A stretch of 64,000 bases of DNA from Vampirovibrionaceae bacterium NZW_1234 (GTDB lineage Bacteria > Cyanobacteriota > Vampirovibrionia > Vampirovibrionales > JAGQHJ01). This document shows, in pieces, positions 1 through 64,000 of the stretch. Numbering within the stretch: position 1 is the first letter of the stretch; every line of letters begins with the position of its first letter. The translations under genes were made by a program, and so were the position numbers. The stretch is from positions 89,665 to 153,664 of the forward strand of contig JBGUGD010000030.1 of assembly GCA_041697335.1 (NCBI GenBank). The letters run 5' to 3'. Below the pieces are notes generated by a model. The model searched no databases. It was not told the DNA's origin and saw nothing but the letters and a program-made list of their open reading frames with translations.

Positions 1-204
1 ATGCACGATGAGGTTCCCTTTGTGTATGAAGATCAACAAATCCAGCCTCTTTTGCTGAATTTTGCCGTCTATCGATTGACCCAAATCAGTCGGCGCTACT
101 ATTTTGCCACCTTGCAAAATCAACCCCAAGCGATATTAGAAGATTTAAAAACCGTGATTCGGGCCCGACAACAGGAATACGATTTGTTGTTGCATCACGC
201 TTGA
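1..204 (+). CDS. 3' end of an upstream gene (partial, 67 aa C-terminus), product unknown
   Basis: The ORF is open from the window edge to a stop at 204. It is followed by a strong hairpin terminator. I see no recognisable motif. Confidence 0.3.
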   Translation: MHDEVPFVYEDQQIQPLLLNFAVYRLTQISRRYYFATLQNQPQAILEDLKTVIRARQQEYDLLLHHA

Positions 205-224
205 GCCTAACAGGCAACCAATTT

Positions 225-262
225 AAAGCCCTCAAGCCAAAGACGGCTTGAGGGCTTTTTGC
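225..262. terminator. Bidirectional rho-independent terminator between the convergent ORF 1..204 (+) and ymdB-like (-)
   Basis: A perfect 12-14 bp inverted repeat, aaagccctcaagcc / ggcttgagggcttt, with a 6-nt loop. An A-run lies upstream and TTTTT lies downstream. Confidence 0.75.
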
Positions 263-273
263 TTCAGGCAAGT

Positions 274-1134
274 TTAAAGTGCCAATTGTTGCTGAGCTAA
301 AGGCGATAAGAAATCGTCCGAGCCCAGATCTTTAATCAAATTCACTCGCCTGACGTGAACGCAATTGCCGGTTTTGACCTCAATGGTGAATCGACTGGCA
401 TTCACCTGTACGACCGATCCCTCGGCAACATCCATACGGGTAGGGTATAAGGTTTTGAGGCGTTCGATAGAAGGCTCTATGGCCATGCCAATCACACTGT
501 CATAGGTGCCGCAAAAACCGGAATCGGTAATATATCCGGTTTTCCGATTTAAAATCCGCTCGTCGGCGGTTTGCACATGGGTGTGTGTCCCGGTAAAGGC
601 GCTAATGCCAAGAGCGCTGGCATAGCGGGCAAAGGCAATTTTTTCGGCCGTGGCTTCGGCATGAAAATCCACAAAGAGAATGGGGGTTTCGTACAACATC
701 TGCGAGACCAAGGCTTCAATCTTATCCCACGGGGAGTTGTAGTTGTTCATGAAGACCTGGCCAATCAGGTTGATGACCCCGACTTTGAACCCCGGAAAAT
801 CAAACACCCGAGCGCCACAACCCAGGCTGTTATCGGGGAAGTTGGCCGGTCTCAGCAATTGATCGGCGGCATAAATGTAATCAAAAATTTCCTTGCGATC
901 CCAGATATGGTTGCCGCTGGTGAGAATATGGACCCCATTCTGCAGGAGTTCATGGTAGTTCTTTTCACTCAGGCCAAACCCGTGGGAGGCGTTTTCGGCA
1001 TTGGCAATGACCACATCCGGTTTTTGTGAGGCATCCAAGGTCTGCAGGTACCATTGGACCGCCCGCCGGCCTGGCCGACCCACCAGATCACCGAAGAATA
1101 AAATATCGATCGTTTCCGGACAACCTTCACCCAT
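274..1134 (-). CDS. ymdB: YmdB-family metallophosphoesterase (2',3'-cyclic nucleotide phosphodiesterase-like, TIGR00282)
   Basis: 286 aa. The N-terminal FFGDLVGRPGR, the motifs GNHIWD and GTHTHV, and the overall length match the YmdB calcineurin-like phosphoesterase family. Confidence 0.8.
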   Translation of the reverse strand: MGEGCPETIDILFFGDLVGRPGRRAVQWYLQTLDASQKPDVVIANAENASHGFGLSEKNYHELLQNGVHILTSGNHIWDRKEIFDYIYAADQLLRPANFPDNSLGCGARVFDFPGFKVGVINLIGQVFMNNYNSPWDKIEALVSQMLYETPILFVDFHAEATAEKIAFARYASALGISAFTGTHTHVQTADERILNRKTGYITDSGFCGTYDSVIGMAIEPSIERLKTLYPTRMDVAEGSVVQVNASRFTIEVKTGNCVHVRRVNLIKDLGSDDFLSPLAQQQLAL

Positions 1135-1450
1135 GGTATGTGACGTCCTTTCTAAGAGCTGTCGTGCTCGGACAAGGGCTTGTGAGGGACTCGCGATGAC
1201 TGACTTATCGCATTGTTATTGTACCCTACGCCTATTTGCTACTGCAAGCAGCGAGGGCAATGCTCAAGGGTAGTGGCCAGTATAAGGCGTGGCTAAGGGG
1301 TTTGGCAGGTACCCCTTGCATAGACCATGGTGAGCGCGATGAGCAACTGCGTGAAGTGTATCCATCAGGCCAATGCATTTCTGAATATCGGATCTTTAAG
1401 ATGAAGTGTTACTAGTCTAATGCGTGGGCTGAATCAGGAGGTACGTTCAC

Positions 1451-1657
1451 ATGGCTGCACAGGGCAGAGGTCGCGGGAAGACACCCCAGAAATCTAAGGC
1501 AATGACCGTCCAAGAGGCGGGGCGAAAAGGGGGCAATGTGGTGAAAGAAAAGTATGGGCCTGAATTTTATTCGGAAATCGGTAAAAAAGGCGGCGAAAAA
1601 GTTCAGGCTGAAGCAAAACGCTATCGCGAGTTGAAAAAATCGGGACAGTTGGATTAA
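1451..1657 (+). CDS. KGG-repeat general stress protein (YciG/con-10 family), copy 1
   Basis: 68 aa with the repeated motifs GRKGG.. and GKKGGE (the KGG stress-induced repeat). An AGGAGG RBS sits 7 nt upstream of the ATG. Confidence 0.75.
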   Translation: MAAQGRGRGKTPQKSKAMTVQEAGRKGGNVVKEKYGPEFYSEIGKKGGEKVQAEAKRYRELKKSGQLD

Positions 1658-1688
1658 GGCACGCATTATCATAAAAGGAGAATTCCTC

Positions 1689-1916
1689 ATGGCGGAAAGA
1701 AAACATCGGAAGTCCACCAAAACAGCGGAGAAAGGCAAAAAAGAAGCCATGACCGTTCAAGAAGCCGGACGTAAAGGCGGCAATGCTGTTAAAGAGAAGT
1801 ATGGCCCTGAGTTTTATTCCAAAATCGGACAAAAAGGTGGTGAAATTCGTGGGCGTGAGATTTCTGAAGCGGCTAAGTATTTTCGTGAGCATCCCAATGT
1901 GTCCAGCAATGCCTGA
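1689..1916 (+). CDS. KGG-repeat general stress protein, copy 2 (tandem paralogue)
   Basis: 75 aa. It is co-linear with copy 1 (MTVQEAGRKGGN.VKEKYGPEFYS.IG.KGGE). An AAAGGAG RBS is present. Confidence 0.75.
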   Translation: MAERKHRKSTKTAEKGKKEAMTVQEAGRKGGNAVKEKYGPEFYSKIGQKGGEIRGREISEAAKYFREHPNVSSNA

Positions 1917-2118
1917 TTGGCCGACCTTGTCCATGACACCACTGGAACGCTTGTTGCCGTTTCCTGGAGTTGGGGGCTGCAATGGACTGTAAACCCCCCA
2001 GTGGAGCAGTGTTTGTTCGGGAAACGCGACAGTAAACTGAATCAGCATCTCCAGATTGGACTTGGCAGATGCTTTTGATGGACCCCAATGCCCTGTCTTG
2101 GGAAGGAGAATTTGTTGC

Positions 2119-2418
2119 ATGGCAACGCAGAAAAATGAAGATTATGTTGGTGAAGAGCACGATTCGCGGGGTGGTTCCCTTATTGTGACCCAGGAGGAAT
2201 GGTTGCATCTGGACTCGCTTTGGGAGCCTGAAACGGTGGACTTGATCCAGGAAAAGCTTCAAGGCCGAGCCACGTTGACTTTGGATCATCACCATCATGG
2301 CAGCTTTCAAGAGTCTGACGGAGCTGGTGCCCACGATTTTTACCTGGCTTTTGAACCTCAGCGGGTTGTCTTTCATATGAATCGCCATGCGTTTCACCGG
2401 ATTGAGGCGGTGAAGTAG
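2119..2418 (+). CDS. hypothetical protein (99 aa)
   Basis: The ORF has a strong GGAAGGAG RBS 10 nt upstream of the ATG at 2119. The longer ORF from 2056 has no RBS. I recognise no domain. Confidence 0.45.
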   Translation: MATQKNEDYVGEEHDSRGGSLIVTQEEWLHLDSLWEPETVDLIQEKLQGRATLTLDHHHHGSFQESDGAGAHDFYLAFEPQRVVFHMNRHAFHRIEAVK

Positions 2419-2494
2419 CGATGTGGCAGGGCATTATTTTATGAATTAGCGATATTTTTTGGGTAGGTATCAAACAAGGAGGGGGACCGAGGTT

Positions 2495-2698
2495 ATGGCA
2501 TGCATATTTACGCCTTATGCCGGGGTATTGTCTAAGCAAAAATCTTTGGCGTGGATTCTAACCTTGGACGACGAGGGGGAGTCCGAAAATGCCTCGCGAG
2601 CGATTGAACGCTTGTCCCATCTGGGTTTGTCTCCCTATTGGGATAAGAATGGGTTGGATCTGGATGAATGGCAAACCGATCCGGAAGTGGACGATTGA
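2495..2698 (+). CDS. hypothetical small acidic protein (67 aa)
   Basis: The ATG is preceded by AAGGAGGGGG. The product is acidic and has no recognisable motif. Confidence 0.35.
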   Translation: MACIFTPYAGVLSKQKSLAWILTLDDEGESENASRAIERLSHLGLSPYWDKNGLDLDEWQTDPEVDD

Positions 2699-2831
2699 TT
2701 TGCTTGTCGAGTGATTATTCAGAGCAATAGCCTTTAGAATGGCTCCGAGACTAAATTGTCAGGGGCCATTTGGTTTTTAGCCAGCGATTAAGCGAGTTGC
2801 AGCCTCGATCGATTTTTACGTGTCTTCATTC

Positions 2832-2860
2832 TTGACCCGGCATTTCACTTCAAGTATAAG
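2832..2860 (+). promoter_or_regulatory. sigma70-type promoter for tRNA-Val
   Basis: TTGACC (2832-2837), a 17-nt spacer, then TATAAG (2855-2860). The -10 lies about 55 nt upstream of the tRNA 5' end. Confidence 0.55.
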
Positions 2861-2912
2861 TAAGGGGCAGGTGTATTCACCGTCCATTATTTCACCCTGG
2901 CCACATTGATGT

Positions 2913-2988
2913 GGGCGCTTAGCTCAGTTGGTAGAGCGCCTCCCTTACAAGGAGGATGTCGGGAGTTCGAGCCTCTCAGCGCCCACCA
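2913..2988 (+). tRNA. tRNA-Val (anticodon TAC)
   Basis: The cloverleaf starts GGGCGCTTAGCTCAGTTGGTAGAGCGCC. The anticodon loop is CTTACAA, the T-arm is GGGAGTTCGAGCCTCTC, and the 3' end is ...GCGCCCACCA, giving 76 nt. Confidence 0.9.
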
Positions 2989-3188
2989 TTTTTCAGGCAA
3001 TTCTTTGTCTATCGATTTCGAGTTCTAAGGGGATTGAGTGCATAATTGCTTAATTCATTGGCCTGAGAATACTCGCTTACTGCCGAAAGCTTTATGAAAC
3101 CGGTGATTATCTCCTGTGAATAGAGGGTGTCGGCTATTTGCGCTATCGATACAATACAAGATCGATGGGTCATTGTAATGAGTACTTC

Positions 3189-4259
3189 ATGTTATTTCCA
3201 GTTATTCTTTCTGGTGGAATAGGTAGCCGTTTGTGGCCCTTATCACAGCCTCAACTGCCCAAGCAATTTTTGCCCTTGAACGGACAGCATAGTATCCTGC
3301 AGGAAACGGTGTTACGTTTAAAGGATTTTCAGGATATTGCACCTATCACCTATGTTTGCAATCAAACTCACCAGTTGCTCATTCAATCGCAATTAGAGCA
3401 GATTGACGCTCAGCCCCATATCATTATTATTGAGCCTGAAGCCAAAAATACGGCTCCGGCCATAGCCAGCGCCGCATTTTATCTTGAGCATGTTCCTGAT
3501 GATCCGTTAATGATGGTATTGCCTTCGGATCACATCATTCAGGATAAAGACGCTTTTTACCGCTACATTCAGCAAGGAGCAGACCTGGCTCGGGAAGGTT
3601 ATCTTGTTTCCCTTGGCATCACTCCGGATCGGCCCCATACGGGCTATGGGTATATTCGGCCTGGCCAAGAAATTGCCGGGTTTGAAGACGCATTCATGGT
3701 GGATCGATTTGTTGAAAAACCTGACTTGGCCACCGCAACCTCTTATGTGCAAGAGGGCAGATATCTTTGGAACAGCGGTATTTTGATCTTTCGGCCGAGT
3801 GTATTTTTGGAGGAACTCAAGCACTTTGCACCAGGGATCTTTACGGCGTGCCAGCAAGCGGTTCAGCATTCAAAGCAACGGCCTTACCAGCATATTCTGG
3901 ATCCAGCTGCCTTTTCTGCCTGTCCTTCAGGTCCCGTGGATGTTGAGATTATGGAGAAAACAAAGCGCGCTGCTGTTATCCAGGTGAACATGGGCTGGTG
4001 TGATGTGGGATCCTGGAGTTCGTTGTGGGAAATCAGTCCCAAGGATCAACAAGGCAATGTGGCTAACCGTAAAGTCTTTTTTAAGAATGCTGAAAATTGT
4101 TATGTTAACGCTGAAAAGGAATTGGTGGTTGTGATGGGAGTGAATGACCTGATTATCATTGATACTGGAAACGCGCTTCTCATTGCGCATAAGGAAAACG
4201 AAGCCGATATTCGTGAAATGTCCAAGGTTGTCCAAAAGACCTCGATCTCACAGGAATAA
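3189..4259 (+). CDS. mannose-1-phosphate guanylyltransferase (NTP-transferase domain only, no C-terminal cupin/PMI domain)
   Basis: The N-terminus MLFPVILSGGIGSRLWPLS is a nucleotidyl-transferase G-loop. Length and central motifs match GDP-mannose pyrophosphorylases. I prefer the start at 3189 (MLFPV...) over the ORF-track ATG at 3138. Confidence 0.8.
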   Translation: MLFPVILSGGIGSRLWPLSQPQLPKQFLPLNGQHSILQETVLRLKDFQDIAPITYVCNQTHQLLIQSQLEQIDAQPHIIIIEPEAKNTAPAIASAAFYLEHVPDDPLMMVLPSDHIIQDKDAFYRYIQQGADLAREGYLVSLGITPDRPHTGYGYIRPGQEIAGFEDAFMVDRFVEKPDLATATSYVQEGRYLWNSGILIFRPSVFLEELKHFAPGIFTACQQAVQHSKQRPYQHILDPAAFSACPSGPVDVEIMEKTKRAAVIQVNMGWCDVGSWSSLWEISPKDQQGNVANRKVFFKNAENCYVNAEKELVVVMGVNDLIIIDTGNALLIAHKENEADIREMSKVVQKTSISQE

Positions 4260-4445
4260 CCCGCGAACTTTTTTGGATCTGTGCTTCTCACTTTGTCTGA
4301 TTACAGTGCTTTGTATCGAAATACTTCTCTATGTCGCGGGTAAATAACAGTCACTTTACTTACAGGAAAAATCCATTGTCCATATGAGGTTGTCGAGTTT
4401 AAAAATTAGGACAATACGGGTACATCAGCATAGCTATGAATTGCA

Positions 4446-5258
4446 ATGAGCTCACTACCGAAAATCTCTATTGTAGTGCCTTCCTATAATCAAGGCGAGT
4501 TTCTGGAAGAGACTCTGCAAAGTATTTTCACCCAAAATTACCCTAATATCGAGTTAATTATTATGGATGGTGGGTCAACGGACAATTCGGTGGAAATTAT
4601 TCGGAAATATGAACATGCTATTGCGTCCTGGGTTTCCAAGCCTGACAAAGGGCAAACCGATGCTTTAATTCAGGGTTTTAAAATTGCAACTGGTGATATT
4701 CATTGTTGGTTGAATGCTGACGATCTGTGGGAACCCAATACACTGTTTGAAGTTGCAGAGTTCTTTCAAAAACATTCCAAGTATGACGCTGTCTTTGGCA
4801 ATGCGCTTATGGTGGATAAACACAACCGGCTCATTTCAACTCGAATTGAGCATCCCTTTTGCAGGTTTATCAGCATCTACTTAGGGGCAAATATCCTAAG
4901 TCCTGCCATGTTCTGGCGTCCAGAAATTTATACCCGTGTTGGTGGTTTAAATCCAGATTATAAAATTAGCCTTGATACTGATCTCTGGCTTCGCTTTGCG
5001 AATGCGGGTGGGCGAATAGGCCATGTGAAATCAATTTGGGCTCGGTGTCGTGTACATAAAAATACGAAATCGAGTCGCCTTGGCAAAATGTCAAAAGAAT
5101 GGGACGAAATTTGCGAGCGCAACCAGCATAAAAATAAACTCGTTCGATTTTTCTGTAAGGTAATTGCCAGAATTATGCGCGTCATTTGGAAAACACTTGT
5201 TGGGGGATATGGGAAAGGATATCGGTATCTCGATTATGACTACCAGCTCGATGATTAA
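4446..5258 (+). CDS. family-2 glycosyltransferase
   Basis: ISIVVPSYNQGEFLEETLQSI...IIMDGGSTD...WLNADD is the classic GT2 DxD architecture. Confidence 0.85.
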   Translation: MSSLPKISIVVPSYNQGEFLEETLQSIFTQNYPNIELIIMDGGSTDNSVEIIRKYEHAIASWVSKPDKGQTDALIQGFKIATGDIHCWLNADDLWEPNTLFEVAEFFQKHSKYDAVFGNALMVDKHNRLISTRIEHPFCRFISIYLGANILSPAMFWRPEIYTRVGGLNPDYKISLDTDLWLRFANAGGRIGHVKSIWARCRVHKNTKSSRLGKMSKEWDEICERNQHKNKLVRFFCKVIARIMRVIWKTLVGGYGKGYRYLDYDYQLDD

Positions 5259-6546
5259 TACCCCAAGAGCACAATTCTCCAGCCGCTCTATTACCTCTTT
5301 CTTTACCGCGGAGCGTCTTGTCTTTATTGTCGCCTTTTTACAAGGCGGTTACAATGTTTTGCTCTTTTTATTTTTACGACATCATGCTGACTCCATCCGA
5401 GGAAGCCTCCACATTTTGGTTGATATTATCCTATTGGCGTTGACGTTACTCCTGTATAAGCAGAAATACACGCGCTTTGATCTGCAATCACGATTTAGAC
5501 AATGTCCCCTTGAGCTCAAAGTTCTATTTTTCTATATTCTTTGGTCATTAATGACTTTTTTATGGAATAAAGGCGGGAATGTTTATATGGAGACTGGGGT
5601 TTCCGACAAGCTACGATTCTTTTTTATGGTAGTCGAAGTTGCAATTCAAACCATAACTGTTTTCCTTTTGATGTATTTGCTCGATATCAAAAATGCCGTT
5701 GTGAAATTTTTTCAAGGGTTGAGCTTGAGTGCGATTTCGATGTGCTTAACTATTTTGGTATTCCGTGATCAATTTGGGGATAGATTGGGCGATTTAGAAC
5801 ACCGAACGATTGCAGCCACAGAAGTCTCTACTTTGACGGCTTATGTACTTTTGGTTACTGTGTGGTTGTTTATCCATGTGGGTAAAACATACAAGCAAAA
5901 ACTATTTTATGGGTTTGCTATTTTATTAGAATTCTACAGTTTGTTTTCCGGGCTGGGTAAAACAGCATTAATTTCGGGTTCTCTGTTTACCCTTATTTAT
6001 ATTCTCCTAACGAAGCGTATTTCTTTTAAAGCAAAGCTTTTTAGTTTTGCTGGTTTACTTGCTGTTTTTGGTGCAGTACAAGATCGTGTTTTTACGTACT
6101 TTACTCAGTACGCACTGGAGATGGAGAGAATTGGAGAGAGTGTGACGGGACTTTCTGGGCGCACAGAGTACTGGAAAGACATGCTAGAGCGCATACCTCA
6201 CAACTTGCTCTGGGGTCATGGGCTTAATTTAGAGGTGGGCGGTCATAATGAAATTTTAGGTGTTTTATATTCATATGGCTTGATAGGACTGCTCTTAATG
6301 TTATGGATAACATGGATTTATGTTCAAAGGTGCTTAAATTTGAGTAGAAAATCCGTGGTCAATCTGTATTTTTGTATCAATGAAAACCAATTTTTCAGTA
6401 TATTGCTACTAAGTGTCTTTTTTCTGATGGGGACAACTTCCAATCTCATCATTTCGATTTTTTATATGCCATTGCCTTTATTTGTTTTGATGAGTTTTTT
6501 CTTGGCTCAAACACCTTTGAAAAGTGGACAAGAAGAAGTTACCTAG
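5236..6546 (+). CDS. O-antigen ligase/Wzy-like polytopic membrane protein
   Basis: It has at least 10 predicted TM helices and a GHNEILGVLYSYGLIGLL block typical of the Wzy_C/O-antigen-ligase family. It is AT-rich. The start is uncertain (5164, 5236 or 5251). Confidence 0.65.
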   Translation: MTTSSMINTPRAQFSSRSITSFFTAERLVFIVAFLQGGYNVLLFLFLRHHADSIRGSLHILVDIILLALTLLLYKQKYTRFDLQSRFRQCPLELKVLFFYILWSLMTFLWNKGGNVYMETGVSDKLRFFFMVVEVAIQTITVFLLMYLLDIKNAVVKFFQGLSLSAISMCLTILVFRDQFGDRLGDLEHRTIAATEVSTLTAYVLLVTVWLFIHVGKTYKQKLFYGFAILLEFYSLFSGLGKTALISGSLFTLIYILLTKRISFKAKLFSFAGLLAVFGAVQDRVFTYFTQYALEMERIGESVTGLSGRTEYWKDMLERIPHNLLWGHGLNLEVGGHNEILGVLYSYGLIGLLLMLWITWIYVQRCLNLSRKSVVNLYFCINENQFFSILLLSVFFLMGTTSNLIISIFYMPLPLFVLMSFFLAQTPLKSGQEEVT

Positions 6547-6571
6547 ATATTAACCGAGAGATTTTTTTTAA

Positions 6572-7546
6572 ATGTTGTCATCCACGTTGTTGTCTCAGGT
6601 ACAGGTGCCTCAAACTCTTCCGCCTATCTTGATCATTGCCTTTAATCGCCCTGATACCTTAGAGCAAGTTTTACGTTCACTTTCTGATCAATCATTATTG
6701 CCAGATAAGGTGATTGCTTATGTTGATGGGCCTCGGGGCCCATCTGATATTGAGAAGGTTCAACAATGTATAGACCTTCTAACAGGGTATCGCTTACCAG
6801 GCTCATTAGAACTTCATGTCCGGTCTCAAAATCATGGTATGAACCGAAATACTTTAGAGGCCATTTCAGAGGCTTTAACGAGTCATGAATCTGTGGTTGT
6901 CATTGAAGATGATATTCTGCCGAATCCGTTTTTTTATGAACTGATGGTAAAGCTCTTAAGTGTTTATTCTGAAGAAAAAAACATTTTTTCTATTTCTGGT
7001 TATGCCCATTGGCGTGAATCCGATTTTTCAATTTGTTATGAGAAGGAGTTTAATCAGATTCAGGAGCAATTAAGCACGGATTTTATCTGTATTAACCGCC
7101 TTATTGCATGGGGTTGGGCCACTTGGGCTGATCGATGGCAAAAAGCTATGTCAAATCAGATGACAAGCAAATTACCCTACTTCTCTTTATTATTTCGACC
7201 TTTATACCCTTATACCTATCAATTAAATTATTTTTTGATTTCTCAAATCATAAAACGCAAGCTCGTCTGGGATACCCCCTTGGCTCTGAATTGTCTCTTA
7301 AAAGGCTATATCCATCTCTGCCCACAATACTCGATGATACGAAATATTGGCTTTGGTGAAGAAGCGACCCATACTAAAAGTAACACTTACTCTCTCATGA
7401 ATCAGTCCTATCGTGCTGATTTTTGTCCTGAAAGTTTACCCGAATCGCTGCAGTGTCATCCAATCATGCTTAAGCCACTGAGCTTATTGGCTCTAGTGCG
7501 CTTGCTGATATATCGTATCAAAGAAAAATTAGCATATTCTACATAG
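6572..7546 (+). CDS. putative glycosyltransferase (GT-A-like, family unassigned)
   Basis: PILIIAFNRPDTLEQVLRSL...VVVIEDDILP resembles the N-terminal beta-alpha-beta and DxD region of GT-A enzymes. It sits inside the polysaccharide cluster and is AT-rich. Confidence 0.45.
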   Translation: MLSSTLLSQVQVPQTLPPILIIAFNRPDTLEQVLRSLSDQSLLPDKVIAYVDGPRGPSDIEKVQQCIDLLTGYRLPGSLELHVRSQNHGMNRNTLEAISEALTSHESVVVIEDDILPNPFFYELMVKLLSVYSEEKNIFSISGYAHWRESDFSICYEKEFNQIQEQLSTDFICINRLIAWGWATWADRWQKAMSNQMTSKLPYFSLLFRPLYPYTYQLNYFLISQIIKRKLVWDTPLALNCLLKGYIHLCPQYSMIRNIGFGEEATHTKSNTYSLMNQSYRADFCPESLPESLQCHPIMLKPLSLLALVRLLIYRIKEKLAYST

Positions 7547-7550
7547 TCCT

Positions 7551-8732
7551 ATGCGTGTTTTATTCGTTCATAATTATTATAAAAACCTTGGAGGGGGAGA
7601 AGATCGTGTTTTTGATTTGGAAGTTTCACTTTTGCAAGAGAGTGGGCTAGACGTTGATGTCTTTGTCACCCGAAATCATGGGGCCAAGAATGCCTTTGAT
7701 CTGGTTAAAATTGGTTTTAATACCCTATTTTGCTATCAGGCTTATTCTGACATGCTAGAGCGTATTCGCCTTTTTAAGCCAGACGTGATTCACGTTCATA
7801 ACCTCTTCCCTCAGCTTTCACCGGCAGTGCTGTATGCTGCAAAAAAATGTCGAGTTCCTGTTGTGATGACGTTGCATAATTATCGCTTATCCTGTGCCAA
7901 CGCGGTCATGTTGCGTGAAAATACATTTTGCAACCAATGCAATTCTGAAGCATTTCCCTTAAGTGCCATCAAGTATGGGTGTTATATGGGTTCTCCTGTT
8001 GCCACTGTTCCTGTGGCTGGCATGATTGCGTTGCATCGGTACTTAAAGACCTGGCAGAAGTGTGTGGCCCGATTTGTTATGGTCTCTGACGCTCAGAAAC
8101 AACTTTTACTCGAGGCCAATCTGGGTTTGGATCCACAGAAGATAACCGTTAAGCCGAACTTTGTTTTCGATACTGAGGAGTTATCCTATTCCAAGGACAA
8201 TTATTTTCTTTTTGTGGGTAATCTGGCTCAACATAAAGGCGTGCCGCTCTTACTTGAGGTCTTTCAAAACGTTCAGTACCCCTTGAAGCTTATTGGCCTT
8301 GGAGAGCTCCAGCCCTTGGTAGAGCAGGCCGCCACAGAGAACCCCCATATCGAGTATTTGGGTTATCAGTCACCTGAAATCGTCAGAGCCTTCATGGCAA
8401 AAGCCAAAGCCATCGTCTTGCCTTCGCTGTGTTATGAAACATTTGGTATGGTTATTATTGAAGCCTTTTCCGTCGCAACGCCTGCTGTTGTTTCAAATAT
8501 TGGAGGGCCGGGGTGTATTGTTCAAGAGGGCAACAATGGTCTTCTCGTAGAGCCGGGCAATGCCGATGATCTAAAAGCCAAACTCACACAACTTTGGAAC
8601 GATCAAGACCTTCATCAGACCCTCTCTCGAAATGCCCGACTCAGCTATGAGAGGCAGTATTCACCCCAGGAAAATCGTGATCAGTTAATGCGGATCTATC
8701 ATGAGGTCATATCAGGCTCAAGCTCTACCTGA
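7551..8732 (+). CDS. family-4 (GT-B) glycosyltransferase
   Basis: MRVLFVHNYY...GGGE at the N-terminus and the EAFSVATPAVVSNIGGPGCIVQEGNNGLLVEPGNADDL C-terminal GT4 signature. Confidence 0.85.
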   Translation: MRVLFVHNYYKNLGGGEDRVFDLEVSLLQESGLDVDVFVTRNHGAKNAFDLVKIGFNTLFCYQAYSDMLERIRLFKPDVIHVHNLFPQLSPAVLYAAKKCRVPVVMTLHNYRLSCANAVMLRENTFCNQCNSEAFPLSAIKYGCYMGSPVATVPVAGMIALHRYLKTWQKCVARFVMVSDAQKQLLLEANLGLDPQKITVKPNFVFDTEELSYSKDNYFLFVGNLAQHKGVPLLLEVFQNVQYPLKLIGLGELQPLVEQAATENPHIEYLGYQSPEIVRAFMAKAKAIVLPSLCYETFGMVIIEAFSVATPAVVSNIGGPGCIVQEGNNGLLVEPGNADDLKAKLTQLWNDQDLHQTLSRNARLSYERQYSPQENRDQLMRIYHEVISGSSST

Positions 8733-8840
8733 GGAGCCATAACCCTGATGCTTGGATTCTCCATTGCCTAGAGGATGAGAATTGGCAGACCCTATGGTTC
8801 AATAACTGTAAAATAGGCAACGACTGGACAGCCTTTCCCG

Positions 8841-10979
8841 ATGAAAACGCACGAAACCTATATTATTGAGCACGCCAATGACGATGTTTTTAAAATTGAT
8901 ATTGGCCTTATTTTTCATTTAGTGAAACGCTATCTCCCCCATAGTATTAGTATCGGGGTTGTTTGTGTGCTATTGGTAGGACTTTCCCTGCATTTCTATC
9001 AGGAAAAATATACCTCTGATGCCACGTTGATGCTGAGTTTGCGAGAAATCCCTGGGGTTATTAAAGAAAACCAATCTCGTGGTCCATTGGGAGAAGGGAC
9101 TGGTGGTATTCTTCTTGATCCCTTTAAAATTCAGGAGGAATTATTACGTAACCGTGTGTTTCTTTCTCGGGTTTATAAGAACCTCCAGGCAACCAAGCAA
9201 ATACCTGAGCTTAACTCCCCTGGTACACTTGCCAAAGCAATTTCCACAAAACACCCTCCTGGGACCGAGTTTTTGAAAATCAGTGTCACGTGGCCCAACC
9301 CGGTTGAATCCCAGCAGATTGCCAATGTGTTGGTGAAAACGTTTCAAGAGTATACTGAGGAGATTGAGTTGGCTCCTCTAAGAGCCAGAGAGCGCAATCT
9401 CAATAAACAACTTCTTGCGGCCTCAAGTAGTTTAAGTGATATTGAGCACAAAATTGAGAATTACCAGGAAACCCATAATCTGGTTAACTTGGACCAGGAA
9501 GGGAGCCAATTACTGAACCGGTATGGATTGTTGCTCAAGGATTATGAAGAAAAAGAAGCTCAGTATGCCGGTATTACTCAGCAAATTGCCCAAATTCATC
9601 GGCAATTGAATATGGATACGGACTCTGCGATTCGCTCAGCCTCTGTAGGACAAAGCCAGATTTATCCGAAATTAATTTCCGAGCTGGCTGAGTATGAGAA
9701 AGAATATAATACCAAGGCCTTAATTTACACGCCTGCCAGTCAGCAGCTCAAACTCCTTCAAGAGCAGATTGCCGTTTTAAAAAAGCAAATTGACAGTTAC
9801 GAGGTTCTTACTGTGGGGCGGAAGCTGGATAAAGGCAAAACCTTGATCTTGGATACCATTCGCTCCAGAGCCGTTGAACGTTTGACGGAGCTTGAATCTC
9901 AAAAGAAAGCCATTGAGTCTACCCAGGCTGTGTTAAAGGGGCAAATTGAGCAAATCAGACTTGGCATGAATCAATTGCCGGAAAAGCAACTGGCGTATGC
10001 GCAGTTAATCATGCAGCAAAAACATTGGACCAATGTGGTGGAGCGATTAAAGGATAATATTGCCGAAGTTCAGTTGCAACAATATTATCAGCGGCTTTTT
10101 GTTCTAACGCCGCCAAGCCTGCCCAAATCGGCGTCATTTCCCAATAAGCTTCATTTTCTGTTGATGGCCTTTGTCGCAGGTCTTGCCTTGCCCACCGCCG
10201 GCTTGGTTGGGACGCAATATTTGCGCCTGGTGGGTGTGGTGAAACCCTTTATGGTGGAAGAGGATTTTCAATTACCGGTACTGGCTGTGCTGCCTTGGTT
10301 GAAAAAGCATCCCTCGAATCAAGCCCAGGACATTTTAACCGGGTCATATCAGTCGTTGGCCTTGAATGTCAAAACCATGGCCTCTCATGCCAATAAAAAA
10401 GTCTTCTCCCTGGCGACCGGATTCTCAGACGGCCGTCAGCGCTCCCAAGTACTTGTCAATCTGGCCATTGGGTTGGCTCAAGCGGGTGACAAGGTGTTGC
10501 TGCTGGATGCCAATTTACGCAGCCCTGCCATGCTTTACACCTTGGGTGAATCTGCCGACCACGGTCCTGGGTTATCGACCATTGTGCATGAACTGCAACA
10601 GATGAGTGACCAGGTGGCAGCGATGCCTCCTGCCATGTTTAAAGCGTGGATAACGCCCTATGTCCGAGCCACTCGGGTTCATCCCAATGTTTCTTATATC
10701 CCCACAGACACGACTGTGGAGCAGGTATTTGAATTATTTAACGCCAAGGGCTTCGATCAGTTTGTATCACACATTAAAGAGCATTACGATTGGGTTTTAT
10801 TTGACGCCCCATCCATTCTAAACAGTGCCGAATCTTGTGCCTTGCTGCGCAAGGTGGATGGGTTGATTCTTCTCTTGGAGCGTTTGACCTCGACCCAACA
10901 CTTGAAAGAGATTGTTCAGAAAGTGCAAAAAGTAGATGGCACCATTGATGGTGTTGTGATGCGGGAGCCCGAGTTTTAA
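8841..10979 (+). CDS. Wzc/PCP-2-like polysaccharide co-polymerase with a degenerate C-terminal BY-kinase-like P-loop domain
   Basis: TM1 near residue 40. A long coiled-coil Wzz-like periplasmic domain follows. TM2 lies near residue 440. The cytoplasmic domain has a Walker A' (VLLLDANLRSP) and a Walker B-like DWVLFDAPS. The Walker A is TGFSDGRQRS, where GKT has become QRS. There is no C-terminal Tyr cluster. Confidence 0.7.
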   Translation: MKTHETYIIEHANDDVFKIDIGLIFHLVKRYLPHSISIGVVCVLLVGLSLHFYQEKYTSDATLMLSLREIPGVIKENQSRGPLGEGTGGILLDPFKIQEELLRNRVFLSRVYKNLQATKQIPELNSPGTLAKAISTKHPPGTEFLKISVTWPNPVESQQIANVLVKTFQEYTEEIELAPLRARERNLNKQLLAASSSLSDIEHKIENYQETHNLVNLDQEGSQLLNRYGLLLKDYEEKEAQYAGITQQIAQIHRQLNMDTDSAIRSASVGQSQIYPKLISELAEYEKEYNTKALIYTPASQQLKLLQEQIAVLKKQIDSYEVLTVGRKLDKGKTLILDTIRSRAVERLTELESQKKAIESTQAVLKGQIEQIRLGMNQLPEKQLAYAQLIMQQKHWTNVVERLKDNIAEVQLQQYYQRLFVLTPPSLPKSASFPNKLHFLLMAFVAGLALPTAGLVGTQYLRLVGVVKPFMVEEDFQLPVLAVLPWLKKHPSNQAQDILTGSYQSLALNVKTMASHANKKVFSLATGFSDGRQRSQVLVNLAIGLAQAGDKVLLLDANLRSPAMLYTLGESADHGPGLSTIVHELQQMSDQVAAMPPAMFKAWITPYVRATRVHPNVSYIPTDTTVEQVFELFNAKGFDQFVSHIKEHYDWVLFDAPSILNSAESCALLRKVDGLILLLERLTSTQHLKEIVQKVQKVDGTIDGVVMREPEF

Positions 10980-10997
10980 AGCAGCTTTACCGTCAGT

Positions 10998-12797
10998 TTA
11001 GGCGCTGTTTCGGATAGTCATCACGCTGGAAAACCCCGAAAAGTTCAGCGTGCTGATGGCCGATTGTTGGGACTGAAATTGGGTCATCAATTTTTCCAGT
11101 TGTTTAAACTCGTTTCGATAGCGTTTTTCTTTGGCATCAAGCAGGGTTTGTTGGCGAGCGATAGCTTGATCCAGGGATTTGATCTGGGCATTGGCCGAGG
11201 CGCTTCGACTGGAAAATAGGCCAAACTCCGGATTCAGTGCGTTTGTCAGGGTGTCCAGGGCGGTGTAGAGTAACCCTTTCTGGCTCCCATTGCCAATCAA
11301 CAGGGTTTTCACTTCATCCGGATTGGTGGTTAATGCTTGATTCAGTTGAGGGGTATTGAGGGAAAAGGTTTTGGAAACTTGAGTGCTACCCGGGCTTGCG
11401 GCTCCTGTGGAAAAGCCGATACTGGCCAGGGTTTTGACACTGGTAAGATTCAGGTTGCTGCTGGCTGCCGAGGTGAATTGGGAAAACAGGGTATTTCGTA
11501 AATTCACAAGGCCGCTTTCACCGGCCAGGGCGCCGCCTTTGGCGGTTTGCAGATCAATGGTGGCGATGAGGTCATTCAGGTCATTGGCGACGGTTTGTAA
11601 GGCCTCGCTGAGTCTGCTGGTATTCTGGGCGATGGTAATGGTGGTGCCATTGCTGACCTTGTTCAGGTTTAAGGTCACGCCGCTGAGGCCTGTAATATCT
11701 TCCCCCAAGTTGTTTGAGGCGCTTTGCAAGGTGGTGCCCCCATTGATGCTGACACGGGCATTTTGGCCCAAGGTTTGGGAACTCAAACTGTCATTGCCGT
11801 TGACCAGCCCCAGGGACTGCAGGACGTTGGTGCCATTGTCGTCGAAAAAAATGGCGAGGTTGCCGGTGGTTTTGGAGGTGGCGGTGAGTTTATTGGTGTT
11901 GGGGTCGAAGGCCAGTTGAACGCCACTGGCGGCGTTGCTGTTGACGGCCTCAATAAAGCCCTTGAGCGTGGTGGTGTTGGTGACGGTTATGTTGGCCTGG
12001 CCAATGGTAAGGGTTCCCGCTTGAATGGCATTGGCCCTTAAATTGGCGCCATTGCCCACAAGCGTGCCGTTCAGGTTCAGGGTGGTCAATTGCCCCGCAC
12101 CGGTAAAGTCGGTGTTGGTTTGGCTGCCGGTGGTGAGTTTGGTCAGGGTGGCAAAATTGGACGTATCGGTTCCGGCACCAAATTTGAGTCTGGTGCCGTC
12201 GGCCACCGTGAATTCGATTTGACCGTCACTGTTGACACTCCCCGAGGCTGCTTGTCCGGAGATGCTGGCGATGGACTGGGAAACCCGATCCAGGACATTT
12301 TGGATGCTGTCGCTGTTATTGACGGTGATTTTTGCGGCTTGATTATTGACAAAAATGCTGAATTCCCCTGCTTTTACGGTTCCCTGGGCAATACTCAAAA
12401 TGCTGTCATTGCCGGTCGCGACCTTCCCAATGGGATTGAGGCTGGTGGCCTTGGTGGCTATGGCCAGTGCTTGAACATCAAGGCTCAGGCTGCCCGGATT
12501 GGCTTGATTGGTGACGGTAGCCGTGACACTGGTGGTATCGGAGCTGGTTGCTGTCTTGGCGGAGAACAGATCGAAACTGGTCCCGAGGTTGGCTGAAGTC
12601 AGGGTGGAAAGGCTGTTTTTGAGCTTTGAAAACTTGTTGGCAATAGCACTGAACTGGGTCTGCTGGGTTGATACGGTGGCTTTCTGCCGGACCAGCGTAT
12701 TGAGTGGGCGTTGATCGATTTTGAGCAACGCATTGACGATGTCGTTGACCGGAAGTCCGGAAGAAATGCCACCAAACTGGATACTCATGGTGCCCAC
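10998..12797 (-). CDS. fliD: flagellar filament cap protein FliD (hook-associated protein 2), paralogue 1
   Basis: The N-terminal GGISSGLPVNDIVNALLKIDQRPL..L...K......Q..F is the FliD N-domain. The C-terminal QIKSLDQAIARQQTLLDAKEKRYRNEFKQLEKLMTQFQSQQSAI is the FliD C-domain. The middle is Thr/Asn/Gly-rich. The ORF-track start is a GTG at 12797; an ATG at 12788 (MSIQF...) is more likely. Confidence 0.8.
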   Translation of the reverse strand: MGTMSIQFGGISSGLPVNDIVNALLKIDQRPLNTLVRQKATVSTQQTQFSAIANKFSKLKNSLSTLTSANLGTSFDLFSAKTATSSDTTSVTATVTNQANPGSLSLDVQALAIATKATSLNPIGKVATGNDSILSIAQGTVKAGEFSIFVNNQAAKITVNNSDSIQNVLDRVSQSIASISGQAASGSVNSDGQIEFTVADGTRLKFGAGTDTSNFATLTKLTTGSQTNTDFTGAGQLTTLNLNGTLVGNGANLRANAIQAGTLTIGQANITVTNTTTLKGFIEAVNSNAASGVQLAFDPNTNKLTATSKTTGNLAIFFDDNGTNVLQSLGLVNGNDSLSSQTLGQNARVSINGGTTLQSASNNLGEDITGLSGVTLNLNKVSNGTTITIAQNTSRLSEALQTVANDLNDLIATIDLQTAKGGALAGESGLVNLRNTLFSQFTSAASSNLNLTSVKTLASIGFSTGAASPGSTQVSKTFSLNTPQLNQALTTNPDEVKTLLIGNGSQKGLLYTALDTLTNALNPEFGLFSSRSASANAQIKSLDQAIARQQTLLDAKEKRYRNEFKQLEKLMTQFQSQQSAISTLNFSGFSSVMTIRNSA

Positions 12798-12968
12798 TTT
12801 ATACGCTGCGTAATACCCTGGAGACCCTAAAAGCGCACTTTCTATTGAGGTATTATTCCCAGCCTCGTGCCCGGGCTAACGCTGTTTGGCCGATGTTGCA
12901 ATGAAACGTTACAGTTTCAAAAGCCTATCCGTGTGTCTTATCCGAGGGCCAGGTCAGATGTCCTGGTT

Positions 12969-12997
12969 TTGACACTTGGGCAGGAACCCGTTAAGCT
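12969..12997 (+). promoter_or_regulatory. candidate sigma70 promoter of the CDF transporter gene, with an upstream hairpin
   Basis: TTGACA (12969-12974), a 17-nt spacer, then TAAGCT (12992-12997). This would give a very short 5' UTR, since the ATG is at 13007. A CCAGG-N8-CCTGG hairpin plus T-run (12948-12970) overlaps the -35. Confidence 0.35.
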
Positions 12998-13006
12998 CAA
13001 AGGACG

Positions 13007-13945
13007 ATGAAGCATTCTCATTCCCATTCGCATTCTTCTGCACCGCACGCCCATCATCATTGTGGCGGCCCTCATGAGGGTGCCAGCAACATTTCCCGGT
13101 TGCTAATCGTGCTGATTATCACCACAGTCTATATGCTGGTCGAGTTCATTGGTGGCTTGTGGTCCAACAGTTTGGCTCTGCTCGCCGATGCCGGGCACAT
13201 GCTGACCGATGTGGGGGCCATCGGCTTGGCCTTGTTTGCTGCCTGGTTTGCCGAACATCCGCCGTCGCCTCAAAAAACCTATGGCTATTATCGCCTGGAG
13301 ATTCTGGCCGCCTTTTTGAACGGGGTACTTCTGGCCTTGATTTCCCTGTACATCTTTTACGAGGCCTTTCACCGCATGCATCATCCCGCGGTGGTTGAGG
13401 GAAATATGTTGACCTGGGTGGCCGTTGGGGGCTTGGTGGCCAATTTAAGCTCGGCTGCGGTACTTATTGGGGCTGGGAAATCCAATTTGAATGTGCGGGC
13501 GGCCTTGATGCATGTGATCTCGGACTCGTTGGGTTCGGTGGGTGCCATATTGGCCGGGATTGCCATTACGGTGTTTCACTTTGTTCAGGCCGATCCGATT
13601 ATCAGTATTGTGATTGCGGTGATGGTGCTGATTAACGCCTGGAAGCTGATTCAAGAGGCGGTTAATATTCTTCTGGAAGCCAGCCCGGCCCACCTCAGCG
13701 TTGCTGACATCCGAACGGCTTTGCATGAGCTTCATGAAGTGGCCGCCGTTCATGACTTGCATGTGTGGACCATTACCTCGGGCAAAGATGCCTTGAGCGT
13801 TCATGTGGTGGTGTCCGATCCGGTCCACTTTACGCCGGACCTGGTGAGTAAAGTCCGCCAGCTGCTGAAAGAGAAGTTTGGGATTACCCACTTAACCGTG
13901 CAACTGGAGCCACCGGACTTTGAAGAGGATGAGATCCACTTCTAG
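13007..13945 (+). CDS. cation diffusion facilitator (CzcD/ZitB-like Zn/Co/Cd efflux)
   Basis: A His-rich N-terminus (HSHSHSHSSAPHAHHH). It has 6 TM helices, a C-terminal cytoplasmic domain and HDLHVW. Length is typical of CDF transporters. Confidence 0.85.
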   Translation: MKHSHSHSHSSAPHAHHHCGGPHEGASNISRLLIVLIITTVYMLVEFIGGLWSNSLALLADAGHMLTDVGAIGLALFAAWFAEHPPSPQKTYGYYRLEILAAFLNGVLLALISLYIFYEAFHRMHHPAVVEGNMLTWVAVGGLVANLSSAAVLIGAGKSNLNVRAALMHVISDSLGSVGAILAGIAITVFHFVQADPIISIVIAVMVLINAWKLIQEAVNILLEASPAHLSVADIRTALHELHEVAAVHDLHVWTITSGKDALSVHVVVSDPVHFTPDLVSKVRQLLKEKFGITHLTVQLEPPDFEEDEIHF

Positions 13946-14086
13946 CAGGCGATAGCTTCTTTTCTTGTAGGCCGATGCGGTTGAAGCACGCGTTACGAAA
14001 TTCAACAAAGTCTAGGCAAGCGGGTGTGTTTGCGGTTAAATGCAATCCGCTTACTACATGGGTTGGACACATATTGGGGAGGGTTT

Positions 14087-15802
14087 ATGCGTATTGGATT
14101 TTCAATGGGATCCGGGCTGGTTCGCTTCCAAGGGGCATCGGTCGTGGTGACCCGACGTGACGGGGCTTCGGAAGAAACACAGCAACTGGTGGTGGCCGAT
14201 GGGCGTCGGGTGACGGTGTCTCAGGACAGCCAGGGCAAATTCAGGCTCAAAAGCACGGATCCGAAATTAAAACGGCATTTTCAGGGGCCGGGGTTTGATC
14301 AGGTGCAGATCACCCGCGTCGATGAGCGGAGCAAAGTTGTGGCCGACGGCTGTGCTCTCACGGTTCAGACCGTTGGGGAAAAAGGCCATCTCTCGGCCAT
14401 TAATGGGGCGCAGGTCACGGTGGGCCACATTCAAGGCGGTGCCGTTGCCAGTGATGCGCAATCCCGGATTCAGCCTTTTCTTGCCGCATCAGCGTCGGCT
14501 CACACCACAGAGGAACAGGGTGGCCCCCCCAAAACCGTAACCCTGGATGAGGCTGAAGCCAATCCCTTTTCGGCTCTCGTCTATCAATTTAACCGGGTGG
14601 CCGATATGCTGAAGCTTTCTCCCTTTAGTCGAGAGCTTCTGGCCGGGACCTACCGGGAATTAAGGGTCCAGCTTCCGGTGAAAATGGATGATGGCAGCCA
14701 GAAGATCTTTTGGGGGTATCGTGTCCAGCACAATGGGGCTCGAGGACCCTATAAGGGGGGAATTCGCTTTCATCCCCAGGCCAACCTGGATGAAGTGCGT
14801 GCCCTGGCCGCAGGGATGACCTGGAAAACCGCCTTGATGGGGTTAGAACTCGGTGGGGCCAAGGGAGGTGTCATTTGTGACCCGGCGAAACTGTCCCGGC
14901 GTGAATTGGAGCAACTGACCCGCAAGTACACCCGCAGTATTGGCAAGATCATTGGCCCGGAGCGCGATATCCCCGGCCCCGATGTGGGGACCAATGAGCA
15001 AACCATGGCCTGGATTATGGATCAATACAGCCAGGAATTCGGCCACAGCCCCGATGTCGTGACAGGCAAACCGCTGTCGCTGGGTGGAATTGTCGGGCGG
15101 ACTTCGGCCACGGGGCGAGGGGCTTTCTTCGTTTTGGAAGAAGCCTGCAAGGATTTGAATCTGCCTTTGAAGGCAAGTACGGCCGTGATTCAGGGCTTTG
15201 GCAATGTGGGCTATCACCTGGCCAAGAACATGGCCGATGCCGGGGTCAAGGTCATTGCCGTGAGTGCCGTGGATGGGGGCATTGTGTCGGAGTCCGGAGA
15301 GGGGCTGGATATTGATGCCCTTAAGGCCTACGCCGACCAGCACAAGACATTAATCGGCTTTCCGGGGACCCGACCCATCAGCAATGACGAGATGTTGACG
15401 CTCAAAACGGATATTCTGGCCCCTGCGGCTCTGGGCGAAGTGATTACCGGCAAGAATGCCCATCAGATTCAGGCTCGGCTGATTCTGGAAGGGGCCAACC
15501 ACCCGACCACGCCCAAGGCCGATGTGATCCTCCAGCAAAAGGGGGTTGTGGTCGTCCCGGATATTCTGGCCAATGCCGGTGGGGTGACGGTATCCTACTT
15601 TGAATGTGCCCAGAATAAGCAATTCTACAAGTGGGATGCCCAGCGTGTGGACCAGGAGCTTCGCCAGAAGATGGTCAGCAGCTATCGCCAAGTTAAGACG
15701 GTGGCCGATGAGAAGAAGATCCCCATGCGTGATGCTGCCTTTATGATTGCCATTCAGCGGGTCATGGAGTCGGATAAGGCTCGGGGCTATATTGAAAACT
15801 AG
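14087..15802 (+). CDS. Glu/Leu/Phe/Val-family (glutamate) dehydrogenase carrying an N-terminal extension of about 150 aa
   Basis: Residues about 150-571 match GDH (MDDGSQKIFWGYRVQHNGARGPYKGGIRFHP; GLELGGAKGG; the Rossmann motif GFGNVG). An upstream beta-rich region of about 150 aa has no alternative in-frame start codon. The start at 14087 follows GGGGAGG. Confidence 0.8.
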   Translation: MRIGFSMGSGLVRFQGASVVVTRRDGASEETQQLVVADGRRVTVSQDSQGKFRLKSTDPKLKRHFQGPGFDQVQITRVDERSKVVADGCALTVQTVGEKGHLSAINGAQVTVGHIQGGAVASDAQSRIQPFLAASASAHTTEEQGGPPKTVTLDEAEANPFSALVYQFNRVADMLKLSPFSRELLAGTYRELRVQLPVKMDDGSQKIFWGYRVQHNGARGPYKGGIRFHPQANLDEVRALAAGMTWKTALMGLELGGAKGGVICDPAKLSRRELEQLTRKYTRSIGKIIGPERDIPGPDVGTNEQTMAWIMDQYSQEFGHSPDVVTGKPLSLGGIVGRTSATGRGAFFVLEEACKDLNLPLKASTAVIQGFGNVGYHLAKNMADAGVKVIAVSAVDGGIVSESGEGLDIDALKAYADQHKTLIGFPGTRPISNDEMLTLKTDILAPAALGEVITGKNAHQIQARLILEGANHPTTPKADVILQQKGVVVVPDILANAGGVTVSYFECAQNKQFYKWDAQRVDQELRQKMVSSYRQVKTVADEKKIPMRDAAFMIAIQRVMESDKARGYIEN

Positions 15803-15826
15803 TTCTTGCTCTTCCCGACGGTGAAA

Positions 15827-16831
15827 TTAGGCCTGACTCTTCTCGTCCAGACGTGTCTTCAGGTCGGCGTAGAGCAGGGCCATCCAACAGGTGCCCAAGG
15901 GTAAGAGTAGCGCCGATACGATGGTGTACAGCAGCGTCTGGATAATTTCATGAGCGAGCAACGCCGGCTTCTCCGCAAGCATCCGGTAGGCCGTGGCCAG
16001 AAAGGGATAGTCGGCCTGGGTCTCTAGGACACTGGGCGTTGTTTTGGAGAGGATGTAGCTGACACCGATCTCCATGCCGCTGGCCAAGAGCTGGGTGAGC
16101 TTCAGGGCTTGGCACAGGACCAGCACGAGGGACGGCAATAAAAACTGGGTTGCAATGACGGCTATGGCCAGAATGGTCAGGGTCTTAAAAATGTCCACAC
16201 TCACCAGATCGAGGCTTCGAAACAGTGAGGCGCCGGCCGAGCCCGGCGTGAAGGCGAAGACCTGAAAGACCAGGGAGAAAAAGATGAGAAGGATTCCGCC
16301 CAGGACCAAGCCCACCAGAATAATCAGCAGGGCCGCAATGACACAGCCCCAATACCAATCCGGGTTGGCTGCCGAGATGCTGAGGGGAATCACGGCCAGA
16401 CCCAGGGGAATAAACAGAATGGCAAACAGAAAGCTCCAGATGAGGGAGTAGTCCACCGAACGGCTGACGACCCGCAGATAGAACGCATCCACATGGTCAC
16501 TGGTGCCGTTCTCCACCAGATCCCGGGCCAAGAGGTTGAGGGCCGTCACCCAGACAATATAGCGCCAGAACCCATGGAAAAAGATGTACATGCCGGGCAG
16601 ATTGGCCAGCAGAAAGATAAACCACAACGCCCAGACATTGAGCTGGGGGACATAGGTGGTCAACAGGTCGACCGACTCGAAGGTGAGGACAATCCAGAAA
16701 ATGACGCCGATGAGCTGGGCCCCCAGCGGGTAAAACAAGGGGCGTGTCAAACTCAGCCAGTGGTGACCATACACGCCAGTGCCCTGGGTCAGAATCTCGC
16801 CAATGGTGCGTCGCTGATAGAACGGCGCCAA
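15827..16831 (-). CDS. hypothetical polytopic membrane protein
   Basis: 334 aa with about 8 hydrophobic helices and no recognisable catalytic motif. Confidence 0.5.
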   Translation of the reverse strand: MAPFYQRRTIGEILTQGTGVYGHHWLSLTRPLFYPLGAQLIGVIFWIVLTFESVDLLTTYVPQLNVWALWFIFLLANLPGMYIFFHGFWRYIVWVTALNLLARDLVENGTSDHVDAFYLRVVSRSVDYSLIWSFLFAILFIPLGLAVIPLSISAANPDWYWGCVIAALLIILVGLVLGGILLIFFSLVFQVFAFTPGSAGASLFRSLDLVSVDIFKTLTILAIAVIATQFLLPSLVLVLCQALKLTQLLASGMEIGVSYILSKTTPSVLETQADYPFLATAYRMLAEKPALLAHEIIQTLLYTIVSALLLPLGTCWMALLYADLKTRLDEKSQA

Positions 16832-16858
16832 GGATCCGCCTTTCGGTGTTTTATGGGA

Positions 16859-18316
16859 TTAATGGTGCAGGACCGGTTCGGCAGCAACCAAGGTTTCCAG
16901 CCCTTGTTTAATTTTAGCGAAATTCTCGGGGTTGGTGGATTCCCAGTAGGCGCGGAGCAAGGGCTCGGTGCCGCTGGGGCGAACCACTAGCCACTCGTAG
17001 GTGTCGTTAAAGTAGAGCTTGACGCCGTCTCGGTGGTCGACCTCGCTGATGGGCAAGCCTTGGAAATCCTGGTCGGGTTTAAAGGCCTTTAACTGATTCA
17101 CCACGTCGACCTTACGGCTATCGCTCAGGTGATAGTTCTGAGAATCGTTGTAGAAGCGCATGCCGGCTTCGTTTAAGGTGTCTTCGTAAATCTGGCTCAT
17201 GGGCTTGCCTTCGTAGGCCATCATTTCCAGGAGCAAGAGGTCCGCCAGAACGCCGTCCTTCTCGGGGATATGGCCCAGGATGCTGAACCCGCCCGATTCT
17301 TCGCCGCCAATAATCACGTCATGCTCTCGCATGGCCTGGCCAATCCACTTGAACCCGACCGGGGTTTCGATGACCGGGACATTGCCGTAGACTTCGGCCA
17401 GGCGATCCAGGAGTTTGGAGGTGGCCAGACTGCGGACCACCACGCCGCGGTAGTTTTTGTTCTTGTAGAGGTGCCGGAACATCATCGGTACAATGTCATT
17501 GGCAATCAGGAACCGGCCGGTTTCATCCACCACCCCGAAGCGATCGGCATCCCCGTCCGAGGATAGGCCCAGGTCAAAGCCTTCGGCCTTGACGCGTTGA
17601 ATCAACTCGGGCAGGTACTCGGCCTTGGGCTCGGGCATGGTGCCGCCAAAGAGAGGGTCATGGCCGTCGTTCATGGTGGTGACCTGGATGCCGCACTCTT
17701 TTAATAAGGTGTCAATGTAGCCTTGGCCGGCACCGAACATGGGATCATACAGGACTTTCAGGTGTTTGGCTTCTGACAGTTTGTCAAAGTCCACCAGGGT
17801 CTTCAGGAAGGCCACATATTCGGCGCGCGGGTGAATGGTTTCAATGCGGCCTTTCTGGGTCACGTTGGTCGGCGGAACCACTTCGTCCGGGTGGGTTTCA
17901 AAGTGGCGGACGTTGGCCACAATCTTGTCGGTAATGTCCGGCAGGGCGGGACCGGCATATTCGGGAATGAACTTGATGCCCAGGTACTCGGGCGGGTTGT
18001 GGCTTGCCGTGAACATCATGGCTCCGGCGGTCTGGTGTTCCTTGGCGACATAGGCAATCACCGGAGTGGGGTGCCAAGTGTCGGCGAACTCGATGTTCAA
18101 GCCGTATTCGGTGAGGATGTTGGCTGCATGGCGGGCAAACTTATCGGCCAGAAAGCGCAGATCATACCCCACCACCACAGGCCGTTCGGTCCCGAAGCGA
18201 TCGAGCACGTAAAGGGCTATGGCCCGGGTTACGATTTCGACGTTGTCAAAGGTAAACTGCTTGGCAATGACTTCACGCCAGCCATCGGTACCGAACTTAA
18301 TCTGAGACTTCTGCAT
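16859..18316 (-). CDS. alpha-D-phosphohexomutase (phosphoglucomutase/phosphomannomutase family)
   Basis: The active-site loop FTASHNPPEYLGIKF (phospho-Ser motif), the metal-binding SSDGDADR motif, and the four-domain length. Confidence 0.85.
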   Translation of the reverse strand: MQKSQIKFGTDGWREVIAKQFTFDNVEIVTRAIALYVLDRFGTERPVVVGYDLRFLADKFARHAANILTEYGLNIEFADTWHPTPVIAYVAKEHQTAGAMMFTASHNPPEYLGIKFIPEYAGPALPDITDKIVANVRHFETHPDEVVPPTNVTQKGRIETIHPRAEYVAFLKTLVDFDKLSEAKHLKVLYDPMFGAGQGYIDTLLKECGIQVTTMNDGHDPLFGGTMPEPKAEYLPELIQRVKAEGFDLGLSSDGDADRFGVVDETGRFLIANDIVPMMFRHLYKNKNYRGVVVRSLATSKLLDRLAEVYGNVPVIETPVGFKWIGQAMREHDVIIGGEESGGFSILGHIPEKDGVLADLLLLEMMAYEGKPMSQIYEDTLNEAGMRFYNDSQNYHLSDSRKVDVVNQLKAFKPDQDFQGLPISEVDHRDGVKLYFNDTYEWLVVRPSGTEPLLRAYWESTNPENFAKIKQGLETLVAAEPVLHH

Positions 18317-18482
18317 TGGTCTGTCCTTTCTCCTCGCTCAGGTTCCCTTGAGAAGGCGCTTGGGTCTGGAAGTATGGATGAGCTTCCTGGCCGGTGCCTG
18401 TCACGGGAGATGAGCCACCCGCTTGTATGCTCCAGATTGTACCACACAGATGGTAGCGCTTCCCCGACTCTTCTCGGACATC

Positions 18483-20606
18483 CTAGGCCAGCGCGGTGTC
18501 TCGGGCGGGCGTGCGATCCACGGCTCGCGCAAAGGCATCAAAGGTGCGCGGCTCCAGGGTCTTGAGCAGGTGTAATTTTAAATGGGTATCCAGGTAGCTC
18601 ACGGCCAGGCCCATATTCAGTTGGCTTTCAATCAGGCGAAACAGTTCCGGATCCCGATCCTTGAGCTGGCGCCGGGTGGCGTTCTCCGAGCCGTTGTAGA
18701 CATCAGGAAAGGCGTCGAGGTAATGGTAGAAGTGATGGGTGTAGATGGCCATCATGGCCGATCCGCCGTTGGCCAGGTATTCGAAGCGGTTGGTTTTCCC
18801 GTAGTCATCGGTGCGGCGCTTGGCCACGGCGTCGGCATAAAGCCGCTCCAGGCGGCGCAAGAGTTCCGGATCGCGACTGAGCTTGTGGAAATCCACCTGG
18901 TGCCAAATTTCGTGGGTAAAGGTGTTATGGCCCTGGCTGCTAATCTGGTTCTTGACTGTGACGGCCCCGTTCCATTCATGGGCGTAGCCGGCAATGCTCA
19001 GTTCATTGAGGCGGCCGCTGGTGCCTCGGACGCCGAATTCCCGCTTGTAGTTTGTGTAGTCCGAAACATAGCGATCGCTGATGAAGTGGCGGCGGCCTTC
19101 ATTGACAATGCGCTCGATGATGGGCTGGATGGGAATTAACGTCCGATCGACCGCGTTGAGTTGTTGCACACTGAGGCGGTCTTCGCCGATGAGAAAGCGT
19201 TTGCGAAGGTCTTTGTACTGTTTGGCGGCGTCGCCTTCGAGGAACTTCTTGATGTAAAAGTCCGGCTCGTTCAGGTTCTCCTGGAGCTTGATGGTCATGG
19301 CTTTGGCCGCATAGCGGGTGCGCTCCACCCGGTCGTAGGTGGCGGCGGTTTTTTCCGGAAGGGTCTGATCGGCAAAGCGCTTTAAGGTGTCCAAGACCTG
19401 CTTCTCGTCAACCGGCTTCATTTCAGCCAGGGAATACAGCGCCATTTCCTGGGTGGCCGGGGTGTGTTTAGTGTCGTTGAGGATGCCCAACAGATGATTC
19501 AGGTTGTCCCGGTTGGGGGTGCGCCCCAGGATCCAGGCCAGGGTTTGCTGGGTCTGCGGGTGCCCCTCGGCAGACAGGTAGGTCCCCACGGTTTTGGCCA
19601 TATTGGGGTCTTCCAGCATGGACAACAGGACCAGATGAAAACGTTGCTCGGCCCGGCGTTCAGCGGAACCTTCCGTGGCCTTTAGACTTTCATGCACCTG
19701 AGTCCGGAAGCCTTCCCATTGGGGGAGCTTGGGGGCCACGGCATAGAGCCAGCGCATGTTGCGCATGGCTTCAAACTTGGTCTCGCTCACCGGGGTTTTG
19801 AAGTAGCGGTTGGCCGAGCGCTCGAAGGTGGCTTTTTGCTGGGCTTCGGTGAGGTGGTTGAACACCCGGTTTAAGAGGTAATGGCCGTTGGTCTGGATTT
19901 GGGCGTTGGGGTTGGCATCGAGAATGGCCGTAACCGGTTCATACAGCTGCCCTGGGATATCATCAAGAAGCGGGTTTTTGCCCAGGGTGTCGGCCAGGAT
20001 GTCCTGAAGCCCGCTCATGGCTCGGATGCGGGTTTCGGTGTCAAAGCGCTTTCGATCGCCGGTGCGGGTCAGATCGTTGGTGAGGGTCATGCTTTGATCG
20101 TCATAGAAGCGCACGCGGCTAGGTGCCGGGGCTTTGATGTCGTCCAGCATCCGATGGGCCCAGAGGCTATGCACCACGTACTGGTAGGTGCGGCTGCCGT
20201 CACGGGCCTCGTTGATCCAGAAGTGATAGGAATTGGCAAAATTGGCGTGCTCCTGGGCCCGTTCTGCCGAGCCTGGGACGGTGGCTTCCACCCGTTGGTA
20301 CCATTGGTCCATCTCCTTGGCCCACTGAATCTGGTTGGCTGACAGGGTGCCATCACCGGTCTGGGTGGTTGCCCCTTTGGTGTCGGCGGGCGCCGGGGCT
20401 GCGGGCATCCGGCTGGGTGCCACGCCGTTTAAGGGCATCGGGCGACTGCTGGTCGTTGGTGCCGGACTGGGGCCATGGGGACCGTCGTGGCCCCGGCTGG
20501 TGTTGGCAGCCCAAGGGGCCAGGGCCAAGCATGTCCAGAGCAGGGCTTTTCCAAAAGGCCTTCCCGTTGTGGCTTTTTTGCCGAAGCGAAGGTCTACCCG
20601 GTCCAT
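18483..20606 (-). CDS. secreted HExxH protein (putative zinc metallopeptidase or toxin-like), family unknown
   Basis: A signal-peptide-like N-terminus (MDRVDLRFGKK...ALLWTCLALAPWAA). A Pro/Ala/Thr-rich linker follows, then a large domain of about 600 aa. HEIWHQVDFH lies near the C-terminus, followed by ...NRFEYLANGG, a possible gluzincin third ligand. The start codon is uncertain (20744, 20699 or 20606). Confidence 0.55.
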   Translation of the reverse strand: MDRVDLRFGKKATTGRPFGKALLWTCLALAPWAANTSRGHDGPHGPSPAPTTSSRPMPLNGVAPSRMPAAPAPADTKGATTQTGDGTLSANQIQWAKEMDQWYQRVEATVPGSAERAQEHANFANSYHFWINEARDGSRTYQYVVHSLWAHRMLDDIKAPAPSRVRFYDDQSMTLTNDLTRTGDRKRFDTETRIRAMSGLQDILADTLGKNPLLDDIPGQLYEPVTAILDANPNAQIQTNGHYLLNRVFNHLTEAQQKATFERSANRYFKTPVSETKFEAMRNMRWLYAVAPKLPQWEGFRTQVHESLKATEGSAERRAEQRFHLVLLSMLEDPNMAKTVGTYLSAEGHPQTQQTLAWILGRTPNRDNLNHLLGILNDTKHTPATQEMALYSLAEMKPVDEKQVLDTLKRFADQTLPEKTAATYDRVERTRYAAKAMTIKLQENLNEPDFYIKKFLEGDAAKQYKDLRKRFLIGEDRLSVQQLNAVDRTLIPIQPIIERIVNEGRRHFISDRYVSDYTNYKREFGVRGTSGRLNELSIAGYAHEWNGAVTVKNQISSQGHNTFTHEIWHQVDFHKLSRDPELLRRLERLYADAVAKRRTDDYGKTNRFEYLANGGSAMMAIYTHHFYHYLDAFPDVYNGSENATRRQLKDRDPELFRLIESQLNMGLAVSYLDTHLKLHLLKTLEPRTFDAFARAVDRTPARDTALA

Positions 20607-20944
20607 CGAGCCGGGTATGGCTGGAGTCGTCCTGGGGCGACCTGCCTTGAATGTCTCATGTCGTTTTTCCCTGGCCGCCGCTGCCAATGGCAGGTGCATG
20701 CCCAATCCCAATTTGTCCATACGAGTCGTTCCCCAACCTATCAAATAAACGGTGTAAACCGGGTATAAACCATCCCAACTTTGTTTAGAAAAGCATCAAA
20801 TCTGATGCGGAAGAACCTGTATCATTGGACAAAGGCTCAGTGGTGTCAAGCCCGTAGGATGCGGATTTTGCGTAATTGTAACGGTTGACCCTGACGCGCA
20901 CGCAAAGGGTTGAATCCATGAGACATCTGGGCTAAAGTACCCCT

Positions 20945-22309
20945 ATGGTTTCAACAGATGTCTCAACCTTAAACGACTATTCTAAACCGGAGTCGACTTC
21001 GACGGACGGGCCGAAAAAGATTGGCTTTGTGCATTTGGGGTGCCCCAAGAACCTGGTGGACACCGAAAACATGCTGGGCCTGCTCAGCCATGCCGGACAC
21101 CAGATTGTGGGCGACGAGTCGGAAGCCGACGTGATGCTGGTGAACACCTGCTCCTTTATCGACAAGGCCCAGGAGGAGTCGGTGCGCAACCTGGTGCATC
21201 TGGCCGAAGCGGGGAAGAAGATCATTATCACCGGGTGCCTGTCGCAAAAGTATCAGGATGAGCTTCTGGACCTGATTCCCGAGGCCGATGCCGTGGTGGG
21301 GACCGGGGACCTTGATAAGATTGTGGATGTGGTGGACCGGGTTAACCGCGGGGAGCGGGTCATCTCCATTACCCAGGACCCGACCTACATTCTGGAAGAC
21401 GACAGCAAGCGGATGCACATCACGGTGGGCTCCTATGTCTACGTCAAGATTGCCGAAGGCTGCGATTACCGTTGTTCCTTCTGTATCATTCCCTCTATGC
21501 GGGGCGATTTCCGAAGCCGGACCCTGACGTCCATTGTGGATGATGCCAAGCGCTTCGTCGAAAAAGGGGTTTCCGAGATTATTTTGGTGGGACAGGACAC
21601 CACCAGCTATGGCAAGGACTGTGACAGCAACCTTCCGGCCTTGTTGCGGGCCTTGAACGAGGTCGACGGCCTCCAGTGGATCCGCTTTATGTATGCCTAC
21701 CCCAATCTGGTGAGCGATGAGCTGCTGGAGACCATTGCCGAGTGTGACAAGCTGGTCAAGTACATGGATTGTCCCTTGCAGCACATGCATCCTGAGGTCT
21801 TGCGCCGGATGCGCCGACCCGTGATGGATCACGTGGCCTTTGCCGAGCGGGTTCGTGCCAAAGTTCCGGACATTCGTCTGAGAACAGGGCTGATTGTCGG
21901 CTTCCCCGGGGAAACCGAAGCCCACTTCGAGTATTTGCTGGACACCATTCAGCAGGTCGAGTTCGATCGCCTGGGTGTGTTTGAATACTCTGATGTGGAA
22001 GGGGCCCACAGCCGAGGTCTGGATGGCAAGGTGCCCAAGAAGGAGATTGCCCGCCGTCGCAAAGCCGTGATGGAAGTCCAGCAGCAGATTTCCCTGCGCA
22101 AGAACCAGGCCTTGATCGGCCAGGTGCTGCCGGTGCTGGTGGACACGGCTGATCCCAACCGAAACACCTTTGAAGGTCGCACCCAGTGGGATGCCCCCGA
22201 GATTGACAACCGGGTGCTGGGCAAAGGCCCTGCTGTTCCGGGCGAAATTGTCCAATTTGAAGTGCAGTCCGTGACGCCCTACGATTTGAAAGGCATCGCC
22301 TTGTTCTAG
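20945..22309 (+). CDS. rimO: ribosomal protein S12 methylthiotransferase RimO (MiaB-family radical SAM)
   Basis: The MTTase N-domain cysteines (HLGCPKN...NTCSF), the radical-SAM CDYRCSFCIIP motif, and a C-terminal TRAM domain. 454 aa. Confidence 0.9.
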   Translation: MVSTDVSTLNDYSKPESTSTDGPKKIGFVHLGCPKNLVDTENMLGLLSHAGHQIVGDESEADVMLVNTCSFIDKAQEESVRNLVHLAEAGKKIIITGCLSQKYQDELLDLIPEADAVVGTGDLDKIVDVVDRVNRGERVISITQDPTYILEDDSKRMHITVGSYVYVKIAEGCDYRCSFCIIPSMRGDFRSRTLTSIVDDAKRFVEKGVSEIILVGQDTTSYGKDCDSNLPALLRALNEVDGLQWIRFMYAYPNLVSDELLETIAECDKLVKYMDCPLQHMHPEVLRRMRRPVMDHVAFAERVRAKVPDIRLRTGLIVGFPGETEAHFEYLLDTIQQVEFDRLGVFEYSDVEGAHSRGLDGKVPKKEIARRRKAVMEVQQQISLRKNQALIGQVLPVLVDTADPNRNTFEGRTQWDAPEIDNRVLGKGPAVPGEIVQFEVQSVTPYDLKGIALF

Positions 22310-22378
22310 GGGCTGGAGTCTGCGACACGACGGTTTCATTTTTTGACTCGTGTTGACGCTGTTTGGCGTTTGCGGTCG

Positions 22379-23080
22379 TCAGGATGCGGCGCCGGTGGCG
22401 TCGGTCGGCTCAAGGAGATGGGCGGCTTTTTCCCAAAGATCCCAGTAGGTGAGGGTTGATATCGGTTTTTTGACTCGATTTGACTCATGTGGAGTGGGCT
22501 GTGGCGGCATTAGGGTCATGGTGCCCAGGGGGTCGGGGCGTTGTGTGGTCGGGCCGACGGTTACTGGCTCAGGTGCTGTGGGCGCGGGGGTGTTTGTTGA
22601 GGCGACTTCAGTGCCGGGTTGTGGTTCCACGGTTGCGGGTGGGGCTGGTGCTTCGTCGGTTGCATCCGAATCGGTCTCAGTCCACTCCTCGGTCCCTGGG
22701 GCTATGGGGGTATTGTAGGTCTCAATGACTTCCTTGATACGGTTTGGTGCAGGCAAGGCCATGGTGAGGGCCGCACGCACGATGGGACTCGGGATACGAT
22801 CCAGGGCATGCCAGTTCAAGGAGCCGTCGGCGTTTAAGAGAGCGTCCAGAATTTTCCCCAGGACGGCCATGGCTTTTTGGGAAAGCTCCCGCTGGGTCTC
22901 CAGCATCTCCTCTGCCACCTGGGTTCGGATTTCTTCACGCCGGGTGTACCATCCTTGGCGGGTCACGATGTTTCGGATCTGTTTGGGCGAGAGTCCAAAG
23001 CGCTTGGCCAAGTGTCTTGGGGCGGCCCCTGCCATATAGGCCCGTTGGACTTCGGTCCAATCGATGGTGGATGCAGTCAT
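22379..23080 (-). CDS. HTH DNA-binding protein with a Pro/Thr/Ala-rich linker and a small C-terminal domain (possibly a phage or mobile-element-derived regulator, or terS-like)
   Basis: The N-terminus LAKRFGLSPKQIRNIV is a helix-turn-helix. A low-complexity APAPPATVEPQPGTEV...PAPTAPEP linker follows. A GGAGG RBS is 5 nt upstream of the ATG. An operator palindrome and TATAAT lie immediately upstream. Confidence 0.55.
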   Translation of the reverse strand: MTASTIDWTEVQRAYMAGAAPRHLAKRFGLSPKQIRNIVTRQGWYTRREEIRTQVAEEMLETQRELSQKAMAVLGKILDALLNADGSLNWHALDRIPSPIVRAALTMALPAPNRIKEVIETYNTPIAPGTEEWTETDSDATDEAPAPPATVEPQPGTEVASTNTPAPTAPEPVTVGPTTQRPDPLGTMTLMPPQPTPHESNRVKKPISTLTYWDLWEKAAHLLEPTDATGAAS

Positions 23081-23109
23081 AAAAACCTCCTGTATGTCTC
23101 TAGTACCCG

Positions 23110-23136
23110 ATGAGACCGTGTCTCATGGGTATTATA
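23110..23136 (-). promoter_or_regulatory. -10 box plus perfect 7-3-7 palindromic operator in the promoter of the HTH gene
   Basis: On the minus strand, TATAAT (23136-23131) is followed 4 nt later by ATGAGAC-cgt-GTCTCAT (23126-23110). The element lies about 30-55 nt upstream of the start codon at 23080. Confidence 0.55.
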
Positions 23137-23644
23137 TCTTTTTTATATCCTAAAACCCGGCATTTTAAGACAATCTTAAGATTTAAGATCGTGAAAAGGC
23201 CTTTTAGGCAAGGGTTTTTTAGATTTATATAGGTTAGAAGCCCTGTATTTTCGGTTTTCTTGTGGCGTTATTGGGCTGTGATGAACTAATATCAGAAGGC
23301 TTGCTCGGGTGGATGAGGAGCGCATGAGGGTGTCGAGCGCGGTGTTGATGGGGCCACCTTCATAACCACTACCAGACATCGCTATCACTCAGAACCGCTT
23401 GGGGCTTGATACTGTTGCGTGAGCTTCTACCAGCACCCTCATGCCCCCTTATGGGGTCTAAACCACACCAGGGCGGTAAAAAAGGATCTCCTAACCCGAT
23501 GGGTAATGGGCCAATGGGGAGGGGGAGGCTGGACCAACGGGCAATGTGAGGGGGGCTGGACGCGGGATGATGGGGACAGACGATGAGAGACAGACCGCCC
23601 TGGCTCCGGGCCAAGGGCGATGCATACAAGGAGAATTCCCCGCC

Positions 23645-23929
23645 ATGTCCATTACCAGCCCTCGCTTTCACGGTGCCTTTACCTATATTCGGACCTTTTC
23701 CCGGGAGAAGCAGGAACCCCCGGTACCCCACGGCATTGCCGAAGAAGATTTGGAGGCCCTTCGCCATGAGGTGGAAAAGGTCTATAAGCCGGTAAAAGTC
23801 AAAACCCATCCCCATCAAAACCCCACATTCCTCCTAACCGTAGGCGATCCCCTGGAAGTGCACCAGGCCGATACCTTTATCAAAAATCGCTTGCAGCATC
23901 AGGGTGTTCATCTGCACTACGATGCCTGA
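23645..23929 (+). CDS. hypothetical protein (94 aa)
   Basis: The ATG at 23645 is preceded by AAGGAG. A clean terminator follows. I recognise no motif. The longer upstream ORF from 23546 has no RBS. Confidence 0.4.
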   Translation: MSITSPRFHGAFTYIRTFSREKQEPPVPHGIAEEDLEALRHEVEKVYKPVKVKTHPHQNPTFLLTVGDPLEVHQADTFIKNRLQHQGVHLHYDA

Positions 23930-23953
23930 CGAAAACAGACTCACGTTATCAAG

Positions 23954-23990
23954 ACGTTGATCCCTGGAGGCTGGATACGGGCTCTCCAGG
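23954..23990 (+). terminator. rho-independent terminator
   Basis: ccctggag-N14-ctccaggg is followed by TTTTCTT, and lies 25 nt after the stop of the 23645..23929 ORF. Confidence 0.7.
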
Positions 23991-24290
23991 GTTTTCTTCT
24001 GGAGTGCCAGAGGATGCTTTCAAATTTTCAGCACGGTTTTATCGCCAATTCAGGCAGGGGCTTTCTCCAACACTCATGTCCTCTCGAACTGGCGCGAGGT
24101 GCCATGGCATCGGTTCCACTTCAGTGACGGGTGTTCTCCCTCGATAGAGGCATAAAACCCGAAATGCCCAGGATTTTGTCTGATTTTTTTATTCAGGTTA
24201 TCAGGGATTGCACCTGAAACGGCGTGGCGTGGTGCCATGGTTCGGTCAAAACGCCCGGATAGCCGGGAGGTGTAGCGATGTTACGGAGGG

Positions 24291-26321
24291 TTACGATTTT
24301 TTGGGCTTGCCTTTATAGGCCGGGTCGGCTTTCATCAGCGCCTTCATGGCCAGCATCTGGTCGCGAAGCTGGGCGGCACGTTCAAAGTCCAGCATCTTGG
24401 CCGCATCTCGCATCTGAAGTTCAATTTCTTCAATGAGCAGGGGCAGCTTGTCCTCGCCGATTTCGGCAATCTCGTCTTTCAGCGCCTGGGTCGATTCTTC
24501 TTCGGCTTCCTGCATCAGGCCCACAATGTCCAGCAGATTGTTGGTCATCTTTTTTTCGATGGTTCTCGGCGTAATGCCATGCATTTCGTTGTAGGCCATC
24601 TGCAATTCCCGGCGGCGGTTGGTTTCCTGAATGGCCTTTTGCATGGCCTGGGTCATGGTGTCGGCATAGAGAATGACCCGGCCGTTTGAGTTTCGGGCGG
24701 CCCGGCCAATGGTTTGAATCAAGCTGGCTTCGGAACGGAGAAACCCTTCTTTGTCGGCATCCATAATGGCCACCAAGGTGACTTCGGGGAGATCCAGACC
24801 TTCTCTAAGCAGGTTGACCCCGATCAGGACGTCAAACTCACCCAGGCGCAGGTCTCTAAGGATGCTGACCCGCTCCAGGGATTTGATATCGCTGTGCAGG
24901 TACTGCACCCGAATGTTGAGGTTCTTGAAATACTCGGTCAGATCTTCGGCCATGCGTTTGGTCAGGGTGGTGATGAGGACCCGCTCATCCCGGCTGACCC
25001 GGGCCCGGATTTCGGCCATCAGATCGTCCACCTGGTGGGCCGTGGGGCGTACCGAGATTTCAGGGTCCAAGAGCCCCGTGGGGCGGATGATCTGCTCGGC
25101 AATCTGCTGGGACTCGCCCACTTCAAATTTCCCCGGGGTGGCTGAAACATAGATCCGCTGCCCGACCCGCTGCCAGAACTCATCAATATTCAAGGGGCGG
25201 TTGTCCCGGGCACAGGGCAGGCGAAACCCGTAGTCCACCAGGCTGTCCTTGCGGGACCGGTCGCCATGGTACATGCCGCGTAACTGGGGCAGGGTGACGT
25301 GAGACTCGTCGATGAACAGGAGAAAGTCCTTGGGGAAGTAGTCCAAGAGCGTCATCGGCGGTGTGCCGGGGGCCCGGTTCTCAAAAATTCGGGAATAGTT
25401 CTCGATGCCGTTGCAATAGCCCACTTCCCGAATCATCTCGATGTCTCGCCACGTGCGCTGCTCCAGACGCTGGGCTTCTAGCTGCTTTCCGGCATAGCGT
25501 AATTCGGCAAGGCGCACCTCCAGTTCCTGCTGGATCTGAAAAATGGCCCGCGTCAGGTCATCGGTGGTGGCCACATAGTGAATGGCCGGATAAATAACGG
25601 CTTCCTCGCTGAACTCAATAATTTCCCCGGTCGAGGCATCCAGGACCGAAATGCGCTCCACGTCATCGCCGAAAAACTCGATGCGGATAACCCGTTCTTC
25701 ATAGGCCGGTTGGATTTCCACGACATCGCCCCGGGCTCGAAAGCAGGAGCGCTGAAGATCCAGGTCCTGGCGAACGTATTGGATGCGCACCAATTGGCGA
25801 AGCAGCTCGTCCCGATCTAAGGTGTCCCCCACATGAAGGCGGATGGCTGCTTTAAAGTAGTTTTGGGGCAAGCCTAAGCCGTAAATACAACTGACACTCG
25901 CCACCACGACAACGTCCCGGCGTTCAAACAGGCTGCGAGTGGTACTGTGGCGAAGCCGGTCGATTTCATCGTTGATTTGGGCTTCTTTTTCAATATAAGT
26001 GTCGGTGCGGGCAATATAGGCTTCCGGCTGGTAATAGTCGTAGTAGCTGATGAAGTATTCCACCGCGTTTTCGGGGAAGAAGGCTTTTAGCTCGTTGTAG
26101 AGCTGCGCGGCCAGGGTCTTGTTATGGGCAATGACCAGCGTGGGGCGCTGGACCTGCTGAATGACGTTGGCCATGGTGAAGGTTTTTCCCGAACCCGTGA
26201 CCCCTAGCAGGGTTTGGGTTTCCAGGCCCGTATTAAGGCCGTCGACCAGCTTGGTGATCGCCTGGGGTTGATCCCCGGACGGGGCGTACTCACAGATGAG
26301 TTGGAAGGGTTTGTCTTTCAT
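24291..26321 (-). CDS. uvrB: excinuclease ABC subunit B
   Basis: 676 aa. The Walker A is [10 protein letters not shown]. It has the helicase motifs, the beta-hairpin region and the C-terminal UvrB/UvrC interaction domain ([11 protein letters not shown]). Confidence 0.95.
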
Positions 26322-26387
26322 AAACCTATCATGCGCCAGGTCAGAAGGGCTTTCAAGAGGCCGGGCGATGGGGCTTGAAAAGCAGGC

Positions 26388-27506
26388 TTAGCGGTTGCCC
26401 AGAATGTAGGTATTAATGTCGTTCCAGAGGATAAAGCACATCAGCCCCATCAACACCACAAAGCTGAACTGGACCACCTTCTCCTGAAGCTCTTTCTTCA
26501 AGGGGTGGCCCTGGAGCTTTTCAATGGCCATAAACAACAGGTGTCCCCCATCCAGCATGGGGACAGGCAGGATGTTCATAATGGCGAGAATCACGCTGAT
26601 GAGGGCCGTAATCACCAGGCCTTCAGGAAGCCCGAAGATCTGAATCATCTGGCCGCCTTGCTTGATAATGCCCACGGGGCCCGAGACTTCTTTGCTGCTG
26701 CGTTTGCCGGTAAAAATTTCACCCATGGCCTGGAAGTTCATCACCATTTTTTCCTGCAAGAACGTGTAGGCCTTAATCAACGGCTCGACCGGAGACGTGA
26801 CGGGTTCGTACTTGTGAAACAGGGACAGGGCAATATCGATTTTTCCTTCGGCGTTAGGCGTGACGTTGACGACCTTTTGCTCGTTGCCGCGCTCGATGGT
26901 CAGCGGGACGGATTTGGTTTTGTTGACCTGGAGGTAGTTGATCAAGGTTTCGGGTTGCTTGATTTCTTCGTCCCCGGCTTTCAAGAAGGTGTCCCCCACC
27001 ATTAGACCGGCCTGGGCCGCAGGAGACTGGGGTGACAGGACTTCTTTGATGTTGACGAAGTAATTGCCGGGATAGCCCCAGACGCTAATGACCAGGACCA
27101 TCAGGAGGTAGCCCATAATGAAGTTGACCGCAACCCCGGCTACGGCGATGGCCGCCCGAGCCCGGACCGGCTTGTTTTCAAAACGCCGGGGGGAGTCCGG
27201 GGGCACGTCGGAGTCCGGGTTGTCATCGGGAAAGGAGACGTAGCCGCCCAAGAGAACCGGGTGCAGGCACAACTTGGTTTCGCCCACCTGTTTTTCCAGG
27301 AGCGTGGGGCCAATGGGCAGACCAAAGCCAAAGCGCTCGACTTTGACGCCGACCTTCTTGGCCACAAAGAAGTGTCCCAACTCGTGTGCCACAATCAAGA
27401 CGCTGATCAGGCCCATCATCAGCAGGTAGCTGCTAAATTGGGGAATGGCAAAAAATCCCCACACCGTCAGGCCGACAAGAATCAGGATGGACAACACTTG
27501 TTTCAT
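26388..27506 (-). CDS. RIP site-2 metalloprotease (RseP/Eep family, M50), single PDZ
   Basis: An N-terminal TM helix with HELGHFFVAKK (HExxH). A central PDZ-like region follows. C-terminal TMs carry an LDGGH-type motif. Confidence 0.85.
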   Translation of the reverse strand: MKQVLSILILVGLTVWGFFAIPQFSSYLLMMGLISVLIVAHELGHFFVAKKVGVKVERFGFGLPIGPTLLEKQVGETKLCLHPVLLGGYVSFPDDNPDSDVPPDSPRRFENKPVRARAAIAVAGVAVNFIMGYLLMVLVISVWGYPGNYFVNIKEVLSPQSPAAQAGLMVGDTFLKAGDEEIKQPETLINYLQVNKTKSVPLTIERGNEQKVVNVTPNAEGKIDIALSLFHKYEPVTSPVEPLIKAYTFLQEKMVMNFQAMGEIFTGKRSSKEVSGPVGIIKQGGQMIQIFGLPEGLVITALISVILAIMNILPVPMLDGGHLLFMAIEKLQGHPLKKELQEKVVQFSFVVLMGLMCFILWNDINTYILGNR

Positions 27507-27681
27507 GGTTCACAATTTCCCTTGTTTCGATTGGTCGTGCCCCCATTGTATCCTATCTGTCGAGGCTTGGGAAATCGCGCCCGAAGCCCTTGCGTAAGCG
27601 ACCTTGCTGGGCTTTTAATGGGGGGGGATTTTTGGTATAACCTGGGATAACCAAACCACACGTCACGTCGAAGGGAGACAT

Positions 27682-29010
27682 ATGGGTATGACCACCACTG
27701 AATGTCAAAAACACCGGGTGTACATTGAGGACATTGGCGAGCATCTGGATCAGGAAGTCTGCATCCAGGGGTGGCTCTATAACAAGCGCTCCAGTGGGAA
27801 GCTCCACTTTTTGCAAGTGCGTGACGGCACCAACACCATTCAATGTGTCATGTTCAAGGGCGACTTTTCGGAAGAGGTCTTTAAGCTGGCCGATGCTGCC
27901 CCCCAGGAATCTTCCGTCCGGGTGACCGGCAAGGTGGTTAAGGATGAGCGCTCGCCCTTGGGCTATGAGCTTCAGGTGACCGGCTTTGAACTCTTACATG
28001 AGGCCCTGGAATACCCCATTACCCCCAAGGAACACGGCACGGCCTTTTTGATGGATCACCGCCATCTGTGGCTTCGCTCCTCGCGTCAACATGCCATTAT
28101 GCGCATTCGCTCGGAAATTGTGAAAGCCGTTCGGGATTACTTTGATGAGAACGGTTTTACCCTGGTGGATGCCCCGATTTTTACACCCAATGCCTGTGAA
28201 GGCACCTCCACCCTGTTTGAAACCGAGTACTTTGAGGAAACAGCCTACCTGACCCAAAGCGGGCAGCTGTACATGGAAGCCGCCGCCGCCGCCTTTGGCA
28301 AGGCCTACTGCTTTGGCCCCACGTTTCGGGCGGAAAAGTCCAAGACCCGGCGTCACTTGACCGAGTTCTGGATGGTGGAACCCGAGGTGGCCTTTAACGA
28401 TCTGGAAGCCAATATCGATTTGGCCGAAGATTTTGTGGTCTATATCGTCTCCCGGGTCCTGGACAAGCGTCGCGAGGAGCTGAAAATTCTGGAGCGCGAC
28501 ATCAGCAAGCTGGAAAACATCAAAAAGCCCTTCCCCCGCATTACCTATGACGAGGCCATTCAAATCCTCCACGAAAAAGGCACCGAAGAGCAACGCGTGC
28601 CCTGGGGCGAAGACTTTGGTGGAGACGAAGAAACCGTGATATCCCAGCAATTCGATCGCCCGGTCTTCATCCATCGCTACCCGGTTGAGTGTAAGGCGTT
28701 TTATATGAAAGCCGATCCGGAAAACCCGAAACTGGCCCTGAACGTGGATATGATTGCCCCTGAAGGCTATGGCGAGGTCATTGGCGGGGGCCAGCGTGAA
28801 GATGATCATGAGGTTCTGTTGAAGAAGATTCAGGAACACCAATTGCCCCTGGAGGCCTTTGACTGGTATCTGGATTTGCGCAAATACGGTTCTTTCCCTC
28901 ACTCCGGCTTTGGGCTTGGGATTGAGCGTACGGTGGCCTGGATCTGCGGGCTTCATCACGTGCGTGAAACCATTCCGTTCCCGCGTCTGATGGGACGCCT
29001 CAGACCTTAG
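27682..29010 (+). CDS. asnS: asparaginyl-tRNA synthetase
   Basis: An N-terminal OB anticodon-binding domain plus class-II catalytic motifs ([19 protein letters not shown] motif 2; [10 protein letters not shown] motif 3). The 442-aa length fits AsnRS rather than AspRS. Confidence 0.85.
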
Positions 29011-29110
29011 TCGTCTTGCTTTTTGGCCTTCTGAAGGCCGCGTCCTCCCGGCGTGGGAGTTGTCGCGGGCCGGGTTGAAGTCTGGGACGCGTGCAGCCGA
29101 TACCGGGGGT

Positions 29111-29746
29111 ATGATGACTCGGATGCATGTCCTGATTCTGGTAATGATGCTGAGCCTGGCCGGGCTGGGCATCATGGCCATGGCGGCCGTGGCGGCCCCT
29201 TTGACGGTCAGTCCCAATCCGGAGGCCGATAGCGAGATCTCACCCCAGGACGAAGAAGGGGAGGAGCCGGATACCAAGCAGTATGCTCCCCCGCAAGGCA
29301 TGACCCAGGCCGCTCTGTTTCGTCAGCTTCAACCCCAGGTCTATCCGCGCTATGAGAAGAAAATCGTCTCGATTCACAAGAGCCTCAAAAATGCCTCTGC
29401 CTATTTGGACAGCCTGAATGGGGAGATGCCCTCGCTCCAGCGTATCTGTGCCTTTGATGCCGATGTCTGGCTGGATTGGACCGATGTGGATCAGCGCTTG
29501 ACCGAGAAAGAAAAAGCCTTTCGCTCCTATCAGCTCATTCGAGAAGCCGTGCTGGAGCTTCATGGGTTGGCCCGGTATTGGGCCACGGCCGAAAAAATGA
29601 AGCGCGTCTACCGCGGGACCATTCAGGACGAGCAACAGGATTTGGCCGTGATTCAAGGGCGCACCCAGCGCATCAAGGCGGCCCTGAAGGCGCTTCATGA
29701 ATTCGATGTCCTGAAGCAGGATTTAAACGCCGAATTGCCGTATTAG
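29111..29746 (+). CDS. hypothetical secreted/periplasmic protein
   Basis: A signal peptide (MMTRMHVLILVMMLSLAGLGIMAMAAVAAP) followed by an acidic region. I recognise no domain. The ATG at 29111 follows a GGGGG purine tract. Confidence 0.5.
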   Translation: MMTRMHVLILVMMLSLAGLGIMAMAAVAAPLTVSPNPEADSEISPQDEEGEEPDTKQYAPPQGMTQAALFRQLQPQVYPRYEKKIVSIHKSLKNASAYLDSLNGEMPSLQRICAFDADVWLDWTDVDQRLTEKEKAFRSYQLIREAVLELHGLARYWATAEKMKRVYRGTIQDEQQDLAVIQGRTQRIKAALKALHEFDVLKQDLNAELPY

Positions 29747-29767
29747 ATGAAATCGGGCTCGCTGGGC

Positions 29768-30838
29768 TTAGAAGTTTCGCTGGGTGATGTATAGACTCAG
29801 CTGGTTCAGGGCGTCTTTGTAAGGGCTTTGCGGTAAAAACGCAATGGCGTCCCGGGCACGTTGGGTGTAATCATCGGCCAGGGCCTGGGTTTTATCCACA
29901 ATGTTGACCTGGTTCAGCATGCTCAGCAGCGCTTCCTGAGTGGCATGCTGTTGGTCTTGCGACTCGGGCGGGTTGAACAGCGCTTCAATTAGCCCGATGA
30001 GTTTTTCCCGAGTGGTGGGATCCTGGGCATAGGCTTCGAGAGCCAATAAAACCGGCGCATTGAGGATGCCGTTTTTCAGATCATCCAGCACGGGTTTGCC
30101 CAATTGCTCGGCAGAGCTGGTGTAATCCAACAGGTCATCGATAATCTGGAAGGCAATGCCGCAATATTCGCCGTATTGACGCAGACGCTGGATGTCAGCT
30201 TCGTCCAATTGGTTGAGAACCCCGGCCGATTCGCAGCATGCGGCAAACAAAGAGGCGGTTTTGCAGATGGATTTTTTGAAGTAGCTGTCCCAGGTGGTTT
30301 CCAGATCAAAGCTGGTGCGGATTTGCTCGACTTCGCCCTCGCACAGGTTGGCCAGAACGATGGCAAAGATTGAGACCAGGCGGCAGTTGTTGAGGCGCGA
30401 CAGTTTCAAGCTGGCCTGGGCCAGAAGGTAATCCCCGCTTAAAATGGAAACTTTGTTGCCCCACAAGGAGCGAATGGTGGGCTTGCCCCGGCGCAGATCC
30501 GCGTCGTCCAGGACATCATCATGCAAGAGGGTGGCCACATGGATGAGTTCGGCCACGGCCGCCGTTTCCACATGGGCTGGATCAATCTGGCCACTGGCCC
30601 CGGAGGCCATTAGGGTGAGCAGGGGGCGGAGCATTTTGCCCCGGGCCTGCATGGTATGGGCCACGGTTTGCGCCAACAGCTCTGTGTCGGGAGGGACAAT
30701 CTGGGTAAGGCTCGCTTTGACCTCTAACAGCTCAGCCTCAAGCAAGGCATACATGCCCTGAATGTCGAGGCTTGGGGGTGCCACCGCTGCTGAGGGTGCT
30801 TTCGCCATCATAACCTGCGTTGTGTCCACCTTCATCAA
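29768..30838 (-). CDS. trans-polyprenyl (octa-/solanesyl-type) diphosphate synthase
   Basis: The first Asp-rich motif LLHDDVLDDADLRRGKPT and the second motif IIDDLLDY. The length is about 330-356 aa. Confidence 0.85.
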   Translation of the reverse strand: MMKVDTTQVMMAKAPSAAVAPPSLDIQGMYALLEAELLEVKASLTQIVPPDTELLAQTVAHTMQARGKMLRPLLTLMASGASGQIDPAHVETAAVAELIHVATLLHDDVLDDADLRRGKPTIRSLWGNKVSILSGDYLLAQASLKLSRLNNCRLVSIFAIVLANLCEGEVEQIRTSFDLETTWDSYFKKSICKTASLFAACCESAGVLNQLDEADIQRLRQYGEYCGIAFQIIDDLLDYTSSAEQLGKPVLDDLKNGILNAPVLLALEAYAQDPTTREKLIGLIEALFNPPESQDQQHATQEALLSMLNQVNIVDKTQALADDYTQRARDAIAFLPQSPYKDALNQLSLYITQRNF

Positions 30839-30944
30839 AATGCTCTCTTATTATCCTGAAGACAACGACCGTCGTCAAAAATCTTTTACATGACCCTGGT
30901 GACGACCTATGGCAAAATAGCCCTACTAAGGAGTCTCAGCTCGA

Positions 30945-33269
30945 ATGCACGCCCCTCAGCCCCCGTTGCAATCCCCGGTGTCTCTGTCGGTTCGGACCGG
31001 CGAGGTGCTCTGTCCTTCATTTTTTTGTGCCCGGTGGTTTTCTGAAACCCAACTGGGAGAAGCTCCTTTTGGCGTTGACGTGCAGGTGTCCGACGTTTCC
31101 AGCTGGATTTCCCGGACGTTGCCTCATGATTCGGGTTTGACCTCTCTGGGGGATCAAGGCCGTTTGCTCGTGGCCCGATGCCAGCCCGATGGGCCATGGG
31201 CCTCTCGGATGCTGGCGTTTTATGGGGCCTCTTTTTTGCCCCCCGCACTTCAGCCTTGTGCGGCTCACGTCAATGGGCGCCATCACGCATTTTCAGACCA
31301 TGTAAATCGGTCCTTGCTCCAAGCGCCTGATGGAACCCGAGCCTGGGTCGAGGCCCCGTCCGTATACGAGGCACAGCGCGTGTTATTGGCCCAACTGAAG
31401 GGCGTGTTGTCTCAAGGCGTTTCCCCGGAGGCGGTGTTGATTCTCTGTCCGGATGCGATGACTACTCGGGATTGGGGGAACCGGTTGACGTTAGAAGGTG
31501 TTCCGGTGTGGGGCTGGCCCTCGATGGAGGACTGGCAATGCTGTCTGGCCTTGGAACAATGGCTGATGATCTGCCATCGGATTCAGGAGCAGGGATGGAC
31601 CACGCTGGAGGAGGTTCTCAACGATCCGGGGGTGCTTTCAACCGGGCGTGCCATAAACACAATGATGGGCCCCCTGGGGTTGTCCGAGCCCTTGGCCATG
31701 CTTGCTTTTCAAGGGGTTCTGTCGGGGCAGGGGCCTGGCGAGGTCTTGAAGATCAGTCTTGAGAACGGCCTGGGGCGTTCGTGGTCGGCGGCCATGAAAG
31801 GTTGTCTGTGGGCTTTATGGGCTGAGGTCTCACAGCCTCATACAGCAGGAACGGACGGGGTTTCAGGGTTTGCCCATGCCGCTCATCGACTTCAAGCTAT
31901 GCAGCAGGCATGGCTCTTTCAGCCCAATAAGCCGGGTGTTCGCGTGGTGACTCTGGCAGAGGGGCTGGGCATTGTGTCCCCCTACCTCTTTCTGCCGCAG
32001 TTGGAGAACACGCTGATGGCGCTGGATGCGGATACACACGTGTCCGATCCCTTTTCGCCGCAAGTTTCGCTGTGGCAGCAGATCGCGGTGTGCGGATCCG
32101 TGGTGGCCGGGCTGAGCGATGCCGGGCTGTCCTGGGAGATGGCATCGGCACTTCAGGCCCACTTGGCCTCGTGGGAACGCTTGCCGGTGTTGCCCCCTGA
32201 AGATGCCATGGCCCCGTTTGTGATGACCTATGATGCCGACTCGCCGTGGCTACAGGATGACGGTGAATGGCAGGCGAAAGACCCCGCTTTGGTCTTAGGC
32301 CCCAAGGAAGAGATTGCCCTATCGCCGTCGTCGGTGGAGACTTTTTTACGCTGTCCACGACAGTTTTTTTATCAGCATCTGCTGGCGCTTCGTGACCCGG
32401 CCCAAAGTCCCCAAGCGGCTTTGGGAACCTTGGTCCATCGCCTGATGGAGTGTCTGAATCAACAACCCGAAACCGAGCGAACCTTTGCGTGGCTGATGAC
32501 TCTGGTGGATCAGTTGTTTTCCGATCCGCCCGATGCGCATGCCCTTCGCCTGGCCGGGTTGATGCCTCCCGATTGGGAAGAGATTTCAGAGCTTACGGCT
32601 CTGGAGCGCTATCAGCTGCATCAGTATCTGCGGGCGGCGTTTCAGGATTTGGAGGCCCAGGGGTATTTTCGACACACGGCTCCGGTGGTGGCGGTGGAGA
32701 AGCCCTTATCCTTTGTGCAGCCGGATCTGTTACCCGGCTTGATGCTTCGGGGGCGTGCAGATGTGATTCGTCACAAGCCGATGGGAGGCCTGGAAATCCT
32801 GGATTACAAGACCACCCGGGCCAAGTATGCTTCCAGTAAGTATGAAACCAACATGCAGCCCTTATGGCATGCGCTGGACCCGGTGGATTGGGAAGCGCCC
32901 GAACGGGAGCGCCAGTTTGGCGGCCGGGAGTATCAGTTGCCCTTGTACTGGCTGATGGCCCAGGCCACACCCGAATATGAGGGTCAGGCCGTCGATGTCT
33001 CCATTCAGCTGGTTCGCGCACCCAAGCCCGGCAAACCGGCCAGTGGCTGTGGGACATACACCCTGACCCATGGGGAACTCCAGGCGGGCAAGGCGCATCT
33101 TTTGGACATGCTTCGTCGGGGTGTGTTAGAGCCATTGAAGGTGGCGTCTCATTTTGAGCCCTTGGGCGATCCGGCAAGCCATTGTGCCTACTGTGCCTAT
33201 ACTCATCTGTGTGAAGGGCCTCAAGGGCAGCAAGAGGAGGATGAGGATGGAGGTTTTGGGGACGAATGA
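30945..33269 (+). CDS. AddB-like PD-(D/E)XK nuclease subunit with a C-terminal Fe-S (Cys4) staple
   Basis: No Walker A is present. The C-terminal third has RCPRQFFYQHL...RGRADVIRH...EILDYKTTRAKY (a DxnExK-like nuclease core) and HCAYCAYTHLC. The stop overlaps the start of the downstream helicase (ATGA). Confidence 0.65.
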   Translation: MHAPQPPLQSPVSLSVRTGEVLCPSFFCARWFSETQLGEAPFGVDVQVSDVSSWISRTLPHDSGLTSLGDQGRLLVARCQPDGPWASRMLAFYGASFLPPALQPCAAHVNGRHHAFSDHVNRSLLQAPDGTRAWVEAPSVYEAQRVLLAQLKGVLSQGVSPEAVLILCPDAMTTRDWGNRLTLEGVPVWGWPSMEDWQCCLALEQWLMICHRIQEQGWTTLEEVLNDPGVLSTGRAINTMMGPLGLSEPLAMLAFQGVLSGQGPGEVLKISLENGLGRSWSAAMKGCLWALWAEVSQPHTAGTDGVSGFAHAAHRLQAMQQAWLFQPNKPGVRVVTLAEGLGIVSPYLFLPQLENTLMALDADTHVSDPFSPQVSLWQQIAVCGSVVAGLSDAGLSWEMASALQAHLASWERLPVLPPEDAMAPFVMTYDADSPWLQDDGEWQAKDPALVLGPKEEIALSPSSVETFLRCPRQFFYQHLLALRDPAQSPQAALGTLVHRLMECLNQQPETERTFAWLMTLVDQLFSDPPDAHALRLAGLMPPDWEEISELTALERYQLHQYLRAAFQDLEAQGYFRHTAPVVAVEKPLSFVQPDLLPGLMLRGRADVIRHKPMGGLEILDYKTTRAKYASSKYETNMQPLWHALDPVDWEAPERERQFGGREYQLPLYWLMAQATPEYEGQAVDVSIQLVRAPKPGKPASGCGTYTLTHGELQAGKAHLLDMLRRGVLEPLKVASHFEPLGDPASHCAYCAYTHLCEGPQGQQEEDEDGGFGDE

Positions 33270-36200
33270 CCCAGATGTCCTTGTTTGAACCCATGGCTTC
33301 GCCGCCACCTTTGGACCAGTTGTGTGAAGGTTTGAATGATGCCCAAAAAGCTGCTGTGATGGCCCCCATCACGGCTTCTCTGCAAGTGTTGGCCGGGGCG
33401 GGGACCGGGAAAACCGAACTGATTACCCGGCGTTTTGCCAAGCTGGCGTTGGAGTTGTCGGGCCATGATGTTCCGGACCCGACCGCTGCACTGTGGGTCT
33501 CCACCTTTACGGACAAGGCCGCTCAAGAGATGCATGAGCGCATCGCCGCCTATTTGCTGGAGTCCGGCGGGTTGATGCTGCATGCCAAACCCTGGATTGG
33601 GACGTTTCATAGTCTGTGTCAACGGATTTTGCAGCAGCATCGAGACAAAACCCCCTATCCTGACGGATATCAGGTGGTGACCGATATTGAGTTGGAACTG
33701 CTTCGAGAGCGCATGATTTCGCTCTTGATGTCGGGGCAGGGGGTGGACTGGCCCACCATTTTTCAGCTGCATCATTTGCCCCTTGAGCCTGGCTGTGTGT
33801 CCCTGGAGACCTTGCAACGGCTCGCCTTTGGCAGCTATGAGCAGGTGTTTACGGAAATTGTCTTTACGGTGATTCCTCGCCTGAAGGCTGCAGGCCTTTC
33901 CCCTGAAGAGTTTTATCACCAGGCACGGGATCAGGCGCGTGAATTGACCCGATCGCTACAGGCGATGCCCTGTGAAGATGCCTTAAGCGGTGAGCCCTGG
34001 TTTAGCCATGACGCATACGCACGTGAATGGGGACGCTATTTGCGGCCCTGGTCTCACGATCGTTTCTCATTTGAGCCGCATGGGTGGGCCGTGGAGATTG
34101 CCGCCTACAAGGCGCGGTTGGCCGGTAAAGAGCCTCCCTCTGACGAAGCGCTCTTAAAGGATGCCTTGAGCCCTTTTTACAAAACCAAGTACTTTGTGAC
34201 CCACGATGGGCGTAAGAAAAAGCAGCCCTTTGCCCATGGAACCCGAGATCGCGCCGATCTGAGCGATCTGTTGCAGGTGGAAGAGCAGTGTATTGCTGTG
34301 GTGGCTGCTGTCTTTGCCTTGTACCAGTCCATGCTTCTGTCTCAAGCCAGTTGCGATTTTGATGATCTGATTGCCGAAACCGTGAGACTCTTAACCCGCC
34401 ATCCGGACGTGCAACGGGCCTATCAAAACCGCTTTGCCCATTTTCTGGTGGACGAGTTTCAAGATTCTAATGGCGGACAGCTTCAGTTGATTCAACTGTT
34501 GGCGGGGCAGCCGGTGAAAAACATCACGGTTGTGGGTGACATGAAGCAATCGATTTACGGGTTCCGTTTTGCTGAGCCTGAAAACCTGCATGTGTTGTTT
34601 CACAATCAACCGACTCTGGAGCAGATTGCCTTACAAACCAACTATCGCTCTCATGCCGGGATTTTGGGCGTGGCCAACCGGATTACGGATATGATGCACC
34701 TGCCGGTCTCGGAACATTTGTCTCCATGCACCAATCCGCCGGACTGTCCACCCAACGCCCTCAAGTGGCTCACCGTGGATGGGGCGCATTCTCTGGCGGA
34801 GGGCAAGACCATGGAAGTGGACTGGATTGCCCAGACCATTGCCACGCTGCTGGACCATCACGAGTATTCTCCCAAGGAGATTGCGGTTCTGGTTCGGGAT
34901 CATCGAAAGGCCCTTCGTATTGAAGCGGCCTTGGAGGCCTATGGCATTCCGGCCATTAAGCAGCGAAATCTGGGGTTCTTTCAATCCACGGTGATCCAGC
35001 AGGCTGTGGCCCTGATGACGGTGGTTGCGGATCCGCACAACGATATGGCGCTGATGAACCTGCTTCAGCGACGGCTGACGCATCGCCAGCTCTATTGCTT
35101 GGCCAAAGGCCATCAGCGGGTAAAGCACGCCATGAAACAAGCGGTGGGAGCCGTGTCGCTTTCGTATTTTGATGTGTTGGATCGCTTGGGGCAGATGTCT
35201 CCAGAGGAAGGTCAAGGGTGGCTTTCGGATCTGGACCCGGTACGGCCGTTTTTATTGTGGTTGACCCAAACCCTGTCTCAGTTGCATCAGGAGCAACAGT
35301 ATTTGCGCCCGTGCCATGTGTTTGAGCGTATTTTGCAGTACTTTCCACTGGTGACTCCGGGGCAATGGGATGAACTCACCACGAGAAAAGCCTTGAAACA
35401 CCTGGATTTGTTCAAGCGCATGCTCTACCACTGGGTCAACCGGGCCCGCCAGCCCTTGACCATGGAAGAGGCCCTGGTGTTGATTCAGCGTTACCAGGCC
35501 AAAGACGACCTGGAATTGCCGGTGGAGCAGGATGCTTTTGCCGAAGATGCGGTTCGCATTATGACGGTGCATGGATCCAAGGGGTTGCAGTTCCCGGTGG
35601 TTTTTCTGGCCGGGGTGGATCGTTTCCGCAAGAGTCGCGAAAGCGGTTTGTTTACACTGGATCCTCAATACCCGGGTAAAGCGGGCTTTGGCTTGATGCT
35701 CAACAAGTGGCAAGAGCAGCCGAGCCTGAAAAAAGTGGTCTACGACACGGTGTGGAAGGTCCCCCGGAATCTGGAAGAGGAGCTTCGTCTGTTCTATGTG
35801 GGGGTCACTCGGGCGAAAAATCGTCTGTACTTATCGTCGTTTTCCCAGTCGTTCCCTTATGTGAATCCTGTCTTTTTCCGGGATAAAGCGGTCTTGGCGC
35901 TGTCGCCGGATGAAGTGCCCTGGCTGGAGGGGGACGACCAGAATGCGCTGGCCACCCGGTTGAAAGCCCGTTATGTCCAACCCATTGTCTGGGAAGCCCG
36001 GTCTCCTCGAACGCTGGGTGAAGCTCATACGGATACCGCTCTCCCTCCTTCTTCCGCTGCTTCACGTCCAAATCCGGCTGCCAAGCTGTCGATAACCTTC
36101 GATACCGTTATCCATTTTGCCCAGTGCCCCACGCGGGGGTGGTTGCATCATCTGCTGGGGGCAGCTCCGACGACAATCAAGGCTGAGCCGCTTGGGTATC

Positions 36201-36541
36201 AGCCGGTTCAGTGGGGCGAGACGCTGGTTATTGGGTGGGATGTGGCATGGTCCGGAACCTCCTTGGAGGCATGGGATACGCATCGCTCATGGCAAAAGGC
36301 ATTATTGGACTGTTTTTGTGCTCAGGTTAATCAACCGGGTCCTCAAATCACATGGTTGCCGTTGCCGGAGGGCAACGCCAGCTGTGAATCGTCTATGCCT
36401 TTGGAAACGGTGTTAGCGCATTTTGAAAAAGCCTGTGGCGCTGAGGCGCCTGGATGGCGAAACTTGCCAATACCGGATTCAGAAGTCTTATGCACGACCT
36501 GTCCTTATAGGACATGCTGCCCTGTTGGGCAGGAAGCCTAA
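33266..36541 (+). CDS. AddA/UvrD-family SF1 helicase subunit with a Cys-rich C-terminal module
   Basis: The Walker A AGAGTGKTELITRR, a UvrD-like motif progression (VDEFQDSN, TNYRSHAG, VHGSKGLQFPVVFL), and the C-terminal QCP...CTTCPYRTCC. Confidence 0.75.
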   Translation: MTQMSLFEPMASPPPLDQLCEGLNDAQKAAVMAPITASLQVLAGAGTGKTELITRRFAKLALELSGHDVPDPTAALWVSTFTDKAAQEMHERIAAYLLESGGLMLHAKPWIGTFHSLCQRILQQHRDKTPYPDGYQVVTDIELELLRERMISLLMSGQGVDWPTIFQLHHLPLEPGCVSLETLQRLAFGSYEQVFTEIVFTVIPRLKAAGLSPEEFYHQARDQARELTRSLQAMPCEDALSGEPWFSHDAYAREWGRYLRPWSHDRFSFEPHGWAVEIAAYKARLAGKEPPSDEALLKDALSPFYKTKYFVTHDGRKKKQPFAHGTRDRADLSDLLQVEEQCIAVVAAVFALYQSMLLSQASCDFDDLIAETVRLLTRHPDVQRAYQNRFAHFLVDEFQDSNGGQLQLIQLLAGQPVKNITVVGDMKQSIYGFRFAEPENLHVLFHNQPTLEQIALQTNYRSHAGILGVANRITDMMHLPVSEHLSPCTNPPDCPPNALKWLTVDGAHSLAEGKTMEVDWIAQTIATLLDHHEYSPKEIAVLVRDHRKALRIEAALEAYGIPAIKQRNLGFFQSTVIQQAVALMTVVADPHNDMALMNLLQRRLTHRQLYCLAKGHQRVKHAMKQAVGAVSLSYFDVLDRLGQMSPEEGQGWLSDLDPVRPFLLWLTQTLSQLHQEQQYLRPCHVFERILQYFPLVTPGQWDELTTRKALKHLDLFKRMLYHWVNRARQPLTMEEALVLIQRYQAKDDLELPVEQDAFAEDAVRIMTVHGSKGLQFPVVFLAGVDRFRKSRESGLFTLDPQYPGKAGFGLMLNKWQEQPSLKKVVYDTVWKVPRNLEEELRLFYVGVTRAKNRLYLSSFSQSFPYVNPVFFRDKAVLALSPDEVPWLEGDDQNALATRLKARYVQPIVWEARSPRTLGEAHTDTALPPSSAASRPNPAAKLSITFDTVIHFAQCPTRGWLHHLLGAAPTTIKAEPLGYQPVQWGETLVIGWDVAWSGTSLEAWDTHRSWQKALLDCFCAQVNQPGPQITWLPLPEGNASCESSMPLETVLAHFEKACGAEAPGWRNLPIPDSEVLCTTCPYRTCCPVGQEA

Positions 36542-36656
36542 GTGGCATGCGACCTGAAATCAATGGTTGAAGTTCAGGTGTGCTTGATGAATCATGCTGA
36601 GTGATGCATGGGTTTTATCCTGTTCATCAACGCATCCCCCTATGGAGTTTGATCAC

Positions 36657-38117
36657 ATGTCCTCCCAGCCCCTGACCCACGGTACTGCCCCTGTCGCTCA
36701 GCCGATGAAAGGCAAATCCATTTGGTCTGATATTGTGACGTGTTTTCGCTCGGTTCAATTGGCCATTGTCTTATTGTCACTCTTGGCCATCGGGACCATC
36801 ATCGGGGTTGTGATGCCCCAGGAAGGGATGGTTGAGCTGGCCACGATTCGGGAAAAGTACGGCAATAACTTTGAATTGTTGCGCGATTTGGGGTGCTTTA
36901 ACGTCTACTCGTCGTTTTGGTTTATTACCCTTCAAATTCTCTTCTTCTTTAATCTTTTGATCGGCAGCTTTAAATGGCTGAAGCCTGCGACATTGGCGGC
37001 AATTCAGAAGCCCTTGTTGACGCCTGAGGTGATGGCCTTGAAACCCGATGCCCACAGCCTGCCGGTGTTGCTCAATGGGTCTCAAGATGCGGTTCAGGCC
37101 TCTGTCGTGAATCGCTTGAAGGCCCTTCGCTATGGGGTTCATCAAAGTGATGACGGCCGGATTTATGCCAGTAAAGGCAATATCACTCGTCTGGGGCCGT
37201 CGATTGCGCACTTGGGGATTCTGATTTGTTTGATTGCCGGGGTTTATAGCAGCTTTACCGGGTTTAAGGCTGTACGTATGGCGATTCCCGGAGAAACCTT
37301 TTCCCTTCACGAGGCCAATACCTTTAAAACGAACGTGCCCCAGCCGATTTGGTTGGGCTCTGTCCCTGAGTGGAAGGTTCGGGTCAATGATTTTCAGGTG
37401 GAATTTTATGAAGATCACCCGCAAACCGCCAAGCAGTATTACAGCAAGCTGGATGTGGTGAACCAAAAAGGCCAGGTCCTTAAGTCCGAGACGATTTCCG
37501 TCAATCACCCCCTCGTGTATGACAATATTTCCATTTATCAGGCCAGCTATGCCCCCACCGGCCGGTTTTTATTGACGATGGATGGTAAGCCGCTGACGGT
37601 GACGGTGAATAGCCAGTTTAACCAGCGCCCCATCAGTATTACCGAATTGCCCGGGGGCAGCAGTTTGATTATGTTCCCGTTTTTTGCCCAGCAGGATCCC
37701 GGGGTCACTCAAAATTATGCGGTCTTTTTCTTGCGAAAGCCCGGAGAGCCCATTAATACTGGTGTGATGCCGGAAAATATCCGTTTGACCCAAGGCCGTA
37801 GCGGGAGCTTGAAAGGCCATACCATCACCTACCTGCAGCCGGAGATGTCCACCGGGCTTCAAATCAAGCGGGCGCCGGAAGTGCCTTTGATGTATGCGTC
37901 TTACCTGATTATTGCTCTGGGCGCAGTGCTTTGCTTCTTCTCCCAACGCCGGGTCTGGCTGGCCTTGAAGGAAGTACGTCCCCATCAGTGGGAAGCTTCG
38001 ATATATCCGCAGACCAACAAGGGCTGGATCTCCTTTCGTCAGGAATTGGCCGTTTTACAGGCTACCCTGATGCGACTTGCACCCCCTCAACCGACCGTGG
38101 AAGGACCAAGAAGATGA
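36657..38117 (+). CDS. ccsB: cytochrome c biogenesis protein ResB/Ccs1 (system II)
   Basis: An N-terminal TM helix, a large periplasmic domain and C-terminal TMs. The gene is immediately upstream of ccsA and translationally coupled to it. A GGAG RBS precedes the ATG at 36657. Confidence 0.8.
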   Translation: MSSQPLTHGTAPVAQPMKGKSIWSDIVTCFRSVQLAIVLLSLLAIGTIIGVVMPQEGMVELATIREKYGNNFELLRDLGCFNVYSSFWFITLQILFFFNLLIGSFKWLKPATLAAIQKPLLTPEVMALKPDAHSLPVLLNGSQDAVQASVVNRLKALRYGVHQSDDGRIYASKGNITRLGPSIAHLGILICLIAGVYSSFTGFKAVRMAIPGETFSLHEANTFKTNVPQPIWLGSVPEWKVRVNDFQVEFYEDHPQTAKQYYSKLDVVNQKGQVLKSETISVNHPLVYDNISIYQASYAPTGRFLLTMDGKPLTVTVNSQFNQRPISITELPGGSSLIMFPFFAQQDPGVTQNYAVFFLRKPGEPINTGVMPENIRLTQGRSGSLKGHTITYLQPEMSTGLQIKRAPEVPLMYASYLIIALGAVLCFFSQRRVWLALKEVRPHQWEASIYPQTNKGWISFRQELAVLQATLMRLAPPQPTVEGPRR

Positions 38118-39010
38118 TGGATTTATTGATGAACGTGAATGAATCTTCCCTGGCCGATGCCGGCTTGCTGTTGCTGGCTTTGAGTGCCTTAGGCTATGTT
38201 TTGTTTCAGGCCCTGTTGCCCAAGGCCTGGCTTCGAAATACCGCCTCGGTGACCACGGGGTTGAGTGTCCTGTGCTTGCTGGTATCCCTGGTATTACGGT
38301 CCATGACAGCCGGGTATTTTGCCCTCTCTAATATGTACGAAGCTCTGTTGGTGATGACCATTGGTTTTTTGACCGCGTTTCTCATTGTCGAGCGGTGGTT
38401 TAAAATCTCGAATTTGGGGTGGGCCGTGTGTTTGGTGGCGCTGATTGTCATGTTTTATGCCGGTACCACGCCGACGGAAATCAACCCGCTTCAAGCCGCC
38501 CTTCGCAGCTACTGGCGCAGCATCCATGTGCCGCCATTGCTGCTCTCCTATGGGTTTTTTACCTTGGCCTTCTTAAGTTCCATCGCCTTTCTGTTGAGTG
38601 ATCGCTCGCCAAAATCTGGTGGTTTGCCCGGTTCCGGACCCACGCTTGCAACTCGCGAAGGCCATGGCATTTTGTCGTTTTCTTATAGTTCCATGGCCGA
38701 TTTGTATGATGAAGTGACCTATCGCTGTATTGCGGCAGGGTTTCCCCTGTTGATGATTGGCGTGATTCTGGGGGCTGTCTGGGCCAACGAGGCCTGGGGC
38801 AATTACTGGAGCTGGGACCCGAAGGAGTCGATGAGTCTGGTGACCTTGCTGGGCTATGGTGCCTACCTGCACCTTCGCATTAATGCCGAGCATTCCCGAC
38901 GGACGCTGGCTTGGGTTTCGATTGCGGGCTTTCTGTTGATGCTGATGACCTTTGTTGGCGTCAATATGTGGGGCTTTGGCAGCATCCATTCCTACGGATC
39001 CGTCAGTTAG
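38114..39010 (+). CDS. ccsA: cytochrome c-type biogenesis protein CcsA/ResC (haem exporter, system II)
   Basis: The Trp-rich WWD motif WANEAWGNYWSWDPKES and conserved His residues. The ATGA overlaps the ccsB stop. Confidence 0.85.
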   Translation: MMDLLMNVNESSLADAGLLLLALSALGYVLFQALLPKAWLRNTASVTTGLSVLCLLVSLVLRSMTAGYFALSNMYEALLVMTIGFLTAFLIVERWFKISNLGWAVCLVALIVMFYAGTTPTEINPLQAALRSYWRSIHVPPLLLSYGFFTLAFLSSIAFLLSDRSPKSGGLPGSGPTLATREGHGILSFSYSSMADLYDEVTYRCIAAGFPLLMIGVILGAVWANEAWGNYWSWDPKESMSLVTLLGYGAYLHLRINAEHSRRTLAWVSIAGFLLMLMTFVGVNMWGFGSIHSYGSVS

Positions 39011-39109
39011 CGATGGTTCCAGGCTCGTAATATTTAGTCACAAACTGGCATGATCTTTCTTTGAGAGGGCTTATTCCCCTATTGCCGCCCCAATAGGAAT
39101 GGTCTCGTC

Positions 39110-40156
39110 ATGCAGTTACGTTATTCGGCCTTACCGGCGCCCTCTCGTCTGGAGTCGTTTCCCTCCAAAGCGATGCTGGCTACCCCTGTCTTAGAGGCAC
39201 CGGATGTTTCGGTTCGATTTGCCGCTCAGGCCACGACATCCGGTGGCACGCGAAAAAAGTCCGCACCCAATCTTCTGGATCGCTTGGTCCGCTCTCTTCG
39301 CAAAACCTGGAGGGCCTTTAAAAACTGGGTTTTCAGCGTTCTTTCTTCGGTGTTTCGCATCGCTAAGCCCAAGAAAACCAAGATTTCGGCCATTGATCAA
39401 ATGCGCTTGGATCTGATTAAAGCCTATCGCAAGGTGGGAACGCACGGGTATCTTGCGATAGCTGATAAAATGGAACGTTGTGAACTGCCTTTGAATGCGA
39501 TGTTTTCAAACCTGTTGAATCATCGGTACAACGTGCTTCGGACCCACAACTACCCTATTGATGCGCGCCATCAGCATGACATTGACCAAGTTTCGGGCCA
39601 GGGAACCCCTGAGATTAAAGTCAAGGTGGAAGGCGGCTGGCATTATCGGATTCCCAAGAATCTTAAAGCCCGAGGCGTGGCTTCAGGTGCCTCCTCAAAA
39701 GATCGGGTGTCCCTCAATGTGGTGGCCGATAAGGCCCTGTTGGCCCAGTTGGATCAGCTGTTTGTGACCCGGGTGAAAGGCTATTACAAGACCCCCGATA
39801 TGTCGGACAACTGGCTTGAGCGTCATGATCCCATCACCATGTATCTGGATGAACCCTTGACCCCGGCCATTGAGGCGGAGATTGTCAAGATCGTCACCCC
39901 TTTTGTCCGAAGCACCAAGGACGTTTTGCCGGGGCGCCTTTTAGCGCCGGGCATGGCGGCCGAAACCAGCCCCACGGTGGATGAGATTAACCATGAAATT
40001 ACACGGGCCAAGGCCATTGACGCCCAGTTTGCCGATGCCGTGAAACAGTATTTCACCGATAAGCGCGGCCAACTGAAAACCAGTGCCGGGCGCCTTCGGT
40101 CGGTCCGTGAAGTTATTGACCAATACAGCAGGCCCTCGGCGAAATCCTCTATCTGA
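39110..40156 (+). CDS. hypothetical protein (348 aa, basic N-terminal region)
   Basis: A long ORF with no recognisable motif. The start is uncertain. Confidence 0.45.
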   Translation: MQLRYSALPAPSRLESFPSKAMLATPVLEAPDVSVRFAAQATTSGGTRKKSAPNLLDRLVRSLRKTWRAFKNWVFSVLSSVFRIAKPKKTKISAIDQMRLDLIKAYRKVGTHGYLAIADKMERCELPLNAMFSNLLNHRYNVLRTHNYPIDARHQHDIDQVSGQGTPEIKVKVEGGWHYRIPKNLKARGVASGASSKDRVSLNVVADKALLAQLDQLFVTRVKGYYKTPDMSDNWLERHDPITMYLDEPLTPAIEAEIVKIVTPFVRSTKDVLPGRLLAPGMAAETSPTVDEINHEITRAKAIDAQFADAVKQYFTDKRGQLKTSAGRLRSVREVIDQYSRPSAKSSI

Positions 40157-40234
40157 AGGTTCACCTCCGGGTGTCCGATGCCCCATACTCTCAGGGGAGC
40201 CTCTTGACACACGTGTACAAGGAAACCATCAGGT

Positions 40235-40987
40235 ATGATCCGGTTTGACCAGGTCACCAAAGAATATGAAGGCCATCCCGTTCTTCGGGATCTCTCCTTT
40301 CAAATCCATCAAGGCGAAACCGTTGTTTTGATGGGAACCTCCGGTTGCGGAAAAACCACGGCCTTGCGGTGCATCAATGGCTTGGAACGGGTGCAGCAAG
40401 GAACCATTGTGGTTCGCGATGTCAACATTACCCAAGCTCCAAAACAGTTTGACTGGAACCGCTTTCGTTCGGAAATTGGGGTGGTGTTCCAGCAGTTTAA
40501 CCTGTTTCCACACCTTCGGGTCATCGATAACATTACCTTGGGGCCGATTAAAGTCAAACGCATGGCGAAGGATGAGGCCCATGAAAAGGCCATGGCCTTA
40601 CTCAGAAAAGTGGGTCTGGCGGAAAAAGCCCATCGGTATCCTCATAACTTATCGGGCGGCGAAAAACAACGCGTGGCCATTGCCCGTGCCTTGGCCATGT
40701 CCTCGGATATTCTTCTGCTGGATGAGCCCACCAGTGCCTTGGACCCGTTGATGACCGCTGAAGTGCTGTATACGATTCAAGACTTGGCCCATGCTGGGAT
40801 TACGTTGGTGATTGTGACCCATGAAGTCCATTTTGCCTGTCGGGTGGCCGATCGGATCTTGTTCCTGGATAAAGGGCAAATCGTCGAGTCTGGGCCTCCA
40901 AGTCATTTTCAGCATGCCCTGGGTCATGATGTTGCAAAACGTTACTTTGACATGCTGTGGGACGGGTCACCGCCGGTCCGCTCATAA
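40235..40987 (+). CDS. ABC transporter ATP-binding protein (polar amino-acid uptake GlnQ/ArtP/HisP type); orphan
   Basis: Walker A GTSGCGKTT, Q-loop, signature LSGGEKQRVAIARAL, Walker B ILLLDEPTSALD and H-loop. No adjacent permease or binding-protein gene. An AAGGAAA RBS is present. Confidence 0.85.
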   Translation: MIRFDQVTKEYEGHPVLRDLSFQIHQGETVVLMGTSGCGKTTALRCINGLERVQQGTIVVRDVNITQAPKQFDWNRFRSEIGVVFQQFNLFPHLRVIDNITLGPIKVKRMAKDEAHEKAMALLRKVGLAEKAHRYPHNLSGGEKQRVAIARALAMSSDILLLDEPTSALDPLMTAEVLYTIQDLAHAGITLVIVTHEVHFACRVADRILFLDKGQIVESGPPSHFQHALGHDVAKRYFDMLWDGSPPVRS

Positions 40988-41070
40988 CGAGGGTTGCGTT
41001 TCCGGAGCCGACATGGCCCGGGATGTGGGGTGAGGTCTCTCGGGCTTGGGTTTTGGATTCTCGTTGTATA

Positions 41071-42327
41071 ATGGACCGTATGAAACGCTTGCGCTTTCTT
41101 CAGGTGTCCGATGTCCATTTTGGATCGCCCATGACCGGCTCACGTTTGGGTCTGTCGGGTGAGGCCCTTGTGCAGCGTCAGCAGGAATTTCAAGAGCTTA
41201 TCATGAGTTGGGCCGGGGTGGTTCGGGAGAAAAATCTGGATGTGGTCTTGATCCCCGGGGATCTGTGGGATGCTGAGCGCCTGGACCGTCATCAATTGGA
41301 CACCTTCCGGGTGCTTTACACGGAACTGTGCAATATGCCGGTGCCCGTGGTGATTGCGCCCGGAAACCATGACTTCTATTCCATTAGCAGCTTTTATCAC
41401 CCCGATGTGCTTCGGGCCCATGGGTTTGAGCCTTGGCCGGAACACGTGGTGATCTTCAATCAGCCGGGGTTTACGTCCCAATGGTTGCCCGGATGGGAAG
41501 GCCGGGTCCGTATTACTGGGCGGGCCTTTCATGACAATACCCTCAACACACCTTCCGGATCTGATTCTGAGCATGCTCAAGAGCGCTTATTGGCCAAACT
41601 GGACCCCTGTGGCCCCTCCGAAGAGCTTCAGTTGCTGTTATTTCATGGCTCTCGAGATGATTATCATCCGGCGTTGCACAAGATGACGGCCCCGTTTTCC
41701 ACCTCGGAGCTTGTGGCCTTGAACTATGACTATGTGGCTGTGGGGCATTACCACCAGCATGAAGCCTTTACCGACCCCCATGGGGCGGTCCGAGGCGCGT
41801 ACTCCGGCTGTCCCTTTGCCCGAGGCTTGGATGAGACAGGCCCCAAAACAGTGATTGTGGGTGAAATCGTCAAAGATGGCACCTCTCTGGCGCAGGTTTC
41901 CCTGGAGCGTGTGACCCTGGATGATCGGCAAATTGTGTATCGCTATATTCCCATTACCGGAAAGGATACGGTGGAAGGTATCGAGGCCTTGCTTCTAGGC
42001 GATTTGAATTACCATGCCCGGGCCCAGGATATGATCTATTGTGAGCTTCAGGGACAGATCCCCGCCGGTATCCAGCTGGATTGGGAACGGTTGGAAGCGA
42101 CGTTCAACAACCTTTTCTTTCATGTCACCCTCGATCACAGTCGGGTGATGCCCGCCTACGACCTGGATTACTATCGTCAGGACCCTCACAGTTTGGAAGG
42201 CCGTTATATTGAGGCCATGGAGACGAAATTGGCCGAGGCCGAAACCGAGGCCCAGCGGGAGCGACTGACCCAGGCCCTGTATCTGGGCCTGGATGCCTTG
42301 ACCGGAATGCAGGTGCGTCAGCCATGA
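41071..42327 (+). CDS. SbcD/Mre11-like metallophosphoesterase (YhaO-like)
   Basis: The N-terminal LRFLQVSDVHFG (motif I), then GDLWD and GNHD motifs. The stop overlaps the start of the downstream ATPase. Confidence 0.75.
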   Translation: MDRMKRLRFLQVSDVHFGSPMTGSRLGLSGEALVQRQQEFQELIMSWAGVVREKNLDVVLIPGDLWDAERLDRHQLDTFRVLYTELCNMPVPVVIAPGNHDFYSISSFYHPDVLRAHGFEPWPEHVVIFNQPGFTSQWLPGWEGRVRITGRAFHDNTLNTPSGSDSEHAQERLLAKLDPCGPSEELQLLLFHGSRDDYHPALHKMTAPFSTSELVALNYDYVAVGHYHQHEAFTDPHGAVRGAYSGCPFARGLDETGPKTVIVGEIVKDGTSLAQVSLERVTLDDRQIVYRYIPITGKDTVEGIEALLLGDLNYHARAQDMIYCELQGQIPAGIQLDWERLEATFNNLFFHVTLDHSRVMPAYDLDYYRQDPHSLEGRYIEAMETKLAEAETEAQRERLTQALYLGLDALTGMQVRQP

Positions 42328-45233
42328 GATTTAAATCGCTGATTAGTCATGGTTTTGGATGCCTACCCGATGGCTTTGAGGTGGCCTTTGCCCCCAAAGG
42401 TGTGACCATCCTGCTTGGTCAAAACGAATGGGGCAAATCCACCATGGTCCAAGGCCTTTTGGCTGGCCTCTTCGGAGAGCCCCATGCGGCTAAAGAAGCC
42501 CGGCACTTTCGTCAGGCCTATGCGCCCTGGTCCTTGCCGGGGAGTCTGCCTCGGTTGACCTTGGAAGTGGCGACCCACGATGATCGGCTGCTGGCCATTA
42601 CCCGTGAATTTGGATCCCGGACCACGCCGGTTCGGGTGGTGGAGGTTGCCTCGCGTAAAGATCTGACGCTGGACTTTCAGGTCGATAAAAAGACCTATCT
42701 TGTCGGTGAGCAGCTGACGGGGTTGATGCGGCCGACCTTTGAAAAAACGGCCCTCCTGCTTCAAGGGCATTTGCAGTCCTTTGAAAATAACGGGGATCTG
42801 ATCCACGCCATTGAAGAAGCGGTGATTTCCGGCACAACGGGGGTGACGTCTCAAATGGCTCTCGATGAGCTTAAGCGGGCCGAGCGGCAAACCATGCCGG
42901 GGGAGAACCCGTTGCTCTTGTCCAGCATTATCAGCCGTCTGGATGCGACCATTGCCCAGCTGGAAAAAGAGAGTAAGGTCCTTGAAGCGGACTATGAGGC
43001 TTATCAGGCGTCATTTAAAGCCCTGGATGTTCAAACCGAGGCGATGGCCCAATTGGATGCCCGCATTCGTCATGCCGAAATGCGCTTAAAGCAAGCCGAA
43101 TATACGGAAGTGAATGCGATTGTGACCAGTGATGAAACGCTGCGAACCGAATGTGATGAACTTCGTCAACAGCAAGCCTTACTGGAGCACTATGCCGATT
43201 TCCCCATTCATCAGCAAAGCCTGGTTCAGGAAACCTTTGGACAGCTGTCCCAGGTTCGAGAAACCATGAGCCGGGTCGAAACCTTGCTGGTTCGGCATCA
43301 GGAAGAATTGGATCAGTTGACCGAAGATGTCACGGCGTTTCCCTGGCTCATTAATAGCCTGGATCGGGTTCAAGTCGATCAATTGATTGTTCAGCTCCAG
43401 GATGCCCGGCAGCAGTATTTGATTGCTCAAGCCCAGTTGGATTATGAGGCAAACCAAGCAGTCAAACATGGCGGTGATTTGGCCCGTTTTTCTGTCACAT
43501 TAGAGCGTTTGGAGGCCATGACGGCCGAGCAACAACAGTCTGTCCACCATGTGGCTTTGGTGTATGGCGATGTGCAGAAACAGATAACCGAGATTAAGGA
43601 GACCTTGAGTCTCTACAGTCAGCAGCTTTTGGAGCTTAACCGTCGTGTGGCCCGGCGTCGGGGGCTTAATTTGGGCTTGATTCTGGCGGGGCTCTGTCTG
43701 GCCGGTCTAGCCTGCTCGCCGTTGGTGCTGGTTCCCTGGATGCCTTGGCTTTTAGCCATAAGTGGGCTGCTGGGTCTTGTGGGTGTTGTTTCCAACGTGA
43801 TGATGGGATCCTTGTTTGCCCAACGCCAGTTTTTGAAAACATCGGTGGAGGAGCAGACCCAGCAGGAAAGTGACTTACTGTACCAGCGCTACCTCATGCA
43901 AGAAAAATGGGTGGGCCCGGACACGGAGTATGGCCGTGAATTCTCCTGGTTTGGTGATGCAGAGGTCCTGGATGAACTGGCGTGGTACTGGGCAGAGAAA
44001 GACCGCTATTTCAGCCATTATGTTGATGCCTGGCAAACGGTCAAGCTGCGTGAAGCCGATCTCAACGTCCATCTTCAGGCTCTGGCCACCGCCCTGGAAG
44101 CTGCCGATTCTGATGAACCATCATTGGAACTGCGTCTGCGTCGGATGGATGATCTTCTGGAACAGTACCAGGCCTTTGGCTTGAAATGCCAGGTCTGGGA
44201 AGAGACCCGTCAGCGTTTTGCCGTTTCTCAAGAGCGCCTGGCTGAAGAGAAGGCGACCCGAAAACGCCTTGAAGCCACCTTGATGGACTGTCTGCAGACT
44301 CAGTGCGGGCTTTCCATCGAGCAGGGCTTTGATGCAGCTGTGGATATGTTCCTGGAAGGTGTGCGTTTGTATCATGAATACAATACCTTGAAGGCACAAG
44401 CCGATGAGAAAACACGCCATCTGAAATCGGATGAGCAGCGGGAGGCCTATTATACTCAGTTGCAGGCCTTGGCCCAGATGATTGAACACCCAATCCCGGC
44501 AGATTTGGACAGTGTGATGCAGGAGCGACAACAGGTCTATTCCTTGCGTAGCGATCGGGAGCGGATGCAAGAGGCGATTTATCAGCTTCAGTTGAGCATT
44601 AAAGACAAACAAGACCGGTTTAACCGGGATTACCCCCAAATTCAAGCGGCCTTAGAGGAGAAGCAGGCCTTACGGGAGCGGTATCAACAGTTCCAGGAAG
44701 CCCTGACCCTGGCCCAGGAAACCCTGCAGGAAGTTGCCCAAGACGAGTACAGCCAATGGGCGTTTCGTCTCAACAATCGCGTCAATGCCGTTCTCAACAA
44801 ATTCCGCTCGCCCTATCAGGACATTCGCTTTCAAACGGATCTGCAGTTTTCCGTCGTGGATGGTACCGGACGTGAATTTCATCAACGCGAAGCCTTCCAG
44901 AGCCTGAGCTGTGGGACAAAAGATCAGATTTATCTGGCCATTCGGATGGCCATTACCGAGCACTTGAGCCAGGAAGGAGAGCACTTGCCCATTATCCTGG
45001 ATGACCCCTTCGTGAACTTCGATGATGAGCGGTTTTTCTATGCGTTGGAAACCCTGGCCAAATATGGGTTTATGGGTCGCCAAATTCTGATTTTCAGTTG
45101 CCACCAAGCGCGTTTTGAGCAGGCTTATCGCCAGCTACAGCCCAAGTTTGAGACCAGTTTGTTCCTGCATCATTTAGGTGCCGCGCAAAGCCCAATGCCA
45201 AAAGTCCATATATTAGAGGACCTCCCTTCCTAG
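42324..45233 (+). CDS. SbcC/Rad50-like SMC-family ATPase with two central transmembrane helices (YhaN-like)
   Basis: N-terminal Walker A GQNEWGKST. Long coiled-coil regions. Central hydrophobic hairpin LGLILAGLCLAGLACSPLVLVPWMPWLLAISGLLGLVGVV (about nt 43660-43830). C-terminal Walker B/D-loop LPIILDDPFVNFDDERF. Confidence 0.7.
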   Translation: MRFKSLISHGFGCLPDGFEVAFAPKGVTILLGQNEWGKSTMVQGLLAGLFGEPHAAKEARHFRQAYAPWSLPGSLPRLTLEVATHDDRLLAITREFGSRTTPVRVVEVASRKDLTLDFQVDKKTYLVGEQLTGLMRPTFEKTALLLQGHLQSFENNGDLIHAIEEAVISGTTGVTSQMALDELKRAERQTMPGENPLLLSSIISRLDATIAQLEKESKVLEADYEAYQASFKALDVQTEAMAQLDARIRHAEMRLKQAEYTEVNAIVTSDETLRTECDELRQQQALLEHYADFPIHQQSLVQETFGQLSQVRETMSRVETLLVRHQEELDQLTEDVTAFPWLINSLDRVQVDQLIVQLQDARQQYLIAQAQLDYEANQAVKHGGDLARFSVTLERLEAMTAEQQQSVHHVALVYGDVQKQITEIKETLSLYSQQLLELNRRVARRRGLNLGLILAGLCLAGLACSPLVLVPWMPWLLAISGLLGLVGVVSNVMMGSLFAQRQFLKTSVEEQTQQESDLLYQRYLMQEKWVGPDTEYGREFSWFGDAEVLDELAWYWAEKDRYFSHYVDAWQTVKLREADLNVHLQALATALEAADSDEPSLELRLRRMDDLLEQYQAFGLKCQVWEETRQRFAVSQERLAEEKATRKRLEATLMDCLQTQCGLSIEQGFDAAVDMFLEGVRLYHEYNTLKAQADEKTRHLKSDEQREAYYTQLQALAQMIEHPIPADLDSVMQERQQVYSLRSDRERMQEAIYQLQLSIKDKQDRFNRDYPQIQAALEEKQALRERYQQFQEALTLAQETLQEVAQDEYSQWAFRLNNRVNAVLNKFRSPYQDIRFQTDLQFSVVDGTGREFHQREAFQSLSCGTKDQIYLAIRMAITEHLSQEGEHLPIILDDPFVNFDDERFFYALETLAKYGFMGRQILIFSCHQARFEQAYRQLQPKFETSLFLHHLGAAQSPMPKVHILEDLPS

Positions 45234-45292
45234 AAATTCGCTAAAATAGGAGATATCTCTTGGGATATCGTCGCGCATGACTTCGGTGTGTC

Positions 45293-46435
45293 ATGGCGGT
45301 GGCGATGCGAGTCATCACACGAGAACAGGAATCGAACCGACGTTTTATGGAGCATTTTAAAAAGACACTGCTGACGGTCTGCCAGGTCATCTTATGGTTG
45401 ATGTTTTTGTGTGCCATCAACGATCCTGGGATGGTGGGCCCCCGGCCGGAAGAGAGCATTTATCATACCTATGCATTTTTGTTGCAGCCGGTCTATACTC
45501 TGGGCGGCTATCTGATTCTGCCGGTTCAATGGCTTTTCGTCAAAGCCGGGTGGTATCATCCGGAGTTGGCTGCGCACAGTTGGTTTCCCATCAGCACGGC
45601 AACGTCGTTCAGTGCGTTTGTGACCCCGATGGGCTGGGGCAGTGTGTTTAAACCGGATCTGTTTCAAGGGACCTTGATTTGGTGGGTGCCCATTGCCTCG
45701 GTTACCTTGAGTGTCGGGGTTCGTGTGGGTGGCTATATGGCTGAACATGGTCGTAACTGGCTGTGGAATGTGATGATTGAATACATCTTCCAGCGTAAAA
45801 AGGCCAAGCTGTATCAAAAAGCCCTGACGGAAAAGAACAAGGATTTAGAGCGGATGAGCAGCCAGTATCGTGAACTGGCTCAAGAAACCCACTCGCTCAA
45901 GGATTCGGTTATTACCGATGAACTGACCAAGGTCTTCAACAAACGGTTTTTCCTGAATCGCATTCAACAGGAATTCAATGCCTGTAAGCAGCATGGCAGT
46001 ATGTTGAGCTTGATTATGGTGGACATCGATTTCTTTAAGAAGCTCAACGACAACTACGGTCACTTGGCTGGTGACCAGGTGCTGAAGTCGGTTGCGCAAG
46101 TGTTGAAGCGCTTTTCGCCGGATCAATGCTATCCTTGTCGCTATGGGGGTGAAGAGTTTGTTATCATCATGGCCCGAAAAACTTTGGAGCAGACCATTGA
46201 AGCAGCTCGTCTGATTCAGGAAAATGTCCAGCAGCTTCGCTTTGATGACATTGATAAAAAGCTCCGGGTTACGGTGAGCCAGGGGATTTGTACCGTGGAT
46301 TTCTCCAGCCCGGAATCGGCCAGTATCAAAAAGTTTGAGTCCTTGCTGGAATTGGCGGATCAACAGCTCTACCGCTCCAAGCAGGAAGGGCGGAACCGGG
46401 TTTCGGCCAATTACATCACCGATCGTCATAAGTAA
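45293..46435 (+). CDS. membrane-anchored GGDEF diguanylate cyclase
   Basis: About 5 N-terminal TM helices, then a coiled coil and a GGDEF domain (RYGGEEF active site with upstream DxLT/NRR elements). No RxxD I-site is present. Confidence 0.8.
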   Translation: MAVAMRVITREQESNRRFMEHFKKTLLTVCQVILWLMFLCAINDPGMVGPRPEESIYHTYAFLLQPVYTLGGYLILPVQWLFVKAGWYHPELAAHSWFPISTATSFSAFVTPMGWGSVFKPDLFQGTLIWWVPIASVTLSVGVRVGGYMAEHGRNWLWNVMIEYIFQRKKAKLYQKALTEKNKDLERMSSQYRELAQETHSLKDSVITDELTKVFNKRFFLNRIQQEFNACKQHGSMLSLIMVDIDFFKKLNDNYGHLAGDQVLKSVAQVLKRFSPDQCYPCRYGGEEFVIIMARKTLEQTIEAARLIQENVQQLRFDDIDKKLRVTVSQGICTVDFSSPESASIKKFESLLELADQQLYRSKQEGRNRVSANYITDRHK

Positions 46436-46473
46436 CACGTGTTGATTTCCCAACCGCCCAAGACGAAGCAGGC

Positions 46474-49400
46474 TTACTTGTTGCTGGCCGTGACAGCAGC
46501 TTCCTTGGTGAGGACTTTCATTTTCTCGAGGAAGGTTTCCAGGAAGGTCATCTGATCCTGCGTGGTCATCAGGCCCCGTTTGATCAGGAGCACCGGCTGG
46601 CTGCCTTCACGTGAGGTGACAGCAGGGACCCAGCGGGCTTTGTTGCCGATTTCCGGGGGTAACTTGCTTTGGAACTGCATCCACTCTTTTAAGGTAAAGG
46701 GCACCGAGATCCGGAGGAATTCCGAATCTTCGCGAATCATGGAGAAGTTCAGCTCGGTTGCCGTAATCCGCATTTTTACCAGGCGCACCAGCTCCTGGGC
46801 CGGAGCTGGGGTGTCGCCGAAGCGGTCTTTCCACTCGGCCTGGATGATGTCGAGAGCCCGAAGGGTGCGAATATCTGCCAAACGCTTGTACTCGGTCAGC
46901 TTGACGTTCTTGTCGCCTACCCAGTCATCGGGAATATAGGCCGTGACGTTGAGATCGATAATGGCATCTTCTTTGGTTTCGGCCACCTTGCCCTGGAGTT
47001 CCTGAATGGACTCGTCAAGCATCTGGCAATACAGATCAAAGCCCACAGAGACCATATGCCCGTGTTGCTCCGAGCCCAACACGTTGCCGACGCCTCGGAT
47101 TTCCAAATCTCGCTGGGCAATTTGATACCCGCTGCCCAGGGTCGTGAATTCCCGAATGGCCCGTAACCGTTCCTGGGCATCCTGGGTCAGGATTTGATCC
47201 TGGTTGTAATAGCAATAGGCGTAGGCCTGGGTTTCACTTCGCCCGACCCGGCCTCGAATCTGGTAAAGCTGTGACAGGCCAAAGCGATCGGCTCGGTCCA
47301 CAATAATGGTATTCACGTTGGGAATGTCCAACCCACTTTCGATAATGGTGGTGCACAACAGGACATGATGCTTTTTCTGGGCAAAATCAAGCATAACCGT
47401 TTCCAGATCCCGCTCATTCATCTGGCCATGCCCCACAATAAAGGAGACCTCCGGCACCAGATCTTGGAGTTCGTTGAGTTTGTTGTAAATGGTCTGCACC
47501 CGGTTATGGACAAAGTAGACCTGACCACCCCGATCGACTTCCTGTAATATGGCCATCCGCACTTGGGCCGGGTTATAGGGGCCTACGAAGGTTTTAATGG
47601 GAGAACGGTTGACGGGTGGGGTGTTAATCAAGCTCAGATTGCGGATGCCGGACATAGCCATATACAAGGTCCGTGGGATCGGCGTGGCTGAGAGGGTCAG
47701 GACATCGACTTCCTTGCGCACTTGCTTGAGCTTTTCCTTGTGAGCCACCCCGAAGCGTTGTTCTTCATCGACCACCACCAGACCCAGGTCTTTAAAGTGC
47801 ACGTCACGTTGCAAAAGACGATGTGTTCCGACGACCACATCGCATTCACCCAAGGTCAAGCGATCCAGCACTTCTTTTTGCTCCTTGGGCGAGCGAAACC
47901 GGGAGAGTAGCCCCACACGAACCGGGTAGGGCTTGAAACGATCGGACAGGGTATTGAAGTGCTGCTGGGCCAGGATGGTGGTGGGCACCAGTACGGCCAC
48001 TTGTTTGCCGGAGAGGACGGCCTTAAAAATGGATCGAAGGGCCACCTCGGTTTTTCCGTAGCCCACATCGCCGCAGATCAGCCGATCCATCGGTTTGTCC
48101 GATTCCATGTCGGCTTTGACATCCAGGATGGCCTGCCATTGATCCGGCGTTTCGGTGTAGGGGAAGGATTCTTCCAACTCAACCTGCCATGGGGAGTCCG
48201 GCTCAAATTGAAACCCCCGGGATCGGGAGCGGGCCGCATAGAGTTCCATCAGCTCGCGGGCAATGCTGCGAATGGATTTTTGGACTTTCGACTTGGTTTT
48301 GCTCCAGTCAATGCCGCCCATTTTGTTGAGCTTGGGCGGTGTATCCCCGCTGCCGCGGTAGCGCGAAAGCAAGTTGACTTGATCCGCAGGCACATGGAGG
48401 CGATCATTGCCGGAATACTGGATGGTCAGGTATTCCCGTTTTTCGCCATCAATCTGAATTTGAGCCAGTTTGACAAAGCGGCCAATCCCATGGTGTTGGT
48501 GGACAACGTAATCGCCTTCCCGTAATTCGTCAATGGCCTTAATGGTTTCCAAATCCTGGCGCTTGGTCCCCGAGGTGGCACTGATTACCAGCTTTTTCCG
48601 GCGCCGGCCAAAGAGTTCGGCATCGGTAAAGTGGATCAGTTTTTCAGCAGGCAGCTGAAACCCTTCCAAAAGGCCTTGTTTAGCCACCAGAACATCGTAG
48701 TTCAGGTTTTTTAGATCGCTTGGCGAGATGCCATCATCGGTAATGTAGATGGCCGGGACATCCCACTCTTTGCAGTTGTCCAGGATACGCTGGGGCGTAT
48801 CGGTGGTGACAAAGATCTGATATTGCTCCCGACGCAGATTCTGAAGGGCCTGAGCGGCTTCTTTCAGATCAGCCTTGTAGTTGGTCGGAGCATGAAACGT
48901 CAGTGTCAGCTTGGTCGGGTCGTTCTCGGCTTCCGGCATCACAGGAAAACTATCCAGATAAAGCTGTTTTGGCATGCGCTGGTTGAGGCGGGCCAGTCCC
49001 TCCTCGGTCGACAGGTGGTAGGTGAACCCGAGATCCAACAGGCGGCCTTTATGGATGCCTTCTTCCAATTGCCGGGTCAGGCGATCGGTATAGCCGCGCA
49101 GGTGATTTTCGGTGACCACCCAGTCATCAAAGACCACCAGGCTGTTTTCAGGCAGCATATCCACCAACGGCTTGAAGTCGGGTTCGATCAAGGGGGCATA
49201 GTAGTCCAACCCGTCCGGAATGAAGGCTTGTTCCATGGCCTGGATCTGGTTTTCCACCGTGGCTCTAAGGGCTTCTTCATCGACCGGGTCCAAGCTCTTG
49301 CATTGCGCCTCCAGGTGAGTATGCATGGCCTCGATCAGCTTGGCTTTATTGTCCTCGGACAGCAGCAGCGCATGGCGCGGAATGGCCATCACCTTGTCCA

Positions 49401-50112
49401 CGGCATCAATCGAGCGCTGGGTGTCGATATTGATGATCCGGATGCTCTCCAGGGTGTCGCCAAAAAACTCCATCCGCACCGGGTCTCCGTTGACGGGATA
49501 GAGATCGAAAATATCGCCGCGACTGCTGAACTCGCCCGGTTCCAGAATGATGCTGGACTTTTGATAGCCCCGCTCCAGACATAACGCCGTCAGATCCTGG
49601 GGGGACAGGGTCTGGTTCACTGTCAGATGCAGTGCGTTTGCCTCTTGGGCCTCAACGGAAATGTGCTGAAGCAGCAGGCTTTTGGCCGCAAACAGATAAA
49701 TCTTCGGCTCCTGGCGGGCCAGCTCCTGCCCCAGCAGGAAGTGCTGCTTCATGGTCTGGGCCAAGGGGTTGGACAGGTCGTAAGGTGAAAAATCTTCAGC
49801 CGGGTATTGGCTGACCTGGTAGCGCGGCAAGAGCTCAATCAAATCGCGATAATATCGCAGGCACTCTTGTGGATCCGAACACACCAGGATGATGGGGCAC
49901 TGGTGATCCTGAAACAGCCCGGCCACGACGAGTGCTTTTAAGGCCGGATTGGCCAGATTCTCCAGATGCGTTTGAATCTGGGGGCGGTTCAGGCGAAATC
50001 GGCTCGAAAGCGATTGAAACACCTCGCTTGAGGCTTTGAATTTTTCTAAGAGCAGTTCACTGTTTCGAAGCGTGTCCTGGGCTTTGGTCGGGTTGGGTTT
50101 TTTCGTGCTCAT
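46474..50112 (-). CDS. mfd: transcription-repair coupling factor
   Basis: About 1210 aa. UvrB-homology N-domain, RNAP-interaction domain, and the SF2 translocase motifs [14 protein letters not shown] and DEEQRFGV. The ORF track starts at 50142; an ATG at 50112 overlapping the upstream stop (ATGA) is likely. Confidence 0.95.
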
Positions 50113-50588
50113 GGCCGCCCTTCCCAACGGTGTCCGGGACATAAAGTGATTTTGCTGCCTGTGCCAAACTGAAGCCGTTTGCGAGTGCCGGCATTGAGTT
50201 CAACCACCATGTCGGCATCGACACCCGAGCTATAGATCGGGCAGGTGTTTGCCGGTTGCCTGCAAGGGGGCGCCGAATCCACGGCCGAAACCAGCGTACC
50301 CTCTCGGAAAAAAAGCATATCCAACGGGATGCGGCAATCTTTCATCCAGAAGGTTTGTACCGTGGGCTCGCCGATTAAAAACAACATCCCCTGGTTCTTG
50401 CCCAAGCGGCTTCGATGTTGAAGGCCCCGAGACTTTTGTTCAGCCGTCTTGGCCACTTCAACCTGGAAGGGGGTTTGATCAATTTGGATGCAGCTTTTGG
50501 CAAACGGCTCCATGGCAAAAAGCGGGGGTCCCGTTAGAGACCCCAGCAAAAAAGCTATTGTGAGTGCGCCTTTGAATGAGATCGTCAA
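50109..50588 (-). CDS. DUF192 family protein (COG1430)
   Basis: 159 aa with a signal-peptide-like N-terminus. The core is LQVEVAKTAEQKSRGLQ...GMLFL...MKDCRIPLDMLFF. Confidence 0.65.
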   Translation of the reverse strand: MTISFKGALTIAFLLGSLTGPPLFAMEPFAKSCIQIDQTPFQVEVAKTAEQKSRGLQHRSRLGKNQGMLFLIGEPTVQTFWMKDCRIPLDMLFFREGTLVSAVDSAPPCRQPANTCPIYSSGVDADMVVELNAGTRKRLQFGTGSKITLCPGHRWEGRP

Positions 50589-50594
50589 TACGCC

Positions 50595-51506
50595 CTACCT
50601 AAGTACTTCGACGGTAACTGGGGCTGTACCTGATGATAACATACCAATGGCTTGTGCGGCACCTTTGGAAAGGTCAATGATACGCCCATGGGCATAGGGA
50701 CCTCTATCCGTGATGCGCACAATGGCCGAGCGGCCCGTGCGATCGTTGGTGACCCGAACCCGTGTGTTAAAGGGCAGGGACTTGTGAGCGGCGGTCATCT
50801 CATGCATATTGAACCGTTCGCCATTGGCACAGCGACGGCCGTGAAAGCCGGGGCCATACCAGGAGGCATACCCTTTGAGCATCGCTTTAACCTGCTCTTG
50901 GCCGGTTGTGTCGGCCTGACGCAATTGGCTTAAGGCCGGGGAGAAACCACGAGAAGCAATCCGAGAAGTATCCCGGCTTAACTCAGGGGCTCCCAGAGAC
51001 GTTCTCAGCAAGTTGGTCCAGATAAAGGCCAGGCGTTTCTGGCTTAACCCGGCCTGCTTGGCCGTCTGTTCATCGACGGTAATCAGAACCGTCTGTCCGG
51101 TTCGGATGACAATTTGATTGTCTTCTTCACCCGGTTTAATGTCTCGGGGGCTGCCGCCATTGGCTAAATAGGCTTGCAAACGACGCTCAGCATTCAAGAC
51201 CCGGGCTTGGGCAGAATAACCACCCAGCGGGCTGCGCACTTTCAAAACTTCTGTTCCGTTCACCAGCAAGCTGGCGGTTCCCGGGTCAAACTTATGGGCC
51301 AAAGCAATGCCGGACTGCTGTTCCGAAGCAATATCTGCCATCGGCACAGCTGTACTTGCGATTTTTAAATCCGACTGATCTTGCCTTACTCCCTCTTCCG
51401 ACCAGGTGTTGGGGGTGATCATGGTGCTCAGGGAGACCACGACGCTACAGATAAGAATTGAGATGTGACACTGTGTTTGTTTTCGGAACAAATCCAGTTC
51501 CTCCAT
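50595..51506 (-). CDS. RlpA-like septal lytic transglycosylase-type protein (C-terminal DPBB domain)
   Basis: The C-terminal [59 protein letters not shown] is a double-psi beta-barrel. The N-terminal region has a hydrophobic anchor. Confidence 0.75.
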
Positions 51507-51536
51507 CTTGGTGGAGCCATGGTGTCACAATCCTGA

Positions 51537-51559
51537 CAAATTCAACAAGAATGAATTTG
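51537..51559. promoter_or_regulatory. 8-7-8 inverted repeat (CAAATTCA-N7-TGAATTTG) in the rlpA-like/fliD2 divergent intergenic region
   Basis: A perfect 8-bp arm palindrome 30 nt upstream of the rlpA-like start codon. Confidence 0.35.
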
Positions 51560-51882
51560 GTAATTCTCAGAGTTTACCGGGGGATTGTTACAAAACTTTA
51601 AGATAAAAATCATTTGTCACGATCATCGGTATCTGAACCATATTGAAGTGAGGTCATGAGTTGTAATATCTTGGATATCTACTTTTACATTTCGTCATAA
51701 TCCACGTGTGGGGCCCTAAGGGATGTGTATTGTTGGTTGTCCCTTTGGTCTGGACCTGCTGCAGGTGAGATGAGGCCCCGGTTATGGAAGTTCCTTTGTT
51801 TGGTCGATCAAACGGGAGGTGGACTCCCGCTATACTGAAATCAGGTGAGAAGGGGTCATGAACACAGAGGATTGAGAGCAGT

Positions 51883-53676
51883 ATGGCATTATCGTTTGGT
51901 GGCATCAGTTCCGGGCTTCCGGTGAATGACATTATCCGTCAGCTTATGGCCATAGAGCGTCGGCCTATAACGTTATTGAATCAGCGAAAAGACAGGATTG
52001 CTACCCAACAGTCACAGTACACAGCCGTTTCGAGTCGGACCAGCGCGCTTCGGGATTCCTTGAACAAGCTGACCGATGCCAATCTCGGCACCTCCTTTGA
52101 TCTCTTTCAGGCCCGTAGAGCCGCCAGTTCAGATGCGACAAGAGCAACCGTGTCGGTAACCAACGGGGCCTCAGAAGGCAGCTTTACCCTGGATGTTCTG
52201 CAACTGGCCACTGCCACCAAGGCTGCAAGCACTACTGAAATTGGGGCAAAAACCACTAGCACGGCGAATCTGGCCAATGTTGCCAAGGGAGCCATTACCT
52301 CCGGCAATTTCACGGTATTTATCAATAATCAGGCTCGCACGATTTCTGTGACCGTCGATAAAACCTCGGGAGATACGATGCAGGCGGTCATTGATCGGGT
52401 TGCCAATGAAATAGCTACCGTCACCGGGGCTGCAGCCACTGGGACGGTTAATGCCAGTGGGCAAGTGGAGCTTTCATACCAGGCGGGCACTACAATCCGC
52501 TTTGGGGCCGCAACAGATACCTCGAATTTCGCCCAAGTCACGCATATGTTAACCGGAACCAGTAATTCCCCGACCGATGACACGTTTACGGCACAGTACG
52601 GGACATCTACCATTGATGTGAACGGGAAGCTTATTGGGAATGCGGTCGGCTTGCAAACCAATACCATTGCTGCGGGCACGTTTAAGATTGGCACCAAGCA
52701 GTTCACGATTGATGCCAACACAACGTTGGCAGGGATCATCAGTCAGATTAACGGGAGTCCCGAGGCCGGGGTTCTGGTCAGCTACAATGTCAATACCAAT
52801 AAGCTTGAAATGGTGTCCAAAACCACCGGGAATCAGGCTATCTTTATGGAGGATAATGGCACCAATTTCTTGACCAGTGTGGGATTGGTGTCTGGGACGA
52901 ACAGTTTCAGCAGTCAGACGCTGGGGCAAAATGCCCAAATCAAGATCAATGGCGGCAATACCTTATCCAGTACCTCCAATGCCATCAGTTCCGCCGTCAG
53001 TGGCTTGTCGGGGGTCACCCTGAACCTGGTGAAGCAAACCGATGTCGGATCGCCGATTACCATTACCATCAACAACGATACCACCGCTGCCAAAGATGCC
53101 TTAAAGGACATTTTGAATCGGTTTAATACCTTGATCGGGTTTATTGATGAACAAACGAAAAAAGGCGCCGTGTTGTCCGGGGAAAACCGGTTGACCAGCT
53201 TTCGCAATGAGATCCGTCGAACAATTACGACCCAATCCACTGTTCCTGGATTGACCACCTATAAGACGCTGTCTCAAATCGGCATTACCAGCGGCAACGT
53301 GAATTCAAACTTTGCTCAAGGATCGGTTTCCAAGACCTTTAGTATGACCGATGCCGATTTTGATGCCGCCTTTGCAGCCAATCCCGATGAGGTGAAAAAG
53401 CTGTTGATTGGGGATGGGACCAACGCCGGGATTATCAGTACCATGAAAAGTCAAATCAATGCGGCCTTGGATCCCGAATTTGGGATATTCTCGTCCCGAG
53501 ATACCTCGGCAAACAATCAAATCAAGGCCATCAATGATGCCATTGCCCGTCAGCAACAACTACTGGAAGCCAAAGAAGCCTTGCTCAGAAAGCAGTTCAA
53601 TACCATGGATCAGATGATCAGCCAGTTTCGATCCCAGCAAAGCTACATCGGGTCCTTAGGGGCCAGTCAATTCTAA
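51883..53676 (+). CDS. fliD: flagellar filament cap protein FliD, paralogue 2
   Basis: 597 aa. It is co-linear with the 10998..12797 protein throughout (the same N- and C-terminal FliD domains, FSSQTLGQNA, GLSGVTLNL, NPDEVKKLLIG, DPEFGIFSSR). Confidence 0.8.
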   Translation: MALSFGGISSGLPVNDIIRQLMAIERRPITLLNQRKDRIATQQSQYTAVSSRTSALRDSLNKLTDANLGTSFDLFQARRAASSDATRATVSVTNGASEGSFTLDVLQLATATKAASTTEIGAKTTSTANLANVAKGAITSGNFTVFINNQARTISVTVDKTSGDTMQAVIDRVANEIATVTGAAATGTVNASGQVELSYQAGTTIRFGAATDTSNFAQVTHMLTGTSNSPTDDTFTAQYGTSTIDVNGKLIGNAVGLQTNTIAAGTFKIGTKQFTIDANTTLAGIISQINGSPEAGVLVSYNVNTNKLEMVSKTTGNQAIFMEDNGTNFLTSVGLVSGTNSFSSQTLGQNAQIKINGGNTLSSTSNAISSAVSGLSGVTLNLVKQTDVGSPITITINNDTTAAKDALKDILNRFNTLIGFIDEQTKKGAVLSGENRLTSFRNEIRRTITTQSTVPGLTTYKTLSQIGITSGNVNSNFAQGSVSKTFSMTDADFDAAFAANPDEVKKLLIGDGTNAGIISTMKSQINAALDPEFGIFSSRDTSANNQIKAINDAIARQQQLLEAKEALLRKQFNTMDQMISQFRSQQSYIGSLGASQF

Positions 53677-53693
53677 TGGGCGCCCGCCTTCTT

Positions 53694-55361
53694 TTAGGAA
53701 TTTGGGGTTGTAATGGGAGCACTGTTTGGAAACAGCGGGGCGGTTTTGTAACGACGCTCCACGGCCGCCGCCATCAGGCCTTTAAATAGCGGGTGTGCAT
53801 TGTCCGGGCGAGACAGAAACTCGGGGTGGAATTGACAGGCCACGAACCACGGATGGTTTGCTAACTCGATAATTTCCACGAGCTTGCGATCCGGGGAGGT
53901 GCCGGAGAAGATTAAGCCGGCATCGGCCAGAATCTGGCGGTAATCGTTGTTGACTTCGTAGCGGTGACGGTGGCGTTCTTGAATCACATCGGCATCGTAG
54001 ACCTGGTGAGCTTTGGTGCCTTTGACCAAGTGGCAAGGGTATTGGCCCAGACGCATGGTACCGCCTTTGTCGGCCACATCTTTCTGGTCATCCATCAGGC
54101 CAATCACGGACTGATCGGAATCGGGCTCAAATTCGACGCTGTTGGCCCGGGTGAGTTGGGCCACGTTGCGGGCATATTCAATCACGGCACACTGCATCCC
54201 CAGGCACAGGCCGAGGAAGGGAATGTGATGTTCCCGGGCATAGCGAATGACGTTGATCTTGCCTTCAATCCCGCGAGAGCCAAAGCCGCCTGGAATGATC
54301 AACCCGTCAACATCCTGCAGGAAGGCTTCTGCCGTCTCCATATCTTCGCAATCTTCGGAGTTGATCCATTTGATTTCGACGGCCGCATCGGCCCAGGCCG
54401 CCGCATGCTTCATGGCTTCGATGACGGACAGGTAGGCATCGGAGAGATCGGTATATTTTCCGGCCAGGGCCACTTTAATGGTCTTGGACGGGTGCTTCAG
54501 GGCCTCAACCGTCTTTTTCCATGCATCCAACTGAGGCGGGGTGTTTTCAATCCCCAACCGGGACAGCACTTCTCGCGCCAGCCCTTCTTTTTCCAGAGCC
54601 AAGGGGACTTCATACAGGCACTCTTGATCCAGACATTGAATGACGGCTTCGGGATCCACGTTGGTGAATTGGGCCAGCTTCAGGCGTTCGCCTTCGCTCA
54701 AAACTTTTTCGGTCCGGCAGACCAGGATGTCGGCTTGAATCCCCACGTTGCGTAGGGCGTTCACACTGTGCTGAGAGGGTTTGGTTTTGACTTCACCGGA
54801 GGTCTTCAGGTAAGGGACCAGGGTCACGTGGATAAAGCAGGTATTTTTAAAGCCCACATCGTAGCGGAACTGGCGGACGGCTTCGATAAAGGGCAGGCCC
54901 TCAATGTCGCCGATGGTGCCGCCGATTTCGCAGATGAGAAAGTCGGGGGCCAGCTTGTTGGCGGCTTCATGGATTTTGCTTTTGATTTCATCCGTGACGT
55001 GGGGGATGGTCTGCACCGTGGAGCCCAGGTAATCGCCCCGACGTTCTTTGGAAATGACATTCAGATAGATACGCCCGGCCGTGACGTTGTTGATGCTGGT
55101 CAGGTTGGTGTCGATAAACCGCTCGTAATGGCCTAAATCCAGGTCGGTCTCAGCGCCATCGTTGGTCACGAAGACTTCACCATGCTGAAAAGGGCTCATG
55201 GTCCCAGGATCCACGTTGATGTAGGGATCAAATTTTTGAATGCTGACCGTATAACCCCGGCTTCGCAGCAGGCGGCCCAGGGAAGCGGCCACAATGCCTT
55301 TTCCCAAAGAGCTGACAACACCGCCGGTAATAAAGATGTACTTGGTGGAATGGCGCATCAT
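53694..55361 (-). CDS. pyrG: CTP synthase
   Basis: N-terminal [16 protein letters not shown]-terminal glutamine amidotransferase domain (GLCLGMQ, HPEF). Confidence 0.95.
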
Positions 55362-55364
55362 GGT

Positions 55365-55655
55365 CTAGTTTCCTTCATCTAAAATCTGGGGCACCCGGAA
55401 AAATCCGTCCTCTTCTTGAGGCGCGTTGCTCAGAAGCACGTCTCGGTCCATGGGTTTGGCAACTTCATCCGGACGGTACAAGGTGGCTTCACCGGCCATG
55501 GCAGCCAACGTGTCTGATGCCAGGTCCAGTTCATTGAGTTGGTCAACCAAGTCGAGAATTTTGCTGAGTTCTTTTGCGTATTGCTGGGTTTCTTCCGGAG
55601 TCAGGGCTAAGCGAGCCAGCTTGGCTACATGAGTTACGGTTTCTTCGGTAATCAT
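55365..55655 (-). CDS. gatC: Asp/Glu-tRNA amidotransferase subunit C
   Basis: 96 aa. ITEETVTHVAKLARLALTPEE...LDLVDQL is the typical GatC sequence. Confidence 0.85.
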   Translation of the reverse strand: MITEETVTHVAKLARLALTPEETQQYAKELSKILDLVDQLNELDLASDTLAAMAGEATLYRPDEVAKPMDRDVLLSNAPQEEDGFFRVPQILDEGN

Positions 55656-55728
55656 CGGGCGGGGTGCTCCAACGTCTCGGGCATGCTTACGTCAATTGTA
55701 GCTTCAATAAACCGGGTTTTAAAGGCCT

Positions 55729-55745
55729 CGTAACGATCCGTTACG
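55729..55745. promoter_or_regulatory. perfect 7-3-7 palindrome CGTAACG-atc-CGTTACG upstream of gatC
   Basis: It lies about 75 nt upstream of the gatC start, inside an unusually long (425 nt) non-coding interval. Confidence 0.35.
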
Positions 55746-56080
55746 GGCGGTTACAAGGACCGAACATTAGGAAATGCGGGCCATATCCGTCATATTCCGC
55801 GACGGAATGGAGGGGGTCTGGGCCAACAGATGCTTTAATCGCTCCCGGGTCATCGGAACACCGGTTTGGGAAAACGGGTGCTCTGCCGTGTTCATCCAGG
55901 AGGACGCAACCAAACGAAACAAACGGGTGAATAACCGTGTGAGTGAAAACACAAGAACGTTCCTTTAATCCACGACGAGGGGAGAACAACAGGTACGGTA
56001 TAACGATACCATAAAGATACGGATTTCAATAGGTTTTTAAATTTGAATGAAGATTGTAATATGCCCGGCCGATCTTCCGA

Positions 56081-56536
56081 TTAGTCGTCCAAATGGTTGA
56101 CGAGCCAGAGTAAGGCCAGGCGATAGCTGTCGATGCCAAAACCACTGATGGATCCGGTGGCCACTGCCGAGATGAGCGACTCCGCACGAAAGCTTTCGCG
56201 ATTGTGGATATTGGAGAGGTGAACCTCGACAATCGGGTTGGGGTAAACGGCAAGGGCATCTCGAATGGCCACGCTGGTGTGGGTATAACCGCCTGGGTTG
56301 ATGATGAGTCCGTCGGTCGTGTCGATGGCCTTGTGGATCTCATCGATGAGGACGCCCTCGTGGTTGGACTGCACGCACTGGAGCGTGATGTTGTGGCGCT
56401 CGGCAATGTGCTTCAGCATCTCGTTGACATCGGTCAAGGTATCCGTGCCATAGATGTCCGGCTCACGCTTGCCCAGGAGGTTGAGGTTGGGACCATGGAG
56501 GACCAGAAGGTTGGCAGGTTTGGGTTTATCCGGCAT
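56081..56536 (-). CDS. aroQ: type II 3-dehydroquinate dehydratase
   Basis: [16 protein letters not shown]...[12 protein letters not shown]...H motifs. 151 aa. Confidence 0.9.
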
Positions 56537-57651
56537 GAGAAGCGCTCTCCAGTTGCGTTTGTCTTAAGTAGCTTTCAATAAAGGGATTTAGCTCCCCGTC
56601 CATCACGCCGCTGACGTCGGCTGTTTCCGTATTGGTCCGGTGATCCTTGACCATGGTATAGGGATGAAACACATAGGAGCGAATTTGGCTGCCGAAGTTG
56701 ATGTCCATGACGGCGCCTTTGATGGCGGCCATTTTTTCTTCATGGGCGGCAATTTTCAGGGCCAGGAGTTTGGACTTCAAGAGGCGAAGGGCAATCTCCC
56801 GGTTCTGAAGCTGGCTGCGCTCTTTTTGACATTTGACCACAATGCCCGTGGGCTTGTGCAGGATGCGCACGGCTGTTTCCACCTTGTTGACGTTCTGGCC
56901 GCCTGCGCCACCACTTCGCATGGTATCGATTTCAAGGTCATCGGGCGGGATGTCGATGTCGGTATCGAGGGCTTGCAACATGGGGCTGACCTCGACAGAG
57001 GCAAAGCTGGTCTGGCGCTTGCCGCTCGCGTTAAAGGGAGAAATCCGGACCAGGCGGTGAACGCCTTTTTCTGCTTTGGCATAGCCGTAGGCATACGCCC
57101 CGGTCAATTGAATGGTAGCGCTTTTAATCCCGGCTTCTTCGCCTTCCGACGTGTCCAGGAGCTCGACCTTGTATTGGTGCTGTTCGCCCCAGCGCATATA
57201 CATTCTCAGAAGCATTTCGGCCCAGTCCTGAGCATCCGTGCCGCCAGCCCCGGCGTTGATGGTGAGAATGGCATCGGAGGCATCGTATTCACCACTCAGC
57301 AGGTTTTGAAGCTCCCATTGGTCCAAGGCCTTTTCCAGCTGGCGCAGACTTTGGGCCACTTCGGGGATAACGGAGTCGTCCTGGGCTTCCTGGCCCATGT
57401 CAATGAGGACCTGGGCATCCTCCAGGGTTTGCTGCCAGCCCTGGGCCAGATCGCGTTTGTTCTTGAGGGCGGTCAGTTGCTGGAGAATCTGTTGTGCCTG
57501 ATCCGGCTGATCCCAAAACGTGGGGGCCAGCGAGGCTGCTTCTAACTCGGCAATTTTGGCCTCGTTCTGAGGGGTGTCAAAGAAACCCCCGGGCATCAGC
57601 CACACGTGAGAGAAGGGTTTCGACTTGGCGTTGGAGATCGGAAAAGTCCAT
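56526..57651 (-). CDS. prfB: peptide chain release factor 2 with a programmed +1 ribosomal frameshift
   Basis: The frame-0 leader ATG at 57651 encodes [24 protein letters not shown]. It ends CTT TGA C (57582-57576), with an internal SD-like CGGGGG 3 nt upstream. The +1 frame continues as [15 protein letters not shown]... through the GGQ motif to the stop at 56526. Confidence 0.9.
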
Positions 57652-57891
57652 AGCGGGTATCGCCGTGTTGGGTTTTGGGTCGAAAGAGGGAATGCCTCCT
57701 GTTCTTAGTTAACCACAAAGACGTGGATTTGTCCGCGGGAAGACCCCGTGGCAGGCCGGTCGACCAATCGCCTGATTTGGACAACTGTGGTATCGTGAGT
57801 GGTATCGTGGCCGGGGAGTGGGTACCATTTTGGCCCCAGCCCTCGCGGTGGTCCCGTGTGGTTTGTGATTGTTTTTGAGGAGGTCTCTGGT

Positions 57892-60210
57892 ATGTCAGAC
57901 GCCTTGGTGCCGTTATCTGTGGCCTTTGTGTGGCACATGCATCAGCCCGAGTATAAGGATAACCTGACCGGGGAGTACCTAATGCCCTGGGTACGCTTGC
58001 ATGCGGTCAAAGACTACCTGGATATGGTCCTGATTCTCGAAGAATACCCGCGTATCCGGCAGACCTTCAACCTGGTGCCCTCGTTAATCGATCAGTTGGA
58101 AGATTACACTCGCCCTGAAACCCGGGACCGCCATATGTCGGTGATGCTCAAGGACCTCTTGACCGATGAGGATCGGTTGTTCATCTGCCAGCGCTTCTTT
58201 GATGCGGCCCATCACACCATGATTGCCCGTAGCCCCTACTACATGGAGCTCCTCCATCGGCGTCAGCAGATTCAATGGGAAGAACCGGATTTGACCCTGT
58301 TTAGTGACCAGGAGTACTTTGACATTACTGCCTTGTTCCATCTGGTCTGGACCGACCCGCTCTGGTTTGAGCGTATGCCCGAGCTTCAGGCTTTGTGGAA
58401 GCAAGGGGCTCACTATACCCTGGCCCAGCGTCAACAGATTCTGGAGATTCATCGCCAGATCATCTGCCAGGTTCTTCCGACGTATCGGGCATTTCAGGAG
58501 AAGGGACAAATTGAGGTCACCACGACCCCCTATTATCACCCCATTTTGCCGTTGCTCTTCAATTCCGACTCGGCCCGAGTGGCCATGCCGGAGGCGGTTT
58601 TACCGGAAGAGTCCTTCCAGTACCCGGAGGATGCCACTTATCATGTGCGGGCGGCTCGTGAGCGTTACGAGGCCCTGTTTGGGCGTCCGGCCTGTGGGGT
58701 TTGGCCGGCGGAGCAGTCCATTAGTCCCGATGCGGCTCTGTTGTTAAAGCAGGAAGGCTTTGGCTGGGCCGTGAGCAGCGAGGGCAACCTGGCTCGAAGC
58801 CTGGATATTCGCTTTGACAAGGACCCCTATGGCAACATCATCAATGTCGAAACCTTGTGTCAGCCTTACCAGTATGCCGGGCTCACTTTTTTGTTCCGTA
58901 ACCTGACGCTGTCGGATCTCATTGGCTTTCACTACGCCAGTATGCCCCCGGAGCAGGCGGCCGATGACCTGGTGCATCGCCTGAAGCTGATTCAAAAGCG
59001 CTGCACCCAGATGGGCGTTGCTCGGCCTATTGTGACCATTGCCCTGGATGGGGAGAATTGCTGGGAAGGCTTTCAGAACGATGGGCATGCCTTTTTGAAC
59101 GCCCTGTATGCCAAGCTCTCCGCGGATGCCACTTTGGATGTCTGTCGGGTCCAGGATTACCTGGCCTCAATTACGCCAGAGGCCATTCAGCCCTTGTCAA
59201 AGCTGCATTCGGGCTCCTGGATCAACAGTGACTTTCACATCTGGATTGGCGATCCCGTCAAGAATGCGGCCTGGATGCACTTAAAGCGTACCCGAGCGGA
59301 TCTGGTCCACCTGACCGAAACCGGCCACTACCAACCCGAGATCCTGGCGCAGGCCTGGAAGGAGATCTACATTGCCGAGGGCAGTGACTGGTTCTGGTGG
59401 TATGGCGAGCCCCATAACTCAGGGCAGGACGATGTCTTTGATATGCAGTTCCGGCGGCATCTGGCCAATGTCTACCGGCTTTTGGATATGGAGATACCCA
59501 ACTTCCTGGATATCCCGCTGACCGTCACCATGGGGCGTCCGGTGGCCACAGCGCAAGGGCCGATTCAACCCTGCCTGGACGGTCTTCAGCAGTCCCAGGC
59601 GGATTGGGATCTGGCTGGCTGTTTCGATCTGGTCCATGGGGCCATGCACCGGGGCACCCGGATCCTGAAGAAGGTCTACTTCGGCAGCGATCATCAGCGC
59701 CTGTACCTGCGCTTTATCGTCAACACCGAGGCTGTTTCACCCTATCATGAGGTCTATCTCTACTTCTGTACGCCGGGCAAGACCCGCCATAACTCGCCCA
59801 TCCGAATGAAGAGCCTGAGCGGGCATACGGCGGCCACCCAGCGGTTTCACTATGCCTATGAGATTCAACTGGGCCCCTTGCTGCCCAATCAGTTAAGTGT
59901 GACCGCGGCCGAAGCCATGGCGGATCACCTGTGGTTTCAGCGAAGCGATTTGCAGTGCGAGGCCGTCATGGGCGATGTGCTGGATGTGGCCATTCCCCTG
60001 GACAAGCTCAACACCCACGCCGAAGACTACATTCAATTCTCGGTGGCCCTGGTGCAAGGGGGCGTTATTGAAGAGTTTCAGCCGGAGACCTTTGTCTTGT
60101 CCCTCAAACGCTATTGTGAAGCCGAGGTGACCCAGGAGCTGGATGAGCCAACCGCCTGCGCCTCTGCCTTGAGTGATCAGCCGTTTCTGGGTTCCGGTCA
60201 CGCCGGTTAG
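57892..60210 (+). CDS. GH57-family glycoside hydrolase (alpha-amylase / 4-alpha-glucanotransferase-like)
   Basis: [16 protein letters not shown]...HAVKDYLDM is the GH57 N-terminal signature, with catalytic Glu and Asp regions. The ATG at 57892 follows GAGGAGG. Confidence 0.8.
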
Positions 60211-62120
60211 CGAACGGCCTCAGGCTCAGGTGTCTCGGTGGATGCCGGGGTGCTTCGCTTGCGTTGGGCCAGGACGATTTGAATGACTGAGATATCTGCG
60301 GGCGTGATGCCGGGGATGCGCATGGCTTGGGCCAAGGTGTCGGGCTTGATTTTGGCCAGCTTCTCCCGGCCTTCGTTGGAGAGCTGGGCAATGGCAGTGT
60401 AGTCTAAATCGGCAGGCAGTTTGACCTTGTGGGCGTCGGCCAGGCGGGCGACACTTTTGGCCTGCTTGTCGATATAGCCCTGGTACTTGATTTCGGTCTC
60501 GACGTAGAGGGCCACGTCCGCCGGGACGTCTTGAAGTGCGGGGGCAATCTGACCCATCATGGCAAAACTGACCTGGGGGCGAAGCAGAAGATCATGGACG
60601 CTGGTGCGCTCTTTCAGGGGGACGACCCCAGCGGCTTCCAGGACCGGATTGACATCGGTCAAGGCCGGTTTCGTGGTTTTTAAGGTCTCAAAGAGGGCTT
60701 CAACCCGTTGGGATTTGGCTTCAAAGACGGCCCAGCGCTCGGCATCGACCAGGCCAATCTCTCGGCCCAGTGGGGTGAGACGCACATCGGCATTGTCCTG
60801 GCGCAGCAGGAGGCGGTATTCGCTTCGGCTGGTCAGCATGCGGTAGGGCTCCCGGATCTCTTTGGTGACGAGATCATCGATGAGCGTCCCGATGTAGGAG
60901 GATTCCCGGGGCAGGACAAAGGGATCCTGCTTGCCCGCAAAGCGTGCGGCATTGATGCCTGCCATCAGGCCTTGGGCCGCCGCTTCTTCGTAGCCGCTGG
61001 TGCCGTTGATTTGACCGGCGAGAAACAGGCCGGGCAGGGTTTTGGCCATCAGATCCGGATGCAGCTGGTAGGCCGGGAAGTAGTCGTATTCGACAGCACA
61101 GGCCGGGCGGATGAGGCTCACGTTCTCCAGGCCGGGCAGGGTTTTGAGCATGGCCATCTGGACATCGATGGGCAGGCTTGAGGAGAAGCCCTGGAGGTAC
61201 ATCTCGTAGCTGTCCCGGCTTTCGGGTTCAATAAAGAGATGGTGGCTGTCCTTGTCGGCAAAGCGGACGACCTTGTCCTCAATGGAGGGGCAATAGCGGG
61301 GGCCGCTGCCTTCGATCATGCCCTGAAACATGGGTGAGCGGTGCATGTTCTCATGGATCAGCTGGTGGGTGGCTTCGGTGGTGCGGGTCATATAGCACGG
61401 CAGCTGCTCACGTACCGGGCGGTCGGGCAGGAAGGAAAAGAAGGTCGGATGCTCATCGCCCGGGTGAACCGGCAAGTGGGTATAGTCAATGGTTCTGCCG
61501 TCGATGCGGGGTGGGGTGCCGGTTTTCAGACGCCCGGTTTCCAGGCCCAGCTCAATGAGGCTTGCGGTAATGCCGGTAGAGGCCGATTCGCCAGGACGGC
61601 CGCCGGAGAAGCATTTTTCGCCGACAAAGAGCTTGCCGTTCAGGAAGGTCCCGGTGGTGAGGACCACGGCCTTACAGGGGTAGAGAATGCCAAAGCTGTC
61701 TTCCACACCGGTGACTTCTCGGGTCACCGGGTCGGTGACCACACGCACGGCCATGGTTTGGCGCAGGCTGAGGTTGGGTTCGCTCTCCACCAGCTTGCGG
61801 GCAAAGACCTTGTACTCGGTCTTGTCGGACTGGGCTCGAAGGGCCTGGACCGCGGGGCCCTTGCTCTGGTTCAGGGTCTTGAGCTGCAGGTAGGTGGCAT
61901 CGGCACAGATGCCCATAACACCGCCTAAGGCATCGATTTCTCGAACCAATTGGCTCTTGGCCGGGCCTCCGATGGCGGGGTTACAGCTCATTTGGCCTAT
62001 GGTTTCAAGGCTCATGCACATCAGCAGGGTTTGGCAACCCAGACGGGCTGCTGCCATGGCGGCTTCGATGCCGGCGTGGCCGCCGCCGACCACGATGATA
62101 TCGTGAGATTTCTCAATCAT
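60207..62120 (-). CDS. mnmG: tRNA uridine-5-carboxymethylaminomethyl modification enzyme MnmG (GidA)
   Basis: N-terminal [22 protein letters not shown] (FAD). 637 aa. Confidence 0.95.
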
Positions 62121-62125
62121 GGCCC

Positions 62126-62154
62126 CATTGTAGCGGAGGCGAGAAGGACATTCA
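62126..62154 (-). promoter_or_regulatory. near-consensus sigma70 promoter of mnmG; predicted leaderless transcript
   Basis: On the minus strand: TTGAAT (62154-62149), a 17-nt spacer, then TACAAT (62131-62126). The ATG is at 62120, which puts the TSS at or 1-2 nt before the start codon. No SD is present. Confidence 0.55.
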
Positions 62155-62207
62155 ACCCGGCTTTCTGATTTGAATCATGGGCGTGTGTGGGCCGCCCAGT
62201 CGGGGGG

Positions 62208-62315
62208 CGCGTGATTTACGCGTGATTTGCGCGTGAATCGCGCGTGATTTACGCGTGTTTTGCGTGTCAGGACGCGTGATTTTGGCGTGAATTCGCGGAA
62301 ATGCGCGTGGGATCG
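62208..62315. repeat. tandem array of 11-bp direct repeats (consensus CGCGTGATTTR); 5 near-perfect copies plus about 5 degenerate copies, exact 11-bp phasing
   Basis: CGCGTGATTTA / CGCGTGATTTG / CGCGTGAATCG / CGCGTGATTTA / CGCGTGTTTTG are contiguous at 62208-62262. Degenerate units follow (CGTGTCAGGA, CGCGTGATTTTGG, CGTGAATTCG, CGCGTGGGATCG). Confidence 0.8.
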
Positions 62316-62412
62316 GCGTTCGGCTGATGAGGGTGTCTAAGGCTGAAATCCTCTCTGGGAAAGGATGTTGGCGTATTTGGTTGTCGTTGAAAACGGCTTT
62401 TCATATTTTTTT

Positions 62413-62455
62413 CGGGATTTTTACGCGATTTTACGCGTTTTTCCGTTTTTTATGA
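62413..62455. promoter_or_regulatory. phased T-tracts (about 10-bp periodicity) / AT-rich unwinding-like element
   Basis: gggaTTTTTacgcgaTTTTacgcgTTTTTccgTTTTTTatg. The T4-6 runs recur every 10-11 bp. Confidence 0.5.
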
Positions 62456-62490
62456 AGGGATTAAGGGGGTGAAATATATCGTTATTATAG

Positions 62491-62521
62491 CAAAAGAACC
62501 TGCCCGAAGGCAGATTCTTTT
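62491..62521. terminator. bidirectional hairpin terminator (serves the thiolase gene on the minus strand)
   Basis: aaaagaaCCTGCCcgaaGGCAGattctttt: a 5-6 bp GC stem with a 4-nt loop and T/A runs on both sides, about 45 nt after the thiolase stop. Confidence 0.55.
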
Positions 62522-62561
62522 GAATTTCTTAAGGTTTTAGCGGATTGTAGGGCTTAGGCCC

Positions 62562-64000
62562 TTAAGCAGACGGGGGCTTCCACTTGGGGTTTTCTACAAT
62601 GATGGCCATGCCTTGGCCGCCGCCCATGCACAGGGTGGCAAGGCCATAACGAAGGTTTTCCCGCTGGAGGTCTTTGGCCAGGGTGGTCACAATCCGGGCG
62701 CCTGAGGCCGCCAGAGGGTGACCAAGGGCAATGGCCCCGCCCTTGACATTGGTTTTACGCAGGAGGGCGTCATAAGGTACGTTGTAGGTGGCCGACCAGT
62801 CTTTCATGGTGGCTACGGCAACACTGGCAAAGGCCTCGTTGATTTCAAAGCGATCGATATCGCTGAATTGGATGTTCACGCCTTTTTTCTGGGCTCCCAG
62901 CAAGGCGGCTTTTGCGGCTTCGGCGGCACCTCTACCCATCAGGTCGGGATCGACCCCGACTTTGCCAATCGAGACGATCCGGGCCAAGGGGGTTTTTCCC
63001 AGGCGTTCCAGAGTCTCTTTGTTGGAGACCAGGACAGCGGCAGCCCCGTCAGTAATGCGGCTTGCGTTCCCAGCCGTGTTGACCGCTTTTTCCAGGGTGG
63101 GTTCCGTTGGGCGTTCGGAGCGCTTGATGAGGCCAGTCATCTTGCCTAAGGTGGTGAGCATGCCGCCTTTTTTACCCCCACCGGAGCGGCGGCGCAATTT
63201 GGCCAACGATTCCACCTTGACCGACAGGCCCCGGACCCCTTCATCTTCGGCCAGAAGCACCTTGCCGGTCTCGTCTTTGACCGGGACGATCTCGTCCTTG
63301 AGTTTGCCTTCGAGGATGGCCATGCCGGCGTTGTGCTGGCTTCGAGCGGAGTACTCGTCCAGTTCCTTGTTGGTCAGCCGGTATTCCTGGGCCAGATCAT
63401 CCCCGGTTTCCATCATGTTGCGCTTGACCAGGTCATGGCGCAGGCCTTCATACAGGGTGTAGCGAAAATCCCAACTGCTGGGGTTGCCTGCTTTTTTGCC
63501 GCTCACCTGGGCAATGGCCCGCTCAATGTCCTTACCCAGCGCCTGCTGAACATCTTTCTTGGTTTGGCGGTAGCGCCACAACAAGGGGAGTGCCGTAAAG
63601 AGGTTGGCCTTTTTGGCCTGATCCCCCAGGTGCTGGAAGCGCTGCATGAGTTTAAAAGAGGAAAACGGGGCGTTGGACATGCTTTCCGTTCCCCCGGCCA
63701 GGACCATAATGTCTTGGTCCGTGTCTTTGGTGATGCCGATTTTGACGGCCGCATCATGAATGGCGCTGAGACTGGAGGCGCAGACATCGTTAATCATCTT
63801 GGCCGTAGTGCCAACCGCTCCGCCAATGCCGCCGCCCTGGCCATCGTTGGGCTCCAGCACCGTGTTTCTGGCCGCATAGGGCACCTGGGTGCTTGAGGGA
63901 ATGACGTTGCCGATGATTACCGACCGGACAATGTTGGCGGGAACCCCGGTGGCGTCCAGCAGCCCTTGGGCGGCGGTGGCAAAGAGCTGTTTTTCGTTGC
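62562..64000 (-). CDS. acetyl-CoA C-acetyltransferase (thiolase), 5'-partial (N-terminus beyond the window end)
   Basis: The open reading frame continues past 63884 to the window edge (...KELFATAAQGLLDATGVPANIVRSVIIGNVIPSSTQVPYAARN...). The active-site Cys region is DVCASSLSAI. The C-terminal motifs are GHPLAASGARI and CMGGGQGMA. Confidence 0.8.
   Translation of the reverse strand, partial: NEKQLFATAAQGLLDATGVPANIVRSVIIGNVIPSSTQVPYAARNTVLEPNDGQGGGIGGAVGTTAKMINDVCASSLSAIHDAAVKIGITKDTDQDIMVLAGGTESMSNAPFSSFKLMQRFQHLGDQAKKANLFTALPLLWRYRQTKKDVQQALGKDIERAIAQVSGKKAGNPSSWDFRYTLYEGLRHDLVKRNMMETGDDLAQEYRLTNKELDEYSARSQHNAGMAILEGKLKDEIVPVKDETGKVLLAEDEGVRGLSVKVESLAKLRRRSGGGKKGGMLTTLGKMTGLIKRSERPTEPTLEKAVNTAGNASRITDGAAAVLVSNKETLERLGKTPLARIVSIGKVGVDPDLMGRGAAEAAKAALLGAQKKGVNIQFSDIDRFEINEAFASVAVATMKDWSATYNVPYDALLRKTNVKGGAIALGHPLAASGARIVTTLAKDLQRENLRYGLATLCMGGGQGMAIIVENPKWKPPSA

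Follow-up and report, generated by a model that had tools for sequence, protein, structure and literature searches.

Introduction

Cyanobacterial STRR heptamers are short tandem repeats dispersed at many loci, and in iteron-type plasmid origins a rep gene has iterons of 17-22 bp beside it. Closer to the array described here are systems in which the repeated unit is 11 bp long. Class III PhoP operators are made of degenerate 11-nt repeats that are filled cooperatively (PMC2275107). Known operators of the PhoP/PhoB type comprise 2-8 units and usually lie at the -35 element. In parC, the strongly curved centromere of plasmid R1 (type II partition), 11-bp iterons form two blocks of five, and each iteron is bound by one ParR dimer (PMC2241845). 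The blocks lie on either side of the promoter of the parM-parR operon to which parC belongs, 39 bp from each other. E. coli oriC shares with our locus its neighbour mnmG (gidA) and the presence of repeats beside an AT-rich block, but gidA-oriC-mioC is the gene order of E. coli and other gammaproteobacterial relatives (PMC4451416). In cyanobacteria, oriC usually adjoins dnaN and carries TTTTCCACA boxes (PMC4674748).

We analysed the 441-bp spacer upstream of mnmG (62121-62561) in a window of 64,000 nucleotides, the whole stretch of DNA under study. The window is chromosomal DNA of an uncultured Melainabacteria/Vampirovibrionia relative.

The mnmG locus and its promoter

The spacer is bounded by the 3' end of a thiolase gene on one side and by the start of mnmG on the other. 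The MnmG protein of the window is 65-69% identical to its best named homologues, which are Vampirovibrio / Melainabacteria proteins, and 77-82% identical to its nearest homologues; its own protein cluster consists of a single member from one contig. The four related loci used for comparison encode MnmG at 78% (L083), 79% (L240), 82% (L081), and 77% (L241) identity to that of the window. A search of genome contigs with the same protein returned matches solely from distant phyla, at no more than 52% identity. The two genes and the features of the spacer are listed here by position.

60207-62120, minus strand: mnmG (gidA) coding sequence, 637 aa, recognised by GIDA Pfam domains and named homologues
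62127-62155, minus strand: mnmG promoter TTGAAT-17-TACAAT, located by a consensus scan
62163-62179, minus strand: CATGATTCAAATCAGAA, an A/T-rich block next to the -35 hexamer on its upstream side, partly conserved in L083 as CATCATTAAAATAACAA
62208-62262, plus strand: core array of five contiguous 11-bp direct repeats, consensus CGCGTGATTTR
62263-62315, plus strand: decayed continuation of that repeat, about five units of 9-12 bp, including an intact copy at 62273-62282
62316-62397, no strand assigned: non-repetitive spacer between the arrays, 82 bp, 48% GC, with a weak hairpin GAAAAGCCGTTTTC
62398-62451, plus strand: second, decayed array of a related 10-11-bp unit, with six phased T-tracts, 32% GC
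62492-62484, minus strand: extended -10-like TGcTATAAT, overlapping the tail of the thiolase terminator
62491-62522, minus strand: intrinsic terminator hairpin of the thiolase gene, with a CTGCC-TTCG-GGCAG core, a T-rich tail, and arms that are 93% complementary
62562-64000, minus strand: thiolase gene, its 3' end toward the spacer, continuing past the window edge

Along the minus strand, the thiolase stop codon is followed by the hairpin terminator, which can act bidirectionally, and then by the T-tract/CGCG array, whose tracts are A-tracts on this strand. Next come the 82-bp unique spacer, the 11-bp array of about ten units, 30 bp of GC-rich sequence, the A/T-rich block, the -35 and -10 hexamers, and finally the mnmG ATG. 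The genes after mnmG encode, in order, a GH57 protein, a peptide-chain release factor (PCRF and RF-1 domains), AroQ, GatC, PyrG, and FliD. Pfam annotation of approximately 45 genes in the 64-kb window revealed no transcription factor, rep, par, or integrase gene.

An earlier first-pass annotation of this DNA had regarded the 440-nt interval as non-coding, and we concur: the longest open reading frame within 62121-62561 has 45 aa. This frame (62404-62267, minus strand) enters the repeat and has no counterpart in the relatives. An Rfam scan of the interval gave no match at gathering thresholds, the sub-threshold matches being terminator-like alone. A known RNA family was considered and rejected; the fold z-scores of -3 and -4 were put down to the self-complementary CGCG/ACGCGT cores of the repeat.

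The promoter named by the first-pass annotation is present, with TTGAAT at 62155-62150 and TACAAT at 62132-62127 on the minus strand separated by a 17-nt spacer, but the distance from the -10 hexamer to the mnmG ATG (62120) is 6 nt and not 5 nt. The same configuration, TTGAWT-17-TACAAT, also occurs in L083 and L240, where it stands 9 nt before the ATG; L081 differs. The proximity of the -10 hexamer to the start codon (within ~10 nt), the lack of a Shine-Dalgarno sequence, and the conservation of the arrangement are those of a leaderless-type promoter. To judge from these alignments, they support a conserved leaderless-type mnmG promoter located 6-9 nt before the ATG in three genomes. When the spacers of the window and L083 were aligned, the promoter block was the sole part that aligned. 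The repeat array starts upstream of the conserved A/T-rich block (62163-62179), which could serve as an UP-like element.

A one-turn repeat in two blocks

The plus-strand units of the core array read, in order, CGCGTGATTTA CGCGTGATTTG CGCGTGAATCG CGCGTGATTTA CGCGTGTTTTG. Three of the five match CGCGTGATTTR exactly, the other two carry two mismatches and one mismatch, and on the mnmG strand the unit is YAAATCACGCG. TRF reported the interval 62208-62290 with a period of 11, 7.6 copies, and a score of 75, which makes it the top tandem repeat of the window, and a separate repeat search returned spacings of 11, 11, and 11. Both the sequence and TRF agree with the initial description of five contiguous units with an exact 11-bp period at 62208-62262. 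The approximately five degenerate copies that had been noted up to about 62315 are likewise there, and they read GCGTGTCAGG, ACGCGTGATTTT, GGCGTGAATT, CGCGGAAAT, and GCGCGTGGGAT. Measured in the CGTG register, successive spacings are 11, 11, 11, 11, 9, 12, 11, 10, and 10, with a mean of 10.7 bp. The helical phasing proposed for the repeats is borne out by a Fourier peak for CG at the same 10.7 bp.

The repeat is confined to this site within the window. Four copies of the exact 10-mer CGCGTGATTT fall within 66 bp (one of them at 62273) and none elsewhere in the 64 kb, while matches with one mismatch elsewhere in the window number five, against 4.1 expected by chance. The tetramer CGCG is mildly under-represented in the window (observed/Markov-expected ratio of 0.70) but reaches 44 per kb in the arrays vs 1.6 per kb elsewhere, forming the densest CGCG cluster of the window. 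Readings in terms of Z-DNA or a methylation cluster were also considered, the avoidance of CGCG in the window being no more than mild. The array is a real and statistically solid sequence feature. With respect to the presumed mnmG start (~62120), the 11-bp array extends from about -88 to -195, and 53 bp separate the -35 hexamer from the start of the nearest unit.

The T-tract block, at about -280 to -330 from the presumed mnmG start, consists of decayed copies of a related unit, oriented as in the 11-bp array (CGGGATTTTTA, CGCGATTTTA, CGCGTTTTTC). Its six runs of at least four T residues are located at 62398-62401, 62406-62412, 62418-62422, 62429-62432, 62438-62442, and 62446-62451. The first-pass annotation had placed T-tracts every ~10 bp at 62413-62455; the phasing was confirmed by a TT Fourier peak of 10 bp in this block, but the tracts extend slightly more widely, over 62398-62451. 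Chains of phased tracts elsewhere in the window have at most two members, the six-tract chain being unique in the 64 kb, and in 200 shuffles of local composition no chain exceeded three.

Curvature was estimated with a dinucleotide wedge model that used Bolshoy-type parameters; the model is crude and its values are indicative only. By this indicative measure, the T-tract array is the window maximum, at 110 degrees over 63 bp, and the 11-bp array lies at the 99.4th percentile of window curvature. The T-tract chain statistic, which is free of such parameters, agrees with the wedge model, and under these predictions the T-tract block should be strongly curved. A 10.7-bp Fourier peak is shared over the 255 bp that comprise both arrays and the DNA between them.

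Comparison with related loci and sequence collections

The spacers upstream of mnmG measure 172 bp in L083, 179 bp in L240, 233 bp in L081, and 28 bp in L241. Neither the 11-mer nor any tandem array was found upstream of mnmG in these four genomes. Conservation of the 11-mer in related mnmG upstream regions, which the first-pass annotation had suggested as a check, was accordingly absent in all four relatives. The relatives are distant and probably belong to different genera, so this absence is weak evidence against a function. L083 has the gene order of the window (thiolase-mnmG-GH57-release factor-aroQ-gatC-pyrG), and in it a tRNA, an integrase, and an 11-bp triple repeat adjoin the same thiolase gene. 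The spacers of the window and L083 are too diverged for an insertion to be delimited by comparison. The inter-array spacer (62316-62397) had no match elsewhere in sequence searches and no counterpart in L083.

The many copies at other loci that a dispersed REP/MITE-like family would have were not seen within the 64-kb window, where the repeat occurs at this site alone. It was likewise missing from 1.02 Mb of other mnmG loci, and the plasmid and phage collections gave no match to the repeat module. In mnmG neighbourhoods totalling 1.08 Mb, TRF detected arrays at four further loci; a period of 9-12 bp with at least four copies was seen nowhere else in that set. Two-unit pattern scans of metagenome and viral contigs returned more than 150 loci, but in blastn comparisons the likeness to these loci never reaches past the repeat itself. 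The multi-copy metagenome matches lie on eukaryote-like contigs, where the array belongs to a repeated element beside LINE-type reverse-transcriptase fragments. The low-GC matches are Streptococcus-type prophages, in which the 11-mer pair TTTTCGCGTGA (two to three copies) precedes tyrosine-integrase genes by about 137 bp, follows the lysis module, and stands in front of Schlafen/AlbA_2 genes. These metagenome and viral matches are elements unrelated to the mnmG array. In them the 11-mer is probably a protein-binding site, which says nothing direct about the array upstream of mnmG. An apparent common spacer motif, TCGTTGAAAA, was not significant.

Origin and possible role of the array

Our leading explanation, which we hold tentatively, is that a tandem repeat expanded in this lineage and thereby put one-face, intrinsically curved DNA ahead of a promoter that is conserved and of the leaderless type, the role of the repeat being accessory or nil. 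The extra ~270 bp of spacer would be a lineage-specific, non-coding tandem-repeat module that most likely grew as a 10-11-bp unit, composed of a CGCG core and a short T-run, was multiplied by strand slippage or unequal recombination. The block at 62208-62315 would still be homogenising, with its five good units and decayed edges, and the block at 62398-62451 would be older, reduced by decay to CGCG and T4-7. Units nearly identical to their neighbours, together with decay at the edges, point to a recent tandem expansion and not to independently conserved sites. Local expansion also accounts for the second, related block, the absence of the array in relatives, and the lack of a partner gene.

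Such an origin would place the module near VNTR and other short tandem repeat loci, with which it shares its non-coding nature, head-to-tail arrangement, similar neighbours, decayed edges, and restriction to a lineage. The features by which local expansion is recognised are found here: the units run head-to-tail, adjacent ones are near-identical, the edges have decayed, and the orthologous site of the relatives has no array. The mnmG array differs from VNTR loci in having a unit of one helical turn, two related blocks, and exceptional predicted curvature, and it differs from the dispersed STRR-type repeats in that no second locus is visible in the 64 kb. Bacterial spacers do contain short non-triplet arrays, if rarely, which fits expansion. 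Three observations sit less comfortably with this explanation. The two related arrays, ~200 bp apart with a common 10.7-bp peak, seem more organised than one slippage event would leave them; CGCG is rare in the window but dense here, so the unit is not typical local sequence; and the 1.08 Mb of mnmG neighbourhoods gave no second array with a 9-12-bp period and at least four copies.

The phasing and the curvature may need no further cause. They arise automatically because the unit is one helical turn carrying a T-run: all GC cores and all T-runs would come to lie on one face of the helix, producing intrinsic curvature. A tandem repeat of ~10.5 bp with a T-run is curved by itself, and therefore no selection is needed. 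Downstream of the module lies the short mnmG promoter block, which is conserved, leaderless-type and apparently self-sufficient, and any effect of the module would be architectural, as a static bend and a phase-preserving spacer at about -88 to -330. It could have a modest tuning effect on the mnmG promoter or at the thiolase terminator boundary. We infer both the origin by slippage and the accessory or neutral role.

A different possibility is that the array is an operator or loading site for a cooperative protein. An OmpR/PhoB-type winged-helix regulator or a ParR-type ribbon-helix-helix dimer would nucleate on the five good units and spread head-to-tail over the degenerate ones on one helix face; it may then loop over the bent T-tract DNA to the distal array, activating or repressing the mnmG promoter. 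We regard this as the main rival, though as rather unlikely. The exact 11-bp direct repeats, with a good core and poorer extension units, follow the layout of class III PhoP operators (PMC2275107). The helical phase has survived indels, with its mean of 10.7 bp, and the densest CGCG cluster lies within a CGCG-poor window. The likeness to PhoP/PhoB operators, such as the Streptomyces PHO boxes, covers the 11-nt head-to-tail period and the core and extension units (PMC2275107), but the sequence of the mnmG array is unrelated to GTTCAYYYRSG. About ten units at -88 to -195, in addition, exceed the number known in such operators and stand away from the -35 element. With its nearest unit centred at about -93 and its far end at about -195, the array lies beyond the -40 to -90 range usual for activators and does not overlap the promoter. 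A head-to-tail 10-11-bp core with extension is present, then, but the array neither abuts or overlaps the -35 nor occupies a class I position. To our knowledge, the 11-bp motif resembles no known regulator box. The array is also unconserved in four relatives despite the conservation of the promoter, the 64 kb contain no regulator gene, further sites in the window do not exceed chance, and the near-identity of the units suggests recent duplication. The reading of the array as a set of regulator sites is unsupported; its geometry fits.

The ParR-type variant of this proposal draws on a closer anatomical likeness. Two clusters with strong curvature recall R1 parC, which has a five-unit block of exact 11-bp repeats, a second block nearby, strong curvature, and a promoter beside it (PMC2241845). 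At the mnmG locus we find two 11-bp repeat blocks and predicted curvature, the second block being a decayed 10-bp variant. The flanking genes, however, are thiolase and mnmG, with no adjacent parM-parR and no actin-like ATPase or ribbon-helix-helix gene found; the blocks are ~90 bp apart, or ~200 bp from start to start, the promoter downstream of the two is that of a housekeeping gene, and the unit of the second is different as well as decayed. It seems rather improbable to us that the array is a chromosomal loading site of a putative cooperatively polymerising protein, either ParR-like ribbon-helix-helix or winged-helix, that would coat about ten repeats, pair with the distal bent array, and control mnmG, with its leaderless mRNA, in a non-photosynthetic relative of the cyanobacteria.

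The likelihood is lower again that the module is the relic of a mobile or extrachromosomal element, with arm-type integrase sites, transposase subterminal sites, or plasmid centromere or iteron sites left after the rest was deleted. Tandem 11-bp direct repeats are typical of such sites, and the module resembles an insertion when set against the short spacers of the relatives. Neither an integrase, transposase, rep, or par gene nor a pseudogene of one flanks it, however, the flanks being syntenic core genes, and terminal inverted repeats and a target duplication were not seen. The identical 11-mer pair TTTTCGCGTGA near tyrosine-integrase genes in Streptococcus-type prophages and the tRNA, integrase, and triple repeat of L083, beside the same thiolase gene, also speak for a relic. 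The arm-type integrase sites at prophage ends do resemble the array in being short direct repeats at ~11 bp, but the window has no integrase or att context, and two to three prophage copies compare with about ten plus four here; at least ten arm-type sites would be unusually many. Plasmid and phage records show no likeness to the module, and that of the metagenome and viral contigs is limited to the repeat. An iteron-type plasmid origin does not fit either, given an 11-bp unit, no rep gene, and no match in the plasmid collection.

That the array is a chromosomal origin or initiator-titration site, with the 11-mers as initiator boxes and the T-tracts as an unwinding element, we dismiss as extremely improbable on skew, DnaA boxes, gene context, and non-conservation. 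The first-pass annotation had offered this reading by analogy with E. coli, where oriC is flanked by gidA (PMC4451416), and the anatomy of an origin is superficially matched by the curved DNA and by repeats that adjoin a repeated, AT-rich block (32% GC). The segment 62406-62455 is 32% GC and repetitive, but AT-richness alone is not diagnostic of an unwinding element. An origin at 62.2 kb would need negative skew on its left, whereas plus-strand GC skew is positive in 31 of the 32 2-kb bins of the window. Third-position skew is +0.34 in mnmG, to the left of the array, and +0.26 in the thiolase gene to its right, where only 1.4 kb is visible. It amounts to +0.117 in plus-strand and +0.212 in minus-strand genes, and the skew of spacers is +0.092. 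The skew switch sought as a check does not occur at the array within the 64-kb window, both sides being positive. Nor does 62121-62561 contain any DnaA box (TTWTNCACA with at most one mismatch, which covers the cyanobacterial TTTTCCACA), the background in the window being 1.45 per kb; the DnaA-box variants that were to be looked for are absent from the interval at that threshold. No dnaA, dnaN, parAB, or rsmG was found in the 64 kb, and the array is missing from the relatives, whose spacers of 28-233 bp are too short for an origin. Compared with E. coli oriC, the locus is without DnaA boxes, skew switch, or conservation, and it belongs to another phylum. The repeat module is neither a replication origin nor a conserved regulatory device, and lineage-specific repeat expansion is the account that we favour.

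Implications

As it stands, the finding is of little importance. It removes a tempting but wrong origin call that was based on the gidA-oriC association of E. coli. It also provides a clean case from nature in which a tandem repeat of one helical turn gives what is predicted to be the most curved DNA in 64 kb, set beside a conserved leaderless-type promoter in Melainabacteria/Vampirovibrionia, a lineage that has been little studied. The occurrence of TTGAWT-17-TACAAT in three genomes is a small, useful observation on leaderless expression in this lineage. Were the loading-site reading true, the locus would represent a parC-like nucleoprotein device at a housekeeping promoter, with its partner genes encoded elsewhere. 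And if a protein does bind the array, its ten phased sites would constitute an easily testable operator and the first handle on the transcriptional control of mnmG in this group.

Gene content and base composition of the window

Several features lie away from the thiolase-mnmG spacer. Two full-length paralogues of fliD, the flagellar cap gene, are separated by ~40 kb within the 64-kb window. A low-GC stretch (3100-11000; 39-48% vs about 55%) starts right behind a tRNA gene. It codes for several glycosyltransferases and a nucleotidyl transferase, as well as a Wzy-like protein and an AAA_31 protein resembling chain-length regulators, and is probably a polysaccharide island gained horizontally. 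At 20945-22339, two long ORFs on opposite strands overlap almost totally. The plus-strand ORF encodes a MiaB-like methylthiotransferase; the 456-aa minus-strand ORF had no match in a Pfam search and is probably spurious.

Features of the window
2913-2985: tRNA gene
10998-12797, minus: fliD paralogue
20945-22339, plus: MiaB-like radical-SAM methylthiotransferase (UPF0004, Radical_SAM, TRAM)
51883-53676, plus: fliD paralogue
57787-57809: perfect 12-bp tandem duplication (GTGGTATCGTGA x2) at the predicted GH57 gene start

Plus-strand GC skew was clear and consistent over the whole 64-kb window, regardless of gene orientation, with third-position skew of +0.12 and +0.21. This skew stands out because strand bias is very low in most cyanobacteria (PMC4674748). 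The tetranucleotide CGCG was rarer than expected in the window (observed/expected 0.70).

11-bp repeats in other genomes

Pairs or triples of TTTTCGCGTGA-TTTTCGCGTGA were found in low-GC Streptococcus-type prophages, including the viral and metagenome loci L208 (7365-7382), L220 (4292-4370), and L094 (3926-3955). They occupy three kinds of site: ~137 bp upstream of tyrosine-integrase genes, directly past the lysis module near the opposite prophage end, and upstream of genes for 494-aa Schlafen/AlbA_2 + HATPase_c_4 proteins. These pairs and triples probably serve as arm-type or operator sites.

Numerous contigs from a single metagenome set (Ga03079xx; L099 at 1963-2055, L137, L141, L144, L153, L173, and others) also contained conserved repeated elements in which 3-6 ACGCGTGATTT units stand in tandem. 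In some of these elements, the last bases are ...CCTAACCCAG, beyond which the sequence is unrelated. Since L099 encodes LINE-type reverse-transcriptase fragments alongside its tandem units, the elements look like eukaryotic retroelement-associated repeats.

In L083, the mnmG locus of a relative that shares the window's synteny, the region at 1525-2860, immediately upstream of the thiolase gene, contains a tRNA gene along with one for a tyrosine integrase (HTH_17 + Phage_integrase), and the 5' end of the integrase carries an 11-bp triple repeat, TGTCCAACTTG. Together, these three features suggest that an integrative element adjoins the thiolase-mnmG locus in this relative; the counterpart of this region in NZW_1234 would fall beyond position 64000, outside the window.

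Transcription of mnmG

The same promoter, TTGAWT-17-TACAAT, precedes the mnmG ATG by 6-9 nt in three genomes (the window and relatives L083 and L240; 78-79% protein identity).

Promoters ahead of the mnmG ATG
Window 62127-62155, minus: TTGAWT-17-TACAAT
L083 4793-4830: TTGAWT-17-TACAAT
L240 3666-3702: TTGAWT-17-TACAAT

This short distance, recurring in all three, suggests that mnmG mRNA is leaderless or near-leaderless in the lineage of the window. The mnmG upstream region of the closest relative, L081, differs from those of the window, L083, and L240. A perfect extended -10 motif, TGcTATAAT (62484-62492, minus), overlaps the tail of the thiolase terminator and, if active, would direct transcription across both the 11-bp repeat and T-tract arrays toward mnmG.
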